Source: a virus
Taxonomy: Duplodnaviria; Caudoviricetes
DNA: 64,000 nucleotides
Virus record (IMG/VR): IMGVR_UViG_3300035670_000192
Span: 1,194 to 65,193 of that record
Reading direction: 5' to 3' (one strand)
In this document: positions 1-64,000 of the stretch, in pieces
Position numbering within the stretch: the stretch's first letter is position 1
How the letters are laid out: each line of letters opens with the position of its first letter
Position numbers and translations under genes: made by a program
The notes under the pieces: model-generated
The model's input: the letters and a program-made list of their open reading frames with translations, nothing else
What the model was told of the DNA's origin: nothing
Databases searched by the model: none

Positions 1-273
1 AATAATGCGATCCGTACAAAGAACCTTGAAAAGAAGTATCAGGAAATCAAAGAAGGTGAAAAGATAAAGTTCTTATATGTGAAGGAACCAAACCCACTTC
101 AATGTAGCGTCATATCGTTCTTAACAACTATCCCGAAAGAATTTGACTTGGGACCATATTTAGATTATGATACTCAATTCGAGAAAGCGTTTCTCGATCC
201 GTTGACGATTGTTCTTGACAGTATTAACTGGAAGAGCGAGAAAACTAATTCGCTAGATGACTTTTTCTCATAG
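1..273 (+). CDS. gp43: DNA polymerase family B, C-terminal end (partial)
   Basis: Frame 1 is open from base 1 (…KKYQEIKEGEKIKFLYVKEPNP…YDTQFEKAFLDPL…SLDDFFS). It has the T4-type C-terminal clamp-binding peptide SLDDFF and lies just upstream of uvsX. Confidence 0.9.
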   Translation, partial: NNAIRTKNLEKKYQEIKEGEKIKFLYVKEPNPLQCSVISFLTTIPKEFDLGPYLDYDTQFEKAFLDPLTIVLDSINWKSEKTNSLDDFFS

Positions 274-282
274 GAGATACAA

Positions 283-1347
283 ATGAGTTTACTTGATAAG
301 ATTAAGAAAAATTCCACGATTAAGGATTCAGCAATTCTTGCTCGTTCCAAGTTCTTTGCCGCAAAGGATATGATTCAAACCAGCATTCCCGTTGTGAACG
401 TTGCCTTCTCTGGCGACCTTGATGGCGGTTTCACTCCTGGTCTTACGATGTGGGCTGGTCCGTCAAAGCACTTCAAGACTGCTTTCAGTCTCTTGATGGT
501 GAAAGCATATCAGGTTAAGTATCCTGACGCAGTTGTATTGTTCTACGACTCAGAGTTTGGTACTCCACAAAACTATTTCACTTCGTTCGGTATCGATACC
601 GATCGCGTTGTTCACACTCCAATCACGGACGTTGAACAATTGAAGTTTGACATTATGCAACAGTTGACTAACATTGAGCGTGGCGAGCGTGTGATGATCG
701 TCATTGACTCGATTGGTAACTTGGCTTCGAAGAAAGAAGTCGAGGATGCGTTGGATGGTAAGTCAGTTGCTGACATGAGCCGCGCAAAACAAATCAAATC
801 CCTGTTCCGTATGGTAACACCTCACCTCACCTTAAAAGATATTCCTATGGTTGTAGTAAATCACACCTATAAAGAAATAGGTTTGTATCCCAAGGATATT
901 GTCGGTGGCGGAACAGGTTCCTATTACTCTGCTGATAACATTTATATCCTCGGTCGTCAGCAGGAAAAGGAAGGTACTGATCTGATTGGTTATAACTTTA
1001 TCATTAACGTGGAGAAGTCTCGTTATGTTCGAGAGAAAGCCAAGATTCCTGTAACTGTTCGTTTCGACGGCGGCATTAGTAAATACAGTGGTCTTCTTGA
1101 CATGGCACTTGAGTCTGGTCATGTTACAAAGCCAAATGTGGGTTGGTATGCTAAAGTAAATACAGCCACTGGCGAAGTTGAACCCAAGAAGTGGCGTTTG
1201 GCTGATACTGAATGTGCCGAATTCTGGGATAGCATTCTTGCAGATGACGGATTCAAAGAGTGGATTCGTAAAAACTATCAATTCAGTTCAGCAGTTGCTG
1301 GTAATCTAGATACCACTCCTGTTGGAGATCAAGAAGATGATGAGTAA
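283..1347 (+). CDS. uvsX: RecA-like recombinase UvsX
   Basis: Walker A GPSKHFKT, FYDSEFG, IDSIGNLASKKE and DMSRAK motifs; T4 synteny. Confidence 0.96.
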   Translation: MSLLDKIKKNSTIKDSAILARSKFFAAKDMIQTSIPVVNVAFSGDLDGGFTPGLTMWAGPSKHFKTAFSLLMVKAYQVKYPDAVVLFYDSEFGTPQNYFTSFGIDTDRVVHTPITDVEQLKFDIMQQLTNIERGERVMIVIDSIGNLASKKEVEDALDGKSVADMSRAKQIKSLFRMVTPHLTLKDIPMVVVNHTYKEIGLYPKDIVGGGTGSYYSADNIYILGRQQEKEGTDLIGYNFIINVEKSRYVREKAKIPVTVRFDGGISKYSGLLDMALESGHVTKPNVGWYAKVNTATGEVEPKKWRLADTECAEFWDSILADDGFKEWIRKNYQFSSAVAGNLDTTPVGDQEDDE

Positions 1348-1852
1348 TTTTCTTGATAAGTTTCATAAGTGGAATCGCGATCGTAAATATCGTAAAGACA
1401 AGTATTACGAAATTTATCATGAACCAAGTGTTTATGAAAACGACAATGTTTCGATCGCTTTCCGTTTATTGAAAGGAAAGTATAAAGATGTAGTTTTCAC
1501 CATTGGTAGAATTCAAATTGGTGAAACGTTGAGTGATGGTTCAGCAAAAGCAAATTTTGATGTTGAAGTTATCAAACAACCAAGCAAACTAAAAGGTGAC
1601 TTGACTCTGAAAGAAGATTTCAATAGAATTACTGGTGACATTCTATTGGTTGTCCTTGAAGATGCAATTAAAGCGGCGGATGAAAGAATTAACTCTTTAG
1701 AACAAGAGTTAAGGGGAGCAGAAAATGAGTTTGACGAAGATCGAGCAAATTATATTGAAGAACCTGTTCAAAAACGAACCGTTCGTAAGAAAGACCCTTC
1801 CGTTTCTAAAAAGCGAGTACTTCCAAGAAAGAGTCGAAAAAATAGTATTTGA
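1337..1852 (+). CDS. Hypothetical protein in the T4 gp40 position (head vertex assembly chaperone-like)
   Basis: Lies between uvsX and the helicase; LLKGKYKDVVF…GDILL pattern; 3' end overlaps the helicase by 128 nt. Confidence 0.55.
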   Translation: MMSNFLDKFHKWNRDRKYRKDKYYEIYHEPSVYENDNVSIAFRLLKGKYKDVVFTIGRIQIGETLSDGSAKANFDVEVIKQPSKLKGDLTLKEDFNRITGDILLVVLEDAIKAADERINSLEQELRGAENEFDEDRANYIEEPVQKRTVRKKDPSVSKKRVLPRKSRKNSI

Positions 1853-3110
1853 AGAAGTACAAAGTTATGTTCTAAAATATAATAACGTTCCTTCATTTGA
1901 AGCGATTAACATCTCTCTTTCTCAGAGAGATAATCTTTTTGAAGAAGATTTTCGCCAGACAAATGAATTAATTGAATCGCTGAAGTCCAGCGATGACTCA
2001 AGTAAGATGGAATGGCTACTTGAGTTGACAGAGAAGTTTTGTCAAGAGAAAGCACTTCATAACGCGATCCTAGAATCAATTCATATTCTAGATGAAAAGA
2101 CTGATAAGACTAAAGGTGCGATTCCGAAGATTCTTTCGGACGCACTTTCAGTTTCTTTCGATCCTAACATTGGTCACGACTATATTGAAGATGCATCAAA
2201 GCGATTTGATTTCTATCATCAAGTTGAAAAGCGCATTCCTTTTGATCTAGACTTCTTCAATCGTATCACTAAAGGCGGTTTGCCGACTAAAACTCTAAAC
2301 GTCGCGTTGGCAGGCACTGGCGTTGGTAAGTCATTGTTCATGTGCCACGTGGCTGCAGGTGCGTTGAGTCAAAACTATAACGTCTTGTACATTACTCTTG
2401 AAATGGCTGAAGAAAAGATTGCTGAACGTATTGACGCGAATCTCTTGAACGTTAAGTTAGATGACCTCGCAAACTTACCGAAAGATACTTATGAAAGAAA
2501 GATCTCTCGCATCAAAGAGAATATTAAAGGTAAGTTGATCATTAAAGAATATCCAACTGCGTCCGCAGGTTCGATTCACTTTCGAACGTTGTTGAACGAA
2601 CTTGCCATCAAGAAAAACTTTAAGCCCGATATCGTCTTTATTGACTATCTGAATATATGTGCTTCGGCTCGTTTGAAACACGGCGCGAACGTAAACTCGT
2701 ATTCATATATCAAAGCGATTGCGGAAGAAATTCGCGGTCTTGCGGTTGAGTTTAAAGTCCCGATTGTTTCAGCCACTCAAACGACTCGCTCAGGTTTCAC
2801 CAATACCGATCCTGGTCTTGAGGATACTTCTGAATCGTTTGGTTTGCCTGCAACGGCTGACTTTATGTTTGCCCTAATTACTTCTGAGGAACTCGAAAAA
2901 CTGAATCACATTATGGTGAAACAGTTGAAGAATAGATATAATGATCCAACGATGAATAAAAGATTTGTGATCGGCGTTGATCGTTCGAAGATGAAACTTT
3001 ATGATGTTGAAGCCGCCGCACAAACGACCTTGGCTGATTCTGGACAGGAGTTAGATCGCGGAATGGATAGAGATAGACCGAAGAATAAATTTAGCGCCAT
3101 TAAGGTATGA
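1725..3110 (+). CDS. gp41: DnaB-like replicative helicase
   Basis: LAGTGVGKS Walker A, ITLEMAEE, IDYLNI, SATQTTRSG, SESFGLPATAD and KQLKNRY motifs. Confidence 0.97.
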   Translation: MSLTKIEQIILKNLFKNEPFVRKTLPFLKSEYFQERVEKIVFEEVQSYVLKYNNVPSFEAINISLSQRDNLFEEDFRQTNELIESLKSSDDSSKMEWLLELTEKFCQEKALHNAILESIHILDEKTDKTKGAIPKILSDALSVSFDPNIGHDYIEDASKRFDFYHQVEKRIPFDLDFFNRITKGGLPTKTLNVALAGTGVGKSLFMCHVAAGALSQNYNVLYITLEMAEEKIAERIDANLLNVKLDDLANLPKDTYERKISRIKENIKGKLIIKEYPTASAGSIHFRTLLNELAIKKNFKPDIVFIDYLNICASARLKHGANVNSYSYIKAIAEEIRGLAVEFKVPIVSATQTTRSGFTNTDPGLEDTSESFGLPATADFMFALITSEELEKLNHIMVKQLKNRYNDPTMNKRFVIGVDRSKMKLYDVEAAAQTTLADSGQELDRGMDRDRPKNKFSAIKV

Positions 3111-3766
3111 AATTAGATAAGATACAGAAAAAAGTTGACGCCATTAGCCCATCTTGGGTGGGCGTCAAGTCTGTACCTGCTATCATTCGCAGTCTGAATA
3201 AAGCATTTGAAAAATCTATTCTTTACTTCACTTCTTCTCGTTATGATGAAGCCTATCTCCCAAACCACTCAGTTATTGTTTCAGGGCAGTATTGTCCTCG
3301 AATCTTTTCGACGATTCCTGAGAACATATTGATCACTTTAAGTTTCCCTGTTGCGAATAAAAAGGTGGTCATTACTGAAAAGGAAGCCAAGAATCTGGCT
3401 ATTAAGGTCATTCGGGCGATTCACCATGAATATCGCCATAAACATCAACAGCGTGGTCGAGGCTATTCTTACACCAAACAGTATACGCCAAAACAGAAGA
3501 AAGACCGTATGAAGTTGATGTACTATGGTAACCCAGACGAGATCGACGCTCATGCTTATGAAACTCAAGCCGAGCGTCTGAATATAAATAACCTTCGTAA
3601 GGCGCATAAGATCAATTGGACCGAATGCGAGTCAATCTATATGTACCGACTACATTTTCGGAAATCCGATCCGAAGATATGGAAACGGTTTCTTAAGAAG
3701 GTTTACAAACTCAATGTTGAAGTACAAGCAATACCTAAAAGAACAGGAAACAAAAAGTCACATTGA
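3107..3766 (+). CDS. Putative zincin metallopeptidase
   Basis: HEYRH (HExxH) with a downstream EIDAHA. Confidence 0.55.
   Translation: MKLDKIQKKVDAISPSWVGVKSVPAIIRSLNKAFEKSILYFTSSRYDEAYLPNHSVIVSGQYCPRIFSTIPENILITLSFPVANKKVVITEKEAKNLAIKVIRAIHHEYRHKHQQRGRGYSYTKQYTPKQKKDRMKLMYYGNPDEIDAHAYETQAERLNINNLRKAHKINWTECESIYMYRLHFRKSDPKIWKRFLKKVYKLNVEVQAIPKRTGNKKSH
3583..3590 (+). promoter_or_regulatory. T4-type late promoter TATAAATA
   Basis: Exact consensus, about 125 nt upstream of the 3714 gene; it lies inside a CDS. Confidence 0.5.
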
Positions 3767-4097
3767 CGACTTTATGGATTACTGTAGGGATTATCTAAAT
3801 GTAAGTGAAATGCCTGAACTGGTATTGATTCCTGATAAGGCTATTGCTGCTGAGAACAAGAGTTTTGGTGGGTATTCTCCGAGCGAGAAAAAAATCTATT
3901 TGAATACAGGTGGTAGACATACTGCTGATGTTCTCAGGACTCTAGCCCATGAAATGGTACATCATAAACAGAATTTAGATGGTGTACTTACCAACTATGC
4001 TGGTGAAACTGGCAGCGAATTTGAGAACGAAGCAAATAGCGTTGCTGGTATTATTATGAGAAACTATGGTAAACAAAATCCAAGAATTTACGAATAA
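3714..4097 (+). CDS. Small zincin metallopeptidase with a capsid-targeting-like leader
   Basis: RTLAHEMVH…ENEAN motif; N-terminus MLKYKQYLKE resembles the T4 IP leader MKTYQEFIAE. Confidence 0.65.
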   Translation: MLKYKQYLKEQETKSHIDDFMDYCRDYLNVSEMPELVLIPDKAIAAENKSFGGYSPSEKKIYLNTGGRHTADVLRTLAHEMVHHKQNLDGVLTNYAGETGSEFENEANSVAGIIMRNYGKQNPRIYE

Positions 4098-4109
4098 GGT
4101 TGGCTACTA

Positions 4110-5234
4110 ATGCCAACTCGTAAGCCTCCATCAAGAGTTACTACTCGTCGTCCTGCTCCTAAACAAAAACCAAGGGCAGGATATAAGGCTGCGCTCACTC
4201 AAGAAAAGATTCTTTCTGAAATTAAAACTGGCGTCAAAGGTGTAATTGCTTATCCAGAAAATCGTAAAACAATTCGTGTTGATGTTCCCGTTAACAATAT
4301 CAATCTGCGAACAAAAACGGCAATTGAAGTATCGAAGTTGTTTGATGAAGCAATTATTTCACCAAAAGATCCTAAAATTGTTTTACTTGGGACCGACTTT
4401 CGAGTTATAATAAAGCCTGCAAAAGGTTCAAAGAAAACAGGATCGGCGCCAGAGTATGGCGCTATTGGTAAAATTAATCTTCGCAGTTTTGATACAAATT
4501 CATTTGCGAGTTTAACGCCAGAGTTTTCAAGAGGATCAGTACCAACAAACGTTAAAGAAGCATCAGATGTAAAATGCGTTTCTGATTTGAATACACAAAT
4601 TACAGAAATGATGGGTTCTTCATTTGAAGGTGTTGATCTGACAATTGCTGGCTTTCGTGTAAAGAATATTGTTGGTGCGATACCTGTAACAAATGGTGAA
4701 CCAAAAGCAGACGTTATGTTGGTTCAATATGATAAAGCGCGCAAGCGTTTGTCTCCCGCATTTTATATGTCTTACAAGATGGGTAGTGATGCAAAGGGAT
4801 TTCAAAATTATTCAGGCTTGTCCGATAAGAGTGCACCTGAAATATTTAAAGATCCAGAGACAATTCGTTTTTATGAGAAACTATATACTTTGCAGAAGCA
4901 AGGAAATCGTAAGAGTTGCTTCAGAAAATTAAAGTCTCAAGATATTATCGGCAAATCATTGTGGGGAATGAAGTACGGTAGTGGGACTTATGGTTTAGAT
5001 AATGTGCATTTAATTGCTCAGGGTGAGTTGAACATTTCTCGCGGTACGGTCAATTATGACCATATTCAAAAGAATGGTAACTTCAATTTAACTGGTGGTT
5101 ATGATCCTGTTTTTGGTGCACGTTATACTCCAGGTCGTGGTAATGTTGGTCCGAATGATATTCGTATCAAAGACATGCGACTTGGAATTTTCCCTATGGC
5201 TTATTTCATGAGTAGAGACGCGAGAGAAATTTAA
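4110..5234 (+). CDS. Putative PD-(D/E)xK-like nuclease
   Basis: PKADVML…MSYKMG…FQNYSG pattern; basic N-terminal tail. Confidence 0.45.
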   Translation: MPTRKPPSRVTTRRPAPKQKPRAGYKAALTQEKILSEIKTGVKGVIAYPENRKTIRVDVPVNNINLRTKTAIEVSKLFDEAIISPKDPKIVLLGTDFRVIIKPAKGSKKTGSAPEYGAIGKINLRSFDTNSFASLTPEFSRGSVPTNVKEASDVKCVSDLNTQITEMMGSSFEGVDLTIAGFRVKNIVGAIPVTNGEPKADVMLVQYDKARKRLSPAFYMSYKMGSDAKGFQNYSGLSDKSAPEIFKDPETIRFYEKLYTLQKQGNRKSCFRKLKSQDIIGKSLWGMKYGSGTYGLDNVHLIAQGELNISRGTVNYDHIQKNGNFNLTGGYDPVFGARYTPGRGNVGPNDIRIKDMRLGIFPMAYFMSRDAREI

Positions 5235-5237
5235 TTT

Positions 5238-6185
5238 ATGACAACATTTGTGACTGGTGGTTTGGGATTTATCGGTTCCAATTTTGTAATCGCTCACCTT
5301 AAAAAGCATCCCTCAGACGAAATCGTCGTTATCGACAATAACTCTTATGCCGCAAATGCCAGTAATCTAGATGGTTATTGGGAAGATTGGCGTTTGTCGA
5401 ACAAGCACATCGACATTAGAAACTACGAAGAATTGGATTTACTCTATAACCGTTATGAACCGCATATTACTTATCATTTTGCTGCTGAATCTCATGTGGA
5501 TAATTCCATTCGTGGTGATGATATTTTCGTCGATACAAATATTATCGGAACTCATAATATTCTAAAATGTATTAAGAAGTATGGCGGTAAACTCGTACAT
5601 ATTTCAACCGACGAAGTTTATGGTAGTCTGTCTCACGAAGATCCTCCATTTTCAGAAACGACTCCATACAATCCTCGCAATCCGTATTCTGCGACCAAAG
5701 CCGCCAGCGATCATCTTGTTCGCTCATATGTGAATACGCATAACATTGAAGCGATTGTGACTAACTGTTCAAATAACTACGGTCCTCGTCAACATCATGA
5801 GAAGTTCATTCCGACTGTAATTCGTCATATTAGAAACAATACTCCTGTTCCCGTTTATGGTACAGGCGAAAACGTTCGTGATTGGTTGTATGTTGAAGAT
5901 CATTGTGAGGCTTTATTGGAAATTGGTCAACACTTTAAGTCAGGTGAACGATACAATATTGGTGGTGGTCATGAAGTAAGCAATCTTGAAATGGTTGCTA
6001 TGATTTTAGACATTATGGGTAAGCCAATTAATATGTACCAATCATGGATCAATTTCGTAAATGATCGTAAGGGTCATGATTTTAGATATGCAATGAACGC
6101 TGAGAAGATTCAAAAGGAACTTGGTTGGTCGGCAAAAACAGATATTATTGTTGGTCTTGAAAAAACATTGGAGTGGTATAAATGA
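5238..6185 (+). CDS. rmlB: dTDP-glucose 4,6-dehydratase
   Basis: TGGLGFIG, HFAAESHVDNSI, STDEVYG, PYSATK, SNNYGP and GHDFRY motifs. Confidence 0.96.
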   Translation: MTTFVTGGLGFIGSNFVIAHLKKHPSDEIVVIDNNSYAANASNLDGYWEDWRLSNKHIDIRNYEELDLLYNRYEPHITYHFAAESHVDNSIRGDDIFVDTNIIGTHNILKCIKKYGGKLVHISTDEVYGSLSHEDPPFSETTPYNPRNPYSATKAASDHLVRSYVNTHNIEAIVTNCSNNYGPRQHHEKFIPTVIRHIRNNTPVPVYGTGENVRDWLYVEDHCEALLEIGQHFKSGERYNIGGGHEVSNLEMVAMILDIMGKPINMYQSWINFVNDRKGHDFRYAMNAEKIQKELGWSAKTDIIVGLEKTLEWYK

Positions 6186-7060
6186 GAAAGGGAATAATTT
6201 TATCTGGTGGCATGGGCACTCGTTTGTATCCATGCACTGAAGTGACATCAAAGCAATTGTTGCCTGTTTACGACAAGCCACTTGTTTACTATCCACTCAC
6301 TACACTAATGCTTGCTGGTATTCGCGATATTATGATTATCAATTCGCCAAATGATGCTGAACAGTTTAAGCGTTTGTTGAAAGATGGATCACAATGGGGT
6401 TTGCATATTTCATATGCAATTCAACAAGAGCCAAAAGGAATTGCTGAGTGTTTTCGCATTGCTGAAAAGTGGATTGGTAAAGATGATGTTGCTTTAATTC
6501 TTGGCGATAACATTTTCTACGGAAATGATTTAATCAATCGTTTCAATTATGCCAAGAACAATACAGGCTGCACTTTGTTTGCATATCATGTACAGGATCC
6601 AGAACGTTTTGGTGTTCTTGAAGTGAATGAACATGGCGATCCAGTGGCTATTTTAGAAAAACCAAAAGTTGCTCCAACAAACTATGCTGTGACTGGTTTA
6701 TATTTCTACGACAATAATGTTGTAGACTATGCTTGGCAAATCGCTCCTTCTGCTCGTGGTGAACTTGAAATCACCGATATTAATAATATCTACATGAAGG
6801 ATCATAACTGTAAGGTAGAATACTTGAATCGCGGTATTGCCTGGATTGATACAGGCACTTTTGAATCTCTTGCTGAAGCATCGACATTCGTTGGATCAAT
6901 TCAAAGAAGAACTGGCACAATGATTGCATGTCCAGAAGAAATTGCTTATCGTAATGCTTGGATTACACAGCATCAGTTATCAAATGCTGCTAGAAAGTAT
7001 TCAAAATCGGATTACGGTAAGTATCTCGATAAAATCATATCTATGGGTCGTTATAGTTGA
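6182..7060 (+). CDS. rmlA: Glucose-1-phosphate thymidylyltransferase
   Basis: GIILSGGMGTRLYP, SKQLLPVYDKP, LGDNIF, SARGELEITD and WIDTGT motifs. Confidence 0.96.
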   Translation: MRKGIILSGGMGTRLYPCTEVTSKQLLPVYDKPLVYYPLTTLMLAGIRDIMIINSPNDAEQFKRLLKDGSQWGLHISYAIQQEPKGIAECFRIAEKWIGKDDVALILGDNIFYGNDLINRFNYAKNNTGCTLFAYHVQDPERFGVLEVNEHGDPVAILEKPKVAPTNYAVTGLYFYDNNVVDYAWQIAPSARGELEITDINNIYMKDHNCKVEYLNRGIAWIDTGTFESLAEASTFVGSIQRRTGTMIACPEEIAYRNAWITQHQLSNAARKYSKSDYGKYLDKIISMGRYS

Positions 7061-7068
7061 GGTGTAAA

Positions 7069-7845
7069 ATGAAAATTCTAGTTGTTGGTCGTGGATGGAC
7101 AGGTAAAAAGGTTTTTAATGAACTCGTAAAGCGAGGTCATATTGTAACTTATTGTAGTCATGATGATGCTATTGAAGAGGCTACTGACGGTGGATATCAG
7201 TGGGTGGTCAATTGCGCAGGCATGACTGGTTCGCCGAACGTCGATGCTTGCGAATTGCAGCGCGAAGAAACGGCAGAAGCAAATGCTATTTTCCCAGCGT
7301 TACTTCTTGATGCATGTAATCGCGGCTGGGCGAAGTTGGCTCATTTTTCGAGTGGTTGTATCTATCAGGGCGAGATCACTCATGTAAACGATGACCCAAA
7401 CTATTTCGGTAGCATTTATTCAGTTACCAAGGGAGTTTCAGATCTTTACTTGAAGGATCGTGCTCTTGTGTTCCGCATTCGTATGCCTTTCACTGGGTTG
7501 AACGAAAAGAAGAATTATCTAACAAAGGTAATGAACTACGCCAAGAACGGTAAGTTAATCGACTCAGGTCAAAACTCACTTACAGATCTTGATGAAGCCG
7601 TTCGTGTTGCCTGTGATCTTATCGAAAAGGGCGAAATGGGTCCTGTAAATCTCGTTAACGAAGGTTCGGTCAATATGCACGAACTCGTTGAATTGATGGG
7701 ATTGGATAACGTTCAATGGTTCACTGAGGAAGAATTCAAAGCCGCTACGTTGGCTTCGCGTTCAACCTGCACAATTCCAGCCCACCCTGCAATGCGTCCA
7801 GTGCGTGAAGCATTGGCTGAAGCAATTGCCAAGATGAAGCAGTAA
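7069..7845 (+). CDS. NDP-4-keto-6-deoxyglucose 3,5-epimerase/4-reductase (NRS/ER, UER1-like; RmlD superfamily)
   Basis: GxGWxG, NCAGMTGSPNVDACE, SSGCIY, YSVTK and RIRMP motifs. Confidence 0.8.
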   Translation: MKILVVGRGWTGKKVFNELVKRGHIVTYCSHDDAIEEATDGGYQWVVNCAGMTGSPNVDACELQREETAEANAIFPALLLDACNRGWAKLAHFSSGCIYQGEITHVNDDPNYFGSIYSVTKGVSDLYLKDRALVFRIRMPFTGLNEKKNYLTKVMNYAKNGKLIDSGQNSLTDLDEAVRVACDLIEKGEMGPVNLVNEGSVNMHELVELMGLDNVQWFTEEEFKAATLASRSTCTIPAHPAMRPVREALAEAIAKMKQ

Positions 7846-7855
7846 TCTAAAAGAA

Positions 7856-7863
7856 ACTAAATA
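7856..7863 (+). promoter_or_regulatory. Late promoter variant ACTAAATA
   Basis: Intergenic TAAATA core upstream of 7901. Confidence 0.55.
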
Positions 7864-7900
7864 TACTCGTATCCCACAGAGCGGAGAGAGTGTATTCTGA

Positions 7901-9073
7901 ATGTTATCCTTTAGAAATTATTATTTAACAGAAGAAATTGAACCCGTTAAGCATCTAAAGCATTTAACGCACGCAGAGGATAATTTCATTCACGGTGGAG
8001 AAACTGGTTTTCACCACACGGTTGATGCTCTTTCGGCAGTTAATGACAAACTGCACGGTCATTTCAATACTACAAAAGTGACGACCAAGTACGACGGATC
8101 CCCTTCTCTCGTATTTGGTCGTCATCCACAAACAGGTAAGTTTTTCGTAGCCAGCAAGTCTGCCTTTAATGTAAACCCTAAAATTAATTACAGTGAAGCC
8201 GATATTGAAAAGAATCACGGTCACGCTCCAGGCTTGGTAGAAAAACTTAAAACCGCACTACGCCATCTCCCTAAAGTCGCCCCAAAACACGGCGTTTATC
8301 AAGGTGACATTATGTACACCAAAGGTGACGTGGCTAAAAAGAGTGGAAAGTACCATTTCACTCCAAACACGATCACTTATTCTACTCCTATAGACTCAGA
8401 ACACGGTCAAAAGATAGCCAAGGCTCATATCGGCTTGGTTGTACATACCAAATATCATGGCTCAGATTTGAGCAACATGACCGCTGGATTCGACGTCGAT
8501 CATGATAGATTTGGCTCTCATTCAGATGTCCATCTAATTCATCCAGGCGTTAAACCAGTAGAGCATTCCGAAAAGAATAAAAAAGAATTCAATACCTATC
8601 TTGGGGCAGCAATTCGCCATCATCAGGCGTCTCACCCAGAGATGTACCACGTGGTTCGTTCACATGGAGAGAACTTCGACCGTTATATCAATCATACTGT
8701 TCGCGAAGGTACTAAACCGAACGTCGAAGGCTATCGTGCCTTTGTTTCTAACCGTTTCGAGAATGAAATCGAGAAGAAAAAGACTCAAAAGGGTAAATTA
8801 AAGCAACACGAAGCCCTTAATGCATTTAATAATGATGTAAATCGCAATCATACTCATCTATCTCAAGCATTTAAGATTCACCACGCCATTCAAAAGGCAA
8901 AAAATGCTTTGATAAATACCTTATCTTCCTCTGCTGAATTTGAGCATCATATTGATGGTAAGGCTACCAAGCCTGAGGGGTTTGTAATGGTTCATAATGG
9001 TCACCCCACAAAATTAGTCGATCGCGCCGAGTTTGCGCGTCAAAATCTTCTAAAAGGAAGGAAGAATAAATAA
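7901..9073 (+). CDS. Conserved T4-like phage protein with ligase/nucleotidyltransferase-fold motifs (DUF6267-like)
   Basis: TKYDGSP (KxDG), YQGD, PEGFV and KLVDR motifs; leader MLSFRNYYLTEE. Confidence 0.7.
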   Translation: MLSFRNYYLTEEIEPVKHLKHLTHAEDNFIHGGETGFHHTVDALSAVNDKLHGHFNTTKVTTKYDGSPSLVFGRHPQTGKFFVASKSAFNVNPKINYSEADIEKNHGHAPGLVEKLKTALRHLPKVAPKHGVYQGDIMYTKGDVAKKSGKYHFTPNTITYSTPIDSEHGQKIAKAHIGLVVHTKYHGSDLSNMTAGFDVDHDRFGSHSDVHLIHPGVKPVEHSEKNKKEFNTYLGAAIRHHQASHPEMYHVVRSHGENFDRYINHTVREGTKPNVEGYRAFVSNRFENEIEKKKTQKGKLKQHEALNAFNNDVNRNHTHLSQAFKIHHAIQKAKNALINTLSSSAEFEHHIDGKATKPEGFVMVHNGHPTKLVDRAEFARQNLLKGRKNK

Positions 9074-9099
9074 TCTTATTGCCAACAGATGGTAAAAAT

Positions 9100-10554
9100 A
9101 TGAGTAAAGCAACAGTAGTATGGGGTCGTTTTAACCCTCCAACAGAAGAAGGTCACGGAAGAGTTGTCCATGGTGCGATAGAGCACGCCGAGAAAACAGG
9201 CGGGACACATTATATTTTCCCAACCCACACTCAAGATAGTCGCAGCAATCCTCTTTCTCATGGGGATAAAGTTCATGCACTTCGTAAACTATTTCCGAAG
9301 GCAAACGTCGTTTCACACCCAAAGATCCGTACTATTATTCATGCTATGCAGCATATGGAAAAGCAGGGTCACACTCACGTCACGATTCATGCTGGTTCGG
9401 ATCGTGTCGGTGAATATCAAGAGTTATTGAACAAGTATCGTGCAAAAGAATTCCCAAAAATTAAAAAGATAGAAGTCAAATCAGCAGGTCATCGCGATCC
9501 AGATTCAGAAGGAGAAGAAGGAGAATCTGCTTCTAAGCATCGAGCATTAGTTGCTGCTGGAAAAAGAGACGAATTTATTTCAAAATATAGCGACAAGAAA
9601 CTTGGCGCACATATACATGACAAGGTAAAAGCAGGCATGAGTAAACTAAAAGAAAGTTATAAAGCAATTTTCCTTGTTGGTGGACCAGGAAGCGGTAAAG
9701 ATTTTCTTATTCATTCAGTGTTCAATGAGCACAATTTAATTGAATTAAGTCTCGATAAATTAAACAAAGCAATTCTTGAACAAAAGAATCTTCTTGAACT
9801 TGAAGATTATCCATCTGTAATTATTAACGGCACTGCTGAGAATAAAGAAAAGATTATCGTTTCAAAAGCAATTCTTGAAACCATGGGTTATGATACAGCC
9901 ATGGTGTTCGTCTATACTTCAGATGAAGTTTCTCGCAATCGTAACAACTTCCGTCTTACAAAAGGTTCAAAGACCTTCAATGAAGAAGTTCGTTCACAAC
10001 GTTATCAAACGTCAGTTGCAAATATGAATTTGTTCTTTGAACAATTCAAAACATTTTTCATTTACGACAATTCAGAAAATATTATTATTGCTGAAGAAAC
10101 TCGTAAGAGTGAAATTGCAGGTTGGTTAAGAGAACTGTCAGAAGGCGTTGAGCGTTTTCTTGACGAAAGAGTATTGGAAGCAGGCACGGATGATGCTGCT
10201 AATTTCATTAAACATTTAACACCAGGACAAGTGACAAATGATGTTAAAAATTATTCAGAAGCTGAAAAAGTCGCTGATGAAGATAAAAAGAAAGGCGTTC
10301 GAAGAAAAGAACAGAATCCATTGGAAGGATATTCGGGAGATGCAAGAGGGGGCGGCATTGCCGTTGCCAGATCTGCTGAGCCGACCATCGGCGAAGAAGA
10401 AAATAAGAAGCCTAAGAAAAAGAAGTTAAAAGATTTAACTCCTGTTTCTGTCGCAAAGTCTGGAATGAGCAGTTACTTTGATGGAAGAATGGGTGCTGTG
10501 CCTACAGGCGGTATTGGTTTAACATCGACAGCGGTTCAAGAAGAAACAAAATGA
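9100..10554 (+). CDS. Cytidylyltransferase-like (HIGH fold) domain fused to a P-loop kinase domain
   Basis: GRFNPPTEEGH, NPLS, AGSDR, SAGHRDPD and SASK motifs; then LVGGPGSGKD, IINGT and MVFVYT…RNRN. Confidence 0.8.
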   Translation: MSKATVVWGRFNPPTEEGHGRVVHGAIEHAEKTGGTHYIFPTHTQDSRSNPLSHGDKVHALRKLFPKANVVSHPKIRTIIHAMQHMEKQGHTHVTIHAGSDRVGEYQELLNKYRAKEFPKIKKIEVKSAGHRDPDSEGEEGESASKHRALVAAGKRDEFISKYSDKKLGAHIHDKVKAGMSKLKESYKAIFLVGGPGSGKDFLIHSVFNEHNLIELSLDKLNKAILEQKNLLELEDYPSVIINGTAENKEKIIVSKAILETMGYDTAMVFVYTSDEVSRNRNNFRLTKGSKTFNEEVRSQRYQTSVANMNLFFEQFKTFFIYDNSENIIIAEETRKSEIAGWLRELSEGVERFLDERVLEAGTDDAANFIKHLTPGQVTNDVKNYSEAEKVADEDKKKGVRRKEQNPLEGYSGDARGGGIAVARSAEPTIGEEENKKPKKKKLKDLTPVSVAKSGMSSYFDGRMGAVPTGGIGLTSTAVQEETK

Positions 10555-12629
10555 AAAAGTTTCCTTCGGTAACGAAAGATAAAGAATCAGGGCTACCTAA
10601 AAAGTATGTGGCTGGTCTTAGCACATCCACAGCAAAGGCTCGCGCTGCTCATTGGAAAAAGATGAGCAAATATTCAGATAAAGATCCAAGAGCATACAAA
10701 CCTGCTCCTGGTGATGCAACTGCAAAAACAAAACCAAGCAAATACACTAAACGTTTTCATAAAATGTTTGGTGAGGAAATTGGTATTGTAATTGAAGGTG
10801 CGCCAGAAAAGATTGAAGGAACAAACTGCGCTAACTGTATTCATTGGGTAAAAGAATCAGAAAAGCCAGTAGACAAGAGTGAACTAAACGAGTTTGGTGG
10901 ATTGAAAGCACCAAACGAAGCCTATGTTGAAATGGCAAAGCATGTTGACTTGGTAACATTACCAGGAAAGGCTAATGTAAAGATTAAAGCCTATTGTAAT
11001 CATGAAGATATTCATGATTTCGTAACTGAAAGAATGTGCTGCGCATATTGGGACAATGAAGATGCTAAGAGAGAGTTTAAAGGCGTAAGTCCAAAGATGG
11101 ATGAGTCAATTGTAAAAGTTGATGGTAAGTTTCGTCTTGTTTCGAAAAAGACAGGGCGCAATCTTGGCACATACGATACAAAAGCTGGCGCAATGAAAAG
11201 AGAAAGACAAGTACAGTATTTTAAGAGTTTGGGAGAAACAATGAAAAACGAAAGTAGAATCGCAGGTGTGTTGGCTGCAATGAATAAAGCTCGCCCTGAA
11301 CCAAAAGTTGGAGATCGCGTCATAACAATTCAAGGCGGTCAAAATACTGGCACTGTAGAAAAAATCAAAGATAATCATGTCTATTTCCGCAGCGACCACA
11401 GTCGACCTTCTCTTGGTGGCGGTTCACACAAGCCACTTTATAAGACTCATATCAGCAATGTTCGTTTGCACGAAGGATTTGATCCTTCTCCTTCAGATAT
11501 TGCTAAGATGCTTGTTAAAAAACATGGCGCTGGTAATGTCACAAAGAAACACATTAGCGATTTAGAATCAGATCGTGATTCACACAAAGGTTTGGATCAT
11601 GATGAAATCATGAAGCATGTCAAGAAAATGGAAGAAGCAGTTTCTTTCGGTCGCTCTGGTGGCGTAATGCACTACAATCCAAAAACTGAAAAGTCAGAGA
11701 AAGATGGTACTGCGAAATTATACGATCCAGAAAAGCACGACAAAAAATTCTCACCTAAAGGTGGATTTGCAGTAAAGAAACGAATGGATGAAGAAAGCGA
11801 ACTCGATGAAGCCCAAAAGAAACTCAAGCCATCATATTGGCGCGCAGAGTGGCGTTTGGGCACACAAACAGAAGTTGATAAGAACAACAAAAAGATCTAC
11901 GACAAACTTGCAAAAACAGATCCTGCTAAAGCAAAAGCATTTCATAATAATCTCATGAAATTGCGTAAGGAAGAAGTTGAGCAAACTCGCGAAGGTTTCT
12001 TAGATTTCGTAAAGAAAAAGAAGCCTGTAAATAAACCAAAAGCAACTGGTGCTGAGATGCGCGCTTTCTTCTCTAATTTGGAAAGAAAAACAAAGGTAGC
12101 AAAACCACAACAACGTGGTAGTGTTTATCACGTTCATCAAGTAGCCACTGAAGAAGTTAGCCTCGACGAACGAATTGACGTTAACAAGCAGAAGAAAAAT
12201 GCTGTATTGCGTCAAGCTGGCGTTAATGCTGCAATCGGCGGCAAGGTTCCTTTCGCTGGATCTGCCCTTCAAATGGGTCGTAAGGCTGCTAAGAAACTAC
12301 CTTCAAAAACTCTAGCAAAATCATATCGAGAATTGCCAAGAGTCGCTGAAGAAGCAATCGAAGAAGGTAAAGCCGACACTTCCTTGGCTGCAAAAGCCAA
12401 GAAGTCTGGCGTCTCTCTCGGAACACTTCGTAAAGTATATAACCGTGGAGTTGCTGCTTGGAATTCGGGTCACCGTCCAGGTACGACACCACAACAATGG
12501 GGTCATGCTCGTGTAAATTCGTATATTACGAAGGGTAAAACATACCACACAGCAGATAAGGATTTGCGTCGTGAATCAGTAGATTTCAACGAAGCATTTA
12601 AAGAAGAATTTAATGATGAGATTGAGTGA
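10551..12629 (+). CDS. Modular basic polyprotein-like protein (DUF5824-like termini, Cys cluster, KOW/SH3-like module); putative internal head protein
   Basis: KKSGVSLGTLRKVYNRGVAAW…QQWGHARVNSY at the C-terminus; CANC…C…CC; PKVGDRV; modules separated by hxE/EE linkers. Confidence 0.55.
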   Translation: MKKFPSVTKDKESGLPKKYVAGLSTSTAKARAAHWKKMSKYSDKDPRAYKPAPGDATAKTKPSKYTKRFHKMFGEEIGIVIEGAPEKIEGTNCANCIHWVKESEKPVDKSELNEFGGLKAPNEAYVEMAKHVDLVTLPGKANVKIKAYCNHEDIHDFVTERMCCAYWDNEDAKREFKGVSPKMDESIVKVDGKFRLVSKKTGRNLGTYDTKAGAMKRERQVQYFKSLGETMKNESRIAGVLAAMNKARPEPKVGDRVITIQGGQNTGTVEKIKDNHVYFRSDHSRPSLGGGSHKPLYKTHISNVRLHEGFDPSPSDIAKMLVKKHGAGNVTKKHISDLESDRDSHKGLDHDEIMKHVKKMEEAVSFGRSGGVMHYNPKTEKSEKDGTAKLYDPEKHDKKFSPKGGFAVKKRMDEESELDEAQKKLKPSYWRAEWRLGTQTEVDKNNKKIYDKLAKTDPAKAKAFHNNLMKLRKEEVEQTREGFLDFVKKKKPVNKPKATGAEMRAFFSNLERKTKVAKPQQRGSVYHVHQVATEEVSLDERIDVNKQKKNAVLRQAGVNAAIGGKVPFAGSALQMGRKAAKKLPSKTLAKSYRELPRVAEEAIEEGKADTSLAAKAKKSGVSLGTLRKVYNRGVAAWNSGHRPGTTPQQWGHARVNSYITKGKTYHTADKDLRRESVDFNEAFKEEFNDEIE

Positions 12630-12631
12630 CA

Positions 12632-12639
12632 AATAAATA
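12632..12639 (+). promoter_or_regulatory. Late promoter variant AATAAATA
   Basis: Intergenic, upstream of the AGGAG RBS of dps. Confidence 0.55.
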
Positions 12640-12665
12640 ATAGAACCTAACCAGGAGTAAATTTC

Positions 12666-13199
12666 ATGTTCATTAAAGACAAATCACTATTATCAGTAGC
12701 CGATGCAGCAAAGTCTGTTATGGCTACAAAACTTAAAGAAGATGTAGAAGTGCAAAAGGCAGGTCTTGTCACAATGGCTGACAAGGCTTTAAACGACGTT
12801 TATGGCGTTTATTTGAAGGCTCATACCTATCATTTGAATGTCGACGGCGCAAACTTCCCACAATACCACAAACTTTTCAAGAAAGTTTATGAGGGTTTGT
12901 ACGAGTCAGTAGATGGTCACGCTGAGCATATTCGTATCCTAGGTGGATATGTAATGCTTTCACCAGCAACGCTTGCTCGCAAGTCTTCAATCGTAGAAGA
13001 TACTTCTACAATGCTTGCACCACGCGAAATGCTTTTAAATTTAAACAATGAGATGTCGAAACTCATTCGTGAGATGAAAACACTTTACGCTGCTGCTGAA
13101 GCTGCTAACGAAATCGGATTCTCAAACTTCTTGCAAGCCAAGATTGAAGAATTCGGTAAACTTAACTGGATGGTTGCCACAACGCTCAAAGGCGTTTGA
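12666..13199 (+). CDS. dps: Dps-family ferritin-like DNA-protection protein
   Basis: HTYHLNVDGANFPQYHKLF…DGHAEHIRILGG ferroxidase motif; C-terminal KLNWM. Confidence 0.88.
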   Translation: MFIKDKSLLSVADAAKSVMATKLKEDVEVQKAGLVTMADKALNDVYGVYLKAHTYHLNVDGANFPQYHKLFKKVYEGLYESVDGHAEHIRILGGYVMLSPATLARKSSIVEDTSTMLAPREMLLNLNNEMSKLIREMKTLYAAAEAANEIGFSNFLQAKIEEFGKLNWMVATTLKGV

Positions 13200-13217
13200 T
13201 TTACTGAGGATATTCGC

Positions 13218-13940
13218 ATGAACGAAATTAACGAAAATGCTGCTTGGCATAAGGTCTTTACTTCTGGTTCCGAGGCGCTCAAGAGCAAGTTGAAGAAAAC
13301 TCATGCGAAAAATCCAAAGTTCCAGGAATTTCTAAAGAGCATTGGTCATGAGGGTGCACAAAAGAGCGTCGCTCAAGCCAAGAAAGACGTTGGTCAAATC
13401 AACAAAGCAAAAGCAAAGGCTGCAGCTCCAAAACCTGTTGATCGTACGGAACTCATTAAACGTGCGGCAGAAAAACGTGCAGCAAGAACACAAGTTGCTA
13501 AGCACCGTGCTGCTTGGGGCGGCGAAGTTCCTGGTGCAGAGTATGATAATCCAATTTCAATGGCTCGTGCGGGTCATACAATTAAGGGTTATCGTTTGGG
13601 TGAAGATGCAACTCAAACTGATGAAGCATTGCTACCAAAACAGCAGAAAGTTCGTCAAGATTTAATCGACAAAGAGATGGCTGAAAAGAAAGCAAAGCGT
13701 CAGGCTGGCACAGCATATGGTCATTACGCTTCACTTGCTCGCAAAATGCGTAAGATGCAGGAAGAAGTTGTCGTTGTTGATGAAGCAACAAAACAAGAAG
13801 CAGAAAAAGTTCTTGGTGGCTCTGTCAAAACACGAACAGGAAATGAACCAAAAGGTAAGCATCCACTAGGTTATCGCGATGCTCGTCGTTTAGCAAGAGC
13901 AAAACTAAAACAATTATTAACTCAAAGAAAAGGTAAGTAA
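13218..13940 (+). CDS. Basic modular hypothetical protein (putative internal head protein)
   Basis: Lys/Ala/Arg-rich blocks separated by INE, LGE, TDE and MQEEVVVVDE. Confidence 0.5.
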   Translation: MNEINENAAWHKVFTSGSEALKSKLKKTHAKNPKFQEFLKSIGHEGAQKSVAQAKKDVGQINKAKAKAAAPKPVDRTELIKRAAEKRAARTQVAKHRAAWGGEVPGAEYDNPISMARAGHTIKGYRLGEDATQTDEALLPKQQKVRQDLIDKEMAEKKAKRQAGTAYGHYASLARKMRKMQEEVVVVDEATKQEAEKVLGGSVKTRTGNEPKGKHPLGYRDARRLARAKLKQLLTQRKGK

Positions 13941-13941
13941 A

Positions 13942-15237
13942 ATGAGTGACTATAAAGATATTTTCGCCAATCTTCTCGTCAAGACACACTTCACAGAAGA
14001 AAAAGACGAGCGCGAATACGACTACGAAGGCGACATGGCAAAGTCGCAATTAAAGAGCATCATCACAAATGCTCAGAAGTTGCACGACATGCTTGACGAC
14101 TCAACAAACTTACCTGAGTGGGTTCAAAGCAAGATTACTCTTGCTGAAGACTATGTTCTTACTGCCGCCAATTATATGGAAGGCGAGTTAGACGAAGAAT
14201 ACGAAATTGACGAAGAAAAAATGACAGACGCTCAAATGAAGCGTCGCGAAGAACTCGTCAAGGGTATGAAATCTGCAGACTGGGAAAAGCGTTATCCAGG
14301 TCGCGGTAAAGAAGTAATGTACGCCACTGCCACAAAGATGGCAATGAAAGAAGATCTAGATGAAGAAGTTGAGCAGATTGATGAACTCAAGAAATCAACA
14401 TTGGCTTCTTATGTCAACAAAGCAGCAAATCAAGTGCGCGCAAAATCAGGAATTGCTGCCAGTTTTGAAACGCAAGGCGCAAGAAAAAGAAATCCTGAAA
14501 ATAAAACAGCATATTGGGATGTAGCACAAGACTATAGAAAGGGTGCTAGAAAACGTCTTACTGGTATTGAAAAGGCAACTGCTAAACTAGCCAAAGAAGA
14601 AGTTGAAACAGTTGAAGAAGGTGCGGCTGATTGGAAAAAAGCCTTTGATAAAAAATCAAAGTCGAATCTTCAAAAAGATACTTGGGGAATGAAATTAGCC
14701 AGCAAACACACTCTAATGTCAAAGAGCCATTTTGACAATAAAGATGATGTTAAACATGCAGTTGACCAAATCAAACGCGATAAAACCATAAAGATGGATG
14801 AAGATGTTCGTTACTTCTCAGGTACAACAGTTAGCGGTAAGCCATGGAAGTTCATTCCACCAGGTGAACCAAAGATGTTGAGCCCAGAGTTCGTAAAGGA
14901 TCGCGTACCAACTCTTACAGACAAAGAAGCCCATGAAGTTGCTGTTGTCGCAAAAGATCAGTATAACGACGTCGAAAAGAAGTTTGCTGAAATGAGCGAA
15001 GCAAAGGGTGGTACAGTACCAAAGACAGCAAGAGAAAAAGATCTTGCTGCAAAGGCTCATCCAAAGCATTTGATTACACGCAAAGACGTTCTTCACGCTC
15101 GTGGCGTTAAACTCGGCGAAGAAGAATTGCGCGAGAAGATGCGCGAAAAGATGTTTGCTGGTAAGACAATGACCAAGAAGCAAGCCGATCCAGTTGTATT
15201 TCACCCAATGGGCAAAAAGAAACAACCACAAAAATGA
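13942..15237 (+). CDS. Modular hypothetical protein (putative internal head protein)
   Basis: EYDYEGDMAKSQL…LPEWVQSKIT, YATATKMAM and EQIDELKKSTLASY modules with acidic linkers. Confidence 0.55.
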   Translation: MSDYKDIFANLLVKTHFTEEKDEREYDYEGDMAKSQLKSIITNAQKLHDMLDDSTNLPEWVQSKITLAEDYVLTAANYMEGELDEEYEIDEEKMTDAQMKRREELVKGMKSADWEKRYPGRGKEVMYATATKMAMKEDLDEEVEQIDELKKSTLASYVNKAANQVRAKSGIAASFETQGARKRNPENKTAYWDVAQDYRKGARKRLTGIEKATAKLAKEEVETVEEGAADWKKAFDKKSKSNLQKDTWGMKLASKHTLMSKSHFDNKDDVKHAVDQIKRDKTIKMDEDVRYFSGTTVSGKPWKFIPPGEPKMLSPEFVKDRVPTLTDKEAHEVAVVAKDQYNDVEKKFAEMSEAKGGTVPKTAREKDLAAKAHPKHLITRKDVLHARGVKLGEEELREKMREKMFAGKTMTKKQADPVVFHPMGKKKQPQK

Positions 15238-15629
15238 CTAAAGAACTTGAAAAATTAAATACTGATCTAGATTTATTTCTAGCAAAGCCATTTTTAGATC
15301 TTGGCACAGCGTATAGCGTTCTTGCTATGACGCTGGGTCAAAATGGTCTTGTTTTGCCAGTCATAAACATGAAAGAAGATGATGAGTTTTTGTTTGAACT
15401 GAAAGATGGTTCAAACGATTATACAGGACATTATTTGTATATTACATACGATCTTACCCCGCAAGGATATGACGTTTATGCGAATGTTGTCGATGAAGAT
15501 GAATTAGATTATCTCGGTGTGGATGATGAAGAGTTGGAAGAAGTAGAATCTGAGGATGAAAATCCAACAGATTATGGTGTCTCGCAATTTCTATTACGCA
15601 CGAGAAGAACAGACGATACCAGTTGGTAA
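15234..15629 (+). CDS. Acidic hypothetical protein
   Basis: ORF translationally coupled to its neighbours. Confidence 0.6.
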   Translation: MTKELEKLNTDLDLFLAKPFLDLGTAYSVLAMTLGQNGLVLPVINMKEDDEFLFELKDGSNDYTGHYLYITYDLTPQGYDVYANVVDEDELDYLGVDDEELEEVESEDENPTDYGVSQFLLRTRRTDDTSW

Positions 15630-15634
15630 TTCGT

Positions 15635-16024
15635 ATGTTTGAAAATTTGAATGATGAAAACTTTTTATTATATGCTGTAAAATGTTATAGCAAACCAAAT
15701 GCTGTGATGAGCGAGTTTGAAGATGATTTAAATCGCATACAGTATATAAAAAGATTAATTACAAAATATCGAGATTCTGGTGAATTTAAAGGTCGTTTGA
15801 TTTTAAATCATATCACCGTTTTATATAATGTTTTTGGCGTTGAAGGTGCGACTCGAATATTATTTTATAAGTTAGAAGAAAAAGACTACGAAATAATTAA
15901 ACCATTTCTAGTTTTTTTAAATTATATGCCAGAAATTGTTTTTGGTATTCGCGGTAAAAATTTACGGTCAAGCGATATTGGTCTAGACCAGGAAGCAGTA
16001 AAATGTCTAAGAGAGTTAAAGTAA
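15635..16024 (+). CDS. Conserved T4-like phage hypothetical protein
   Basis: LNDENFLLYA…RLILNHITVLYNVFG…KPFLVFLNYMP pattern. Confidence 0.75.
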   Translation: MFENLNDENFLLYAVKCYSKPNAVMSEFEDDLNRIQYIKRLITKYRDSGEFKGRLILNHITVLYNVFGVEGATRILFYKLEEKDYEIIKPFLVFLNYMPEIVFGIRGKNLRSSDIGLDQEAVKCLRELK

Positions 16025-16161
16025 AAGAGGAAGCACCAGCAGTTTCAATTGCAGCAGGTGGCGTACCGTCTCTCACAAATCCATCAGATGTTTATGCGCT
16101 TCAATTGAAAAATAGAATTAAGAAAAAGGTGCTCAAAAGAAAGCCACCCAAATTTATGTAA
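16003..16161 (+). CDS. 52-aa basic protein (not in the ORF track)
   Basis: MSKRVKVKEEAPAVSIAAGG…KRKPPKFM; fills the gap before 16173. Confidence 0.6.
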   Translation: MSKRVKVKEEAPAVSIAAGGVPSLTNPSDVYALQLKNRIKKKVLKRKPPKFM

Positions 16162-16172
16162 GTGAGGCAAAA

Positions 16173-16424
16173 ATGAAAAAGACTATTCCACTTTTTGCTT
16201 TGTTATTTGCTCTAGCAGCGTGTGAAGAAAGATATAGATATCCATGTCAAGATCCAGAAAATGCTGAAAAGGCAGAGTGCAATCGCCCTGTTTGTGAACT
16301 TGATGGGATGTGCTATGACACGCTAAATGGATTACCGCCACAGCAAGCACCAGTTGAAGAAGAAGCAGCTCCAGCTGCAGATTGTAATTGTAATACTGAC
16401 AATATTGAATCTATAGGAGAATAA
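16173..16424 (+). CDS. Cys-rich lipoprotein
   Basis: Signal peptide with lipobox LAAC; RYPCQDP…C…C…C. Confidence 0.75.
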   Translation: MKKTIPLFALLFALAACEERYRYPCQDPENAEKAECNRPVCELDGMCYDTLNGLPPQQAPVEEEAAPAADCNCNTDNIESIGE

Positions 16425-16426
16425 TT

Positions 16427-16783
16427 ATGTTTAAGGGTCCACGTTATACTGATTCAGAATTGATGGCTCGATTGAAATTTACGGTCGGTCTTTCATTGGC
16501 ATTTACGCTCACAGGTATTGTGTTTGTAGTTCTTTACTCACTCATCTTTGTGACGCAGCCAATGACTCAATCACCAAACGATTCAAAGTTTTTTGAATTG
16601 ATTACTCCGATTGCAACATTCTTGACTGGTATTTTATCAGGTATTATGCTTGGCAAAAATGATGATAAGAAAGAAGAACCAAAAGCATCACCGCCAGCAG
16701 AACCTGAGGCTCCAAAACCAGAAGATCTACTTCCTGAACCTATGAAAGAACTTGTTGAAGAAGTAGAAGATACGATTGCCTGA
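16427..16783 (+). CDS. Two-TM membrane protein, putative holin
   Basis: Two hydrophobic segments and a charged C-tail, directly upstream of the endolysin. Confidence 0.5.
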   Translation: MFKGPRYTDSELMARLKFTVGLSLAFTLTGIVFVVLYSLIFVTQPMTQSPNDSKFFELITPIATFLTGILSGIMLGKNDDKKEEPKASPPAEPEAPKPEDLLPEPMKELVEEVEDTIA

Positions 16784-16791
16784 GGTAAATT

Positions 16792-17961
16792 ATGAGTTTG
16801 AAATCATTGCAACAAAAGATTGGCGTTACAGCAGACGGTTTGTGGGGACCAGGAACTCTACGCGCTGCAGCAGCCTATTATAAATTATCTCCTGCTCGCG
16901 CTGCTCATTTCTTTGGGCAAACTGCACATGAGACTGGCGGTTTCAAAGCATTTAGCGAAAATCTAAATTATTCTGCAAAGGGTTTAGTTGGCGTATTTAA
17001 AAAATACTTTCCAAATGAAGCAGTTGCGAAAAGATACGAAAGAAACCCTCAAGCAATTGCAAATCGCGTTTATGCAAATCGTATGGGCAATGGAGATGAG
17101 GCTTCTGGTGACGGTTGGAAGTTTCGCGGTCGTGGTGCATTACAATTAACAGGCAGAACAAACTATGAAACGTTTGCTGCCTATTGTAACCGCCCAGATG
17201 TGATGACCAATCCTGATTTGGTTGCTACTGAGTTAGCATTCGAATCAGCAATGTTTTTCTTCGAAAGAAATCGACTATGGAGCATATGCGATCAAGGAGT
17301 GAATGATGCTTCGATATTATCCCTTACTAAGAAAGTTAATGGTGGTACTCACGGCTTGGAAGATCGCAAGACTAAGACGAAAACGTACTTCAGTCAATTA
17401 AGCGCACCTGCTGGTGCAGCACCACCAAAAGTTGCTGCACCTGTTTCTGCCGCTGCACCTGCCGCTCCTGCAGGAAAAGTAAATCCTGAGATGCAATTGT
17501 CTGAACACTTTAATTTAAAAGAGTTCACTAAATCTGAAACTGCAACTCGTAAACGTATTGATAATACACCTAATGCTGCTCATGCTGAGAATCTAAAAAA
17601 TGTTTGTGAAAAAATACTTGAACCAGTTCGTCGTCATTTTGGTAAGCCTGTTCGTATTAACAGTGGCTATCGCGGTCCCGCTCTCAATGCCGCTGTGGGC
17701 GGATCAAGCAAGTCTCAACACTGTAATGGCGAAGCCGTAGATTTTGAGATTGACGGTTTACCGAATCCAGATCTAGCAAAATGGGTTGCTGAGAATTGCG
17801 AGTTCGATCAGATTATTCTAGAATTCTATGATCCAAAAGAAGGACCAAACTCAGGTTGGGTTCATGCTTCTATTAAAAGAGATGGGAATAATCGCAAACA
17901 AAAAATGACTGCAGTTACAGTCAATGGAAAAACAGTTTATAAACCAGGGTTTGTAGTTTAA
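16792..17961 (+). CDS. Endolysin: PG-binding segment + GH19 glycosidase + peptidase M15
   Basis: ADGLWGPGT; HETGGF, ENLNYS, FRGRGALQLTGRTNY (GH19); Ala/Pro linker; INSGYR, SQH…AVD, WVHAS (M15). Confidence 0.9.
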   Translation: MSLKSLQQKIGVTADGLWGPGTLRAAAAYYKLSPARAAHFFGQTAHETGGFKAFSENLNYSAKGLVGVFKKYFPNEAVAKRYERNPQAIANRVYANRMGNGDEASGDGWKFRGRGALQLTGRTNYETFAAYCNRPDVMTNPDLVATELAFESAMFFFERNRLWSICDQGVNDASILSLTKKVNGGTHGLEDRKTKTKTYFSQLSAPAGAAPPKVAAPVSAAAPAAPAGKVNPEMQLSEHFNLKEFTKSETATRKRIDNTPNAAHAENLKNVCEKILEPVRRHFGKPVRINSGYRGPALNAAVGGSSKSQHCNGEAVDFEIDGLPNPDLAKWVAENCEFDQIILEFYDPKEGPNSGWVHASIKRDGNNRKQKMTAVTVNGKTVYKPGFVV

Positions 17962-17963
17962 GC

Positions 17964-17971
17964 AATAAATA
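17964..17971 (+). promoter_or_regulatory. Late promoter variant AATAAATA
   Basis: Intergenic, at the head of the fibre gene array. Confidence 0.55.
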
Positions 17972-17993
17972 CTGCAAAAGTAGAGGAAATTAA

Positions 17994-18191
17994 ATGCTGA
18001 TAGAGATCACAAAATTAAAAGGCGATGCAATTGAGCCAAACAGCGTCACCTCTACACAAATCTCGACGGATATTAATACAAAATTAACTGCTGCATACGA
18101 TCAAGCAAATGCTGCATACGAGCAGGCAAACACTGGCGGTGGTGGAACCACTGGCGGATTCAGTAAGTCATTTTTAATGGCAGGATTATAA
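17994..18191 (+). CDS. Small virion-associated protein
   Basis: N-terminus EITKLKGDAI is shared with 20212; AYDQANAAYEQAN repeat. Confidence 0.6.
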   Translation: MLIEITKLKGDAIEPNSVTSTQISTDINTKLTAAYDQANAAYEQANTGGGGTTGGFSKSFLMAGL

Positions 18192-18194
18192 CAA

Positions 18195-18527
18195 ATGGCA
18201 GAAACATTTAAAATTTTAGGTCAAGTTGCAGCAAACGCAACGACTACACATAACGTCTATACAGTTCCTGCTGCAACGCAAGCTGTTATTTCTTCGATTG
18301 TAATCGTAAACAGAAATAATAATGCAAACTGCACGTATCGCGTTGCTACTCAACCTGCGGGCGAAGCATTAGATAATAAGCACTATATTGCTTACGATGC
18401 TCCAATTGCAGCATTGGATACAGTCGCATTATCGCTTGGTGTCACATTAGGCAACACTGATATAATCTCTGTATATTCTGCAAATGCAAATCTATCATTC
18501 AGTGTATTTGGTACAGAGATAACCTAA
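18195..18527 (+). CDS. Small beta-rich virion structural protein
   Basis: YTVPAAT…FSVFGTEIT pattern; context among fibre genes. Confidence 0.6.
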   Translation: MAETFKILGQVAANATTTHNVYTVPAATQAVISSIVIVNRNNNANCTYRVATQPAGEALDNKHYIAYDAPIAALDTVALSLGVTLGNTDIISVYSANANLSFSVFGTEIT

Positions 18528-18528
18528 G

Positions 18529-20193
18529 ATGGGTTTTAAGACCGCCTCCTTTGTCAGCATTTCAAATATTGGATTAAATCCAACAATCAGTGTCGCTAAC
18601 ACTCGCAGACTCAATAATCCAATTTGGAATTTTAAAAAAACAATCATTGTAACATTCAAGCAATCTGGCGAATGGGTATGCCCAGAAGGTGTCAGTGAAG
18701 TTGAGTATCTCGTTGTCGCTGGCGGTGCTGGCGGTGGTGGAGATGCTGGCGGTGGTGGTGGTGCTGGTGGTTTTAGAACAGGCACTGGATTATCAGTCAC
18801 AGCAGGTCAAACATACACTATTACAGTCGGTAGTGGTGGTAGCTCTTCTAGAGGATCACAAGGTTCGAATGGAACAAGCAGTATATTTTCAACAATAACT
18901 GCTGCTGGTGGTGGCGGTGGTGGAGTGTTCATAGGTAATGGGAGCAGTGGTGGTTCTGGTGGTGGGGCTGGTGCTGGTCCTGTTGGAACATCAAGAACTG
19001 GTGGTTCGGGAAATACACCATCAACTTCTCCATCACAGGGTAATAATGGCGGAAATAGTCCAGCGCATCGAGCAATGGGTGGTGGAGGAGGAGCAGGCGC
19101 AGCTGGTGCAAATGGTGTTGATGGATCGCCATATGGCGGTGATGGCGGTAACGGCACTGCGTCGACAATTTCAGGAACATCCGTAACTTATGGTGGCGGC
19201 GGTGGTGGCGGCGGTGGTGTATTCACACCACTACTTGGTGGAGGTGGACTTGGAGGATCAGGTGGCGGTGGAAGAGGTCAAAATAACACCACAGAAGCAG
19301 TCGCAGGTACAACAAATACTGGTGGCGGCGGTGGTGGCGCAGGAATCAATAATTTTGATTTAGCAACTCCTAAAAATGGTGGCTCTGGTATTGTCATTAT
19401 CAAATATCAAATGCCACCAACAGGCGCACAAGTATTCAATTCAACGACAGATTGGGTATGTCCAGAAGGTGTCACTTCTGTTGATTATCTTGTCGTTGCT
19501 GGTGGCGGCGGTGGTGGTAAAGGTTATGCTGGCGGTGGTGGTGCAGGTGGCTATCGCACAGGCACTGGACTTGCAGTTACAGCAGGTCAAACATATACAA
19601 TCACAGTCGGTGGTGGCGGATCGGGTGGATCTGGACCATCTGTAGCAATTGGCACAACAGGTAGCAACTCAACATTTAGCACTATCACATCAAATGGTGG
19701 TGGTGGAGGCGGTGGTCCTGCTGCAGGAGCCAGTGGCGGTTCTGGCGGTGGTGGTAGTGGCGAAGTAAATGGTAATGCTAGCACTGCGTTTCCTGGCGGT
19801 AGTGGTAACACACCATCAACATCTCCATCACAAGGTAACGACGGCGGCACTGGTTCAAGATCTCCAAGTAGTGCTGCTGGTGGAGGTGGCGGAGGTGCTG
19901 GCGCAGTTGGTTCGAACGGTAACTCTGGCGTTAATGGTGGTAATGGCGGTGATGGTTCCGCTTCAACACTTTCTGGATCATCAGTGACTTATGCTGGTGG
20001 TGGTGGTGGTTCTGCATTTGCTTCACCAAATACACCAGGAAATGGTGGCACAGGCGGTGGTGGTAATGCGGTTCACGGTCAAAGTCCAGCTTCTGGTGCA
20101 TCAGGCACTGCCAATCTTGGTGGCGGTGGCGGCGGCGGTGGTAGTGGCGGTGGTGCAGGTGGCTCTGGTGTCGTCATTCTCAAATTAAACTAA
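18529..20193 (+). CDS. Glycine-rich fibre/adhesin with two tandem Gly-rich domains
   Basis: Two copies of WVCPEGV..V.YLVVAGG…GGSG.VI. Confidence 0.75.
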   Translation: MGFKTASFVSISNIGLNPTISVANTRRLNNPIWNFKKTIIVTFKQSGEWVCPEGVSEVEYLVVAGGAGGGGDAGGGGGAGGFRTGTGLSVTAGQTYTITVGSGGSSSRGSQGSNGTSSIFSTITAAGGGGGGVFIGNGSSGGSGGGAGAGPVGTSRTGGSGNTPSTSPSQGNNGGNSPAHRAMGGGGGAGAAGANGVDGSPYGGDGGNGTASTISGTSVTYGGGGGGGGGVFTPLLGGGGLGGSGGGGRGQNNTTEAVAGTTNTGGGGGGAGINNFDLATPKNGGSGIVIIKYQMPPTGAQVFNSTTDWVCPEGVTSVDYLVVAGGGGGGKGYAGGGGAGGYRTGTGLAVTAGQTYTITVGGGGSGGSGPSVAIGTTGSNSTFSTITSNGGGGGGGPAAGASGGSGGGGSGEVNGNASTAFPGGSGNTPSTSPSQGNDGGTGSRSPSSAAGGGGGGAGAVGSNGNSGVNGGNGGDGSASTLSGSSVTYAGGGGGSAFASPNTPGNGGTGGGGNAVHGQSPASGASGTANLGGGGGGGGSGGGAGGSGVVILKLN

Positions 20194-20211
20194 AAGGTAA
20201 AGGTAAATTAA

Positions 20212-20772
20212 ATGCCAGTAGAAATTACAAAACTTAAAGGTAGTGCAATTCGTTCAAACACAGTGACGAATACACAACTTGCTTCAAACATTTTACCAAC
20301 AGATCGCGTTCTTAAAACTGGCGATACCATGACAGGCGAGTTGACGATCTCGGCTGGTGGTTTAAACATGGAATCGACAACCACGATTCAACAAACAAGA
20401 GAGCGTGTGAATGTCGCTGCAGTTGCTCTAAGTGCAAATCTAACTGTTAATCTATTAGATGGTGCTGTGACTTATTTGACTTCAGATTCTACAGCAAATT
20501 GCACTGTGAATTTTAGAGGCAATAGTTCAACAACGTTAGACTCTGTATTATCAAACGGTCAATCAATGACTTCTTTGATTCTCGTCACAAACGGTGCAAC
20601 AGGTTATGTGATTGATAATGTTCAAATTGATGGCGCTAGTGTAACTCCAAAATGGTCAGGTAACACAACACCAACAGCAAATACAAATGCAATTGATGCG
20701 TTTGGTTTCACAATCATCAAAACAGCAACAAATACATATACTGTTCTTGGTTCAAAAACAGAGTTTGTTTAA
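20212..20772 (+). CDS. Fibre-associated structural protein
   Basis: VLKTGDTMTG motif; C-terminal KWSGNTTPT…IDAFGFTIIKT. Confidence 0.65.
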   Translation: MPVEITKLKGSAIRSNTVTNTQLASNILPTDRVLKTGDTMTGELTISAGGLNMESTTTIQQTRERVNVAAVALSANLTVNLLDGAVTYLTSDSTANCTVNFRGNSSTTLDSVLSNGQSMTSLILVTNGATGYVIDNVQIDGASVTPKWSGNTTPTANTNAIDAFGFTIIKTATNTYTVLGSKTEFV

Positions 20773-20784
20773 AGGATTCTGTAG

Positions 20785-21765
20785 ATGCCTCTAATTTCTA
20801 CAATCGCAAGTGGCTCAATCTCTGTAGTTGGTGGGGCTGGAATTAGAATCATCAAAAGAAAACCAGCTGGTGGCGGTGGTGCTGGTCCAATTCTCGTAGA
20901 ATATCTTGTCCTTGCTGGTGGCGGTGGCGGTGGTAATCTTGGCGCAGGTGGTGGTGCTGGCGGTTATCGTACAGGCACAGATTTTGAAGTAACGCCAGGA
21001 ACTACATATAGCATCACTGTCGGTAGTGGTGGTGCTGGAACTAACCAACCAAGCGGATATGCAGTTGGCGGAAAAGGAAATGATTCAATATTTTCTACGA
21101 TCACTTCTACTGGTGGTGGAGGTGGTGGTGGCTTTGCACTAGCAGGTGCAAGTGGTGGTTCTGGTGGCGGTGGCGCATCTCCAGCAGCTGCTGGTGGTGC
21201 AGGTAATACTCCATCAACTTCTCCATCTCAAGGTAATGGTGGTGGTTCAGGCGGTGTTGCAACACATCGTTGGCTTGGTGGTGGCGGCGGTGGTGCGAGC
21301 GCATCTGGCGCTAGTACAAGCGCGTCTCCTGCCCCTCTCGGTAATGCTGGTCTTGGTGGAGATGGGTTAGCCTCTTCAATTACTGGTACATCGGTAACTC
21401 GAGGTGGTGGCGGTGGTGGTTGTGCTGGCATTCGTGCGCCAGGCGCAGCTACTCCATCTCAACAAAGAGCTGGTGGTGCTGGTGGCGGTGGTGCAGGCGG
21501 TGGTTCAACTTTAGCAACAGCACCAGGTGGTAATGCAACTGTTAATTTAGGTGGTGGCGGTGGTGGTGGTGGATTTTATCCTGCTCCTGCACCAAGCCCT
21601 GGAGGATTCGTTGCAAGAGGTGGTAACGGTAGTTCTGGTGTAGTAATTATCAAATATGCTGACACATATCCTGCCGCTTCAGAAACAACAGGCAGTCCAA
21701 CAATTACAGTTTCAGGCGGCTTTAGAGTTTATGTATTTACTGCTTCTGGCAGCATTACTTTTTAG
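20785..21765 (+). CDS. Glycine-rich fibre/adhesin protein (paralog A)
   Basis: VEYLVLAGGGGG…GFRVYVFTASGSITF. Confidence 0.75.
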   Translation: MPLISTIASGSISVVGGAGIRIIKRKPAGGGGAGPILVEYLVLAGGGGGGNLGAGGGAGGYRTGTDFEVTPGTTYSITVGSGGAGTNQPSGYAVGGKGNDSIFSTITSTGGGGGGGFALAGASGGSGGGGASPAAAGGAGNTPSTSPSQGNGGGSGGVATHRWLGGGGGGASASGASTSASPAPLGNAGLGGDGLASSITGTSVTRGGGGGGCAGIRAPGAATPSQQRAGGAGGGGAGGGSTLATAPGGNATVNLGGGGGGGGFYPAPAPSPGGFVARGGNGSSGVVIIKYADTYPAASETTGSPTITVSGGFRVYVFTASGSITF

Positions 21766-21785
21766 TTTTTAGGAAATTAAATTAA

Positions 21786-22781
21786 ATGCCTTTAATTTCT
21801 ACAATTGCAAGTGGTTCGATTTCAGTCGTTGGTGGGGCTGGAATTAGAGTTGTCAAAAGAAAGGTTGCTGCAGCAGCCGCAGCAGGTCCAATTCTCGTAG
21901 AATATCTCGTTCTTGCTGGCGGTGGAGGTGGTGGTCGCGGTGGCGGCGGTGGTGGCGCTGGTGGTTATCGCACAGGCACAGATTTTGAAGTATCGTCTGG
22001 AACGACATACACAATTACCGTTGGTGGTGGTGGTTCTGGTGGTGTAGATTTTGTTGGCGCAGCACCGAATGGCACAGATTCAGTATTTTCAACTGTCACA
22101 TCTTCTGGTGGTGGAGGTGGTGCAAACGCTGCAGCAAAACCTGGCGCTAATGGTGGCAACGGTGGTGGTGGTTCATATAATTTAGGTAACAATGGTGGAA
22201 CAGGAAATACACCATCAACTTCTCCATCACAGGGTAACAATGGCGGTGGAGCATTTACATATACTCCTGGACCATTTAGTTCTTTGTCGTGCGTGCGAAA
22301 TCTTTCTGCTGGTGGTGGTGGCGCTGGTGAAGCTGGCGAAAGCTGCGTAAAAAACACCGTCGGTGGTGGTGGTGGTGGAACAGCAGGTCGTGGTGGAAAT
22401 GGTCTTGCTTCAACAATCACAGGATCTTCAGTTACTCGTGGCGGCGGCGGTGGTGGTGCAAGTGGCTTTCGAAATGCCCCAGCTTGCGTTATCGAACAAA
22501 GACCTGGTGGAACTGGCGGCGGTGGTCGGGGTGGTGGATCAACTGATGCAACCGTTGCGGCAACTGCTGGCGGCACCAATTTAGGTGGTGGCGGTGGCGG
22601 TGGCGGAAATTCTCCAGGTGCAGGGTTTGCAAATGGTGGAAATGGTGGCTCTGGCGTTGTGATTATTAAATATGCAGATAGTTACCCAGCAGCAGCATCA
22701 ACAACAGGTAGTCCAACAATTACAGTTTCTGATGGATTTAGAGTTTATGTCTTTAATGCTTCTGGCAGCATTACTTTTTAA
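21786..22781 (+). CDS. Glycine-rich fibre/adhesin protein (paralog B)
   Basis: Termini are nearly identical to 20785; loops differ. Confidence 0.75.
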   Translation: MPLISTIASGSISVVGGAGIRVVKRKVAAAAAAGPILVEYLVLAGGGGGGRGGGGGGAGGYRTGTDFEVSSGTTYTITVGGGGSGGVDFVGAAPNGTDSVFSTVTSSGGGGGANAAAKPGANGGNGGGGSYNLGNNGGTGNTPSTSPSQGNNGGGAFTYTPGPFSSLSCVRNLSAGGGGAGEAGESCVKNTVGGGGGGTAGRGGNGLASTITGSSVTRGGGGGGASGFRNAPACVIEQRPGGTGGGGRGGGSTDATVAATAGGTNLGGGGGGGGNSPGAGFANGGNGGSGVVIIKYADSYPAAASTTGSPTITVSDGFRVYVFNASGSITF

Positions 22782-22794
22782 TTGAGATTAAATT

Positions 22795-23814
22795 ATGAAA
22801 ACACTTGAGGAGAAAAAACTCCTAGTTAAGATGGCAAAAATGTTTGGTCAACCTGTCGATCAAGCATTGATTGAATCTATTGAAAAAGAAGAAAAACTTT
22901 TAAAGACTCTTTTTAAAGAAGAAAATAAAGAAGAACCTAAAATTATTCATTACGAAAAAGGAACGACATTCCTTAATCGTAAACCAATTATTGAAAAAGA
23001 ACCTGAACCTATTGTCATTCAAGAAAAAATTGAAGAACCAAAGGTATTGACTGAAGTTGATATGGATCGTGGTGGAGTTTCTCCGCCAAAACCTGTTGAT
23101 TACATAACGACTCCAAACAAACCAGATATTATTAAACAAACAATGGCTGCACTTAATACTGCAGCACCAAAACTCGCATCAACTCTTGAACGTAAAGAAA
23201 TAGAAGGCATCAAACGTACTCTTGCGGAAATGATGCAAAAGATCGGCACACTCTCTTGGGGTGGTGGCGGTACTGGTATTGTTAAGATTTGGGATGCTGA
23301 TGATCTTGATCGTGCAAATGCTGCTGACGGATTATTTGTTCAGTATAATGAATCGCGAAGGCAGTTTACGTTTTCTTCAGGAGCAGGTGGTGGCACTCAA
23401 GGTCCTCAAGGAGCAACTGGCGCACAAGGAGCAACTGGTGCGCAGGGCGTTCAAGGGGCAGTAGGAGCGCAAGGAGCAACTGGTGCGCAGGGTGTCCAGG
23501 GAGCAGTAGGTGCACAAGGTGATGCAGGTTCTCGCTTTTTAGCGAATACTGTTCTCGTAACAAATACAACATATACAGTTTTAGATACTGATTATTATAT
23601 TGGCGTTGATGTTGCCAATTCTGTCACAATCACAATTCCAACTTCTACAACCACAGGAAGAGAAATCGTAATTAAAGACGAGTCTGGTAATTGTGAAAAT
23701 AATGTCATAACAATTTCTGGTCCTGTTGATAATGATGCAAATGGAGTTATTTTAGCGATTAATAATGGAGGTTTGCATCTATTATATCGTGGTAATTATT
23801 GGAGAATTATCTAA
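22795..23814 (+). CDS. Collagen-repeat-containing structural protein
   Basis: About 16 G-X-Y triplets (GTQGPQGATGAQ…) before a C-terminal beta domain. Confidence 0.7.
   Translation: MKTLEEKKLLVKMAKMFGQPVDQALIESIEKEEKLLKTLFKEENKEEPKIIHYEKGTTFLNRKPIIEKEPEPIVIQEKIEEPKVLTEVDMDRGGVSPPKPVDYITTPNKPDIIKQTMAALNTAAPKLASTLERKEIEGIKRTLAEMMQKIGTLSWGGGGTGIVKIWDADDLDRANAADGLFVQYNESRRQFTFSSGAGGGTQGPQGATGAQGATGAQGVQGAVGAQGATGAQGVQGAVGAQGDAGSRFLANTVLVTNTTYTVLDTDYYIGVDVANSVTITIPTSTTTGREIVIKDESGNCENNVITISGPVDNDANGVILAINNGGLHLLYRGNYWRII
23392..23529 (+). repeat. Collagen-coding repeat with a 45-nt duplication
   Basis: ggagcaactggtgcgcaggg…gcagtagg occurs twice. Confidence 0.75.
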
Positions 23815-25103
23815 TGTCTTATTTACTTAATAAAAATGTAAATGTATTGAATGCTAATTCAATCGTTTCAACTACAAATCCATTACCAGTTACCACCCTT
23901 GGAAGCATTTATAACTCTAGTGGCAATTTAGATACGTCAAAAGACGGATTTGGACGAGCAAGAGTTGCTGAACCATTTACAATTTTTGATTCAAGTTTTA
24001 GATATAGTGATGATTCAAGAAACTGGAATGCAAACACGGCAAATAGCGGAACATCTGTATTTACTGCAAATCAATCTTTTGTTGGAATGTCAGTAAACGG
24101 AACATCAGATAGTAGAGTAATTCGCGAATCTAAAAAAGTATTTAAATATCAACCAGGAAAAAGTTTACTGACGTTAAGTTCATTTACAATGGCGCAGCCA
24201 AGATCAGGTCTTCGTCAAAGAGTAGGTTACTTCAGCGATAAAGATGGTCACTTTTTAGAAGCAAATAATACCACACTTTATCTTGTCGAAAGATCAGGAA
24301 CAACAGGAAGTGCAGTTGATACTCCTGTTATGCAATCGTTGTGGAATGTCGATAAACTTGATGGAACAGGACCTTCTGGATTGTCTGTAAATGTCGCTAA
24401 CTCGCAAATTTTCTGGACTGATACAGAATGGCTTGGTGTAGGTTCGGTCCGTGTAGGATTTGTTATTGATGGTCAATTTATTATTTCTCACATTTTTCAT
24501 CACGCAAATCGTTCAACTGGCGTTTATATGACTAGTGCAACGTTACCTTTGCGTCTTGAAATTGAAAATACATCAGCAACAGGCGTATCCTCCACATTGA
24601 AACATATATGTAATTCTGTAATGTCAGAAGCTGGTTATACTCCAAGTGTTGCAACAAGAGCAGTTTCGACTGCTTTGACTGGCGTCAATTTAAATCAAAC
24701 ATCATTCACTCCTTTAATTGCGATTCGCCTTAAGGCTGGGTTTGAAAATGCTGTTGTTGTTCCAGCGCTAGTCACTGCATGGGGTTTGCAAAACACGCCA
24801 TTTATCTATCGCTTATCTATGAATGAAACAATAACTGACGGAAGTTGGGTTTCTGCTGGATCCGAAAGTGCTGTAGAATATAATATCACATCAACTTCAA
24901 TGTCTGGTGGTGATGTTCTTATGGAAGGATTATTCGGTGGTGGCACTATCGGTTCGCATCTAACCTTAAACTTATCAGAACACAATCACAGTTATCAGTT
25001 AAGAAGAAGATTAGACGGAACTAGAGAAACCATTGTTGTTTCTGTATTAGCAACTACAAATAACGACGATTGTGTTGGCACTTTAACGTGGCAAGAGTTT
25101 TAA
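23814..25103 (+). CDS. Putative virion structural protein
   Basis: Beta-rich; DGFGRARV, YQPGKS and EWLGVGSVRVGF patterns. Confidence 0.6.
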   Translation: MSYLLNKNVNVLNANSIVSTTNPLPVTTLGSIYNSSGNLDTSKDGFGRARVAEPFTIFDSSFRYSDDSRNWNANTANSGTSVFTANQSFVGMSVNGTSDSRVIRESKKVFKYQPGKSLLTLSSFTMAQPRSGLRQRVGYFSDKDGHFLEANNTTLYLVERSGTTGSAVDTPVMQSLWNVDKLDGTGPSGLSVNVANSQIFWTDTEWLGVGSVRVGFVIDGQFIISHIFHHANRSTGVYMTSATLPLRLEIENTSATGVSSTLKHICNSVMSEAGYTPSVATRAVSTALTGVNLNQTSFTPLIAIRLKAGFENAVVVPALVTAWGLQNTPFIYRLSMNETITDGSWVSAGSESAVEYNITSTSMSGGDVLMEGLFGGGTIGSHLTLNLSEHNHSYQLRRRLDGTRETIVVSVLATTNNDDCVGTLTWQEF

Positions 25104-25104
25104 G

Positions 25105-25112
25105 AATAAATA
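25105..25112 (+). promoter_or_regulatory. Late promoter variant AATAAATA
   Basis: Intergenic, upstream of the IPT/TIG gene series. Confidence 0.55.
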
Positions 25113-25134
25113 CCCTAAAAGTCGAGGGATGTAA

Positions 25135-26562
25135 ATGGCTGGTAAGTTATCGGGTGGTGCGATTGAAGCAGGAACCATCACCACGGATCAATTAACAACT
25201 TCTTTAAGTGAAACCATTTCCTCTGGCGGTGGTCCTAAAGTCACATCATTAATTTATCCAGATGACGACACAGCCGCAAATACCATTGGCGGTCAAACAG
25301 TTTATATTAATGGCTCTGGTTTTGATTCTAATGTTACTGTTTATATTAATAATTCTGCTGTACCTTCCGTAACTTATATTAATTCTGGTAATGTTCAAAT
25401 TACCACACCAAATCTTGCCTCAGGAACATATCCGTTATATGTGATTAATCCAGAGGACGGTGGTACTGCAATCGTCAGTCCAGGTATTGTAATTTCTCCA
25501 GAACCAGTTTGGGTTACTGGAACGACACTAGAAGGTTTTTTACTTTCTTCTTCAGTCTCGAGAAATCTATCCGCAACAGGCGATGGTTCTGTAACCTATA
25601 CTCTAAAAGACGGAAGTACGCTGCCTGGTGGTTTAACATTAGCAGCAAATGGTTTATTGAGCGGAACAATCACTTCTCCACCAAATACATCAACCACATA
25701 TACCTTCACTGCTCTTGCAATTGACTCTGAAAATCAAAGTACAGAAAGAACATTCAGCATTCTTGGCTCTGCGCTGACAGCAACAGGCGGTACAGTTTCA
25801 AATATTTCTGGCTATCGTGTTCACACCTTTACGTCAACAGGTTCTTTAACTGTGACTGGATCTGGTTCCGTAGAATACTTGGTAGTCGCTGGTGGTGGCG
25901 GCGGTGGTGCTGGTCCTTATCAAGGCGGCGGTGGCGGTGGTGGTGGTCTTGTAGAAGGTTCAGTTTCATTAAGTCAAGAAACATACACCATTACAATTGG
26001 TGGTGGTGGCGCTGCTTCAACTGGCACAGGTGTTCGTGGCTCAAATACTTCTATCTCAGGTAATGATATAACATCAATTATTGGTATTGGTGGTGGCGGC
26101 GGCGCAGGTGAATTGCCATCTCCTGGTGGTGGTGCAATTGCTGGTAGTGGCGGTTCTGGTGGTGGTGGATCGCATGGATCGCCAAGCCCAGGTCTTGCTG
26201 GTGGTGCAGCCCTTCAACCAACAAGTGAATCTGGTGGATATGGTAATGATGGTGGTTTCGGTCACAGCAGCCCAGGCAATTACGTTGGTGCTGGTGGTGG
26301 TGGTGCTGGCGCAGTCGGTGGGAATGCAAGTTCAACATTAGCAGGAACTGGCGGTGACGGCAGAGCATCATCTATCACTGGATCATCAGTAACCTATGCT
26401 GGTGGTGGCGGTGGAAAGAAACGAGATGGTGCAGGTGCTGCAGGAGGAACTGGTGGTGGTGGTACTGGCGGTTCTTCTGGTGGTACAGCAAATCTCGGCG
26501 GTGGTGGTGGTTATGCCTATTCTGGCGGTTCAGGTGTAGTAATTATAAGGTATCCAGTATAA
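25135..26562 (+). CDS. IPT/TIG + Ig-like + Gly-rich fibre protein
   Basis: GGQTVYINGSGF, LPGGLTLAANGLLSGT and YRVHTFT…VEYLVVAGG. Confidence 0.75.
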   Translation: MAGKLSGGAIEAGTITTDQLTTSLSETISSGGGPKVTSLIYPDDDTAANTIGGQTVYINGSGFDSNVTVYINNSAVPSVTYINSGNVQITTPNLASGTYPLYVINPEDGGTAIVSPGIVISPEPVWVTGTTLEGFLLSSSVSRNLSATGDGSVTYTLKDGSTLPGGLTLAANGLLSGTITSPPNTSTTYTFTALAIDSENQSTERTFSILGSALTATGGTVSNISGYRVHTFTSTGSLTVTGSGSVEYLVVAGGGGGGAGPYQGGGGGGGGLVEGSVSLSQETYTITIGGGGAASTGTGVRGSNTSISGNDITSIIGIGGGGGAGELPSPGGGAIAGSGGSGGGGSHGSPSPGLAGGAALQPTSESGGYGNDGGFGHSSPGNYVGAGGGGAGAVGGNASSTLAGTGGDGRASSITGSSVTYAGGGGGKKRDGAGAAGGTGGGGTGGSSGGTANLGGGGGYAYSGGSGVVIIRYPV

Positions 26563-28085
26563 TGGCAGGTAAATTAGAAGGAACTGCGATTCAAGCAGGC
26601 ACAATATCGACAACACAATTGGCTCCTGCGCTGAGCACTGCAGTGTCATCAGGCGGTGGAATTAAGATAACAGGAATAAGTTATCCTGGTGCAAACACAG
26701 CTGCAAATACCAACGGTGGTCAAACAATTACATTAACTGGTACTGGTTTTAAACCAGGCGTTATCGTTTCAATTAATAACGCAACAGTTCCTGCTACAAG
26801 TTTTATAAATGCAAATAGCATTAGTTTCACAACACCTGCAGGTTTAGCGGCAAGAACGTTTCAAGTATATGTAACAAATACTGATGGTTCTTCGACAATT
26901 CTATTCCCAGGAATTGATATATCAAATGAACCTGTTTGGGTAACTAATTCCACACTTCCTGGATTCGTAACGCCAGGACCAATTTCTATAGATTTTAGTG
27001 CAACAGGTGATGGTGAGATCACTTATGCTTTGGCATCAGGTAGTACACTACCATCAGGGTTGACGATTGCTTCAAATGGTCGCTTTAGTGGCACAAAATC
27101 TGCAAATGCAGAATCTGACACAACCTATACTTTTGATGTAGTTGCAACTGACGCTAACAATCAGTCAACGACAAAAACATTTTCATTATCTGAAATTGTG
27201 ACTTTATCGGGAACTGGCGGTACTGTATCAAACATCACAGGTTATCGCGTTCACACCTTCACAAGTTCAGACACATTTACGATCAATGCTGGTCCAAGAA
27301 CTGTTGAGTATCTGATTGTTGCTGGTGGTGGCGGTGGTGGTGCTGGTGGTGGCGGTGGTGCAGGTGGCGTTTTAAGTGGCAATCTCACTATGAATTCTGG
27401 TGTGACTTATACAGTCACTGTCGGTGCTGGCGGTGTCGCATCATATGCTGGTAGTGCTTTTGCAGCAAGCAGCGCTGCAGTAAATGGTGCAAATTCTTCA
27501 GTAAGTGGATCAGACATTACATCAATTATTGCAGTTGGTGGTGGTGCTGGTGCAACCACAAATACTGTTTTTGGTGGCGGTTCAATCGCTGTCAATGGCA
27601 CATCATACAAGGGCGCAAATGGTGGCTCTGGTGGCGGTGGCGGTGGCAACTCAGAAGGACCAAGCATCTTCGGTAATGTTCCAGGTGGCGTTGCAGTTTA
27701 TCCAGGAAGTCCATTTATAAGTGGAACACGCCAAGGTTATAACGGTGGTGCTGGTGGTGGTTATGGTAATTCTCCAGCCGCTGGTGGTGGCGGTGCTGGT
27801 GCAGCAGGTGAACCTGCACTTTCATTTAGACCAGGAGTTGGAGGCGGTGGTACTGCTTCTCCAATTAGCGGAAGTTCAGTCACTTATGGTGGCGGCGGTG
27901 GTGGTGGATCTTATGGTCATGGTGGCTCTGCTGGTGGTTCTGGTGGTGGTGGAGCAGGCAGAGGATTTACTCAAGGTGGTTCAGCAACTTCTGGTAGCAC
28001 AAACACTGGCGGTGGCGGCGGTGGAGGAGGAGTCAGCGGTGGCTCTGGTGGATCGGGAATCATCATCTTAAGATACGCGGTGTAA
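26562..28085 (+). CDS. IPT/TIG + Ig-like + Gly-rich fibre protein
   Basis: Paralog of 25135. Confidence 0.75.
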   Translation: MAGKLEGTAIQAGTISTTQLAPALSTAVSSGGGIKITGISYPGANTAANTNGGQTITLTGTGFKPGVIVSINNATVPATSFINANSISFTTPAGLAARTFQVYVTNTDGSSTILFPGIDISNEPVWVTNSTLPGFVTPGPISIDFSATGDGEITYALASGSTLPSGLTIASNGRFSGTKSANAESDTTYTFDVVATDANNQSTTKTFSLSEIVTLSGTGGTVSNITGYRVHTFTSSDTFTINAGPRTVEYLIVAGGGGGGAGGGGGAGGVLSGNLTMNSGVTYTVTVGAGGVASYAGSAFAASSAAVNGANSSVSGSDITSIIAVGGGAGATTNTVFGGGSIAVNGTSYKGANGGSGGGGGGNSEGPSIFGNVPGGVAVYPGSPFISGTRQGYNGGAGGGYGNSPAAGGGGAGAAGEPALSFRPGVGGGGTASPISGSSVTYGGGGGGGSYGHGGSAGGSGGGGAGRGFTQGGSATSGSTNTGGGGGGGGVSGGSGGSGIIILRYAV

Positions 28086-28086
28086 A

Positions 28087-30765
28087 ATGGCAGGTAAACT
28101 AAAAGGCACATCAATCAGAAGTGGTTCACTAACAACCACACAGTTAAACAATTCTTTAACTGAAACGATTTCTTCTGGTGGTGGACCGAAAATAAAATCT
28201 TTAACTTACGTCGGATCAAACACTGCTGCGAACACTGGCGGTGGAGAAACTCTTTATTTGACAGGTTCTGGTTTCAATTCAAACTTTAGCATATACATTA
28301 ACGGAAACACGGTTTCAACGACAACATTTAATAGTTCAAGTAATATTTCTTTTACAACGCCTGCATTATCTGCCTGCACTTATCCAGTTTATTTGGTAAA
28401 CAATAATGACGGTGCAATGGCAATATTAGTTCCAGGAATACAGTATTCAACTTCCCCTGTATGGACAACGGCTGCAACGTTGGACGAAATTCCAGGAACT
28501 GAAGTCGCTTGGAATATACAATTGGCTGCAACCAGCGATAGTAATATAACGTACACTCTTGCTGACGGTAGTTCTTTGCCATCAGGAATTACATTAGCAT
28601 CAAATGGTGCATTGACAGGTACTTTATCTTCACCATCTGCTGAAGACACAACTTATAACTTTACTGTCGTTGCAACAGACGTGGAAAATCAAGTACAGTC
28701 TCGTGCATTTAGTGTGACTGTTACGGTTACAGATCCACAGTTCTATCTTACGACTCTACTTCTTCATGGTGATGGAACGAATAATCAAACGAATCATTCG
28801 TTTATAGATTCCTCAAATAATGCGTATAGTTTGACCAGAGGTGGTAATGCAACGCAAGGTACTTTCTCGCCGTTTAGTCCAGTTGGTTGGAGTAACTATT
28901 TTGATGGAACTGGAGACTATTTGACTGCACCTGCTACCGATCAGTTCGCATTCGGCACTGGTGCGTGGACAGTAGAGTTTTGGGTGTATCCTCTTGCTTA
29001 TGGTAGTTCAGTCGCTGGCGGTCAACTTTTCGGAACAGTGAATGGTGCATCGTCTGGTTATTCGATTAATCTCGGAACCAGTAACAGCACATTCAGAATC
29101 ATATCAAACGCCACAGGAACTTGGGCTGACAATTTACAAGTGGAAACGGGTGGTGGACCAGCATTAAATACCTGGTCTCATATGGCGATTACCAGAGATG
29201 GTGCAAATTTAAGCATCTATAAAAACGGCACGCGTGTTGCAAATACCTCATCTGCTACTTCTTGGAATTTTACAGGCTCAACTGGTGTGATTGGTCGATT
29301 TAATGATGGATCAACTACAAGAGAATTTAACGGCTATCTTTCAAACTTGCGCGTTGTGAAAGGCACTGCTGTTTATGATCCAACTCAATCTTCTATAACA
29401 GTTCCAACTGCTGCTTTGACCGCAGTAAGCAACACACAATTATTGACTTGTCAAAATAGTCGCTTTTTGGACAATAGCACTAATGCATTTACGATAACTC
29501 GCGTTGGCGATACAGCAATTCAGCCATTTTCTCCACTCAAACCAACAGCTGCTTATTCAACAGCAAATGTTGGCGGTAGTGTCTATCTTGATGGATCTGG
29601 CGATTATGTTGAAGTTTCGAACGCAATGAATCTTGGAACTTCAGAATTCACAATTGAGTTTTGGATGTATCCATTAACACAATATGCTGATGGAAGTAAT
29701 ATTTCTATTTTAAGTGGAGAAGCAGCATCACAAGGTGCAACTGGATGGGGAATGGGTTTAACTTCATATAATGGTTTTAATGGCTTAACACTTGGCTCTG
29801 GTACTTACGGTCAAGGCACTGGTGGCGATTATGTCGATAATTATTGGGGAAGAAAAAATTGTTGGGATCATATTGTATGGCAAAGAAGAAATTCAGTATT
29901 GGAATGTTATATTAATGGAGTTTCTCAATCATTGAGCAGTTTCTCGGAAGGTAATGGTTCTACTAGCGATACTAAAGATTTTAGTGGCAGTAATACAACT
30001 AAACGATTAGGAACCGATTTGGGTGGTGGCGGTCCATTCCATGGTTATATTTCAGGATTCAGAATTGTTTCTGGTAATGCAGTTTATGCTGGTAACTTTA
30101 CTCCACCAACTTCACCACCAACAAATATTGCAAATACTAAATGGTTGATGACATTTACCAATGCTGGCGTTATTGACAGCACTTCTAGAAATGTTATTGA
30201 GACTGTTGGTGATGCGAAAGTTAATACCGCAATTAAAAAATATGGTACAGGATCTATTGCGTTTGATGGTGTATCTGATGAATTAAAGATTAAATCGTCA
30301 ACTTTGCTAGATTTTGAATCTGACTTCACCATTGAATTTTGGGCGTATATTAATACTCTTGAAGATAATATGCGTTTATTTACGCGCCAAGTGTACACAA
30401 GTTCACCTAATATCGAAATGCAAACTAAGGCAGACGGTTCTCTTGTGGCAAGATTAAATAACACTTCAGCTACACCTACGACAGTAAGTTCAGCTGGTGT
30501 ATTGACGACTGGCGCTTGGTATCATATAGCCTTTGTGCGGTACGGTTCAGCAACTAATAATGTGAATGTGTATGTTAATGGGAATTCTGTAATTTCGTTT
30601 ACTCAAACTTCTGCTTGCAACCCTGCTGCAGATTTGTATATTGGTAATTATCCAGGGTTGGATAGAACTCCTAACTGCTATATTGACGATTTCCGTATCA
30701 CAAAAGGATATGCTCGATACACTTCTAACTTCACAGCGCCGACGGCTGCGTTTAAAGATAAATAA
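28087..30765 (+). CDS. IPT/TIG + Ig-like + three LamG/ConA-like domains; putative receptor-binding fibre
   Basis: Repeated FDG.GDY…FTIEFW…W.H.A…GY.S..R blocks. Confidence 0.8.
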   Translation: MAGKLKGTSIRSGSLTTTQLNNSLTETISSGGGPKIKSLTYVGSNTAANTGGGETLYLTGSGFNSNFSIYINGNTVSTTTFNSSSNISFTTPALSACTYPVYLVNNNDGAMAILVPGIQYSTSPVWTTAATLDEIPGTEVAWNIQLAATSDSNITYTLADGSSLPSGITLASNGALTGTLSSPSAEDTTYNFTVVATDVENQVQSRAFSVTVTVTDPQFYLTTLLLHGDGTNNQTNHSFIDSSNNAYSLTRGGNATQGTFSPFSPVGWSNYFDGTGDYLTAPATDQFAFGTGAWTVEFWVYPLAYGSSVAGGQLFGTVNGASSGYSINLGTSNSTFRIISNATGTWADNLQVETGGGPALNTWSHMAITRDGANLSIYKNGTRVANTSSATSWNFTGSTGVIGRFNDGSTTREFNGYLSNLRVVKGTAVYDPTQSSITVPTAALTAVSNTQLLTCQNSRFLDNSTNAFTITRVGDTAIQPFSPLKPTAAYSTANVGGSVYLDGSGDYVEVSNAMNLGTSEFTIEFWMYPLTQYADGSNISILSGEAASQGATGWGMGLTSYNGFNGLTLGSGTYGQGTGGDYVDNYWGRKNCWDHIVWQRRNSVLECYINGVSQSLSSFSEGNGSTSDTKDFSGSNTTKRLGTDLGGGGPFHGYISGFRIVSGNAVYAGNFTPPTSPPTNIANTKWLMTFTNAGVIDSTSRNVIETVGDAKVNTAIKKYGTGSIAFDGVSDELKIKSSTLLDFESDFTIEFWAYINTLEDNMRLFTRQVYTSSPNIEMQTKADGSLVARLNNTSATPTTVSSAGVLTTGAWYHIAFVRYGSATNNVNVYVNGNSVISFTQTSACNPAADLYIGNYPGLDRTPNCYIDDFRITKGYARYTSNFTAPTAAFKDK

Positions 30766-30779
30766 TCAGGTGATTGTAA

Positions 30780-31145
30780 ATGCCAGATAAACTTCCAGGA
30801 ACATCAATTCAAAGCGGAACGATTCAAATCGAAACCTTTTCGTCAGCGCTCAGCGAACAAATCTCGAGTGGTGGTCCAAAGGTAAGCAATTTGATCTATT
30901 TCGGTGCAAATAATTCAGCAAGTGCATCTGGTGGTCAAACAATCACATTAAATGGTTCGAATTTCGATTCAAATGTAACTGTGTATATTGAAGGAAATGC
31001 GGCACCATCAGTTACTTACATTAGCGCAAGTAACGTACAATTTACGACTCCAGCATTATCAGTAGGAACGTATCTAGTTTATGCGATTAATCCAGACGGT
31101 GGCTTTGGAATTAGCGTGCCTGGATTATCTGTAACGAGTTATTGA
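30780..31145 (+). CDS. Stand-alone leader + IPT/TIG protein
   Basis: Contains only the shared N-terminal module of the paralogs. Confidence 0.7.
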   Translation: MPDKLPGTSIQSGTIQIETFSSALSEQISSGGPKVSNLIYFGANNSASASGGQTITLNGSNFDSNVTVYIEGNAAPSVTYISASNVQFTTPALSVGTYLVYAINPDGGFGISVPGLSVTSY

Positions 31146-31156
31146 GGAAGGTTTAA

Positions 31157-34100
31157 ATGCCAAATAAACTATCAGGAACAGCGATTCAAAGTGGTACGAT
31201 CACTTCAACTCAGCTGTCAGCGACTTTGACGACAACAATTGAGTCTGGCGGTGGTCCGAAGATCGCATCCATTATCTATCCTGGTGACGATACTGCTGCA
31301 AACACAAATGGTGGTCAAACGCTATACATCACAGGTTCAGGTTTTAAATCAAACTCAACAGTTTATATTAATGGCAATAACGTTCCTTCCGTTTCTTATA
31401 TCAGCGCAAGCAATTTGTCTTTCACAGGTCCTGCTCTTTCTTCAGCATCATATCCTGTTTATGTGATTAATCCAGAGGATGGCGCAACTGCAATTTTAAT
31501 TCCAGGTCTTCAAGTTTCTGGTGAGCCAAGTTGGGTTACTGATGCTACATTGTCTGAGCAAGATGCTGCTGGTGCTTGGAATATCTCTCTATCCGCAACT
31601 GGTGATGCTCCATTAACTTATGCTCTTGCTGCTGGTAGTTCTTTACCAACGGGCATCTCTTTGGCTTCAAACGGCGTCATTAGTGGTACAATCACAACAC
31701 CACCAGAAGCAGATACAACTTACAATTTCACTGTTGTTGCGACTGACGCGCAAAATCAAGATTCATCAAGAGCGTTTAGTGTAACCGCAAAAACTGGTGA
31801 AGGTCTACTATTTGCGAATAATGTTCTACTAATCCATGCTGATGGCACAAACAATCAGAACAATCATACGTTCTTAGATTCATCAAATAATAACTTCACA
31901 ATCACAAGATACGGTAATGCTTCACAAGGTTCATATAGTCCACACAGTCAAACTGGTTGGAGTAATTATTTTGATGGTAGTGGAGATTATTTTGCTGCAT
32001 CAAATCAAATCTCAAATTTTGGAACAGGCGATTTTACGATAGAGTGTTGGGTTTATAAGACTGGCACAACTAGTGTTGTTTTATCAAATCAAGACGGCGG
32101 TACAGATGCGAATTATTTCGTGCTTGATGCAATAAATGCTAATGTAACATTTCAAATTCGAGATAACAGTTCGCAAGCATATGCGTATGGTCCAGCAATG
32201 GCAAACAATACATGGACTCATATTGCGGTAACAAGAAGCAGCAATTCAGTCAAAGTATTTGTAAATGGTGTTTCTGGTGATGCTGTAACAATATCAAAGA
32301 GTGTAACCTCAAGGCAATTCCTTATTGGCGCATTTTTATATACAGGATTTGAAACTTATTTTGGTGGATACATTTCAAATGTTCGTGTTGTTAAAGGCAC
32401 TGCTCTATACACTTCTAACTTCACACCATCAACAACACCACTGCAGCCAGTCACAAATACTTCTATTTTGACTTGTCAATCAAATCGATTTGTTGATGAA
32501 GGTCCGAATAATTACACACTTACTCGCAATGGCGACATTTCGGTGCAACCGTTTGGTCCATTTGCTCCTGTTATAACGACTGCTAATAGTAACAGTGTTT
32601 ACTTTGATGGGAGTGGAGATTATTTGACAACTGCAAGTGATGCAGCATTTGGTTTTGGGACAGGCGATTTTACGATTGAGGGTTGGATTTACACAAACAG
32701 CTCATCTACACAAAGAATAATCAGTAGTTCTGAGAATAATGGTGAGTTGCTGTTAGTGAATTCTGGCGGCAACGTTTATTTAAATTGGTTTGATGGTTCT
32801 TCTGACTTTGGTAATAGTTCAAATTTCGTTCCGCAAAATTCTTGGGCACATGTAGCAGTAACAAGATCTTCTGGAAGCGTTAGACTTTTCATAAATGGAA
32901 CTTTATCTAATACTCCAGCAACAAGCACTAGAAGTTATGGTACAAGATCAGTTACTGTAGGTATATATGGTGGTGACAACTCAACTCAACCATTTAATGG
33001 AAGTATCTCTAATCTTCGAATTTTAAAAGGAACGGCGCTTTATACATCATCATTTACAGTTCCGACATCACCACTTACTGCGATATCAAATACATCTCTA
33101 CTCACTTGTCAATCTACAACGTTTATTGACAACAGCACAAATGCATTAGCCATCACTCCAAGCGGTAATGTTCGACCAAGATCGTTTAATCCATTCGGAT
33201 ATGTCAACACTGCTTCTGCATACTCAACAGCGAATGTTGGTGGTAGTGCGTACTTTGATGGAAGTGGGGATTATTTGTCTGCACCAGACAGCACAGCATA
33301 TGATTTCGGTACAGGCGATTTTACTGTAGAGGCTTGGATATATCCAACAACTGCGAGTGGAGTAAGAATTCTAGTAGGGCAATATTCAGGCTCAGATGGA
33401 TTCTCGTTAGAATTAACAAACACAAATACATTAACAGTATGGCTAGAAGGATCAACTATCGCTACTTCTAGCGGAACTGTTATCGCAAATGCATGGAATC
33501 ATGTTGCAGTATCTAGAAGTGGTTCTTCACTACGATTGTTTATAAATGGGGCTGTTGACGGAACTGCCACAAATTCAACAAACATTTCTGGATCTTCAAG
33601 TGCGCTTTATATTTCTAGCAGCGCTTCTACTCCTGGCGCTGGAGTGTTTACTGGATATATGTCTGGAGTTCGAGTTGTGAAGGGTACTGCAGTTTATACT
33701 GGAGCATTCGCGTTACCGTCTGCACCACCAACTAACATCGCCAACACATCTTTACTTCTCAACTTCACCAACGCTGGCATCTTCGACCAAACAGCGAAGA
33801 ATGTGATTGAAACCGTCGGTGATGCAAAGGTCAGCACAGCACAGTTTAAGTATGGTAGTGCGTCGATGTACTTTGATGGAACTGGCGATTATTTGACTAT
33901 ACCAGATAGTCAATCGTTCAACTTCGGTTCTGGTGATTTTACAATTGAAATGTGGATATACTTTAATGCATTCTCTGACGGTAAAGCGATTATAACAAAG
34001 GGGTGGTCGACTGTTAATGCACCTTTCCTCATATACACGGATGGTGTACAAAACAAAGTAAAATTCTACAGCTCTTCAAATGGTAGCACATGGAATATCG

Positions 34101-34381
34101 CTGATGGTATTGCAGTATTGAATTCCCCATCAACTGGTCAATGGTATCATATAGCAGTAACTAGAAGTGGAAGTACGTTTAGAACGTTTGCTAATGGAAC
34201 CGAAACAGCAAATGTAACCTCGTCAGCTGCAGTATATTCGACAACTCAACCAGTAACGATTGGTTCTGGAACAGGCAGTACATCGATAAATGCATATATT
34301 GACGATCTTCGTATCACCAAGGGCTATGCTCGCTACACCTCTAACTTCACAGCACCAACTTCTGCGTTGAAGGATAAGTAA
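31157..34381 (+). CDS. IPT/TIG + Ig-like + four LamG/ConA-like domains; putative receptor-binding fibre
   Basis: Four YFDG.GDY…FGTGDFT.E.W blocks; C-terminus shared with 28087. Confidence 0.8.
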   Translation: MPNKLSGTAIQSGTITSTQLSATLTTTIESGGGPKIASIIYPGDDTAANTNGGQTLYITGSGFKSNSTVYINGNNVPSVSYISASNLSFTGPALSSASYPVYVINPEDGATAILIPGLQVSGEPSWVTDATLSEQDAAGAWNISLSATGDAPLTYALAAGSSLPTGISLASNGVISGTITTPPEADTTYNFTVVATDAQNQDSSRAFSVTAKTGEGLLFANNVLLIHADGTNNQNNHTFLDSSNNNFTITRYGNASQGSYSPHSQTGWSNYFDGSGDYFAASNQISNFGTGDFTIECWVYKTGTTSVVLSNQDGGTDANYFVLDAINANVTFQIRDNSSQAYAYGPAMANNTWTHIAVTRSSNSVKVFVNGVSGDAVTISKSVTSRQFLIGAFLYTGFETYFGGYISNVRVVKGTALYTSNFTPSTTPLQPVTNTSILTCQSNRFVDEGPNNYTLTRNGDISVQPFGPFAPVITTANSNSVYFDGSGDYLTTASDAAFGFGTGDFTIEGWIYTNSSSTQRIISSSENNGELLLVNSGGNVYLNWFDGSSDFGNSSNFVPQNSWAHVAVTRSSGSVRLFINGTLSNTPATSTRSYGTRSVTVGIYGGDNSTQPFNGSISNLRILKGTALYTSSFTVPTSPLTAISNTSLLTCQSTTFIDNSTNALAITPSGNVRPRSFNPFGYVNTASAYSTANVGGSAYFDGSGDYLSAPDSTAYDFGTGDFTVEAWIYPTTASGVRILVGQYSGSDGFSLELTNTNTLTVWLEGSTIATSSGTVIANAWNHVAVSRSGSSLRLFINGAVDGTATNSTNISGSSSALYISSSASTPGAGVFTGYMSGVRVVKGTAVYTGAFALPSAPPTNIANTSLLLNFTNAGIFDQTAKNVIETVGDAKVSTAQFKYGSASMYFDGTGDYLTIPDSQSFNFGSGDFTIEMWIYFNAFSDGKAIITKGWSTVNAPFLIYTDGVQNKVKFYSSSNGSTWNIADGIAVLNSPSTGQWYHIAVTRSGSTFRTFANGTETANVTSSAAVYSTTQPVTIGSGTGSTSINAYIDDLRITKGYARYTSNFTAPTSALKDK

Positions 34382-34392
34382 TATCCGTATTG

Positions 34393-34400
34393 TATAAATA
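34393..34400 (+). promoter_or_regulatory. T4 late promoter TATAAATA
   Basis: Exact consensus, intergenic. Confidence 0.75.
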
Positions 34401-34515
34401 TAGAGTAAATAAAACAGAGAATTGATGAATTTTGTCATTTAACTGCTGATTTTCTAGTTTCTAGGAAACTAAATTATGTTTTTGTCATAAAGACATAAGA
34501 ATTTCAGGAGAAAAA

Positions 34516-36237
34516 ATGAAGAAGTTATTTCTTGCCCTACTATTCGCAGTAGGTGCATCTCAGGCATTCGGTCAAGCAACAGAGACCGTTTCAACATCTA
34601 CAGTCACTAGCACAAGCACTGTAGACACAACGTCCACGAACACCAACACAAATACCAACACGAACACGAACTATAACACAGACGTGTCAACATCAACTTC
34701 GACGAGCGATAATACCAACACAAATTATAACACAAATACGTCGACTTCGACGAGTGATAATACTAACACGAATTATAATACAAATACGTCGACTTCAACA
34801 AGCGACAACACCAACACTAACTACAATACAAATACTTCGACGTCTACTTCGACGAGCGATAATACCAACACGAACGTCAATACAAATACGTCAACATCCA
34901 CAAATACGAATACCAACTATAATAATATGTCTGGTGAGGTGACGTATAATAACAACAATACTACAACTTCGACGAACACGAATAATAATAACAATACGTC
35001 GACGGTAACAAGTACAAACACGAATAATAATACGTCAACAAACACCAATTACAATTATGGTGATACAACGACGAATAATACAAACACGAATGTAAACACA
35101 AACACTTCTACCTCGACAAACACGAATAATAACAACAATGTAAATACGTCGACTGCAACCAACACAAATATGAACACGAATGTGAATACGTCAACTGCTA
35201 CTAACAATAACAATAACGTAAACACTTCGACTTCATCTAATACAAATAATAACACCAACACAAACTATAACGTAAACAGTGGAACTCAGACGTTCAATAA
35301 TAACAATAACACGAACGTAACTTCCAACAATACAAATACGAATGTTAATAACACAACATCCAACAATACAAACACGAACTTTAATAATAATGTTTCAACA
35401 TCTACGAACGTGAACACGAATAATAATAACAATAACAGCGTTTCTGTGAATACAAATAATAACAATAACGTGAGCACTTCTACCAATACGAACAATAACA
35501 ATAATAATCTATCTGGTGAAGTAACATATAATAATAACAACACAAATAACACTACTGTAAACTCGAATAATAAAAACGAGAATGTGAATACATCTACTTC
35601 AACAAACACCAATAATAACAACAACGTTTCCACAAACACGAACTATAATAATAGTGTAAGCAATAGTGTTTCAAACAACACAAACAAAAACGAAAATGTC
35701 AACACCTCAACAAGTGTGAACAAGAACGAAAACGTGAATAAGAGCGAAAGCACAAGTCAGAGTAACGTGAAAACAGAGAACACGAATACGAATATCAATC
35801 GTAACGAAAACATTACAAAGTCTGAAACAACAATTAAAGCACCTCCTGCTAGTGCTATCGCTCCAATGATCTCAACATATAGCCAAGACGTCTGCGTGTC
35901 AGGCGTTTCTGGCGCTGTTCAGACTCAAGTCTTTGGTCTTTCTGCTGGTAAAGCCGTTCGCGATATGAATTGCGAAAGATTAAAATTATCAAAGACTCTA
36001 TACGACATGGGCATGAAAGTTGCTGCTGTATCAATGATGTGTCAAGACGAAAGAGTCTTCAAGGCTATGGAAATGGCTGGCACACCTTGCCCATATATGG
36101 GTAAGATTGGTAAGGATGCAACAGAACAGTGGAATGAAAATAAAGAAGATCGTCCAGACTTCAAAAAGAAGTGGTGGAAAATTTGGGGTAACAACACAGA
36201 AACTTCTGAAGATCTACCAGTAGCATCTGGTGGCTAA
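34516..36237 (+). CDS. Exported Asn/Thr-repeat protein with a Cys-containing C-terminal domain
   Basis: Sec signal peptide; about 400 aa of N/T/S low complexity; C-terminal CVSGVSGAVQTQ…NCERLKL…MCQD…GTPCP. Confidence 0.75.
   Translation: MKKLFLALLFAVGASQAFGQATETVSTSTVTSTSTVDTTSTNTNTNTNTNTNYNTDVSTSTSTSDNTNTNYNTNTSTSTSDNTNTNYNTNTSTSTSDNTNTNYNTNTSTSTSTSDNTNTNVNTNTSTSTNTNTNYNNMSGEVTYNNNNTTTSTNTNNNNNTSTVTSTNTNNNTSTNTNYNYGDTTTNNTNTNVNTNTSTSTNTNNNNNVNTSTATNTNMNTNVNTSTATNNNNNVNTSTSSNTNNNTNTNYNVNSGTQTFNNNNNTNVTSNNTNTNVNNTTSNNTNTNFNNNVSTSTNVNTNNNNNNSVSVNTNNNNNVSTSTNTNNNNNNLSGEVTYNNNNTNNTTVNSNNKNENVNTSTSTNTNNNNNVSTNTNYNNSVSNSVSNNTNKNENVNTSTSVNKNENVNKSESTSQSNVKTENTNTNINRNENITKSETTIKAPPASAIAPMISTYSQDVCVSGVSGAVQTQVFGLSAGKAVRDMNCERLKLSKTLYDMGMKVAAVSMMCQDERVFKAMEMAGTPCPYMGKIGKDATEQWNENKEDRPDFKKKWWKIWGNNTETSEDLPVASGG
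34690..34880 (+). repeat. Degenerate 48-nt tandem repeat (TSTSDNTNTNYNTNTS, about 4 copies)
   Basis: Recurring acttcgacgag(c/t)gataatac(c/t)aacac unit. Confidence 0.8.
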
Positions 36238-38648
36238 TGAAGAATTTATTCCTTGCTCTATTAGTGGCAATGGTTGCTCCTGCCTTCGGGCAGGTTGCAG
36301 CCTACACTGATCCAGTTGCTGAACAAACATACACTGTTATTCAACAGCAAACAGCCACGCCTATTGAAGAAATAAAGAACACTGGTGGAATCGCATTGAC
36401 ATTATATGATGATGGTGTGTCTAATCCAATAGACTTGCCGTTTGAATTTTACTTTTATGGCAATCCATATGATTCTGTTTTCGTATCTCAAAACGGTTTT
36501 ATAAGTTTTACAAGTAATGCTAACGGATGCTGCTCTGGCAATGCATTGCCATTCTTTTCAGACAATCCTTATTATAATATGAACAATTCTATCTTTGGTA
36601 TGTGGTCTGATCTTGCAGATTTCAACAATCCTGGCAATCCATATTATCAATCATTCAATGATCGCTTTGTTGTTGGCTGGTATGGCGTTGATGAACTAGG
36701 AACATCAAATAAATTCACATACGAAATTACATTGTTTTCTAACAATGACTTTTCTATAAACTATGGATCATTTGATTATCTTGGTCCAACAGGAAGAACA
36801 TTTACTTCTGGTTTCCAAGGTGATCAGGCTGGTGAATCGTATCAAATCTATAATGGTAATAATCCAAGCGGTTTACAAAATACAACTTATTATGTTCAGT
36901 CCAGTGAAGTTGTACCAATACCTGAACCAGAACAACCAATTGCACCTGATTGCAATATAAACCCAACAGATCCAACTTGCATTATCAATTCGATAATTGA
37001 TGATCAAGAAGAAACCTATTTTGCTGACGAAAATTCTGGTTTTGACGATGGCTCTGATGATGGCGGTAGTGTATTTGAAGAAGAGGAAGAACAAGATATT
37101 GCCATAGAAGAAGAAACCTTTGTAGCAGCTGAAGATCCTATAGAAGAAGAAACATTTACCGAAGAACCTGAATCATTAGAGGAAATGTTAGCTGATGATG
37201 ATTCTGCAGATGAGAGTTTAGATAGTATTGAAGAAACTCTTGTTGCTAAAGAATTGAACGACGAGCAAAAATCAAACGAACTTGCTGATTCTATTGCAAC
37301 GAATGTACTAGAGGCAGCATTGGCAATCGCTGCTGATACAACAGCATTAAGTATTGGTGGTAGTTCTGGTTCACCTTCATCATCTACGAATAATGCAGCC
37401 AGTGCAGCATCAAATCAAACTGTAGAATCAGCAATTGAAGCGATCGAGTCAGCAACGCAATCAGAATCAACAACGTCTGAGACTCTAGTATTTGCTTCGA
37501 CGACAGAATCGGTGCAAGAAACGACAGCAGCTGCTGCCACAACTTCTGATGCTTCAGATTTAATCAGTTCAGATTTATCATCAGCAGATGCTCTCGATAT
37601 CCTAGAAACTGGACGCGCATTGGGTCAAGAGTCACTTTTGGCTACTATGAGTATGACAGAGATGGCTGCAACCGAATCCATGAATCAAGCAGAAAGTGTT
37701 GCTGTAGAATCTTCATCTGAATCATTAGTAGCCTCTGCTGCTTCTGTTGCCGAAACCGCTATAGTTGCATCCTTTGAAACACAAGAGCAGCAGCAATCAA
37801 ACGAAGTAGAAACTTCCAACATCGAAAGTTCAATTCAAGAACAAGCTGAACAAAATAACGAAACTCTTGTCGCTGATACTTCTATGGAACAAACTCAAGA
37901 AACTGTTTCTTTTGAAGTTGAGCAAGTTGCTGAATCTATGATACCTCAGCAATCTCAAGATTTTATGGTTGAGACGCAAACTGAAGAGGTTGTCGTTGCT
38001 GATACGAATGTCATTGAATCATCAAACGAAATGCAAGACACATCAATGATGGTAGAAAATACTCAAGAAGAGCAACAAAGCGCTGTTGAGTTTACTACCG
38101 TAGAACAAACTATGGAAATGTTTGCAGAAAATATCAACAGTCAAGTTCAATCAGAGCAAGAAGAACTTGAGAATAGTATTATTCAGCAAGCAATCGCGTC
38201 ATCACAACAAAGTGAAGACAATAACAGTATGGGCTTTGCGGAAGCAGAAGCAATGACAATAGCCAATGATCCTGCTCTCGCAAATGCTTTCAATGTTCAA
38301 CCCAATACAGCAAGTCTAGAATTGCTTGGTGTTCTTGGTAGCGCAGGTCAAGAAAAGTCTGACGCTGAACTTCGTGCTGAACAAGTCGTGGCAGCAAATA
38401 AAGAAGAACAAGATGCTATCAATGCAAACTATATGGAAGCAGATCAATCTGGTATTCTTGCTGCCATTGGTTCTGAAACTGATGTGAGTGCCTATAGAAC
38501 TGCGATGTTGAGAGATAATAATGTATGGTACAAACCAGAGGACATATACAAGGGCGTGATCATTAAAGACAACGTTCGTGGCTCATACTTTCTAGAAAAA
38601 GGAAATACAGACACTTATAAAAAGATGGTCGAAGAGCAATATAAGTAA
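36237..38648 (+). CDS. Exported protein with a NIDO-like N-domain and a long acidic region
   Basis: Signal peptide; DDG…LPFEFYFYG…SQNGFISF…WSDL; E/S/A/Q-rich stalk. Confidence 0.65.
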   Translation: MKNLFLALLVAMVAPAFGQVAAYTDPVAEQTYTVIQQQTATPIEEIKNTGGIALTLYDDGVSNPIDLPFEFYFYGNPYDSVFVSQNGFISFTSNANGCCSGNALPFFSDNPYYNMNNSIFGMWSDLADFNNPGNPYYQSFNDRFVVGWYGVDELGTSNKFTYEITLFSNNDFSINYGSFDYLGPTGRTFTSGFQGDQAGESYQIYNGNNPSGLQNTTYYVQSSEVVPIPEPEQPIAPDCNINPTDPTCIINSIIDDQEETYFADENSGFDDGSDDGGSVFEEEEEQDIAIEEETFVAAEDPIEEETFTEEPESLEEMLADDDSADESLDSIEETLVAKELNDEQKSNELADSIATNVLEAALAIAADTTALSIGGSSGSPSSSTNNAASAASNQTVESAIEAIESATQSESTTSETLVFASTTESVQETTAAAATTSDASDLISSDLSSADALDILETGRALGQESLLATMSMTEMAATESMNQAESVAVESSSESLVASAASVAETAIVASFETQEQQQSNEVETSNIESSIQEQAEQNNETLVADTSMEQTQETVSFEVEQVAESMIPQQSQDFMVETQTEEVVVADTNVIESSNEMQDTSMMVENTQEEQQSAVEFTTVEQTMEMFAENINSQVQSEQEELENSIIQQAIASSQQSEDNNSMGFAEAEAMTIANDPALANAFNVQPNTASLELLGVLGSAGQEKSDAELRAEQVVAANKEEQDAINANYMEADQSGILAAIGSETDVSAYRTAMLRDNNVWYKPEDIYKGVIIKDNVRGSYFLEKGNTDTYKKMVEEQYK

Positions 38649-39091
38649 TGCTAGCAGAACTCGCAGCAATTAATGCCGCATACGCTGTGATTAAAGAAGT
38701 GATAAGTAATGGCAGAGAACTCGGAGAATGCGCTGGGCACTTGGGCAACTTCTTTCATAATAAACAAAAATTAGAAACGAAAGTTGTCAATACCACCGCA
38801 ATCGAAAGAACTCAGTTAGAAGAATTTTTTGCTTTGGAAGAAGCACGAAGGAAAGAAAAAGAACTTAAAGATTATATGTTAATTGCAGGTCGACCTGGTT
38901 TATGGGATGACTGGATAAAGTTTCAAAGAGCGCATGCGCAGAAAGAATTGGAAGAGGCGCAAGCACGAAGAAGGGCTGCATTGATAGCAGCGCAAAAAGA
39001 AGAAGAATTGATTCTAATGACATGTATTGGAATTTTATTTTTTATATTTGTTGGAATTATATTTGGTTTTGTTTATATCATAACAAGATAA
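38648..39091 (+). CDS. Membrane-anchored hypothetical protein
   Basis: Coiled coil with a C-terminal TM segment. Confidence 0.65.
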   Translation: MLAELAAINAAYAVIKEVISNGRELGECAGHLGNFFHNKQKLETKVVNTTAIERTQLEEFFALEEARRKEKELKDYMLIAGRPGLWDDWIKFQRAHAQKELEEAQARRRAALIAAQKEEELILMTCIGILFFIFVGIIFGFVYIITR

Positions 39092-39115
39092 AAGTTTTAC
39101 AGAGGAATAGCATCG

Positions 39116-39670
39116 ATGAGTAAGGATATAGACGAAAAAGTAGATCAATTAGAAGCAGCCAAGGAACAGTATATGAGCGAAAATACTGTTATTAGCATTG
39201 GCGGTTATGCATTCACACCAGCCAAACTTATGATCGCTGGCGGTATTGTTTCAACGGTTCTTGGCGGTCTCTATGGTGCATTTGAAGTCTATAAAGACTA
39301 TATGGACATGAAAGCACAGATTCAAGAATACGTTGCCCCAGACCTATCTGGCATTCAAGAACGTATGACTAAACTTGAACAGAAGATCGATAATGCCGTT
39401 GTATTGGTAGACGAAAGTAACGATATTATTCGCGATGTTCGTACCGACCTAAAGGGTGATATTGATTCCCTTCAAGCAGATGTCGATGCAGCAGAGCGTA
39501 GAAATCGCGAACTCGATAAGGAAGTTCGTGGATTCGTCGCAACAACAGATCGCGATATGTCAGGTCGATTAAGAACGATCGAGCGCGAAACAGACGCTAA
39601 ATTAAAGGAATTAGAGAAGAAAGTCGACGATAAAATTCAAAAAGCCTGGGAAAACCCGTTGGCTAAATAG
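39116..39670 (+). CDS. Membrane-anchored coiled-coil protein
   Basis: TM near the N-terminus, long heptads, ends ENPLAK. Confidence 0.65.
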   Translation: MSKDIDEKVDQLEAAKEQYMSENTVISIGGYAFTPAKLMIAGGIVSTVLGGLYGAFEVYKDYMDMKAQIQEYVAPDLSGIQERMTKLEQKIDNAVVLVDESNDIIRDVRTDLKGDIDSLQADVDAAERRNRELDKEVRGFVATTDRDMSGRLRTIERETDAKLKELEKKVDDKIQKAWENPLAK

Positions 39671-39679
39671 GAACGTGAG

Positions 39680-39844
39680 ATGGAAACATTATGTCTCCGC
39701 AATGCTCAGACGCGATATATTGTGAGTATTGGTAATAAGATTCTAATTGTAACGCACGATTATCATTTTGCGAAACGATTGGAGGCAGAGGTTCGCGGTC
39801 GTAAAATAACTGATGAATCTTATACTATTCTTGTTAGGAGATAA
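39680..39844 (+). CDS. 54-aa hypothetical protein (not in the ORF track)
   Basis: METLCLRNAQ…ILVRR; fills the intergenic gap. Confidence 0.45.
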   Translation: METLCLRNAQTRYIVSIGNKILIVTHDYHFAKRLEAEVRGRKITDESYTILVRR

Positions 39845-39846
39845 AA

Positions 39847-40086
39847 ATGAATCTATTTGCAAATTTAAAATCAATGCTATCGGACGGTGAAAACGGTTCG
39901 GTGTCATCAAAACGAGTCATTACAGTTATGGCAACATTTTTAGTTGCTTTGGCATTTGTATTGAATTTGTTTTGGGGATTCGTTGTTGAGAAGTTTATGT
40001 ACGACTCAATGATGATGATCGTGTTGGGTGGTCTTGGTACAACTGTCGCTGAGAAGTTTGCTCCAAAAAAACCACCTGTTGCTTAA
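39847..40086 (+). CDS. Small two-TM protein (holin-like)
   Basis: SSKRV followed by two TM helices. Confidence 0.55.
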   Translation: MNLFANLKSMLSDGENGSVSSKRVITVMATFLVALAFVLNLFWGFVVEKFMYDSMMMIVLGGLGTTVAEKFAPKKPPVA

Positions 40087-40099
40087 TTAACAGGAGAAG

Positions 40100-40321
40100 A
40101 TGATGGATACATTAATTGTATTGTTATTAGTTGCTGTTGCTGCTTGGGTTGGCTGGAAATTGTGGAAAAATCCAGACGCAAACAATGACGGCGTTGTTGA
40201 TCACAAAGACGTTGTGCATGCTGCTAAAGAAGTTGCTACGGAAGCAAAAACGGAAGCAGTTGCTGCTGCTGGTAAAGCAGTTGAAAAAGTGAAAAAGGCT
40301 CGTGCAAAGAAGGCGAAGTAA
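40100..40321 (+). CDS. Small membrane protein with an EF-hand-like loop
   Basis: N-terminal TM; DANNDGVVD; basic tail. Confidence 0.6.
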   Translation: MMDTLIVLLLVAVAAWVGWKLWKNPDANNDGVVDHKDVVHAAKEVATEAKTEAVAAAGKAVEKVKKARAKKAK

Positions 40322-40740
40322 TGAAAAAGTTATTAGCCTTTTCTTTGCTGTTCTTTTCAAGTGTGACAATTGCAAATCCATATGACTTCAAAATCTTGAA
40401 AGTCAGTGATGGTGATACAGTGGTGTTTGAAGCACCATTTATGCCAGCACCATTGAAACCTCAATTGAGTTTGAGAATTCTTGGTGTTGACACGCCAGAA
40501 AAGGGTGCACGCGCTGGTTGCCCAGCAGAGGCTGCTGCGGCAGAAAAAGCCAGCGCGTTTACCAAAAACCTTGTCGCTAATGCTCAGAAGATTCAAGTCG
40601 AATTGAAGGCGCACGACAAGTTTGGTGGGCGTGTTCTTGGTGATCTAATTGTCGATGGTCAGAGATTATCTGAACTGTTGATTCAAAACGGTCATGCTCG
40701 AGCATACTTTGGTGAAAAGAAACAATCATGGTGTAATTGA
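40321..40740 (+). CDS. Thermonuclease (SNase) family protein with signal peptide
   Basis: DGDT, RILGVDTPE, DKFGGRVL and LIQNGHA motifs. Confidence 0.9.
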   Translation: MKKLLAFSLLFFSSVTIANPYDFKILKVSDGDTVVFEAPFMPAPLKPQLSLRILGVDTPEKGARAGCPAEAAAAEKASAFTKNLVANAQKIQVELKAHDKFGGRVLGDLIVDGQRLSELLIQNGHARAYFGEKKQSWCN

Positions 40741-40907
40741 TGTTTATACTAGAACCTTTTGCAATTCCGTTCATTTACTTGTTCAAGTGGTTGGCTGAAT
40801 TGTTTTTATTATTGTCTAATTCAACATACTGGCTTTATTCAAAATTGCTTGGAGCCAGCATTTGGTTGAGTGATCAAGTTGAGAGTAATATCTGGCCAAA
40901 GGAATAA
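40740..40907 (+). CDS. 55-aa hydrophobic protein (not in the ORF track)
   Basis: TGATG coupling; MFILEPFAIPFIYLFKW…IWPKE. Confidence 0.5.
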   Translation: MFILEPFAIPFIYLFKWLAELFLLLSNSTYWLYSKLLGASIWLSDQVESNIWPKE

Positions 40908-40910
40908 ATT

Positions 40911-41474
40911 ATGCTTATACCATTGCCATATAAGATCCTTGCGGTGGTTCTTGTAGTTGGTGGCGCATTTGCTGCTGGTTACAAAAAAGGAACATCTGCT
41001 GGTGAAGTCATGATTCAACAAGCGGCTAACGAAGCAGAGCAGTTGAAGATTGAACTTGAAAAAGAACAAAACAATATCAAAGAGCGTGTTGTGACTGAAT
41101 ACGTCGACAAGATTAAAGTTGTCAAAGAACGTGAAGTCATCTATCAAAACGCTGCTGAAAACGAAGTCAAGGGCAAATACAATCTAACCAATGGTTGGGT
41201 TTATCTGCACGACGCCAGCGTTCAAGGGCAACAGCTTGATCCACAAAAGACAACTGATGATACTGATTCAGTTGTAAAAGACAATCAAGCACTTGGTACT
41301 GTATTGGCAAATTATTCTATTTGTTTACAAAATGCTCAGCAACTTGTAAGTTTGCAATCATGGATTCTTGAGACAAAGGCGTCAGTAGACAAACAAAATG
41401 CTGATCGTGGATTAGATATTAGTTTACCTGATATGCCAAAAATGCCATGGAAGAAAGAGGAGGCTGCACAATGA
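40911..41474 (+). CDS. Inner-membrane spanin (Rz-like)
   Basis: N-terminal TM, periplasmic coiled coil, NY..C…QL..LQ.W; followed by a lipoprotein. Confidence 0.75.
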   Translation: MLIPLPYKILAVVLVVGGAFAAGYKKGTSAGEVMIQQAANEAEQLKIELEKEQNNIKERVVTEYVDKIKVVKEREVIYQNAAENEVKGKYNLTNGWVYLHDASVQGQQLDPQKTTDDTDSVVKDNQALGTVLANYSICLQNAQQLVSLQSWILETKASVDKQNADRGLDISLPDMPKMPWKKEEAAQ

Positions 41475-41659
41475 GATTTCTCGTAGCACTTTCTTTTTTG
41501 TTTCTTGCTGCTTGTGGTAATCCATTAACTCGTTTGGTACCAAAGATTGAAATGCCAGCACCACCTGCAGATTTAATGAAACCGCCGCAACCATTAAAAA
41601 CAATTGTTCCACCTGTAACACCCCAATCGGAGTTAACGAGAGATGTCCCACTTAAATGA
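41471..41659 (+). CDS. Outer-membrane spanin lipoprotein (Rz1-like)
   Basis: MRFLVALSFLFLAAC lipobox; Pro-rich mature part; ATGA overlap with the Rz-like gene. Confidence 0.75.
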   Translation: MRFLVALSFLFLAACGNPLTRLVPKIEMPAPPADLMKPPQPLKTIVPPVTPQSELTRDVPLK

Positions 41660-41918
41660 AGTTGGATTAAGTTATTTTGCTCATCTCATTCGAGCGTGGA
41701 AATGGGCTTTTATGTTATTAGTGCACGGTTTATTTCCAAATATTTGGAAAACGGCAGTGAGCGATCAATTGTGTGCGCACAAAGAATTAGATAGAGCAAC
41801 TAGAAATTACATCTTAAAAAAGATGTATGACATTGACGAAAACAAAATGCCTAGTATTTGGGAACGCGCGAGCGATCGTGAACTAGTTGTAAGAAAAATA
41901 CTTTCATCGAAAGATTGA
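41643..41918 (+). CDS. Hypothetical protein (DUF6356-like)
   Basis: HL.EVG.SY..H…LVHGLFP pattern. Confidence 0.55.
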   Translation: MSHLNEVGLSYFAHLIRAWKWAFMLLVHGLFPNIWKTAVSDQLCAHKELDRATRNYILKKMYDIDENKMPSIWERASDRELVVRKILSSKD

Positions 41919-42076
41919 TGAAATCTTTCAAAACCTATATACATGATGCATGGAGCATGAAGTATAAAAAGAAGATTGATTGCTCCAACCCTAAAGGATT
42001 TTCACAAAAAGCACACTGCCGCGCTCGAACACTTCGACGCGCAGGAGTCATTACAAAGAGTACACCAGTAAAATGA
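41918..42076 (+). CDS. 52-aa basic protein with a capsid-targeting-like leader (not in the ORF track)
   Basis: MKSFKTYIHD-AWSMKYKKKIDCSNPKGFSQKAHC; coupled on both sides. Confidence 0.7.
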   Translation: MKSFKTYIHDAWSMKYKKKIDCSNPKGFSQKAHCRARTLRRAGVITKSTPVK

Positions 42077-42417
42077 TTGACTTCGAAGGCAGATTAAGTA
42101 AAATAGAGACTGAGGTCGCTGCAATGCGAGAGAAAGTCTCCTTCTTCTCAGTCATCTACGAGAAGTTTGATCGAACACTGGACAAACTAGACGAAAGAAC
42201 TATCGAAGACAAGCGCGAACTTCAAGCAATGATGGATGATCTTCGCACTGATCTGGTGCAAGAGATGAAAGCATTGCGCGAAGAAATGGCTGCGCAGCAC
42301 GCAATAGAAAAACAAAAAATAGACGATTTAAACAAATGGCGTTGGCTTGTAATGGGTGGCGCAGTTGTTGTTGGGTGGCTTATTTCTAAATTAGGTTTGC
42401 CTTTTGAAATAAAATAG
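42073..42417 (+). CDS. Coiled-coil protein with a C-terminal TM
   Basis: Heptads and KWRWLVMGGAVVVG; immediately upstream of primase. Confidence 0.65.
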   Translation: MIDFEGRLSKIETEVAAMREKVSFFSVIYEKFDRTLDKLDERTIEDKRELQAMMDDLRTDLVQEMKALREEMAAQHAIEKQKIDDLNKWRWLVMGGAVVVGWLISKLGLPFEIK

Positions 42418-42456
42418 TTTATAGTATTTAATCCGTTGGCTTATTTGTGATGTATT

Positions 42457-43536
42457 ATGAGTGTCTACATTGATCGGAAATATTTGCTTTTAATTTCATC
42501 TCGATTACAACAATTCAAACAGAAAAAAGAAGATCTATTCAACTTTCGCTGTTTGTATTGTGGAGATTCGAAGAAGAACAAACTGAAGGCTCGTGGGTAT
42601 GTTTATCGCAAATCGAACGACTACTTCTACACCTGTCATAACTGCAACAAGTCTACGACGTTTGCGAAGTTTTTACAGGAAGTCGATAGTGGAACCTATA
42701 AACAATACGCCCTGGAACGATACGCAGTTGGTGAAACAGGACACCACAACTACAAAAAACCCGACTTCCAGCAACTCAAGGGAAATGCCTATTCCCGATT
42801 CCAGTCTACTCTCGACAAGTCCAGAGGAGATTCAACGACAGTTGAAAGCCTGGAGAGAACTCCAAGAGCGTTTACACATTATTGTATAGAAAATTTACCT
42901 GCAGATCACCCTGCGCGTGACTATATACAAAAGAGACAAATTCCCAAGAAGCACTGGAAAGAAATATTCTTTACAGAGAAATTCAAGGATTTTCTCGATC
43001 TAGAATTCCCCCAACATGGTAAAGACGAGGTCCCTAACGACGAGCGTATCGTACTCTTTTACACTAACGAAAAGAGTCAGGTAACAAACGTCGCGGGGAG
43101 GGCTTTGTCTTCCAAATCGAAAATTCGATACGTTACGGTGAAGATATCAGATGAAAAGAAATTGTTCGGATTGCATCGCTTGCGCAAGCAAGAACGTGTC
43201 TATGTCGTCGAAGGGCAGTTTGATTCTTTATTTCTCGAAAATAGCATTGCCTCTGGCGATAGTAATTTGGGCGGCGTGGCAGCAGTTCTTCCAGAGTTAA
43301 ATGTAACTCTTGTTTATGATAATGAACCGCGCAATAAAGATATTGTAAAGCAAATTGAAAAGTCTATCGATAAAGGTTATAAAGTTTGTTTGTTTCCAGA
43401 AGCAGTAAACGGTAAGGATATCAATGAAATGATTTTAAATGGGTTGACTTCTGAACAAATAAAGATTATTATAGATGCCAACACTTTCAGCGGGTTAGAA
43501 GCCAAACTGAAGTTTATGAATTGGAGAAGGTGCTAA
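42457..43536 (+). CDS. gp61: DNA primase
   Basis: NFRCLYCGDS…CHNC Zn finger; VVEGQFDSLF, YDNEPRN and KDINEM TOPRIM motifs. Confidence 0.96.
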   Translation: MSVYIDRKYLLLISSRLQQFKQKKEDLFNFRCLYCGDSKKNKLKARGYVYRKSNDYFYTCHNCNKSTTFAKFLQEVDSGTYKQYALERYAVGETGHHNYKKPDFQQLKGNAYSRFQSTLDKSRGDSTTVESLERTPRAFTHYCIENLPADHPARDYIQKRQIPKKHWKEIFFTEKFKDFLDLEFPQHGKDEVPNDERIVLFYTNEKSQVTNVAGRALSSKSKIRYVTVKISDEKKLFGLHRLRKQERVYVVEGQFDSLFLENSIASGDSNLGGVAAVLPELNVTLVYDNEPRNKDIVKQIEKSIDKGYKVCLFPEAVNGKDINEMILNGLTSEQIKIIIDANTFSGLEAKLKFMNWRRC

Positions 43537-43537
43537 C

Positions 43538-43795
43538 ATGGTCACATTAGATGATCTTGGTCTAGAGATAATTAAACATCCAATCTCTAAAGTGCGAGTA
43601 CAGTTTCATAACGGCAAGTGGTATGTTGAATATCGCCGTCAAGCAAAATATTTTTTTGATCGTTGGTGGTGGTTTGATGACTCAATTTATTCCGATTATA
43701 AAGACGCTTACGTTCGCGCACAAACACTTGCGGCAGACGGTGGCGTTTCTGAAATGAGGCATAAAACTCTTGAATTTGATGTGAAGGATTTTTGA
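43538..43795 (+). CDS. Hypothetical protein
   Basis: ORF tightly packed between primase and thyX. Confidence 0.6.
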   Translation: MVTLDDLGLEIIKHPISKVRVQFHNGKWYVEYRRQAKYFFDRWWWFDDSIYSDYKDAYVRAQTLAADGGVSEMRHKTLEFDVKDF

Positions 43796-43796
43796 G

Positions 43797-44453
43797 ATGA
43801 AGGTAAAATTAGTTTCATATAGTAAACCAGTTCTTGAGGGGTTGGAGACGCCAACGGATCTTGTTGCCTATTGCGCAAGAGTCTCCAATCCCTCCAATCA
43901 AATGAATTCTGAAACAGCAGAAAAGTTAATCAAATACTTGATTAAACATCAGCACTGGTCGCCGCTTGAAATGGCAACCATGTGTTTAGAGATTGAAACA
44001 ACAAGAGATATTGCTCGTCAGATTTTGCGTCATCGTAGTTTTTCGTTTCAAGAATTCTCGCAACGTTATGCTGATCCAACTAAAGATTTAGATTTTGAAT
44101 TTCGTGACGCCAGACTTCAAGATCCCGTAAACCGTCAAAATAGCGTAAAGACGGACGACTACATGCTTATGTACGAATGGCATGAACGCCAACGTCAGAT
44201 CTTAGAATTAGTAAAATCTAACTATGCTTGGGCGATTAAAAATAATATTGCCAAGGAACAGGCTCGTGCGATTCTTCCTGAAGGTCTCACTCTTTCGCGC
44301 ATGTATATGAGCGGAACTCTAAGATCTTGGATTCACTATATACAACTCCGCAGCGGTAATGGCACGCAACTTGAGCATATGAATATTGCAAAAGAATGTG
44401 CTAAAGTCATCGCTGAGGTATTTCCGCTTTCAACACAATTCGTAGAACAATAA
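43797..44453 (+). CDS. thyX: Flavin-dependent thymidylate synthase
   Basis: HWSPLE and RHRSFSFQEFSQRY motifs. Confidence 0.97.
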   Translation: MKVKLVSYSKPVLEGLETPTDLVAYCARVSNPSNQMNSETAEKLIKYLIKHQHWSPLEMATMCLEIETTRDIARQILRHRSFSFQEFSQRYADPTKDLDFEFRDARLQDPVNRQNSVKTDDYMLMYEWHERQRQILELVKSNYAWAIKNNIAKEQARAILPEGLTLSRMYMSGTLRSWIHYIQLRSGNGTQLEHMNIAKECAKVIAEVFPLSTQFVEQ

Positions 44454-44463
44454 GGAGCAAATA

Positions 44464-46353
44464 ATGGCGACACGACTTCCGTCCATTTATCAAGATTTCA
44501 TTCACATTTCGCGCTACGCTCGTTTCAATGACGAACTAGGTCGTCGTGAGACATGGGATGAAACCGTTGACAGATACATTAATTTCTTTAAAGAAAAAAC
44601 AAATAACAATAAACAAGTTCCATGGGAAGAGTTGCGTTCAGCAATTTTAAATTTGGAAGTCATGCCATCAATGCGTTGTTTAATGACTGCTGGTCCTGCT
44701 TTGGAAAAAGATCAAGTGGCTGGATATAATTGCTCCTATGTCGCCATTGATAACACTAAAGCATTTGATGAGATCATGTATATTCTCATGTGCGGCACTG
44801 GCGTTGGCTTTTCTGTTGAGTCAAAGTATACAAACAAGTTGCCAGAAGTTCCAGAAGAACTACACGAAACAGATACAACTGTTGTCGTTGCTGATAGTAA
44901 GATTGGTTGGGCGTCTGCTTATCGTGAAATCATTTCATTACTTTATTCTGGCAAGATTCCAAAGTGGGATGTCAGCAAGGTTCGTCCAGCAGGTGAGCGT
45001 TTGAAGACATTCGGTGGTCGCGCTTCTGGTCCAGAACCACTTGTAGATTTAATTAAATTCACTCTCAATATTTTTCAAAAGGCACGTGGTAGGAAACTAT
45101 CAACGTTGGAATGTCATGACATCGTATGTAAGATTGCTGATATTGTTGTTTGCGGTGGTGTTCGCCGTTCTGCTCTCATTTCTCTTACCGACCTCAACGA
45201 TGACCACTTGCGCCATGCTAAATCGGGTGACTGGTGGACACATAACGGTCAACGTGCACTCGCAAACATTTCGGCAGTGTATGACAAAAGAGTAGACATG
45301 GATACATTCATGAACGAATGGCATGCATTATACATGTCTCGTTCAGGTGAGCGTGGTATCTTCTCGCGTCAAGCATCACAAGCCGTTGCTGAAAAGAATG
45401 GTCGTCGTGATCCAAAGCATGAGTTTGGTACAAATCCATGTTCTGAGATTATTCTTCGTCCATTTGAGTTCTGTAATCTTTCAGAAATCGTTGTTCGTGC
45501 AAATGATGATGTTGATTCATTGAAGCGTAAGGCTCGTCTTGCTACAATCATCGGTACGTTGCAATCAACACTCACAGACTTCCGTTATATTAACAAGCGT
45601 TGGAAGAACAATTGTGACGAAGAAAGATTGCTGGGCGTTTCATTGACTGGCATTTGCGATAACAAGTTGCTAAATAAGCCATCACAGAAACTCGCGGATG
45701 CGCTTGATGAAATTCGTTTACACTGTGTTGAAACAAATAAAGAACTCGCCGAAGCTCTTGGTATTCCACAGTCAGCTTCAATCACTTGCGTTAAACCTTC
45801 TGGCACTGTTTCACAATTGGTTGATTCCGCATCAGGCATTCACCCACGTTACGCTCAGTTTTATATCCGTCGCGTGAGAGCAGATATGAAGGATCCACTT
45901 GCTCAGTTTATGATTGGTAAGGGATACAAGGCTGAAGAAGATTTCTACAGCAAGTCAAACTGGGTATTCAGTTTCCCAATGAAGGCACCAAAGAACTCCG
46001 TCACTCGCAATGACATGACTGCAATTGAGCAGTTGGAACTTTGGAAGATGTATCAGGATCACTGGTGTGAACATAAGCCTTCGATCACTGTATATGTTGG
46101 TGATGATGAGTGGATGGAAGTTGGTGCATGGGTTTATAAGAACATCTCGATTCTTTCAGGTGTTTCTTTCCTCCCACGCGACAACGGTTCATATCGTCAA
46201 GCGCCTTACGAAGAAATTGATGAAGCCAAGTACACTGAACTTCTTGCTCTCCAAAACGTTGACATCAACTGGGTGGAGTTTATGGAAGAAACAGATACAA
46301 CAACTTCAGCAAAGGAACTCGCTTGCACTGCTGCGGGTGGATGTGAAATTTAA
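44464..46353 (+). CDS. nrdJ: Class II (adenosylcobalamin-dependent) ribonucleotide reductase
   Basis: PSMR, YNC, TNPCSEI, FCNLSE, CVKPSGT and WCEHKPS motifs; C-terminal CTAAGGCEI; no beta-subunit gene adjacent. Confidence 0.93.
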   Translation: MATRLPSIYQDFIHISRYARFNDELGRRETWDETVDRYINFFKEKTNNNKQVPWEELRSAILNLEVMPSMRCLMTAGPALEKDQVAGYNCSYVAIDNTKAFDEIMYILMCGTGVGFSVESKYTNKLPEVPEELHETDTTVVVADSKIGWASAYREIISLLYSGKIPKWDVSKVRPAGERLKTFGGRASGPEPLVDLIKFTLNIFQKARGRKLSTLECHDIVCKIADIVVCGGVRRSALISLTDLNDDHLRHAKSGDWWTHNGQRALANISAVYDKRVDMDTFMNEWHALYMSRSGERGIFSRQASQAVAEKNGRRDPKHEFGTNPCSEIILRPFEFCNLSEIVVRANDDVDSLKRKARLATIIGTLQSTLTDFRYINKRWKNNCDEERLLGVSLTGICDNKLLNKPSQKLADALDEIRLHCVETNKELAEALGIPQSASITCVKPSGTVSQLVDSASGIHPRYAQFYIRRVRADMKDPLAQFMIGKGYKAEEDFYSKSNWVFSFPMKAPKNSVTRNDMTAIEQLELWKMYQDHWCEHKPSITVYVGDDEWMEVGAWVYKNISILSGVSFLPRDNGSYRQAPYEEIDEAKYTELLALQNVDINWVEFMEETDTTTSAKELACTAAGGCEI

Positions 46354-46368
46354 TATTAGGAGAATAAA

Positions 46369-46686
46369 ATGGATCCAATTTTAGCAACTATTGTTTGGTT
46401 TGGTGGTAATTTTGCGCCAGTTGGTTACTTGTATTGCAATGGTGATACACTTCCAATTCAACGCAATGAAGCATTGTTTAGTTTGCTTGGAACTTATTAT
46501 GGTGGTGACGGTCGCACGAATTTCAAGTTGCCAGATCTTCGTCCTGACGTAATCGATTATCAAATCACAAAGGATAAGGATGGTAATGAGAAGGTCGTTG
46601 CTGTTGTTAAAGGTAAGCGTGAGTGGAGAGTTGATGAGCCAAAGTGTTTGATCTCATCACAGGGTTATTATCCATCACGTCCGTAA
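46369..46686 (+). CDS. Stand-alone phage tail-collar domain protein
   Basis: FAPVGYLYCNG…ALFSLLGTYYGGDGRTNFKLPDLR. Confidence 0.88.
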   Translation: MDPILATIVWFGGNFAPVGYLYCNGDTLPIQRNEALFSLLGTYYGGDGRTNFKLPDLRPDVIDYQITKDKDGNEKVVAVVKGKREWRVDEPKCLISSQGYYPSRP

Positions 46687-46719
46687 TTTTGTTGTTAGTA
46701 AATAAAAAGGAGAATATAT

Positions 46720-46944
46720 ATGAATAAGTCTATTATTGTTGGTCTTGTTGCTCTTGGTCTTACTGCTTGTGGTGGCGCTGTTGAAGATCAGCCAACCGAT
46801 GCAGTAACTGCTGAAGCGCCTGCTGCTGAAGTTTCTGAACCAGAAGCTGCTGCTGCTGAAGCACCTGCTGCTGATGCAGGCGTTGTTGGTCAAGAAGAAG
46901 CAGCAGCTGATGTTGCTGTTGTTGACACTCCAGCTGCTGAGTAA
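46720..46944 (+). CDS. Ala/Glu-rich lipoprotein
   Basis: Lipobox LTAC; low-complexity mature part. Confidence 0.75.
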   Translation: MNKSIIVGLVALGLTACGGAVEDQPTDAVTAEAPAAEVSEPEAAAAEAPAADAGVVGQEEAAADVAVVDTPAAE

Positions 46945-46995
46945 TTAATTCTTTAATCTGTTAGGTTTTGTTTTGAAAAAACTATGAGGTGACTT

Positions 46996-48231
46996 GTGAA
47001 ATTTAGTATTATCACCGCGACACACTTAAAAAATGCGTTTCTTTTTGAACTGTATCAGAGTTTAACAGAACAAACCTATACAGATTGGGAATGGGTACTG
47101 TGGCTCAACGGGGGAGCAACACGCTCCCTCGTTGATTCTGCTATCGTATCAGATCCTCGCGTTAAGATTTATGAATGTCACGAAAACAATACTTGCGTGG
47201 GATTCAATAAACATAACGCCTTTATGAAAGGTGAAGGGGATATTCTTGTCGAAGTCGATCACGACGACCTTCTCCTACCAACTTGCTTAGAAGAATTGAA
47301 GCAAGCATTTGAAAATAATTCCGATGTCGGTTTCGTTTACAGCAACGACATTAACTGGCATATGAAAGATGAATTCACGCCATACAGTCCATACTATGGT
47401 TGGGTTCATGAAAAGCATGAATGGCGCGGAAAGGAATATATTTCAATGATTTCCTTTCCACCGTCAAGTCATAGTGTTGCATTCATTTGGTACGCACCAG
47501 ATCACGTTCGTGCATGGCGTAAAGATCTTTATGTTCAGATTGGTGGTCATGATCCAAAGTTGGATATTTGCGACGATCACGAATTGATGATTCGTACTTA
47601 TCTTGCAACAAAGATGCATCACATCAGCAAGCCGCTTTATGTTTATCGCATCACTGGTAATAATACTTGGCTCGAACGCAATAAAGCAATTCAAGAACGT
47701 ACTGTTGAATTGTTTCATAAACATGCATGGGACTTGGCAGTTAAAGACGCTAAAGATCGCAATTTGATGATTATTGATCTTGGCGGTGGCATTAACGGAA
47801 AGGCAGGTTGTACTACTCTAGATCTTGAGGGTGGTGATATTACTTGCGATTTAAATGATGGAATCCCACTTCCAGATAATAGCGTTGGTGTATTGAATGC
47901 GTCACACTTGATTGAACATTTACACGATAAGCATAAGATTATGTCTGAAATTTATCGCGTTCTTGCTGATGGTGGTTGGGCATTCATTGAAGTGCCAAGC
48001 ACAGACGGACGCGGTGCATTCCAAGATCCAACGCACGTCAGTTATTGGAATGAGAATTCTTTCTGGTATTACACGCGCAAGGATAAGGCTCGCTTTATTC
48101 GTAATGATACGATTCGTTTCCAAGATTTCCGTTTGGATACAATTTGGTGGGACGATAAGATCGCTGTCACTAACGCATGGCTTGTTGCGGTTAAGGATAA
48201 CAAGCGAAGACCACATCCAGTTAAGATTTGA
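46996..48231 (+). CDS. GT2 glycosyltransferase fused to a class I SAM methyltransferase
   Basis: FSIITATH, EVDHDD, CDDHEL; DLGGG, HLIEHL, RVLADGG, DPTH. Confidence 0.85.
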   Translation: MKFSIITATHLKNAFLFELYQSLTEQTYTDWEWVLWLNGGATRSLVDSAIVSDPRVKIYECHENNTCVGFNKHNAFMKGEGDILVEVDHDDLLLPTCLEELKQAFENNSDVGFVYSNDINWHMKDEFTPYSPYYGWVHEKHEWRGKEYISMISFPPSSHSVAFIWYAPDHVRAWRKDLYVQIGGHDPKLDICDDHELMIRTYLATKMHHISKPLYVYRITGNNTWLERNKAIQERTVELFHKHAWDLAVKDAKDRNLMIIDLGGGINGKAGCTTLDLEGGDITCDLNDGIPLPDNSVGVLNASHLIEHLHDKHKIMSEIYRVLADGGWAFIEVPSTDGRGAFQDPTHVSYWNENSFWYYTRKDKARFIRNDTIRFQDFRLDTIWWDDKIAVTNAWLVAVKDNKRRPHPVKI

Positions 48232-48243
48232 TAGAGAAAAATT

Positions 48244-51200
48244 ATGAGCGATAAAATCGCAATATTTTATCATATCTACCAAGCAAATCATTGGGTAGAG
48301 ATGTTCGAGAAACAGATTATCGCACTACAGCAGTCAGGTGTGTATGATTCTGCAAGCCATATACATTTCGGTGTAAATGGTAACGAACCTCTACCTTATG
48401 ATTTGATCAAAGTGAACTCTGTAAAAAGAAATAATAAAACAGATTCAGAAGCAGATACTCTTTTCGATCTTTATAAATTTGCTGTAAAAAATCCCGACTA
48501 TAAAATTCTGTATCTTCATACAAAGGGAACTGGTTGGGGTAATGAAAAGATTAAAAATGATAAGCATTACGAAGTTTTAAAAAATGTTTTGTATAAAAAC
48601 CTTGACCTTTGGTGGTCATATATGGGATACTTCAACATCACTCGTTGGAGAGATTCTGTAAAACTTTTGAATGAGTATGATTGCGTTGGTACTGAATGGA
48701 CAAAAGAAGCAAGCATTTTAAATCATAAAATTAGCCATCCGCATTATTCTGGAAACTTTTGGTGGGCTAATGCGAGTTACATTGCGCAATTAGATCCAGG
48801 TTTTTTATATGAGAATACTGAATGGAAACGCCATCAGCCAGAGTTTTGGATTGGTACGAAAGATCCTAATTTCTATAACTATTATTATAGCGGTAATAAT
48901 TTATACCTCGAACCGTTGCAGCCAGAAAGTTACCAAGATACTCCCATAATAAAAACAAACGTCATCATGAACAAATCAAACAGAGAAAAAGTTATTGATT
49001 CCATATTAAGCGCATGGAAACCACATAATGCATTTGCACAATGGTTAGTTCATGAAATTAAACCGTCAACAATTGTTGATCTTGGTGTTGATTATGGCTA
49101 TTCAACGTTTACTTTCGCAATGCCAGAAATTGGAACGGTATATGGTATCGATAATTTCAAATCTGACCCATTAACTGGTAATCATCCTGATCAGAAAGAA
49201 AAAACTTTTTCAACACTAAAGCAACTTGAGTTGAATAATGTTGAGATTATAGAGGGCGACTTCTCTGAAGTTGCAAAAACTTGGAATAAGAAGATCGATA
49301 TCCTTCATATTGACGGCTATCATACTTATGAATCCGTAAAAGAAAATTATGAGGTTTGGTCTAAATTTTTGTCTGATGATGGCATCATACTACTACATAA
49401 CACTAAAGTTACGCAATCAGACTTCGGAGTCAAAAAACTATTCAGTGAGATAGAATTACCAAAATTAAATCTAATTGATGGGTATGGATTGGGTGTGATT
49501 AGTAAAAACGAAAAGACCATAAACATTATCAGAGAAATATTCATGGGCAATATACAGTCAGAAAAACCAAAAGGTGCTAAAATTTGTATGATTTCGATGT
49601 TCAAGAATGAAGCATCGAATATTCGTAAAATGTTAGATTCAGTCGCACCTTATATCAAGTATTGGGTTCTGCAAGATAACGGCTCAACTGATGGTACTGT
49701 TGATATTGTGAAGCAATGGGCTGCTGAAACGAATATTCCTGGTCATCTCTATAAAGTAGAAGAAGGTTGGGTAAATTTTGGTTGGAATCGCGATCATCTA
49801 CTACAGACTGCCTTGAAGTCCGATCACGGTTGTGATTGGATCATGAAAATGGATTGCGATGAAACTTTAGAAGTTGCAGAAGATTTTGATTGGTCGATAT
49901 TTGAAGATACCAGCCCACAAAGTTTTCATGTTACATCTATTGCCCCAGGATTAATCTATTACAGAGCATGGATTTGGAACGCTAAACTTCCTTGGAAGTT
50001 CAATCACGACCCAGCGCACGAAACCATCTCTCTCGAAATGGATGGGATTGGAGAAAATTTCGTAAGAACAAGTCTGCCAAAAACATTTAAGATGATTGGT
50101 GGAGTTTCACATGGCGAAAGTTATTCAGTCCCTACCAAATATGTAACTGACGCACTCAAACTTGAAGAGAAGTTAATTCGCGAAGGTACGATGTTGACCG
50201 ATTTGTATCATTTCTGGTATATCGGTAAGTCATACGAAGATTGCTATCGTGGTAATTTTTTCCCACTCAAGGAAGTGCATCAGGAAGAATATGCTCGTCG
50301 CTGCATATTCTATTTTAACAGTGTTGTGAATCACACTCATAAATTTAATGAAACACAAACGGCAAGTCATGTTGATGAAATGGCTTATTATGCAGTGTGC
50401 GCTATCGGTAACGCATATCGTTTCTTGAAGGATTACGAGAAAGCGATTTGGCATTATCAGAAAGCAGAATCATTCGCAGAAATTCGCAATGACCATCACA
50501 TTTATCTTGCGGAAGTATACGCAGAACTCGGTGAATGGGAAAAGATGTACAATCATACATCATTCATAATGCGCCCAGAAAGAACGAATCCCTTTCCAAC
50601 GTATCATTTCCTAATCAATACCAACATGTACAATGATACTGGCGGTTATCCAAAGCATTTGCATAAGATTGCAATGGAGAATCAAAATAGAGAAAAGCCA
50701 GTGTTTAAAATAAACTCAAAAGCGTCGCAAAAGAAAAGAATTTTCGTCGTTGATGATTTCTATGCTGATCCATACGCTGTTCGCGACTTTGCATTAAAAG
50801 CGAATTTTGAAGGCGATATTAATTGGTACAAGGGTAAGCGTACAAAGGAAAAGTATTTAACGGAAGAAATGAAAAAAGCAATTGAAGATATTATGGGAAT
50901 TAAGATCAAAAAGTGGGACCATGGCATGAATGGTAGTTTGCAATATTGCACACCTGAAGATGCTTTGGTATATCATTATGATTCTCAAACTTGGGCAGGT
51001 GCTGTATATCTAACACCTAATGCTCCATATGACACTGGAACGTGTTTGTATGCGCATAAAGGCACAGGAATCAGATCTGCGGATGAACCAGGCGCTGATG
51101 CTTGCTTCAGTGGTGGTTTTTATGATTCTACGAAGTTTGATTTAGTTGACAATATCGGAAATGTTTTCAATCGACTAGCAATTTGGGATGCTCGTTGTTT

Positions 51201-51273
51201 CCATGCAGCCAACAAATATTTTGGGCAAACAGTTAACGATTCTCGTTTGTTCCATTTATTCTTCTTTGATTAA
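48244..51273 (+). CDS. Multidomain protein: GT-like + methyltransferase + GT2 + TPR + 2OG-Fe(II) oxygenase-like
   Basis: LYLHTKG/HYSGNFWW; DLGVDYG/LHIDGYHTYE; DNGSTDGT/MDCDE; TPR-like helices; VVDDFY…HYDS…FH. Confidence 0.8.
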   Translation: MSDKIAIFYHIYQANHWVEMFEKQIIALQQSGVYDSASHIHFGVNGNEPLPYDLIKVNSVKRNNKTDSEADTLFDLYKFAVKNPDYKILYLHTKGTGWGNEKIKNDKHYEVLKNVLYKNLDLWWSYMGYFNITRWRDSVKLLNEYDCVGTEWTKEASILNHKISHPHYSGNFWWANASYIAQLDPGFLYENTEWKRHQPEFWIGTKDPNFYNYYYSGNNLYLEPLQPESYQDTPIIKTNVIMNKSNREKVIDSILSAWKPHNAFAQWLVHEIKPSTIVDLGVDYGYSTFTFAMPEIGTVYGIDNFKSDPLTGNHPDQKEKTFSTLKQLELNNVEIIEGDFSEVAKTWNKKIDILHIDGYHTYESVKENYEVWSKFLSDDGIILLHNTKVTQSDFGVKKLFSEIELPKLNLIDGYGLGVISKNEKTINIIREIFMGNIQSEKPKGAKICMISMFKNEASNIRKMLDSVAPYIKYWVLQDNGSTDGTVDIVKQWAAETNIPGHLYKVEEGWVNFGWNRDHLLQTALKSDHGCDWIMKMDCDETLEVAEDFDWSIFEDTSPQSFHVTSIAPGLIYYRAWIWNAKLPWKFNHDPAHETISLEMDGIGENFVRTSLPKTFKMIGGVSHGESYSVPTKYVTDALKLEEKLIREGTMLTDLYHFWYIGKSYEDCYRGNFFPLKEVHQEEYARRCIFYFNSVVNHTHKFNETQTASHVDEMAYYAVCAIGNAYRFLKDYEKAIWHYQKAESFAEIRNDHHIYLAEVYAELGEWEKMYNHTSFIMRPERTNPFPTYHFLINTNMYNDTGGYPKHLHKIAMENQNREKPVFKINSKASQKKRIFVVDDFYADPYAVRDFALKANFEGDINWYKGKRTKEKYLTEEMKKAIEDIMGIKIKKWDHGMNGSLQYCTPEDALVYHYDSQTWAGAVYLTPNAPYDTGTCLYAHKGTGIRSADEPGADACFSGGFYDSTKFDLVDNIGNVFNRLAIWDARCFHAANKYFGQTVNDSRLFHLFFFD

Positions 51274-51287
51274 AGATATATACTGCC

Positions 51288-51932
51288 ATGGCATACTTAA
51301 ACGCTAACATCCCGCCCATAGAATGCTATGTGCGGACCAATTTTCTTCAGAACAGAACAGAGTTCGATGAAGCAAAAGACACATATCTTCCAGTTCTTAT
51401 ATTCGGAGTTGCGTCTGTTCCGCACCGTGTTCCGTTATTTCATTTTATCATGGAAGATGAGGGGCTTTGGTTCCGCATGCCGATCCACGCCTTCTGTCAT
51501 AAAACTCCTGCGCCGCAAGAGGAACTATACAATCTAGTTCTGTGGGATTCTTTCAGTTCATATATTGGCGTCACACAGTTTGACTTTTTGATTAACAAAC
51601 GAATCAAGTATATTGATCGCAATAAGAAGTGGAACGAAGGCACATATATGTTCACACTTGATTGGTCTCAGGAGGATAAAAATGTTCTTGACACAGGGTT
51701 TAGTGAAGTACCTGGACAGCATAAGTGCGGTCATCTTATTAAATTGGACAACGGAAATTTCGCAATACAGCCTAACAATCGTGTGCGTGCTTTTGAACCC
51801 TCATTTGTCACTAAACCTGGTCAAAACGTTATTGAGCGTAAACTAGGCACAAATATGTGGTCTGTTGAGAACACCAGTAAGTGGGTTCTTTCTGACGACG
51901 ATCGTTATGATTATGAGGTAACGCAAAAATGA
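51288..51932 (+). CDS. Conserved phage hypothetical protein
   Basis: MAYLNANIP…LWDSFS…YMFTLDW…HKCGH…GNFAIQPNNR. Confidence 0.7.
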   Translation: MAYLNANIPPIECYVRTNFLQNRTEFDEAKDTYLPVLIFGVASVPHRVPLFHFIMEDEGLWFRMPIHAFCHKTPAPQEELYNLVLWDSFSSYIGVTQFDFLINKRIKYIDRNKKWNEGTYMFTLDWSQEDKNVLDTGFSEVPGQHKCGHLIKLDNGNFAIQPNNRVRAFEPSFVTKPGQNVIERKLGTNMWSVENTSKWVLSDDDRYDYEVTQK

Positions 51933-52501
51933 TGTCAATGAACGTGAAAGATTACTTGAAAGTTTATGACAATTTTTTAGATGCAAAGACTTGTAAAAAT
52001 GTTGTAAAGAAAATAAAGAACATCGATTGGCATATGCATTCATTTTACACAGCAAAAGATGATGCGTATGTGAGTTATGATAAAGAACTTTCTATTGCAT
52101 ATTCTTCAATACCAGAAGCTGCCGAAATTAATAAGAAAGTTTGGTTTGCAATTGAACAATATGTCTTAAAAGATCACTCATACATGGCTGAGTGGTTTGG
52201 TGGTTGGAATGGATACAGTCAAATTCGTTTTAATCGATACAAAAAGAATACACAAATGAAGTTGCATTGCGATCATATTCACAGCATGTTTGATGGAAAT
52301 AGAAAAGGTGTTCCTGTCTTGTCAATCTTAGGTGCACTTAATGACGACTATGAAGGCGGTGAATTGGTATTTTGGGAATCTGAACGAATTGAACTTAAAG
52401 CTGGTCAACTTATGATCTTCCCTAGCAACTTTATGTACCCACATCGTGTAGATGAAGTTACGAAAGGAACTAGATATAGTTTTGTTTCTTGGACTTGGTA
52501 A
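51929..52501 (+). CDS. 2OG-Fe(II) oxygenase (prolyl-hydroxylase-like)
   Basis: HCD, LNDDYEGGE, FPSNFMYPH and GTRYS motifs. Confidence 0.92.
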   Translation: MMSMNVKDYLKVYDNFLDAKTCKNVVKKIKNIDWHMHSFYTAKDDAYVSYDKELSIAYSSIPEAAEINKKVWFAIEQYVLKDHSYMAEWFGGWNGYSQIRFNRYKKNTQMKLHCDHIHSMFDGNRKGVPVLSILGALNDDYEGGELVFWESERIELKAGQLMIFPSNFMYPHRVDEVTKGTRYSFVSWTW

Positions 52502-52511
52502 CGGAGAAAAA

Positions 52512-52706
52512 ATGATTTCGGAAGAATATAAAAAAGTAAATTGTAACAATTGCGAGTCAGAGTATTTCTTAAAATACTTTTTCGAGAAAGTTACAAACGA
52601 GCCTCAATACTGCCCTTTCTGCGGCGAAGAAATAGAAGAAGATTATGAGGACGACGAAGAAGACGAAGAAGAAGATAATTTCGAAGACGACGATCGATAT
52701 AATTAA
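52512..52706 (+). CDS. Zn-ribbon protein with an acidic tail
   Basis: CNNC…CPFCG. Confidence 0.75.
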   Translation: MISEEYKKVNCNNCESEYFLKYFFEKVTNEPQYCPFCGEEIEEDYEDDEEDEEEDNFEDDDRYN

Positions 52707-52711
52707 AAGAT

Positions 52712-52748
52712 AAATACTCATTAGTGTTGTGCTAATGAGTATTTTTTT
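52712..52748 (+). terminator. Hairpin + T7 (terminator or RBS-occluding stem) overlapping late promoter GATAAATA (52709-52716)
   Basis: AAATACTCATTAG-tgttgtg-CTAATGAGTATTT, immediately before the ATG at 52749. Confidence 0.7.
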
Positions 52749-53201
52749 ATGCTTGACTATGAAAACCCTTGGCTCTATCAAGGCAAACCTTTTACTTCCG
52801 AAGATATTCAAGATAACTATGGCTTTGTGTATTGCTTGACAGACTCCGTCAACAATCGTAAGTACATTGGTCGCAAATATTTCTGGTCTGTACGAACAGT
52901 AAAGAAAGTCAAGGGACGACGTAAGAAAAACAAAAGCGAAAGTGATTGGAAGGATTACTATGGTTCTTCCAAGACAATTCTTGAGATTATAGAACAACAC
53001 GGCAAAGAAAGATTTAAAAGAGAGATTATTTCTTTGCATAAAACCAAAGGTGAGGTAAACTATCAAGAAGTAAAAACGCAGTTCATAAAAGAAGTCCTCG
53101 AGGCTGTGAATGAAAACAACGAGCGTGCATACTACAATGAAAATATAGCCAATCGCTATTTCTACCGCAATCGTAAAGAGGGGAGTCAAAATGACAGTTA
53201 A
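52749..53201 (+). CDS. GIY-YIG family endonuclease (Seg-like, catalytic domain only)
   Basis: YGFVY…RKYIGRK, YYGSS, E and YYNENI motifs. Confidence 0.85.
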   Translation: MLDYENPWLYQGKPFTSEDIQDNYGFVYCLTDSVNNRKYIGRKYFWSVRTVKKVKGRRKKNKSESDWKDYYGSSKTILEIIEQHGKERFKREIISLHKTKGEVNYQEVKTQFIKEVLEAVNENNERAYYNENIANRYFYRNRKEGSQNDS

Positions 53202-53547
53202 CGATTTAGTAGACGAGAAGAAGGACTTTGATGGTGTTTATTTCTGTAAGACGAAAGAAGGCGACAATGATGGATGGTCGCTGACGTTTCTAAGTTTAAA
53301 TGAAAAGAAAGATCGTAAGTTTGAAGAACATGAAGCGGGTATCAAGTATCAAGTCATGTTTTATGAAAATAATAAAGTTGAATTGTTCGAAGCCATTCTG
53401 GGCGACCCAAATACCTATCTGAAAAATCTTATAGACTCGAATCAAGAGGGTCTCATTATCAAGAAGTGTAAGCGATCGAAAAAGATCATTTCTCAGATCC
53501 TCGGAAAGGAGGGTTTTCGTAAGTTTAGGGAAATTTTCGAAAGTTGA
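53191..53547 (+). CDS. Hypothetical protein
   Basis: ORF with an RBS. Confidence 0.6.
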   Translation: MTVNDLVDEKKDFDGVYFCKTKEGDNDGWSLTFLSLNEKKDRKFEEHEAGIKYQVMFYENNKVELFEAILGDPNTYLKNLIDSNQEGLIIKKCKRSKKIISQILGKEGFRKFREIFES

Positions 53548-53594
53548 CGTAAGTTGTTGATTTTACAACAGTTTCGTAAGTTATTGATTTTACA
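53548..53594 (-). promoter_or_regulatory. Tandem 20-bp repeat containing two IHF consensus sites
   Basis: CGTAAGTT(G/A)TTGATTTTACA twice, period 27; reverse complement AATCAA-NAAC-TTA matches WATCAANNNNTTR. Confidence 0.75.
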
Positions 53595-53607
53595 GGGTTT
53601 TTTTCTA

Positions 53608-53636
53608 TTTACATCTGACGCGAAATAGTGTATTAT
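53608..53636 (+). promoter_or_regulatory. Sigma70-type early promoter
   Basis: TTTACA-N17-TATTAT. Confidence 0.75.
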
Positions 53637-53669
53637 AGATGATGTGATAGGCTAAAACCAGAAGGAAAG

Positions 53670-53867
53670 ATGAAGCAATATTACGAAGTTTACGAAAACG
53701 CGATCATCACTTTTAACGGTAAGAAAACGCGAGGAAACAAGCGTATACTTAAGACCAAGAGCCGACGCGAGGCGCTAAAATTATACAGCGCGAGTACGAA
53801 AACGCGCTGGGTGGAGGAAATCACCGACTACGGTAGCGGTGAAAGCGTGGATATTATCACTAGTTGA
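53670..53867 (+). CDS. Small early hypothetical protein
   Basis: AAGGA RBS; flanked by promoters. Confidence 0.65.
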   Translation: MKQYYEVYENAIITFNGKKTRGNKRILKTKSRREALKLYSASTKTRWVEEITDYGSGESVDIITS

Positions 53868-53875
53868 GGTTGACG

Positions 53876-53935
53876 TAAGTTATTGAAAGGCAAGGGGATT
53901 TTCCCCTTGTCCTTTCTTACGTTTTACTGTATAAT
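53876..53935 (+). promoter_or_regulatory. IHF-like box + sigma70 promoter
   Basis: TAAGTTATTGAAA at 53876; TTGTCC(53907)-N17-TATAAT(53930). Confidence 0.7.
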
Positions 53936-53967
53936 TGTATTATGTTAGTAGATAAGGTGAAATTCTA

Positions 53968-54837
53968 ATGCCACGTGGCGTACCAAAAGCAGGTTTTCGT
54001 CGTACTAAAAAGCAGCGTGCTGGTATCAATCACGCGCCGCAGTTTGTACTCCCAATTTCAACTGAAACGATCCCGCAGATCGAAGCGAAACTGAAAGATC
54101 GCTTCGAGGCGCTCGAGGTCATGTCCGAGGCTACAGGTCGCGGCATTAATCGGTCGCTCATCGTCTCTGGTCCCGCAGGGCTGGGTAAGTCGTACACCGT
54201 CGAATCCAAACTGGCGGCGCTCGAGCGTAAGGGTCATCACGTCGTATACATTAAAGGATACGTGCGTCCGTTGTCGCTTTACAAGTTGCTGTACGAAGCA
54301 CGATTCACGAACAGCGTGCTCGTGTTCGACGACTCTGATTCTATTTTCCACGACGACGTCAGCATGAACTTGTTGAAGACTGCGTGCGATTCTACGGAGC
54401 GTCGTGTTCTTCACTGGTTGTCACGTTCGCTCGAACGTGAAGAAGATGAGGACGGCGAGAGCATTCCTGAGAAGTTCGAGTTTGAAGGTTCGGTCATTTT
54501 CATCACGAACTATGACTTTGATGCTCTGATTCGGTCAGGCAACAAGTTGGCTCCGCACTTCGAGGCTCTCGTTTCTCGTTCGCATTATCTCGATCTTGCG
54601 ATGAAGACCAAGATGGATTATCTTGTTCGCATCAAGCAAGTTGTTCGTGGCGGGATGTTGCGAGATCGTGGCATGGCTGACATAGATACTATTCAGATCA
54701 TGCAATTTATCGAAAACAACGTTGACCGTCTGCGCGAGTTGTCACTGCGTATGGTAGTGAAACTTGCAGGCTTGTATAAGATGGATCGCGTCAACTGGCA
54801 GAAACTTGCGAAGCAGACCTGCTTCCGTGGAGTATAA
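53968..54837 (+). CDS. AAA+ family ATPase
   Basis: GPAGLGKS Walker A, VLVFDDSD Walker B, IFITN and ALVSRS. Confidence 0.85.
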   Translation: MPRGVPKAGFRRTKKQRAGINHAPQFVLPISTETIPQIEAKLKDRFEALEVMSEATGRGINRSLIVSGPAGLGKSYTVESKLAALERKGHHVVYIKGYVRPLSLYKLLYEARFTNSVLVFDDSDSIFHDDVSMNLLKTACDSTERRVLHWLSRSLEREEDEDGESIPEKFEFEGSVIFITNYDFDALIRSGNKLAPHFEALVSRSHYLDLAMKTKMDYLVRIKQVVRGGMLRDRGMADIDTIQIMQFIENNVDRLRELSLRMVVKLAGLYKMDRVNWQKLAKQTCFRGV

Positions 54838-54841
54838 TTGT

Positions 54842-55075
54842 ATGGCTAAGAAAGTTACATTATGGGCTGTTCGTGGTCCCAAAGGTTTGATCAAGAGTAT
54901 AAAACCAGAAACCACTAAAGATTGTTTGATTCAATGGAACGTTGCTGCTGTTGCAGAGATGTATGGTTGTTGGGGTGAATTGTGGGTTCGTGGTGTGGGT
55001 GGTTATAAAAAGGCATGGAAATATCTAGAAAAAAATGGTTATAAGGCTGTAAAAGTCACAATCATAGAAGTTTGA
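54842..55075 (+). CDS. Hypothetical protein
   Basis: ORF starting MAKKVTLW. Confidence 0.6.
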   Translation: MAKKVTLWAVRGPKGLIKSIKPETTKDCLIQWNVAAVAEMYGCWGELWVRGVGGYKKAWKYLEKNGYKAVKVTIIEV

Positions 55076-55106
55076 TTTTACAATCTAAAACAGGTAGAGT
55101 ATTCCT

Positions 55107-56207
55107 ATGGCTAAATTTATTCCGAAAGTTGTTCCTGAACCCTCGTGGGAAAAACAGGAAGGACCCTGTACGCAATTCGATCTCGTCTTTGCGTTTCAGT
55201 GGTACAATCACAATAAAGAGTCGCGTGATGCGCGCAAGTATCTGATTGAGTATCTTGTAAAGAACAACGAGATCAGTCCATTACAGAAGCAAGCAGCGGA
55301 TTATCTAAACCTGTCCTGGAATATCGTGGACGGTTGGTTGGCGCGTTGCTTGAGTCGTGGTGCATTGGTGCCCGATACTGTATTTGCAAACTTTAAGGAG
55401 CGCATGCGTGTTTTCAGAAGTCGCCTGGACGAAATCGTCACAGAAAAGAATCTTGGAACAGTCGTCCCCGACAACAGCAACGTCGTCTCAATTCAAGAGC
55501 GAGTTCAAGGTAAGGTCGACTTCTTCATCATGGAACTTGAAGCCAAGTTCGATAACGTTTGGCATGAACAAAGCGGAGAAGAATTCGTACCATACACCTG
55601 GATGGTCGAGAATGAAGTGAAGCCGATGCATGCTTCTAAGATCGCGGAATATTTCAAGCAGCGTGCCGCTGACTGGATCGCGATCATCGAGTCGAAAGAT
55701 GAGTATGTGAAAGAATCATATCCACGCCCTCGTAAAGAAATGATCGAGGCTGCGAAATTCTTCGGTCTTGTTGCGACCGACGCTGAGAAACTCTCTTCGA
55801 ACAAGAGTGCGGCTCGTAAGCCACGCAAGAAGAAGCCAGTCTCCTTCGACAAGAAGGTTAAGAATCTCAAGTACAAGAAGGAAGACATTGATAACAAGTT
55901 GGTGTCCATCGATCCTGTCAAGATCGTTGGGGCTGAAAAGTTATGGGTCTATAACGTTAAGACGCGCAAACTGGGCGTCTACGTCGCCTCTGATGCCGCT
56001 GGGCTTGAGGTGAAAGGATCCGCGATTCAAAATTATAAATATAGTGAGTCTATCTGTAAGACTCTCCGAAAGCCGAAAGATGTTCTCTCGCGGGTTCTCG
56101 AAGGTGGTAAAGTTGTGTTGCGTAAAGTGATGGGCGAGATTAATTCGAAACCCCAAGAACTGAACGGTCGAATCAATAAGGATACAATTCTACTGCGAGT
56201 GGAGTAA
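55107..56207 (+). CDS. Conserved T4-like phage hypothetical protein
   Basis: LVSIDP…LWVYNVKTRKL…KTLRKP…NGRIN C-terminal domain. Confidence 0.7.
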   Translation: MAKFIPKVVPEPSWEKQEGPCTQFDLVFAFQWYNHNKESRDARKYLIEYLVKNNEISPLQKQAADYLNLSWNIVDGWLARCLSRGALVPDTVFANFKERMRVFRSRLDEIVTEKNLGTVVPDNSNVVSIQERVQGKVDFFIMELEAKFDNVWHEQSGEEFVPYTWMVENEVKPMHASKIAEYFKQRAADWIAIIESKDEYVKESYPRPRKEMIEAAKFFGLVATDAEKLSSNKSAARKPRKKKPVSFDKKVKNLKYKKEDIDNKLVSIDPVKIVGAEKLWVYNVKTRKLGVYVASDAAGLEVKGSAIQNYKYSESICKTLRKPKDVLSRVLEGGKVVLRKVMGEINSKPQELNGRINKDTILLRVE

Positions 56208-56208
56208 C

Positions 56209-56742
56209 ATGATTGCAATTACCAGCAATTTTTTAAACAGATCCGACTCAGCGATGATTCGGAAATATTCTAAATTTGTCCTCAATCGTCTGGTGCGTCC
56301 GTGCGTTCAGAAGAAAGCGAAGATCAATGTAAAAGTTCTTGGCGAACAAGAAATTAAAGATGCTGCTGAAATTCTCGAACTGAAAAAGTATAAAGCATGG
56401 TGCACCTATGATGGTCTTGACGACGAGGGCAACAAGAAGTTCACTGTTGTTCTTAATTACAAACGCATTAATAAATTGGGCAAGAAGCCAATCACAAGAT
56501 TGAAGAATGTTCTCATTGATCTTGGGCATGAATTGACTCATGTAAAACAATATCTCAACAATGAGTTGTTTGATTACAAGAGCGGCGATGTTCGATATAA
56601 GGGATTGTTCTTTGATGCCTCGCATTACATGGAAGAAGAAAAGTATTTCGAAAGTCCATGGGAAGTTGAAGCGTATGGTCGTGAGTTGGGTCTTTATAGA
56701 ATCTTTTGCAATAAATTAAAAGAGGAGCGTTTGAGTAAGTAA
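56209..56742 (+). CDS. Putative zincin metallopeptidase
   Basis: HELTHVKQY…PWEVEAY. Confidence 0.7.
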   Translation: MIAITSNFLNRSDSAMIRKYSKFVLNRLVRPCVQKKAKINVKVLGEQEIKDAAEILELKKYKAWCTYDGLDDEGNKKFTVVLNYKRINKLGKKPITRLKNVLIDLGHELTHVKQYLNNELFDYKSGDVRYKGLFFDASHYMEEEKYFESPWEVEAYGRELGLYRIFCNKLKEERLSK

Positions 56743-56744
56743 TC

Positions 56745-56936
56745 ATGAATAAGAAGAAACAGAATGAGTTTCGCGAAAAGCAATACAGTCGAAACAGTGA
56801 AGGATTGAAACAGCGTCGTTTGAAGAATGAGTCTCGGTGGAAGTTCAATCCGAATGCAGAGTACGAAGATGAAGCCGATGACTTGAACGACGAAGAACTA
56901 GATGACTATGATCTAGATTCTTATGATAGACGATAA
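56745..56936 (+). CDS. Small basic/acidic hypothetical protein
   Basis: ORF. Confidence 0.55.
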   Translation: MNKKKQNEFREKQYSRNSEGLKQRRLKNESRWKFNPNAEYEDEADDLNDEELDDYDLDSYDRR

Positions 56937-56954
56937 AAATTTATTATAATTTAG

Positions 56955-56983
56955 TTGACCTGTAAGTGTAACTATGTTATAAT
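56955..56983 (+). promoter_or_regulatory. Sigma70-type promoter
   Basis: TTGACC-N17-TATAAT with TG extended -10. Confidence 0.8.
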
Positions 56984-57073
56984 GGATGTACAAGGTATGA
57001 AAACCTTGTAATGGTACTCCTTCGTATCCCGAAGGATTTTGGTTAATTTAATCTAATGTTAAAGGTGGTAATT

Positions 57074-58675
57074 ATGTCAAATGTAGTTCATGGGGTCATC
57101 CCCAATATCCCTCTTCCCGTAACAAAGACGCTGACGATCTTTGAATATAATAACGGGATCAATGACGGCACATACAACATCGACCCTGTCGGTCAACGTC
57201 TCAGTACAGACAATTCTCAGGAAACAAAATCCCAAGCAATTGTCGTATCCATCATAGATGGTTCAGACGTTGGTGAAATTTCTTTCCGTTGTTACAAGTG
57301 TACAAATAAAGAAACTGGTCGCGAAGAAGAAGTTTACGAAATCATCGACGGTAGTCACCGTTCTCGAGCAATCAACAAATTCATCTCGGGTAAGATTCGT
57401 ATTCCTTCCGACTGTAAAGTTGTTGTCAAATTGGCTTCTGGTGAGAAGGTTTCAATCGCTGGTTTGCGATATAGAGATCTTCCGCAAGAGTTAAAAGACT
57501 TCTTCAACTTCTATGTGGTGCGTCTTTGCATTTATCCAAACGCAACGGCAAAGCAAGCAGCAAAACTCTTTCAGAATAAGAACAACACGACTTCGGTCAA
57601 TCACCAAGAGATGTTGAATTCTAACTCTGAGAATCTTGTTGCTATCGCTGTTCGTGAAATTGCGCGCAAATTGTACAATCATACGCCGCAGTACAATATG
57701 CACGAACTCTTTCAAGAGCGAATCATCACGAAGGGTGTCTCTGCTGGTGAGAAGAAACCGAAGTATCTTGCTTATCCAAACAAGCGTCTTTGCTATGATG
57801 AGTTTGTTGCAATTTTGTTCATCTATGCTATTGAGAACGGATTGACGAAAGCATCATACGAAGATCTTGAAAATCTTTACACCGTATATGGTGATGAGGA
57901 TAATGGTAAGTTCTTAGACGATAAGAAATTCTTGTCAAGCACTGTTGATCGAGTTAATGGTTGTTTGGACTTCTTGGTCAAACTCGGTGAGGCATACATT
58001 TGCGATATATCAACAAAGGGTATGACTCTGGATCGCGTTGTAATGGCTGCTCGATATTACTGGTGGTTGAAGTCGCAAGGAAAGGATTTTAAATTGTCCA
58101 ATCCATCTGTCTTTGTTCAAGTTTTGACTGGAGCACTGACTGCTCTTGTTGGTAAACCTGGTAGCAATTCTGTACCTGCTGCTGACAAGTGGGTTAACAC
58201 TCTGGTTGATGCAAAGAAGTTCTCGCTTCCTGAAGGTGAACCGATTCCTGTTTCATCTAAGATGCGCGAATGGATGAGCGGTTACAATGCTGATGGTGAA
58301 CGTGTTCGACAAACGGTCTTGTGGCTTGAAGAAGCAATGCAGGACTATTGTGCAGAGCATAATTTGGATAACGTTGGTCTTACGTTCAAGGACACCGTTC
58401 GTGGATTCTCTTTCGCAGTTCGCGAGGCTGCTCTGGCGCGTCAAGGATTCCGTTGCTGGGTTACTGGTGAACCGCTGTCAATGGATAACGCTGATGCGGG
58501 TCACATCGTTGCGCATGCTGAAGGTGGTCCAACTAAACTGGAAAACTGTGCCATGATTCGCAAGGATCTGAATAAGGCAATGGGCTCTACAAACGCACGT
58601 GAATGGCGTCGTATGTGGCGTCAAGCCAATGGTTTAGATGTGAACGTTCCTCCTGCTGGTGAGGAGACCAAGTAA
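57074..58675 (+). CDS. DUF262 (ParB/GmrS-like) + HNH protein, GmrSD-like
   Basis: GQR, EIIDGSHR, LFQNKN; C-terminal RCWVTG…DAGHIVAHAEGGPT…N…N. Confidence 0.75.
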   Translation: MSNVVHGVIPNIPLPVTKTLTIFEYNNGINDGTYNIDPVGQRLSTDNSQETKSQAIVVSIIDGSDVGEISFRCYKCTNKETGREEEVYEIIDGSHRSRAINKFISGKIRIPSDCKVVVKLASGEKVSIAGLRYRDLPQELKDFFNFYVVRLCIYPNATAKQAAKLFQNKNNTTSVNHQEMLNSNSENLVAIAVREIARKLYNHTPQYNMHELFQERIITKGVSAGEKKPKYLAYPNKRLCYDEFVAILFIYAIENGLTKASYEDLENLYTVYGDEDNGKFLDDKKFLSSTVDRVNGCLDFLVKLGEAYICDISTKGMTLDRVVMAARYYWWLKSQGKDFKLSNPSVFVQVLTGALTALVGKPGSNSVPAADKWVNTLVDAKKFSLPEGEPIPVSSKMREWMSGYNADGERVRQTVLWLEEAMQDYCAEHNLDNVGLTFKDTVRGFSFAVREAALARQGFRCWVTGEPLSMDNADAGHIVAHAEGGPTKLENCAMIRKDLNKAMGSTNAREWRRMWRQANGLDVNVPPAGEETK

Positions 58676-58911
58676 TGAAACAGTTGAAAGTTGCGATTAA
58701 GAACTTTGAAGAGTCGATGAAGAATGTAGAAGTACCACCGTGCTTCGATTCTAAACTCGAATATTTGTTCTGGCTTGAAGGTGAGAAAGAAGCACCAACA
58801 CAACCACCAAGATTCATCTGTCGTGATTGTGATGTTTCTTATCAACGAAAGATGATAAAGCAAGGTCGATGTTTCAACAAAGAGATCGACTTGAGGAAGA
58901 TCACTAAATGA
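58675..58911 (+). CDS. Small Cys-containing hypothetical protein
   Basis: PPCF…CRDC…GRC. Confidence 0.6.
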   Translation: MKQLKVAIKNFEESMKNVEVPPCFDSKLEYLFWLEGEKEAPTQPPRFICRDCDVSYQRKMIKQGRCFNKEIDLRKITK

Positions 58912-59081
58912 AAATGAAATATTTCATACAAATGCAATACACTAACGGATTTCGTTACACTGTTGTTGAGGCTGATTCGGAAGAGGAAGCCAAGAAGTTA
59001 GCAAGAAGTGAAATTAAAAAGAAAGACGTTATTGATTGTGTTGTTATTGAGGCTGAAAAGTTACAGCAAAATAATTCATAA
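58908..59081 (+). CDS. 57-aa hypothetical protein (not in the ORF track)
   Basis: MKMKYFIQ…VVEADSEEEAKK; GAGG RBS; ATGA overlap. Confidence 0.6.
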   Translation: MKMKYFIQMQYTNGFRYTVVEADSEEEAKKLARSEIKKKDVIDCVVIEAEKLQQNNS

Positions 59082-59238
59082 AAGTGATTGATTTTCAGGA
59101 CATGCTTACTATATAATTTGCTTATGGTGTTAAGTATGAATTCCTGGAGTGTTTCGCTACTCCCTCGCAATGATGAGGTAGGACAAAGTCCCAAGGTGCC
59201 CTTGAATTCCCCTCCCGCACCGAAAAACGCGAACCTTT

Positions 59239-59298
59239 TAAGTCATTGATTTTATTAGTATTTTTAACGTTTACGAAACAGCCTTATTCTGCTATAAT
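59239..59298 (+). promoter_or_regulatory. IHF box + sigma70 promoter of the tRNA cluster
   Basis: TAAGTCATTGATT at 59239; TTTACG(59270)-N17-TATAAT(59293). Confidence 0.75.
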
Positions 59299-59366
59299 AG
59301 TCTTATAAGGTTGATGAAGGAAGTCCCTGCGACTCTCCTGTTCTTTAAAAGATGAATTTTATGATT

Positions 59367-59442
59367 GCCGCTGTAGCACAACTGGTAGTGCACCTGATTT
59401 GTAATCAGGGGGTTGTAGGTTCAAGTCCTATCGGCGGCACCA
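59367..59442 (+). tRNA. tRNA-Thr(TGT)
   Basis: Cloverleaf; cctga-ttTGTaa-tcagg; CCA end. Confidence 0.95.
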
Positions 59443-59448
59443 ATTTAT

Positions 59449-59523
59449 GTTCCCTTCATCTAGCGGTAAGGATATCGCCCTTTCACGGCGGGTACACGAG
59501 TTCGAATCTCGTAGGGAACGCCA
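59449..59523 (+). tRNA. tRNA-Glu(TTC)
   Basis: cgcc-ctTTCac-ggcg; GTTCGAAT; CCA. Confidence 0.95.
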
Positions 59524-59543
59524 TATTTTTGTTATGAGATTTT

Positions 59544-59617
59544 GGGACCATAGCTGGAAGGTCTAGCATAGGACTTTTAATCCTTCGACGAGGGTTCGAT
59601 TCCCTCTGGTCCTACCA
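59544..59617 (+). tRNA. tRNA-Lys(TTT)
   Basis: agga-ctTTTaa-tcct; CCA. Confidence 0.9.
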
Positions 59618-59629
59618 TTTTGTGATTGT

Positions 59630-59705
59630 TCCGCAGTAGTTCAATTGGTAGAATCCTGGTCTCCAAAACCAGTTGTTGGCGGTTCGAGTCCGTCCTGCGG
59701 ACCCA
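59630..59705 (+). tRNA. tRNA-Trp(CCA)
   Basis: ctggt-ctCCAaa-accag; CCA. Confidence 0.92.
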
Positions 59706-59710
59706 GTTTT

Positions 59711-59785
59711 TGGCGAGTAGATCAGAGGTAGATCAGCTGACTGTTAATCAGCCTGTCGCAGGTTCGATCCCTGCCTCGCCAGCCA
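59711..59785 (+). tRNA. tRNA-Asn(GTT)
   Basis: gctga-ctGTTaa-tcagc; CCA. Confidence 0.95.
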
Positions 59786-59789
59786 TCTT

Positions 59790-59955
59790 GGTGCTTGCAG
59801 GGAATTCACTGTGAGTCATCCGTTGGTGCAAAGACTTTTCCGTTTGAATAGCACCAACGATATATGAGGTTGAACGGAATGCATTCTATGTTGCGTGGGG
59901 GCATAGATAAGAATAATCCAGTAGCGTGAGAATTCGCGAACGATAGCCCACGCCA
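59790..59955 (+). ncRNA. Candidate structured RNA: hairpin plus two pseudoknots, ending in CCA
   Basis: Pairings 59821-29/59851-59, 59838-47/59870-79, 59885-92/59900-07 and 59893-99/59947-53. Confidence 0.55.
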
Positions 59956-59960
59956 TTTTT

Positions 59961-60035
59961 GGGGAACTAGTGCTAACGGGAACACGCTGCGTTTGCATCG
60001 CAGAGTTTGGGGTTCGATTCCCCAGTTCTCCACCA
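59961..60035 (+). tRNA. tRNA-Ala(TGC)
   Basis: ctgcg-ttTGCat-cgcag; G3:U70; CCA. Confidence 0.95.
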
Positions 60036-60039
60036 AAAC

Positions 60040-60250
60040 GTTCCGACTCATAATCGGATAGTGTGCGTCCGCACGATGAGAAGCGAGATCATGACTCGCA
60101 GGACCTTACCCTTGGGTTGAAAAGGGCGCTGGCAATGCGACAATCCTCTTTGGTCGTGAAGTGGATGGAAGGACTGCGTGATGGCATTAGTACCCGTAAG
60201 GTAGAGACTAGTGCTTGATGGTCTAAGTTACCACCGCAAAGAGGAAGCAA
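60040..60250 (+). ncRNA. Candidate multi-stem structured RNA (possibly manA-motif-like)
   Basis: At least six helices and a potential pseudoknot (CTCAT loop with ATGAG); GC-rich, noncoding, between tRNAs. Confidence 0.6.
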
Positions 60251-60259
60251 CTAATTAAC

Positions 60260-60334
60260 GCTGGATGTGGCGAGCAGTAATGTGTCGCCTTCATCGGATG
60301 CCCAGAACGAGCAAACCCAGTTGTCTCATCCAGC
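60260..60334 (+). ncRNA. Candidate small structured RNA (possibly abiF-motif-like)
   Basis: Closing stem GCTGGATG/CATCCAGC with inner hairpin GGCGA…TCGCC. Confidence 0.45.
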
Positions 60335-60343
60335 ACTTATTAT

Positions 60344-60417
60344 TGAGGAGTCGTCTAACGGCAGGACAGCAGGTTTTGATCCTGCTTATCGTGGTTCGAA
60401 TCCATGCTCCTCAGCCA
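60344..60417 (+). tRNA. tRNA-Gln(TTG)
   Basis: gcagg-ttTTGat-cctgc; CCA. Confidence 0.95.
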
Positions 60418-60424
60418 AAATTAT

Positions 60425-60511
60425 GGACAGGTGGGAGAGCGGTTAAATCCAATTGACTGTAAATCAATCACCCAACGGGTTACGCTAGTTCGAATCTAGC
60501 CCTGTCCACCA
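60425..60511 (+). tRNA. tRNA-Tyr(GTA)
   Basis: attga-ctGTAaa-tcaat; long variable arm; CCA. Confidence 0.95.
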
Positions 60512-60515
60512 TTTT

Positions 60516-60590
60516 GTGACGGTGGCTGAAAAGTGAGGCGAGAGTCTGCAAAACTCTTCTATGCTGGTGCGAATCCAGTCCGTCACTCCA
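60516..60590 (+). tRNA. tRNA-Cys(GCA)
   Basis: agagt-ctGCAaa-actct; U73; atypical T-loop TGCGAAT. Confidence 0.9.
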
Positions 60591-60594
60591 TTTC

Positions 60595-60671
60595 GGGACA
60601 ATGGCACAGTTGGTTAGCGCACAGTCCTGATAAGACTGAGGTCGATGGTTCGAATCCATCTTGTCCCACCA
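60595..60671 (+). tRNA. tRNA-Ile(GAT)
   Basis: cagtc-ctGATaa-gactg; CCA. Confidence 0.95.
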
Positions 60672-60677
60672 GTTTAT

Positions 60678-60753
60678 GCACGGTTGGTCTGAGAGGTTAA
60701 GCGACACCTTTACACGGTGTATCATGTAGGTTCGAGTCCTACACCGTGCACCA
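60678..60753 (+). tRNA. tRNA-Val(TAC)
   Basis: acacc-ttTACac-ggtgt; CCA. Confidence 0.92.
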
Positions 60754-60841
60754 ACATTTAATATAATCTTAACGGAGATTAATCTTCTTGGGGATAAATA
60801 GGTTTGTGTTCGAACAATTAAATCCTCCAGGAGACCGACAA

Positions 60842-61486
60842 ATGAGACTACACGATCTTGCCGTAAGACTCGCTGCTGTTGAATCCAAGTTAGCCACACT
60901 AACTGGCACAGTTGCAAATACAGATATTATCGATGATGTTGCTGAATTCGATCAAAGACTTTCAGTAGTTGAAGTTCAAGTTGACCAATTGATTGCTCTT
61001 AAGACACAAGAACAAGTTGCTGTGCTTGTTGCTGCCCCAGCAGCCGCCGCAACCATCGCTGTTGAAGAAGTTGTTCTTCTCTCACCAAGTGCTGAAGATT
61101 CAGAAGCAGTTCTTGTTGTTGAAGATGTTCTTCATGCTCAACATGAAGCCGAGGCAATTGACAATCCAGAAGTTGCAGTTGTTGTCGCTGCTGCCGTTGC
61201 TGCAGTTGTTGCTGCTGATCCAGAAGTTGTGAAGGATCCAGAAGCAGTTGCTGTGCTCATCAAGGAAGCAGTTGCCGAAGCACCAGTTCCATCTGCTGAA
61301 GCAGTTGTTGCCACAGCAGAGGCTGTCGCTGCAGTTGTTGCTGCTGCTACAGGTGCCGAAGTTGCTCCAGAAGTTAAGGAAGAACTTGCAGTTGCAGTTG
61401 CTGCTCCTGCTGATCCAGTTCTTGATGGTCTTGAAGCACGTTTGGCAGTTGCGGAAGCAAAGGTCGATAGTCTATTGGGAAAATAA
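60842..61486 (+). CDS. Ala/Val/Glu-rich helical protein
   Basis: AGGAG RBS before ATG 60842; GATAAATA upstream; three RLxxxE motifs. Confidence 0.75.
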   Translation: MRLHDLAVRLAAVESKLATLTGTVANTDIIDDVAEFDQRLSVVEVQVDQLIALKTQEQVAVLVAAPAAAATIAVEEVVLLSPSAEDSEAVLVVEDVLHAQHEAEAIDNPEVAVVVAAAVAAVVAADPEVVKDPEAVAVLIKEAVAEAPVPSAEAVVATAEAVAAVVAAATGAEVAPEVKEELAVAVAAPADPVLDGLEARLAVAEAKVDSLLGK

Positions 61487-61534
61487 TATCAGGTGTTCGA
61501 AGTTTGATTCGACGCCTGTTTTAATATATGATAG

Positions 61535-61563
61535 AGAGGGAGCCAAGTGCTCCCTCTTTTTTT
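61535..61563 (+). terminator. Rho-independent terminator
   Basis: AGAGGGAGC-caagt-GCTCCCTCT followed by a T run. Confidence 0.85.
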
Positions 61564-61640
61564 GCGGTCGTAGCACAATCGGATAGTGCAAGAGATTTCT
61601 AATCTCTAGGTTGGGGGTTCGAGTCCCTCCGATCGCGCCA
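61564..61640 (+). tRNA. tRNA-Arg(TCT)
   Basis: agaga-ttTCTaa-tctct; CCA. Confidence 0.93.
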
Positions 61641-61654
61641 GTTTGGAGTATCAT

Positions 61655-61882
61655 ATGAAAAAGTATATTCATGTCAATCAGCACGTCATTCGTGCAAATA
61701 AAAAGAACAATGAGAATAATCCTGTGCTTACCATTAAGGAAGGCAGGAAGAATACTTATTGTCATCGTGTAAAGATACATGGACCAAGTGAAGTTGTGTA
61801 TTCAGGAAATGACAAATTACTTCTTCCTTGTGGCGCAAGAGTTGCTGTAGTTACAGAAAGCGAAATTGAAATTATAGAATGA
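61655..61882 (+). CDS. Conserved phage hypothetical protein
   Basis: IHVNQHVIRAN…PVLTIK…CGARV pattern. Confidence 0.7.
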   Translation: MKKYIHVNQHVIRANKKNNENNPVLTIKEGRKNTYCHRVKIHGPSEVVYSGNDKLLLPCGARVAVVTESEIEIIE

Positions 61883-62568
61883 AAGTTTTTATCGGATACG
61901 ATGAAAAAGAAAAAATTGCAGCGGAAGTGTGCGAATATCGGCTGAAGCAGTTTAATTCAAATTTAGAAATCGTTTTCCTTAAACAAGAAGAGTTAAGAAA
62001 ACAGAGAGTATACTATCGCGAAAACGATTCTTTGAGTTCTACCGAATTCGCGTTTACAAGATTTTTAGTTCCTGCTTTGTGTGAATATAAAGGTTGGGCT
62101 CTATACATAGATTGCGACTTTTTATTTCTTGAGGATGCTTCCAATCTCTTAAAACAAACAGACGATAAGTATGCGGTAATGGTAGTAAAACACAACTATC
62201 AACCTAACACATCATATAAAATGGATAACCAAAAACAATTTCTATACCCAAGAAAGAATTGGTCGTCGTTGATTCTCTGGAATTGTGCGCATCCTTTAAA
62301 TAGAGAATTGACAATTGACTTAGTCAATTCTTCCAGTGCGCAATTCCTACATAGGTTTTCTTGGCTGACTGATGATGTGATTGGAGAAATTTCACACGAA
62401 TGGAATTGGTTAGTCGGTTGGTATAAAGAACCAAAAGATGGTGCACCAAAAGCATTACACTTCACGGAAGGTGGTCCTTGGTTTAAGGGCTATGAAAAGT
62501 GCGAGTATTATGAATTGTGGAATGAAGCGTTGAATGATTTTTCAAAACGAACACAAACAAAATTTTAA
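61879..62568 (+). CDS. Glycosyltransferase (GT-A fold, GT8-like)
   Basis: FIGYD, STEFAFTRFLVP, DCD, YPRKNWSS and HFTEGGPW motifs. Confidence 0.85.
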   Translation: MKVFIGYDEKEKIAAEVCEYRLKQFNSNLEIVFLKQEELRKQRVYYRENDSLSSTEFAFTRFLVPALCEYKGWALYIDCDFLFLEDASNLLKQTDDKYAVMVVKHNYQPNTSYKMDNQKQFLYPRKNWSSLILWNCAHPLNRELTIDLVNSSSAQFLHRFSWLTDDVIGEISHEWNWLVGWYKEPKDGAPKALHFTEGGPWFKGYEKCEYYELWNEALNDFSKRTQTKF

Positions 62569-63010
62569 ACTCGTTCATACATATCTAAGATATGATGAGT
62601 TGAATTTCCCCGAGCGCGACCAGATTTGGTGGGACACTTGTGCGCATGAGGGCTATCAAATAGCCATCGAAAAAATGAAAGCAGAAATCCTAGACCCAAA
62701 CATCGGTCTCAAGTATCCGATTTGTGTTAAGTATATGGAAGATGGGAGTTATCATGTTGAGCATGGCGGGAAAAGGTATGAAGCCTGTAAGCAACTGAAA
62801 CTGGAAAAAGTGAATTGTCTTATTATGTATCGAGAAAAGCATTGGGATAAAATAAAAGAACCTGATAAGATCATTCAAAGTTTCGATCGATTATGTGAAA
62901 TTCACAACAATCATATTGAAAGAATTTTTATGACAAATTCAACGTTTATGATTTGGGTGTACGATAGAAAAAATTGGTTTGCAGATGATTTCAAAAAAAG
63001 AAATAGTTGA
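62534..63010 (+). CDS. ParB/Srx-like domain protein
   Basis: GLKYPICV…VEHGGKRYEACKQL. Confidence 0.55.
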   Translation: MIFQNEHKQNFKLVHTYLRYDELNFPERDQIWWDTCAHEGYQIAIEKMKAEILDPNIGLKYPICVKYMEDGSYHVEHGGKRYEACKQLKLEKVNCLIMYREKHWDKIKEPDKIIQSFDRLCEIHNNHIERIFMTNSTFMIWVYDRKNWFADDFKKRNS

Positions 63011-63533
63011 ATTTATCAACGATAGAGATATATTAATCGTTGGTTCGGCAGTAGATTTAAGCAACACTAAAATTGAATTTGATGGTGTTGTTGTTCGTCT
63101 TAACACAAGTCGTCGTTGGGGTGAATGTGACATATGGTTTTTAAATACTGGAACCGATGATCGCGAATTTCATAAAAGTAAAAATGCTATGAATGAAAAA
63201 TATATTATTCGCGGCACAGGAACAAATAAAGGTTTCAACATGAAAAAGATTCCCTTAGAGTGGTATGACCATACTCACTTCTGGGAGGTTGAAGCGTGGG
63301 AAGCCATGGTCGAAGAAATTAAAATTCCAAGACCAACAACTGGAACCATAGCAACATATTGGTTTCATAAGTACACGAACAGTAAGTTGTTTCTTTTGAA
63401 TTTTGATTTTTATGAACGTTATAAACGCAACATTGTTCGTAATTTGCCCATGGCTCCCGTACATAATCCTCAACTGGATAAAAGATACATTCAATCTTTA
63501 GATCGAATTGAATTCCTTTACACCTATCAATGA
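62985..63533 (+). CDS. GT29 (sialyltransferase)-like protein
   Basis: ILIVGS, VVVRLN, PTTG, FDFY and a C-terminal His, resembling sialylmotifs L, S and VS. Confidence 0.6.
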   Translation: MISKKEIVEFINDRDILIVGSAVDLSNTKIEFDGVVVRLNTSRRWGECDIWFLNTGTDDREFHKSKNAMNEKYIIRGTGTNKGFNMKKIPLEWYDHTHFWEVEAWEAMVEEIKIPRPTTGTIATYWFHKYTNSKLFLLNFDFYERYKRNIVRNLPMAPVHNPQLDKRYIQSLDRIEFLYTYQ

Positions 63534-63534
63534 C

Positions 63535-63610
63535 GGGACTATAGCATAACGGTTAATGCAGCGAACTCATAATTCGTTGAGTCTTGGTTCGAATCCAAGT
63601 GGTCCCACCA
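63535..63610 (+). tRNA. tRNA with CAT anticodon (Ile2 or elongator Met)
   Basis: gcgaa-ctCATaa-ttcgt; paired G1:C72, so not an initiator; CCA. Confidence 0.9.
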
Positions 63611-63618
63611 AATTTAAG

Positions 63619-63647
63619 TTTACTTGTAAGCATACATAGAGTATAAT
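63619..63647 (+). promoter_or_regulatory. Sigma70-type promoter
   Basis: TTTACT-N17-TATAAT, just before tRNA-Pro. Confidence 0.7.
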
Positions 63648-63656
63648 ATATGAATA

Positions 63657-63730
63657 CGGACAGTAGCACAGCCTGGTAGTGCATCTGCTTTGGGAGCAGA
63701 GGGTCGGAGGTTCGAATCCTCTCTGTCCGA
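63657..63730 (+). tRNA. tRNA-Pro(TGG), CCA not encoded
   Basis: tctgc-ttTGGga-gcaga; C1:G72, A73. Confidence 0.93.
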
Positions 63731-63753
63731 AATTTTTAAAACTGGAGATCGTT

Positions 63754-64000
63754 ATGGCTAATCATGTAAATACTTCGGTTCGATTTGATAAACTCAGCGA
63801 TGCTGGTAAAGCAAAGTTACAAGAACTCTATTCGCGCATTCAACCAGAAGAAAAAGGTTATGAATGGTTCAGCGACATCTTCGGTCTTGATAAAGAAGTC
63901 ACTAATCTGTATGAATGGAATCTAGAAAACGTTGGTCCGAAGTGGTGTCACTTCGAAGATCGCGGTGATGATTATTTCAATACAGTTTCTGCTTGGAGTT
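63754..64000 (+). CDS. Hypothetical protein, partial (DUF1281/YubB-like)
   Basis: GGAG RBS; MANHV…EWNLENVGPKW…SAWS; runs off the window. Confidence 0.55.
   Translation, partial: MANHVNTSVRFDKLSDAGKAKLQELYSRIQPEEKGYEWFSDIFGLDKEVTNLYEWNLENVGPKWCHFEDRGDDYFNTVSAWS

Follow-up and report, generated by a model that had tools for sequence, protein, structure and literature searches.

A block of proteins encoded at positions 7901-16024, on the + strand of the window (the whole 64,000-nt stretch analysed, from IMGVR_UViG_3300035670_000192), is likely, judging from its sequence, an internal-head-protein locus of a T4-like (Kyanoviridae-type) myovirus, built in the style of T4. The explanation that best accounts for the whole, to which a probability of about 0.55 is given, is a locus of leader-targeted internal head proteins together with mosaic proteins that are probably cut at their linkers. 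In this mechanism, the leader would dock the proteins encoded at 7901, 3714 and 41918 onto the scaffolding core during prohead assembly, and a gp21-type prohead protease, its gene lying outside the fragment, would remove it after Glu. The lysine-rich mosaic proteins (10551, 13218 and 13942) would travel in the same compartment and would probably be cut into pieces of ∼50-145 residues at E-E-V-E-x-[LIV]-[DE]-E junctions, which fit the [LI]-x-E rule; the cytidylyltransferase-kinase (9100) may behave likewise. When the phage infects, the processed cargo would exit together with its DNA. We infer that block cargo is targeted, cleaved and injected in this phage, and that it may have a role as infection begins, for example in RNA repair or in the metabolism of nucleotides or NAD.

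Leaders of the capsid-targeting type

The leader follows the pattern M-x-x-[FY]-x-x-[FY]-[LI]-x-E, with aromatic residues at positions 4 and 7, an aliphatic residue at 8 and Glu at 10. The T4 capsid-targeting sequence, given as MKTYQEFIAE in the accessible text of a preprint, fits this pattern. According to the accessible parts of reviews, T4 genetics assigns residues 4 and 7 to targeting and residues 8 and 10 to processing, and a leader with Asp at position 10 retains targeting while its processing is blocked. The sequence-only reading had quoted the leaders MLSFRNYYLTE (7901), MLKYKQYLKE (3714) and MKSFKTYIHD (41918) exactly, and the resemblance to the T4 sequence is real, conservation falling on precisely the four positions mapped in T4. 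In the window, the pattern is matched by 7901 (with a one-residue insertion) and by 3714, and 41918 has Asp at position 10. These are the only leader-bearing proteins of this phage, the canonical leader being absent from 9100, 10551, 12666, 13218 and 13942.

The T4-type leader of the 7901 protein (7901..7933, + strand) has 11 residues, one Tyr more than the 10-residue form of 94%-identical relatives; M1 and E11 are invariant in 15/15 aligned homologs, and residues 1-19 of the predicted model (pLDDT <50) lie outside the confident fold. The leader pattern begins 66 of 147 representatives of the DUF6267 family to which this protein belongs, against 0.27 expected from shuffled N-termini, and about one-third begin directly at the fold, without leader. 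Among 56 ten-residue leaders of the family, F occupies position 4 in 55 and E position 10 in 54, and positions 7 (F, Y or W) and 8 (L, I or V) conform without exception. Inspection by eye of 27 DUF6267 loci gave 22 that start with the pattern, four with another N-terminus ending in [IL]-x-E and one cut by the contig end. The strict pattern has 56 matches on the coding strand of these loci and the window, versus two on the opposite strand.

In related phages, many neighbouring genes also carry the leader, which is found on unrelated proteins only in and near the block; in phage C48C1, five of the six coding-strand genes that match it fall within 57.3-68.1 kb of a 156-kb genome. Cytidylyltransferases begin with MKSFSQFLTE in P-SSM2, MKKFSAFLNE in S-SM1 and MRFRQFIIE in S-SZBM1. 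No carrier was found among 118 close homologs of the cytidylyltransferase-kinase or 117 homologs of the 13942 protein.

The other two leader-bearing ORFs lie outside the block. The first (3714..4097, + strand) encodes a 127-aa metallopeptidase-like protein with an HExxH motif (HEMVHH), weak DUF6782 and phrog_87 matches and a net charge of -4; its homolog in Synechococcus phage B23 begins with MNYKQFLRE. The second (41918..42076, + strand) is a putative gene for a basic protein of 52 aa with no PHROG family, in which Asp replaces Glu at position 10. Only this last protein is small and basic; neither 7901 nor 3714 shows the ‘small, basic, non-enzymatic’ character of T4 internal proteins.

Enzymes and accessory proteins of the block

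The protein encoded at 7901..9073 (+ strand; 390 aa, 43 kDa, net charge +13) belongs to DUF6267 (Pfam, E 4e-94) and, on its predicted model, is an adenylyltransferase-domain fold of the RNA-ligase-like covalent nucleotidyltransferases. Motif I, K-x-D-G, is present, with K63, D65 and G66 invariant in 15/15 sequences. The model (pLDDT 87), which has a large helical C-terminal half, aligns best in VIA-align with the RNA ligase chain 5cot_A (Z 8.8, 184 residues aligned, rmsd 3.7), followed by Trl1 (Z 7.5), T4 Rnl2 (1s68 and 2hvq, Z 7.3) and DNA ligases (Z 5.5-6.4). The top rows in Foldseek are all DNA ligases, weak matches with E 0.03 or worse, and no sequence-level match to any solved chain was found. 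The adenylyltransferase fold and K-x-D-G are common to DUF6267 and to RNA ligases such as the Naegleria nick-sealing ligase, T4 Rnl2 and Trl1, but Z scores of 7-9 are only moderate and the helical half sets DUF6267 apart. The ligase-kinase Trl1 offers a further likeness, as DUF6267 is tied to a P-loop kinase by neighbourhood or fusion; its partner domain, however, has a cytidylyltransferase-like fold and is neither a phosphatase nor a phosphodiesterase.

This partner is encoded at 9100..10554 (+ strand; alternative TTG start at 9079) and comprises a cytidylyltransferase-like domain (T-x-x-G-H), a P-loop kinase and a lysine-rich tail (phrog_395 and phrog_3041, E 1e-35). The signature residues T15, G18 and H19 are invariant and the phrog_395 match has E 1.5e-35; the kinase part matches Zeta_toxin (E 6e-7) and AAA_33 (E 1e-4). 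Pfam PF01467 gave no match to the window protein at E ≤0.01; it is precomputed on 6 of 120 listed homologs, and the best solved chain for the N-terminal profile, a pantetheine-phosphate adenylyltransferase, is weak (E 0.18). A cleavage-like site KLKE|S had been proposed exactly between the two domains, and KLKES is indeed found at residue 189 of the 491-aa form (KLKE at nt 9643-9654), the cytidylyltransferase match covering residues 7-196 and the kinase match starting at 197. Where DUF6267 and the cytidylyltransferase are fused, the junction lacks an h-x-E, and a Flavobacterium phage from another genus (Immutovirus) has a fusion of the same enzyme modules that lacks both leaders and linkers. 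Relatives of ∼800 aa join the 10551 protein to the cytidylyltransferase-kinase.

A Ferritin/Dps-like protein (12666..13199, + strand; Pfam Ferritin PF00210, E 3.4e-16, residues 40-175; phrog_3636) carries an N-terminal extension of ∼30 residues that is missing from its relatives, and its homologs occupy the same block in seven of the related loci.

Mosaic proteins and their acidic linker

The three lysine-rich proteins of the block are mosaics of modules. The largest (10551..12629, + strand; 692 aa) ends in a DUF5824 module (nt 12366-12629, + strand) and has strict linkers, as defined below, at nt 11787-11810, 12150-12170 and 12348-12365. The 240-aa protein encoded at 13218..13940 (+ strand) matches no Pfam or PHROG family; a TKQEAEK...LGG module common to other mosaic proteins comes after its single strict linker, EEVVVVDE (nt 13761-13784). 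The third (13942..15237, + strand; 431 aa) has strict linkers at nt 14191-14214, 14362-14385 and 14596-14619.

The sequence-only reading had divided 10551 and 13942 into basic modules at loose hydrophobic-x-Glu sites. All 14 internal motifs that it quoted, KLKES of 9100 among them, are present as described, in 10551 at residues 72 (MFGEE), 80 (VIEG), 183 (MDES), 306 (LHEG), 360 (MEEA), 417 (ELDEA), 537 (SLDER) and 603 (IEEG), and in 13942 at 17 (FTEE), 88 (EIDEE), 144 (EQIDEL), 224 (VEEG) and 285 (MDED). The generic motif [LIVMF]-x-E does not exceed chance (z 1.5-2.0), with 16 occurrences in 10551 against 11.7 expected (z 1.5), 15 in 13942 against 9.9 (z 2.0) and 16 in 9100 against 11.4 (z 1.7), in a test of 55 ORFs with 300 shuffles each in which an unrelated RmlD-like sugar enzyme (7057) reached z 2.8. 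For the 10551 sites VIE|G, MDE|S, LHE|G and MEE|A, no comparative support was found. The description of the modules as basic holds in part: when 10551, 13942 and 13218 are cut at the claimed sites, 9 of the 17 pieces have a net charge of at least +4, and the others do not, piece 20-91 of 13942 being at -15.

A far more specific signal is the stereotyped junction E-E-V-E-x-[LIV]-[DE]-E. Searched as the stricter linker [DE][DE]x(1-3)[LIVM][DE]E, it gives seven sites in 10551, 13218 and 13942 and is confirmed in independent relatives: block proteins, 20,061 aa in all, contain 39 sites where 2.5 would be expected (31 of the 39 come from relatives), and 47,076 aa from outside the block contain 6 where 5.4 would be. 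Across 119 database homologs, a version of the motif that also accepted T or N ahead of the last Glu gave 486 linkers against 16 expected; the segments have a median length of 84 aa.

Between homologs, modules come and go at these junctions, are duplicated there, or break away as genes of their own that carry a leader. In a 94%-related phage, modules are replaced and duplicated exactly at EQIDE-type junctions. The DUF5824 module is a separate leader-bearing gene of 90 aa in C48C1, and a Cys-Trp module directly follows MFGE or MYDE in two relatives; in another locus it comes immediately behind the leader. Residues 13-76 and 603-680 of 10551 recur in other contexts in relatives, and several modules that share a reading frame are found separately or in other orders elsewhere.

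Polyprotein cutting at the linkers is plausible. The junction ends in [LIV]-[DE]-E in 47/47 listed sites, by construction of the pattern, an ending that fits the T4 [LI]-x-E rule and the L-x-E kept just ahead of the conserved mature N-terminus in the gp23 homologs of four relatives. A possible, if doubtful, alternative is that the mosaic proteins are never cut and work as intact repeat proteins, perhaps lysine-rich DNA-binding or scaffold-like ones, in which the linker is the conserved beginning of a repeated helical domain as well as a short junction prone to recombination. About 61% of the 486 linkers precede a single repeat type, L-[SK]-K-x-T-L-x-S-Y-[VI]-x-K-A, so part of the linker motif may be the start of the repeated domain. 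The 13942 model, poor as it is (pLDDT 54), draws helices straight through the linkers, and Pfam recognised none of the mosaic modules in the 67 of 120 listed homologs scanned. Against uncut repeats, the linker also comes before at least 20 different, unrelated module types, linker-bounded modules exist as separate genes with their own leader, the last three linker residues always fit the aliphatic-x-Glu rule kept at the gp23 site of relatives, and linkers coincide with dips in model confidence, all five claimed sites of 13942 lying in such dips between better-modelled segments.

It is unlikely that the mosaic proteins belong to the scaffold or core, like T4 gp22, gp67 and gp68, and are cut to peptides and expelled as the head matures instead of being kept as cargo and injected. 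The accessible literature describes T4 core proteins as degraded in this manner, being reduced to small peptides by cuts at multiple [LI]-x-E sites. The gp22 scaffolds of four relatives have 11-17 [LI]-x-E sites, including L-E-E sites similar to the mosaic linkers, and six strict linker-type sites against ∼1.5 expected. In addition, the acidic module of 13942 (residues 25-82) is invariant and occurs in 35/35 aligned mosaic proteins. However, mosaic proteins are hypervariable, unlike scaffolds, they are lysine-rich and not homologous to phrog_237 scaffolds, and S-SZBM1_139, which shares the Cys-Trp module, is reported in mature virions.

Virion proteomes, known systems and genomic setting

Block proteins occur in published virion proteomes of two related cyanophages. 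For S-CREM2, Table 3 and the accompanying text give the cytidylyltransferase ORF154 and the nearby ORFs 155, 156 and 160, with the authors' own caveat on possible co-purification of abundant soluble proteins. For S-SZBM1, the virion proteome table lists 140 (the cytidylyltransferase), 139 and 136, all of which sit in the homologous block; the leader-bearing 140 is detected and the leaderless DUF6267 gene 141 is absent from the main text and tables. A purely cytoplasmic role for the block, with auxiliary enzymes (NMN-adenylyltransferase-like, kinase, ligase-like) and accessory proteins that stay out of the virion, a different purpose for the N-terminal motif, and virion detections due to carry-over of abundant soluble proteins, is decidedly unlikely. 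It is favoured by the replication-gene neighbours, the many leaderless family members, the leaderless fusion in the Flavobacterium phage and the S-CREM2 caveat; against it, the leader matches the T4-mapped targeting and processing positions, lies outside the fold, is confined among unrelated proteins to the block and its surroundings and, in S-SZBM1, marks the enzyme detected rather than its unlisted neighbour.

Read as a leader-targeted internal-head-protein locus, the block shares with the T4 internal proteins the 10-residue leader pattern and a cargo that is likewise hypervariable, clustered and largely basic. T4 internal proteins are small and non-enzymatic, whereas the leader here is borne by a 43-kDa ligase-like enzyme and a metallopeptidase-like protein and, in relatives, by cytidylyltransferases as well; sequence similarity does not extend beyond the leader, and the locus lies among replication genes. 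T4 Alt, an ADP-ribosyltransferase that the accessible literature describes as a gp21-processed, injected passenger of the head, offers a parallel as an enzyme carried there and trimmed; it differs in enzyme family and propeptides, and no ADP-ribosyltransferase was found here. Another parallel is with the inner-body and ejection proteins of the giant phages phiKZ, 201phi2-1 and SPN3US: in the accessible text on these phages, a T4-related prohead protease cuts many head proteins behind the Glu of a short motif, and the propeptides are thought to target the proteins to the prohead; the motifs are, however, S/A/G-x-E, the propeptides often exceed 100 residues, and that text describes neither a stereotyped eight-residue acidic linker nor module shuffling. 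No paper naming DUF6267, or linking the capsid-targeting sequence to cyanophage proteins, was found in the literature searched.

The T4 capsid-targeting sequence and its injected internal proteins form a classic system, also used as a tool for packaging foreign proteins. If the present reading is true, enzymes of abundant ocean myoviruses (the cyanophage, pelagiphage and Methylophilales-phage group) carry the same label, the repeated finds of cytidylyltransferases in cyanophage virion proteomes are explained, a simple sequence rule can predict virion cargo in thousands of uncultured genomes, and a very large, uncharacterised protein family, with at least 3,961 matches, becomes candidate head cargo. 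A wider proposal, put forward tentatively, is that widespread aquatic T4-like phages pre-load their capsids with ligase-like, nucleotidyltransferase and kinase enzymes and with a combinatorial set of mini-proteins cut out of mosaic polyproteins by the head protease; the linker would be both protease site and cassette boundary for shuffling, and either partner of the DUF6267-cytidylyltransferase pair could bear the label for both.

The block is flanked by replication genes (UvsX, DnaB-like helicase) and not by a head module. No protease, scaffold or capsid gene was found in the window, the contig being ∼37% complete; the lineage has gp21, gp22 and gp23 homologs, with Peptidase_S77 in 4/5 related records and phrog_237 scaffolds in 4/4 of those looked at. 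At the right end of the block, an acidic 131-aa protein (15234..15629, + strand; net charge -24), whose membership of the system is uncertain, belongs to no known family and has homologs only in two near-identical loci. It is followed by a DUF7207 protein (15623..16024, + strand; Pfam E 9e-39), a conserved right-hand neighbour of the block, with homologs 7-10 kb downstream of DUF6267 in eight further loci and also in the same two near-identical ones. Late-promoter cores had been claimed before the block; this holds only weakly, as the exact core TATAAATA occurs three times on the + strand and never directly before 7901. The relaxed form nTAAATA has, as a raw count, 21 occurrences, and seven of these, among them the ones at 7857, 9066 and 12633, sit 22-44 nt before gene starts.

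Gene content and genomic setting

The block of genes at 7901–16024 most likely represents a T4-style internal-head-protein locus of an aquatic T4-like phage. The window is nearly the whole of a 65-kb IMG/VR contig estimated to be ∼37% complete, and its plus strand carries all long ORFs. A near-identity DNA search of the block against the phage collection gave no match. The nearest cultured relatives of its DUF6267 protein, at 31–37% identity, are T4-like aquatic myoviruses of Kyanoviridae; relatives include cyanophages P-RSM6, S-PM2 and S-SZBM1, phage C48C1, Pelagibacter phage HTVC008M and Methylophilales phage Melnitz.

All genes of the block are on the plus strand and are named here by their start. 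They encode DUF6267 (7901), a cytidylyltransferase-like domain joined to a P-loop kinase of the Zeta_toxin/AAA_33 type (9100, alternative TTG start at 9079), a protein of 692 aa, 15% of them lysine, whose C-terminus is DUF5824 (10551), a ferritin/Dps-like protein (12666), two lysine-rich proteins without family (13218 and 13942), an acidic protein without family (15234) and DUF7207 (15623). The Dps/ferritin-like gene (12666–13199) is kept in the block of seven related loci, and an N-terminal extension of ∼30 residues containing K-L-K-E occurs only on the copies of the window and of the near-identical loci L006 and L007.

To the left lie UvsX (283–1347), a DnaB-like helicase (1725–3110) and, between the helicase region and the block, three sugar-nucleotide enzymes (5238–7845), namely a dehydratase/epimerase, an NTP_transferase of the glucose-1-phosphate nucleotidyltransferase type and an RmlD-like reductase. 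The gene at 7057 is also present in related loci L004–L007, and these three genes are missing from the annotations examined for more distant relatives with this synteny. To the right lie a two-domain endolysin (16792–17961; N-terminal half GH19 chitinase-like, C-terminal half Peptidase_M15) and proteins of tail or baseplate type. Five paralogs at 18529–22781 and 25135–28085, probably structural proteins of fibre or surface, contain very few charged residues (K, E and D 1–2% each) and all match the unnamed phrog_2295. An 803-aa protein at 36237–38648, without Pfam or PHROG family, has a net charge of about −126, with 12% Glu and 1.7% Lys.

Genes for prohead protease, scaffold and capsid are absent from the window, which belongs to a contig only ∼37% complete. 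Peptidase_S77 is encoded in four of five related records and phrog_237 scaffolds in all four of four. Immediately ahead of the conserved mature N-terminus, the gp23 homologs of relatives carry L-S-E, L-T-E, L-T-E and L-N-E. Their scaffolds contain 11–17 [LI]-x-E sites and, taken together, six strict linker-like sites against ∼1.5 expected.

Probable capsid-targeting leaders

The sequence-only reading held that the phage packages enzymes and strings of small effector domains as polyproteins, which are cut in the head at hydrophobic-x-Glu sites like those of a prohead protease and then injected. The leaders it quoted, of about 10 residues, are indeed present at 7901, 3714 and 41918, the only leader-bearing ORFs of the window, and can be identified with high confidence as capsid-targeting sequences. 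Comparison was made with 26 related loci from viral contigs and two annotated phages. Among 27 DUF6267 genes, 22 start with M-[LIK]-[STR]-[FL]-[KR]-x-[FY]-[LIV]-x-E; four differ, with an N-terminal stretch that still ends in [IL]-x-E, and one is cut by a contig end. Across the window and 27 loci the strict pattern gives 56 matches on the coding strand versus two on the opposite strand, and it occurs in 66 of 147 Met-starting DUF6267 representatives (50% clustering) versus 0.27 expected from shuffled N-termini.

Within DUF6267 leaders, positions 4, 7, 8 and 10 are near-invariant in class and positions 2, 3, 5, 6 and 9 variable. The conserved positions are those to which T4 genetics, as summarized in an excerpt of a review, assigns targeting (4 and 7) and processing (8 and 10); according to the same excerpt, Asp at position 10 stops processing while targeting is kept. 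The T4 leader, as quoted in a passage of a preprint, fits the pattern derived here. In the AlphaFold model of 7901 (pLDDT 87) residues 1–19 fall below 50, which places the leader outside the fold. Leaders ending in Asp form a sub-class (MKSF[TA]QFLKD, MKSFKTYIHD), found at 13699 in L014, 5612 in L016, 7772 in L017, 10134 in L018 and 41918 in the window.

The leader is not confined to DUF6267 and marks many further genes of the block. It stands on six consecutive small genes of locus L027, on four further genes of C48C1, one a 90-aa DUF5824 gene, and on the cytidylyltransferases of loci L022 and L025 and of S-SZBM1, P-SSM2 and S-SM1; variants occur on those of L019, L021, L023, L024 and L026. 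Five of six matching coding-strand genes of C48C1 cluster at 57.3–68.1 kb of 156 kb, the sixth match being an in-frame Met 16 residues inside a protein which we take to be UvsW-like. The cytidylyltransferase-kinase of the window falls in a large leaderless clade (0/118 with leader), and the mosaic proteins 10551, 13218 and 13942 start otherwise, as do homologs of 13942 (0/117 with leader).

Acidic linkers and module exchange

All motifs quoted by the sequence-only reading occur where it had placed them, but the statistical impression it drew from them does not hold. Hydrophobic-x-Glu reaches z 1.5 in 10551, 2.0 in 13942 and 1.7 in 9100 relative to composition, and the unrelated RmlD-like enzyme is higher (2.8). 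A strict acidic linker, E-E-V-E-x-[LIV]-[DE]-E, is more specific than that motif. In the form [DE][DE]x(1-3)[LIVM][DE]E it has seven sites in 10551, 13218 and 13942 together versus ∼5 in the remaining 17,300 aa of the window. As this pattern was built after the data were seen, it was tested on independent material: in the window and eight relatives, proteins of the block contain 39 sites in 20,061 aa versus 2.5 expected, 31 of them in relatives, and proteins outside it contain six in 47,076 aa versus 5.4 expected. The sites share the consensus K-E-E-V-E-[EQ]-[LIV]-D-E, with A, G or L as the usual next residue and, among the 119 database homologs listed for 13942, also I. At least 3,961 proteins, all unnamed, match 13942 at E 0.001 or better; the 119 listed contain 486 linkers (T or N also being allowed before the last Glu) versus 16 expected, with medians of four linkers per protein and 84 aa per segment.

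The expectation that modules are gained or lost at linkers is borne out by an alignment of 35 mosaic homologs, in which modules of the 10551, 13218 and 13942 types are combined within single proteins and insertions, deletions and duplications are bounded by linkers. Between 13942 and the homologous protein of a 94%-related phage, the EIDE–EQIDE segment is swapped for another module and the next module is duplicated, all junctions being E-E-x-[EQ]-x-[IV]-D-E. BLAST segment ends of 13942 against the 119 homologs are less telling: some fall at linkers (starts 85 and 141, end 226), the commonest (271, 279 and 416) do not, and the histogram is too noisy to define boundaries. In the model of 13942 (pLDDT 54) the five claimed sites all lie in confidence dips (residues 15–26, 78–88, 139–151, 220–232 and 276–310), through which continuous helices run.

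That putative cut sites coincide with module starts is seen for some modules only. The Cys-Trp module stands directly after the leader in L027, after F-K-D-M-F-G-E in Melnitz and after M-Y-D-E in C48C1, and a like K-M-F-G-E stands at residue 75 of 10551. DUF5824 is preceded by I-E-E in the window and by L-E-E in C48C1, where it forms a separate leader-bearing gene. Fused DUF6267-cytidylyltransferase proteins, on the other hand, have no hydrophobic-x-Glu site at the junction. For the K-L-K-E between cytidylyltransferase and kinase, 57 of 119 homologs show an [LIVMF]-x-E counterpart no more than 22 residues from the P-loop. We propose with moderate to low confidence that the mosaic proteins are cleaved at their acidic linkers.

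Residues 20–92 of 13942 form an invariant acidic module (E-Y-D-Y-E-G-D ... P-E-W-V-Q-S-K) which also occurs as stand-alone viral proteins of 68–95 aa. In the ESM Atlas it lies in a cluster with HicA_toxin on 95% of members, a lead that was not confirmed when 67 of the 120 listed mosaic homologs were scanned against Pfam; the scan gave just six weak families, each in 1–3 members.

Enzymes of the block and virion proteomes

Published virion proteomes of two related cyanophages contain products of this block. Table 3 of the S-CREM2 study lists cytidylyltransferase ORF154 and nearby ORFs 155, 156 and 160; excerpts of its text describe cytidyltransferases as often detected in cyanophage virions and warn of co-purification. 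A table of the S-SZBM1 study lists 140 (cytidylyltransferase), 139 and 136, which map to the homologous block. There 140 starts with the leader and the DUF6267 gene 141 does not; 141 is absent from that paper's main text and tables. A search of one literature collection returned no paper tying the capsid-targeting sequence to cyanophage proteins, and none naming DUF6267. The sequence observation is confirmed in part, and the virion-cargo interpretation is partly supported, and made more precise, by leader, linker, module exchange and the proteomes of relatives. Against it, the mosaic proteins and 9100 lack a leader. Injection of the cargo and effector roles we infer only.

DUF6267 and the cytidylyltransferase are joined in some phages. 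Phrog_455 spans both and phrog_3041 spans cytidylyltransferase and DUF5824, which indicates fusion in other phages; fusions of DUF6267 with cytidylyltransferase (628–704 aa) occur in L008, L014 and L016–L018, and cytidylyltransferase-kinase-DUF5824 proteins of ∼800 aa are among the 120 homologs listed. A frameshift joining 7901 and 9100 was rejected: the two genes are in different frames, with a stop and a gap of 5–26 nt between them, and both a 50-member cluster and relatives with 94% (7901) and 98% (9100) identity keep the split, so the two genes are really separate. Since the two proteins form one polypeptide in some phages and at least one of them bears a leader in the loci examined, co-packaging as a complex is possible. 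A prediction of this piggy-back complex (DUF6267 residues 20–390, cytidylyltransferase domain 1–195) scored 0.06 (mark 0.32).

K-x-D-G is invariant in DUF6267, and its model is nearest to RNA ligases (5cot, Z 8.8; Trl1, 7.5; T4 Rnl2, 7.3; Rnl1, 6.8), with DNA ligases at Z 5.5–6.4; none of its Foldseek matches reached E 0.001. Single-sequence searches of DUF6267 and the cytidylyltransferase-kinase against solved chains found nothing significant, and a profile of 12 cytidylyltransferase homologs reached only E 0.04–0.19. The HIGH-type nucleotidyltransferase and P-loop kinase adjoin DUF6267 or are fused to it, and source annotations of homologs read nicotinate-mononucleotide adenylyltransferase or dephospho-CoA kinase. 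The set may serve RNA-end repair or NadR-like NAD salvage, two readings that fit.

Gene 182 of Flavobacterium phage vB_FspM_immuto_3-5A (4273–6996 of locus L056), a 907-aa protein annotated as NadR, combines a nucleotidyltransferase-like N-terminus, a cytidylyltransferase-like segment and an HExxH module homologous to 3714 of the window, with neither leader nor acidic linkers. This fusion suggests a functional link between the HExxH protein and the cytidylyltransferase.

Follow-up and report, generated by a model that had tools for sequence, protein, structure and literature searches.

A family of double-pseudoknot RNAs encoded in the tRNA arrays of uncultured aquatic T4-like phages

The tRNA-like structures of plant RNA viruses of the TYMV and TMV type contain a 3′ H-type pseudoknot that forms an acceptor-like stack, and more pseudoknots lie upstream of it. 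Type III antitoxins are also pseudoknotted RNAs, and phages can carry mimics of them. In the tRNA arrays of phages, RNAs that are not tRNAs have gone unexplained, RNAC and RNAD of T4 for fifty years and GOLLD and ROOL more recently. RNAC and RNAD (the species 1 and 2 RNAs) are 139 and 119 nt in length and are encoded on the tRNA strand inside the T4-type tRNA cluster; the accessible text of two accounts still gives their roles as unknown (PMC3014915, PMC9697503). GOLLD and ROOL are multi-pseudoknot RNAs of phages and prophages that often lie beside tRNA islands, and their role too is described as unknown in the available parts of the reports (PMC5737381, bioRxiv 10.1101/2024.12.08.627333). Phage tRNA arrays as such are now viewed, in the portion of PMC13096335 available, as tools against host defences that attack tRNA. 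The element described here is a member of an undescribed RNA family, of about 130–205 nt, in the tRNA arrays of uncultured aquatic T4-like (Kyanoviridae-like) phages. The family is new within a known general kind, that of structured RNAs in phage tRNA arrays.

The DNA analysed is a stretch of 64,000 nt (the window, to which all positions refer) from a 65,193-bp IMG/VR viral record that is estimated to be 37% complete. The gp41-type helicase is 60–64% identical to its Kyanoviridae homologues in Methylophilales phage Melnitz, Synechococcus and Prochlorococcus myophages and Pelagibacter phage HTVC008M, and the PHROGs annotations of other frames in the window include baseplate wedge subunits and ribonucleotide reductase. 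On these grounds, we take the source to be an uncultured aquatic T4-like myovirus. Megablast of positions 50000–59300 returned no match. ARAGORN and Rfam identify 14 tRNA genes on the plus strand between 59367 and 63730, and the element is encoded on the same strand. It occupies the 175-nt spacer between tRNA-Asn (anticodon GTT, 59711–59785) and tRNA-Ala (anticodon TGC, 59961–60035), both found by ARAGORN and Rfam and both on the plus strand, which are also the usual upstream and downstream neighbours of the family. Promoter-like sites lie only upstream of the element, one of them at 59270–59298, and no terminator-like site was called at its 3′ end. No reverse transcriptase, toxin or tRNA enzyme was named in the neighbouring frames in searches of PHROGs and Pfam (8 and 9 frames scanned).

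The spacer, at 59786–59955, holds the gene for a genuine, conserved and structured non-coding RNA, which is about 165 bases long and made up of a hairpin and two pseudoknots, all on the plus strand. A first-pass annotation, prepared from the letters of the DNA, had drawn a hairpin and two pseudoknots here, and a sequence check found every stem that it named in place within 59790–59955. In the 5′ hairpin, H0 (59790–59820), residues 59790–93 pair with 59817–20 and residues 59794–59800 with 59809–15, with a folding energy of −12.2 kcal/mol; the hairpin is of variable length in the family and has a conserved base, GGUG/UCAUC. The first pseudoknot, PK1, begins with the 9-bp stem S1, in which CGTTGGTGC (59821–59829) pairs with GCACCAACG (59851–59859), as supported by sequence, covariation and RNAalifold. 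The 5′ strand of S2, TTCCGTTTGA (59838–59847), is situated inside the S1 loop and pairs with TTGAACGGAA (59870–59879), as sequence and covariation indicate. S2 comprises 10 bp, eight Watson–Crick and two G·U, with a conserved core formed by 59838–44 and 59873–79. The order of the strands, S1-5′, S2-5′, S1-3′, S2-3′, identifies PK1 as a true H-type pseudoknot. Loop 3 of PK1 (59860–59869) carries the motif UAUGAG at 59863–68, which is invariant in the alignment of type A sequences (see below) but was required by the search pattern; copies recovered with other patterns have AUGAGG, AUGG or unrelated loops at this place.

The second pseudoknot, PK2, is likewise a genuine H-type pseudoknot by the order of the strands of S3 and S4. 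In S3, TCTATG (59885–59890) pairs with CATAGA (59902–59907), again on the evidence of sequence and covariation; two further S3 pairs that had been proposed (TT/GG) would be G·U, and these were left out of the counted structures. Loop 1 consists of two nucleotides, YU (59891–59892), of which U59892 lies immediately 5′ of S4; all 47 of the 47 metagenome copies have T here, at a position left free by the search pattern. S4 is formed by GYGUGGG (GCGTGGG in the window, 59893–59899), which is followed by a GG junction at 59900–01, and CCCACRC (CCCACGC in the window, 59947–59953), with support from both sequence and covariation. A 7-bp helix starting with G in this way adjoins a 6–9-bp helix over a 2-nt junction. 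Loop 3 of PK2 (59908–59946) opens with the A-rich stretch UAAGAAUAA, may carry a hairpin, H5 (59925–59938), and contains the trinucleotide UAG (59944–46), which is invariant but was part of the search patterns. H5 is deleted in short forms of the element and, judged by eye, is retained with other sequences in the relatives L015 and L083. A single-stranded tail, C-A and then TTTTT (59954–59960), leads to tRNA-Ala.

The nested minimum-free-energy fold of the element is unremarkable (z-score −1.34, with 21 of 200 shuffles folding equally well), as is to be expected since folding of this kind is blind to pseudoknots. The 75 nt that precede S3 give PK1 a pseudoknot stem score of 45; the shuffles average 24.1, and none of 100 attains the observed score. 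The results for L004 and L015 are similar. The automatic scan for H-type pseudoknots that supplied this score (zero mismatches allowed; 10 of 21 targets scored) did not rise above shuffles in L067 and L131, where 82 and 87 of 100 shuffles, respectively, were as good, and the aligned pair count was used in its place.

Relatives were collected through the protein encoded nearby at 55107–56207, which led to 19 related loci, and through a pattern search of viral contigs. In six of the 19 loci, tRNA-Asn is followed by a homologous spacer (72–98% identity), and the pattern search brought the set to 18 distinct full-length sequences of type A. In the alignment of these 18 sequences, 83.7% of the cells pair, compared with 36–43% when the partners are slid by 1–3 columns, and both partners vary at 21 of 43 pairs. 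None of 500 shuffles attains the observed value on four of five measures; on the remaining one, the number of further pair types, 39 of 500 do so. By stem, the proportion of cells that pair is 94% for S1, 83% for S2, 95% for S3 and 100% for S4; compensatory changes are seen at 7 of 9, 5 of 6 and 1 of 7 pairs of S1, S3 and S4, respectively, and 4 of the 10 pairs of S2 change on both sides. Across the 18 distinct relatives, compensatory changes thus lend support to all four of the predicted pseudoknot stems. RNAalifold, which does not model pseudoknots, independently picks S1 and S4. Only 52% of the H0 cells pair in this alignment, because MAFFT misaligns the hairpin; when the type A prefixes are folded singly, 16 of 17 form a hairpin with a closed base, and L005 folds otherwise.

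For PK2, an alignment of 34 distinct viral-contig copies covering all subtypes has 99.1% of its cells paired. Within it, S3 is paired in 98% of cells and each of its six pairs varies on both sides, and in metagenomes S3 is built from 23 different strand pairs among 47 distinct domains. Since the search patterns had fixed most of S4, independent tests of this stem were sought. A pattern confined to PK1 recovered three copies, arranged in tandem (L277, L082 and L093), which have GUAAC/GUUAC as S4 in the same structural place, and also L273 and L274, with a GA junction in place of GG. A scan of metagenomes with a pattern starting at the third base of S4 yielded 89 stretches, 83 of which have a complementary S3, representing the 47 distinct domains. 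At position +2 of S4, these have C in 38 cases and T in 9, and the pairs formed are C:G in 38, U:A in 7 and U:G in 2, and never C:A. G·U pairs are frequent in the family (at one S3 pair, 15 of 34 copies have GU), and since many of these would be C·A on the opposite strand, we conclude that the plus strand is the one that folds. The first-pass annotation had made its case for a structured non-coding RNA with two pseudoknots inside a tRNA array depend on homologues that covary and on a discrete transcript. Covarying homologues exist, as 18 type A elements, 34 PK2 domains from viral contigs and 47 from metagenomes, and sequence and covariation bear the proposal out.

Members of the family are assembled from a variable hairpin, a PK1 that differs in sequence between subfamilies and a nearly invariant 3′ PK2. 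A looser pattern based on S4, with its matches filtered on S3 pairing, finds the same PK2 behind quite different 5′ parts. This pattern, GTGGGGG N20-50 TAGCCCACRC, is unspecific, about one-third of the 126 viral-contig matches examined being genuine after the S3-pairing filter. Type B, with seven distinct sequences usually located between tRNA-Asn and tRNA-Val, has a hairpin and a PK1 unrelated in sequence and the same architecture; 96.6% of the cells pair in its alignment and nine pairs change on both sides. Type C is without the hairpin, and a type D and single variants were also found. Near-invariant loop and junction bases of PK2 across the subfamilies are U−1, GG, AAGA and UAG. Several candidate features of PK1 loop 3 were considered and rejected. 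A short reading frame from UAUGAG has, by inspection, a different end point in L002, in L004 and in the window; of a Shine–Dalgarno-like GAGG, relatives keep only GAG; and the loop, which might have paired alternatively with the base of the hairpin, is retained in the type C copies that have no hairpin.

The upstream tRNA is tRNA-Asn in 59 of 83 metagenome copies. The downstream neighbour in the same 83 copies is tRNA-Ala in 41, tRNA-Val in 15 and no tRNA in 22; L021, L064, L109 and L133 are copies with no tRNAs nearby. In the close relative L008, the element is absent and tRNA-Asn and tRNA-Ala are 5 nt apart, and by the evidence of this locus the element is dispensable. DNA copies are present in subsurface, freshwater, lake and marine metagenomes from many studies. 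Among species-representative prokaryote genomes, one genuine copy was found in the 121 matches listed, L261, a 5.9-kb contig of a Bacteroidota metagenome-assembled genome, with a tRNA array of phage-like appearance in which two elements stand in tandem. Among 50,697 cultured-phage records, blastn with type A, B and C elements gave no match extending beyond tRNA-Asn. A covariance model of the PK2 domain only, R1, which scores 50–79 bits on all 39 known copies, reaches at best 14.9 bits in five complete Kyanoviridae genomes (Melnitz, DSL-LC03, DSL-LC02, HTVC008M and P-TIM68).

A scan of Rfam had been suggested from the outset, and the element proved to be absent from Rfam 15. Nothing was matched at the element at the gathering score across the 64 kb, or at E up to 10 across 58900–61700, and in six related loci of other subtypes there was no match to the element at E up to 1. 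None of the 14 tRNA calls of ARAGORN falls in 59786–59960 and the program reports no tmRNA; the Rfam tRNA model has no match in this interval even at E up to 10. A description of the motif was not found in the literature. PMC10690425, in the part accessible, reports 10,006 candidate structured RNAs from IMG/VR and RNA viruses, and its supplementary tables may list it.

Metatranscriptome contigs from four studies contain at least part of the element or of a close relative. In one run, a 157-nt contig with a depth of 168 reaches neither tRNA and consists of 59816–59950 plus 22 nt from a hairpin variant, and a second run contains a 159-nt contig of a short-form relative. A contig from a third run starts in the 3′ portion of tRNA-Asn and continues through the element and tRNA-Ala (59762–60041), and one from a fourth reaches from the tRNAs into the hairpin. 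These contigs are compatible both with a precursor and with a discrete product, and are to be read as contigs, which cannot define the ends, strand or level of an RNA, which may break at tRNAs shared between strains and which may derive from DNA in the RNA libraries, the comparison being made without a silent control stretch. In some runs, parts of the window stretch are without contig cover. Release of the element by the tRNA-processing machinery is plausible.

How far does the element resemble a tRNA? It had been noted at first sight that it ends in CCA like the neighbouring tRNAs, and in the window this is so: CCA at 59953–55 is followed by TTTTT and then by tRNA-Ala from 59961. The likeness does not extend to the relatives. 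The first C (59953) is paired, forming the last pair of the 7-bp S4, and its neighbour in the stem covaries. The first tail base after S4 is C in 35 of 36 copies, but the second is divided between A (19 of 36 and 27 of 47 distinct copies) and T, the end being mostly CCT when it is not CCA. By comparison, 462 of 471 tRNA calls from the same loci (254 of 257 and 208 of 214; 98%) have an encoded N73-CCA, and C is the discriminator base in 10 of 495 tRNAs ending in CCA from these loci. Of the features that define the end of a tRNA, a 7-bp acceptor stem followed by N73 and CCA, the element has the stem and lacks the tail. Its 5′ side is a different matter. U(−1) and G(+1) are each present in 47 of 47 metagenome copies, at positions free in the pattern, and among 504 tRNAs of the same loci, T(−1) is found in 359 and G(+1) in 370. 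PK2 thus resembles the 5′ face and the helical stack (7 bp + 6–9 bp) of an acceptor arm and not its 3′ terminus. No T-loop or anticodon mimic was identified in the element. Mimicry of the acceptor stem of a particular phage tRNA was considered and rejected, the S4 sequence having one loose match among 743 tRNAs.

Our tentative preference is for a small RNA, co-transcribed with its neighbours, in which the invariant 3′ pseudoknot serves as an imitation of the 5′ face of the tRNA acceptor arm. The RNA would be transcribed together with the tRNAs from the promoter-like site at 59270–59298 and would be excised by the same nucleases that process the tRNAs on either side of it. PK2 may then mimic the stack of the acceptor and T arms and so engage enzymes or factors that read this stack, candidate partners being RNase P, the 3′-end trimming and CCA-adding enzymes, or some other acceptor-binding factor of host or phage. 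PK1 and the hairpin would provide a structural body, a role suggested by the conservation of fold, and not of sequence, across the subfamilies. RNase P is the most concrete of the candidates, with a possible cut at U59892/G59893, where the invariant U that ends loop 1 precedes an invariant G. In the accessible text of PMC12710915, loop 1 of a pseudoknot substrate is the place at which a bacterial RNase P RNA cuts. According to the same portion of that report, cleavage depended on a 3′ RCCA motif (PMC12710915); this motif is missing after the 7-bp stem of the element.

A stronger form of this proposal, which we regard as improbable, holds that the element is the first tRNA-like structure of a DNA phage, an acceptor-arm mimic excised by tRNA-processing enzymes, completed at its end by the CCA-adding enzyme, perhaps charged and acting in trans. 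If this were true, it might act as a decoy for a host defence enzyme aimed at the acceptor ends of tRNAs, or bind a factor that reads acceptors, and translation would be protected during infection.

The main rival to acceptor-arm mimicry is a module that acts in cis on the processing or stability of the polycistronic tRNA transcript and has no role in trans. Its pseudoknots would serve as an entry site for a nuclease or as a roadblock to an exonuclease, partitioning the array or capping the 3′ end of the upstream transcript. The genomic setting is in keeping with such a role: the element is always found within arrays or directly behind a gene, the L021 copy beginning 5 nt past a stop codon and being followed by a promoter, TTGACA-17-TATAAT. 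The tail after the element is A/T-rich, two members of the family can stand in tandem, and the same array holds two other conserved structured spacers. Most tRNAs of these arrays are nevertheless only 1–15 nt apart, and L008 manages without the element altogether. Moreover, subfamilies with unrelated PK1 sequences share near-invariant U−1, GG, AAGA and UAG and a helix of nearly constant sequence, none of which a mere roadblock would need. We therefore consider a module acting solely in cis to be unlikely, though it deserves more weight than the explanations that follow.

Small ribozymes typically have pseudoknots with conserved junction nucleotides, and the element might represent a new self-cleaving class that cuts itself from the tRNA precursor. 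By inspection, and set against the known anatomy of HDV-like ribozymes, the strand order of PK2 is reminiscent of their P1 and P2, with the optional hairpin in a position like that of P4. An HDV-like ribozyme is, however, a nested double pseudoknot with a P3/L3 element and a catalytic C in J4/2. The element has two nucleotides (GG) between S4-5′ and S3-3′, where P3/L3 would be needed, and inspection of the PK2 alignment reveals no conserved C before S4-3′. Rfam 15 contains no ribozyme family that matches at E up to 10 at the element or at E up to 1 in the six other loci, and we judge self-cleavage to be very unlikely.

Riboswitches include H-type pseudoknots with an embedded hairpin, and the window has a run of T after S4-3′ (CCCACGCCATTTTT), as have L021, L005 and L025 (CCCACGCCTTTTT). 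An attenuator responsive to a ligand or protein, in which PK2 and the U-tract either end transcription or allow the downstream tRNAs to be read, could be built from such parts. An intrinsic terminator is marked by a GC-rich hairpin directly followed by a U-tract, however, and no terminator-like site was called at the end of the element. The tail is CAA in 14 of 47 distinct metagenome copies, and type B tails are CCAAATTAG or CCATATTTGG, with no U-tract. Neither an alternative pairing nor a match to a riboswitch family of Rfam was found, and what lies downstream is tRNAs and no regulated gene. Attenuation is in our view highly improbable.

The first-pass annotation had also raised the possibility of an antitoxin mimic. 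A mimic of a type III antitoxin (ToxI/CptI-like), which would neutralise an abortive-infection endoribonuclease of the host, has only the general resemblance of one pseudoknotted RNA to another in its favour and is scarcely credible given that 59000–60800 contains no tandem direct repeats (Tandem Repeats Finder, minimum score 30, 0 rows), that the scanned neighbours include no ToxN-like protein or other toxin gene in PHROGs and Pfam, that there is no Rfam match at the element, and that its unit of about 165 nt is far above the 34–36 nt of antitoxin repeats.

The family is strongly constrained, with a sharply delimited core that does not vary, and it is common in viromes from freshwater and other aquatic sources; the small size of its members suits them to structure probing, crystallography and enzyme assays. 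These properties make the role of RNAs in phage tRNA arrays directly testable. The family would also be a new entry for the RNA databases.

The element belongs to none of the systems with which it has been compared. ToxI and CptI are, like it, pseudoknotted small RNAs, in their case of phage–host conflict, but they consist of tandem short repeats beside a gene for an endoribonuclease toxin, and the locus has neither. It shares with tmRNA a tRNA-like end and a string of pseudoknots and differs in having no T arm and no conserved tag reading frame; ARAGORN and Rfam give no tmRNA match, and the acceptor-like helix makes use of an internal segment, whereas the tRNA-like domain of tmRNA uses the 5′ end. 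GOLLD and ROOL are much larger RNAs and form multimeric cages, and their models match neither the window nor the six related loci. According to the accessible part of bioRxiv 10.1101/2024.12.08.627333, GOLLD is often longer than 800 nt; the element has about 165 nt.

Two systems come closer. The nearest functional analogues are T4 RNAC and RNAD, which resemble the element in being non-tRNA species of similar setting, on the tRNA strand of a T4-type cluster. They lie at the end of their cluster, unlike the element, and they differ from it in that, by eye, RNAC has a tRNA-like T arm (GGTTCGAATCC) and RNAD ends in CACCA. We know of no double pseudoknot in either, and a search of T4 69500–74500, the tRNA region with rnaC and rnaD, using the PK2-domain model R1 gave no match (E up to 1). 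The nearest structural analogue is the pseudoknotted tRNA-like end of plant RNA viruses. Those structures are the ends of RNA genomes, terminate in -CC(A) and can be aminoacylated, whereas the element is a gene of a DNA phage within a tRNA operon, its 7-bp stem is followed by C and A or T, and no mimic of the anticodon or T loop was found in it. The Rfam models of the plant-virus tRNA-like families have no match in 59786–59960 at E up to 10, and the likeness is one of fold only. In that fold, nevertheless, S3 and S4 of the element correspond to the 3′-terminal pseudoknot by which the plant-virus structures form their acceptor.

Members of the double-pseudoknot RNA family also occur as tandem pairs, which were found in four of the loci compared: L261 (positions 4120–4400), a 5.9-kb contig of a Bacteroidota metagenome-assembled genome carrying a phage-like tRNA array, L082 (about 1170–1453), L093 and L277. 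In each pair a type A copy comes first, and a type C copy, the form without the 5′ hairpin, comes straight after it. At three of these loci the leading copy carries another version of S4, a helix of the second pseudoknot, reading GUAAC/GUUAC, and it lacks the free single-stranded tail after this helix. A further copy, at 7256–7754 on the minus strand of locus L021, has no adjoining tRNAs. Its start lies 5 nt beyond a small gene's stop codon, and a TTGACA-17-TATAAT promoter and then another gene come directly after it.

Immediately upstream of the tRNA array of the window lies a second conserved structured RNA (59125–59250), preceded by a promoter-like site at 59088–59117. RNAalifold analysis of eight loci predicts 23 pairs in this RNA, 7 of them with changes on both sides. 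Between tRNA-Ala and tRNA-Gln, a spacer of 308 nt (60036–60343) shows conservation in relatives as well; RNAalifold predicts 22 pairs, 2 of them compensatory, in the 3′ portion of this spacer (about 60264–60338), and within the region compared the RNA-contig depth in run X15, an RNA library, peaks at 60087–60194. Neither the upstream RNA at 59125–59250 nor the spacer has a match in Rfam.

Just upstream of the array, a 539-residue frame (57056–58675) gives weak matches to the GmrSD N-terminal (DUF262-like) and HNH endonuclease domains, and may encode a mobile or anti-restriction nuclease. Three paralogous frames (18529–20193, 20785–21765 and 25135–26562) all match phrog_2295, a PHROG family of unknown function, and lie inside a stretch (18001–28000) with blocks of raised G+C content, 0.47–0.48 versus about 0.40. 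Finally, in another phage tRNA array, positions 511–601 of locus L047 match the tmRNA model weakly (28.2 bits against a gathering score of 47), and may represent an odd tRNA-like gene.
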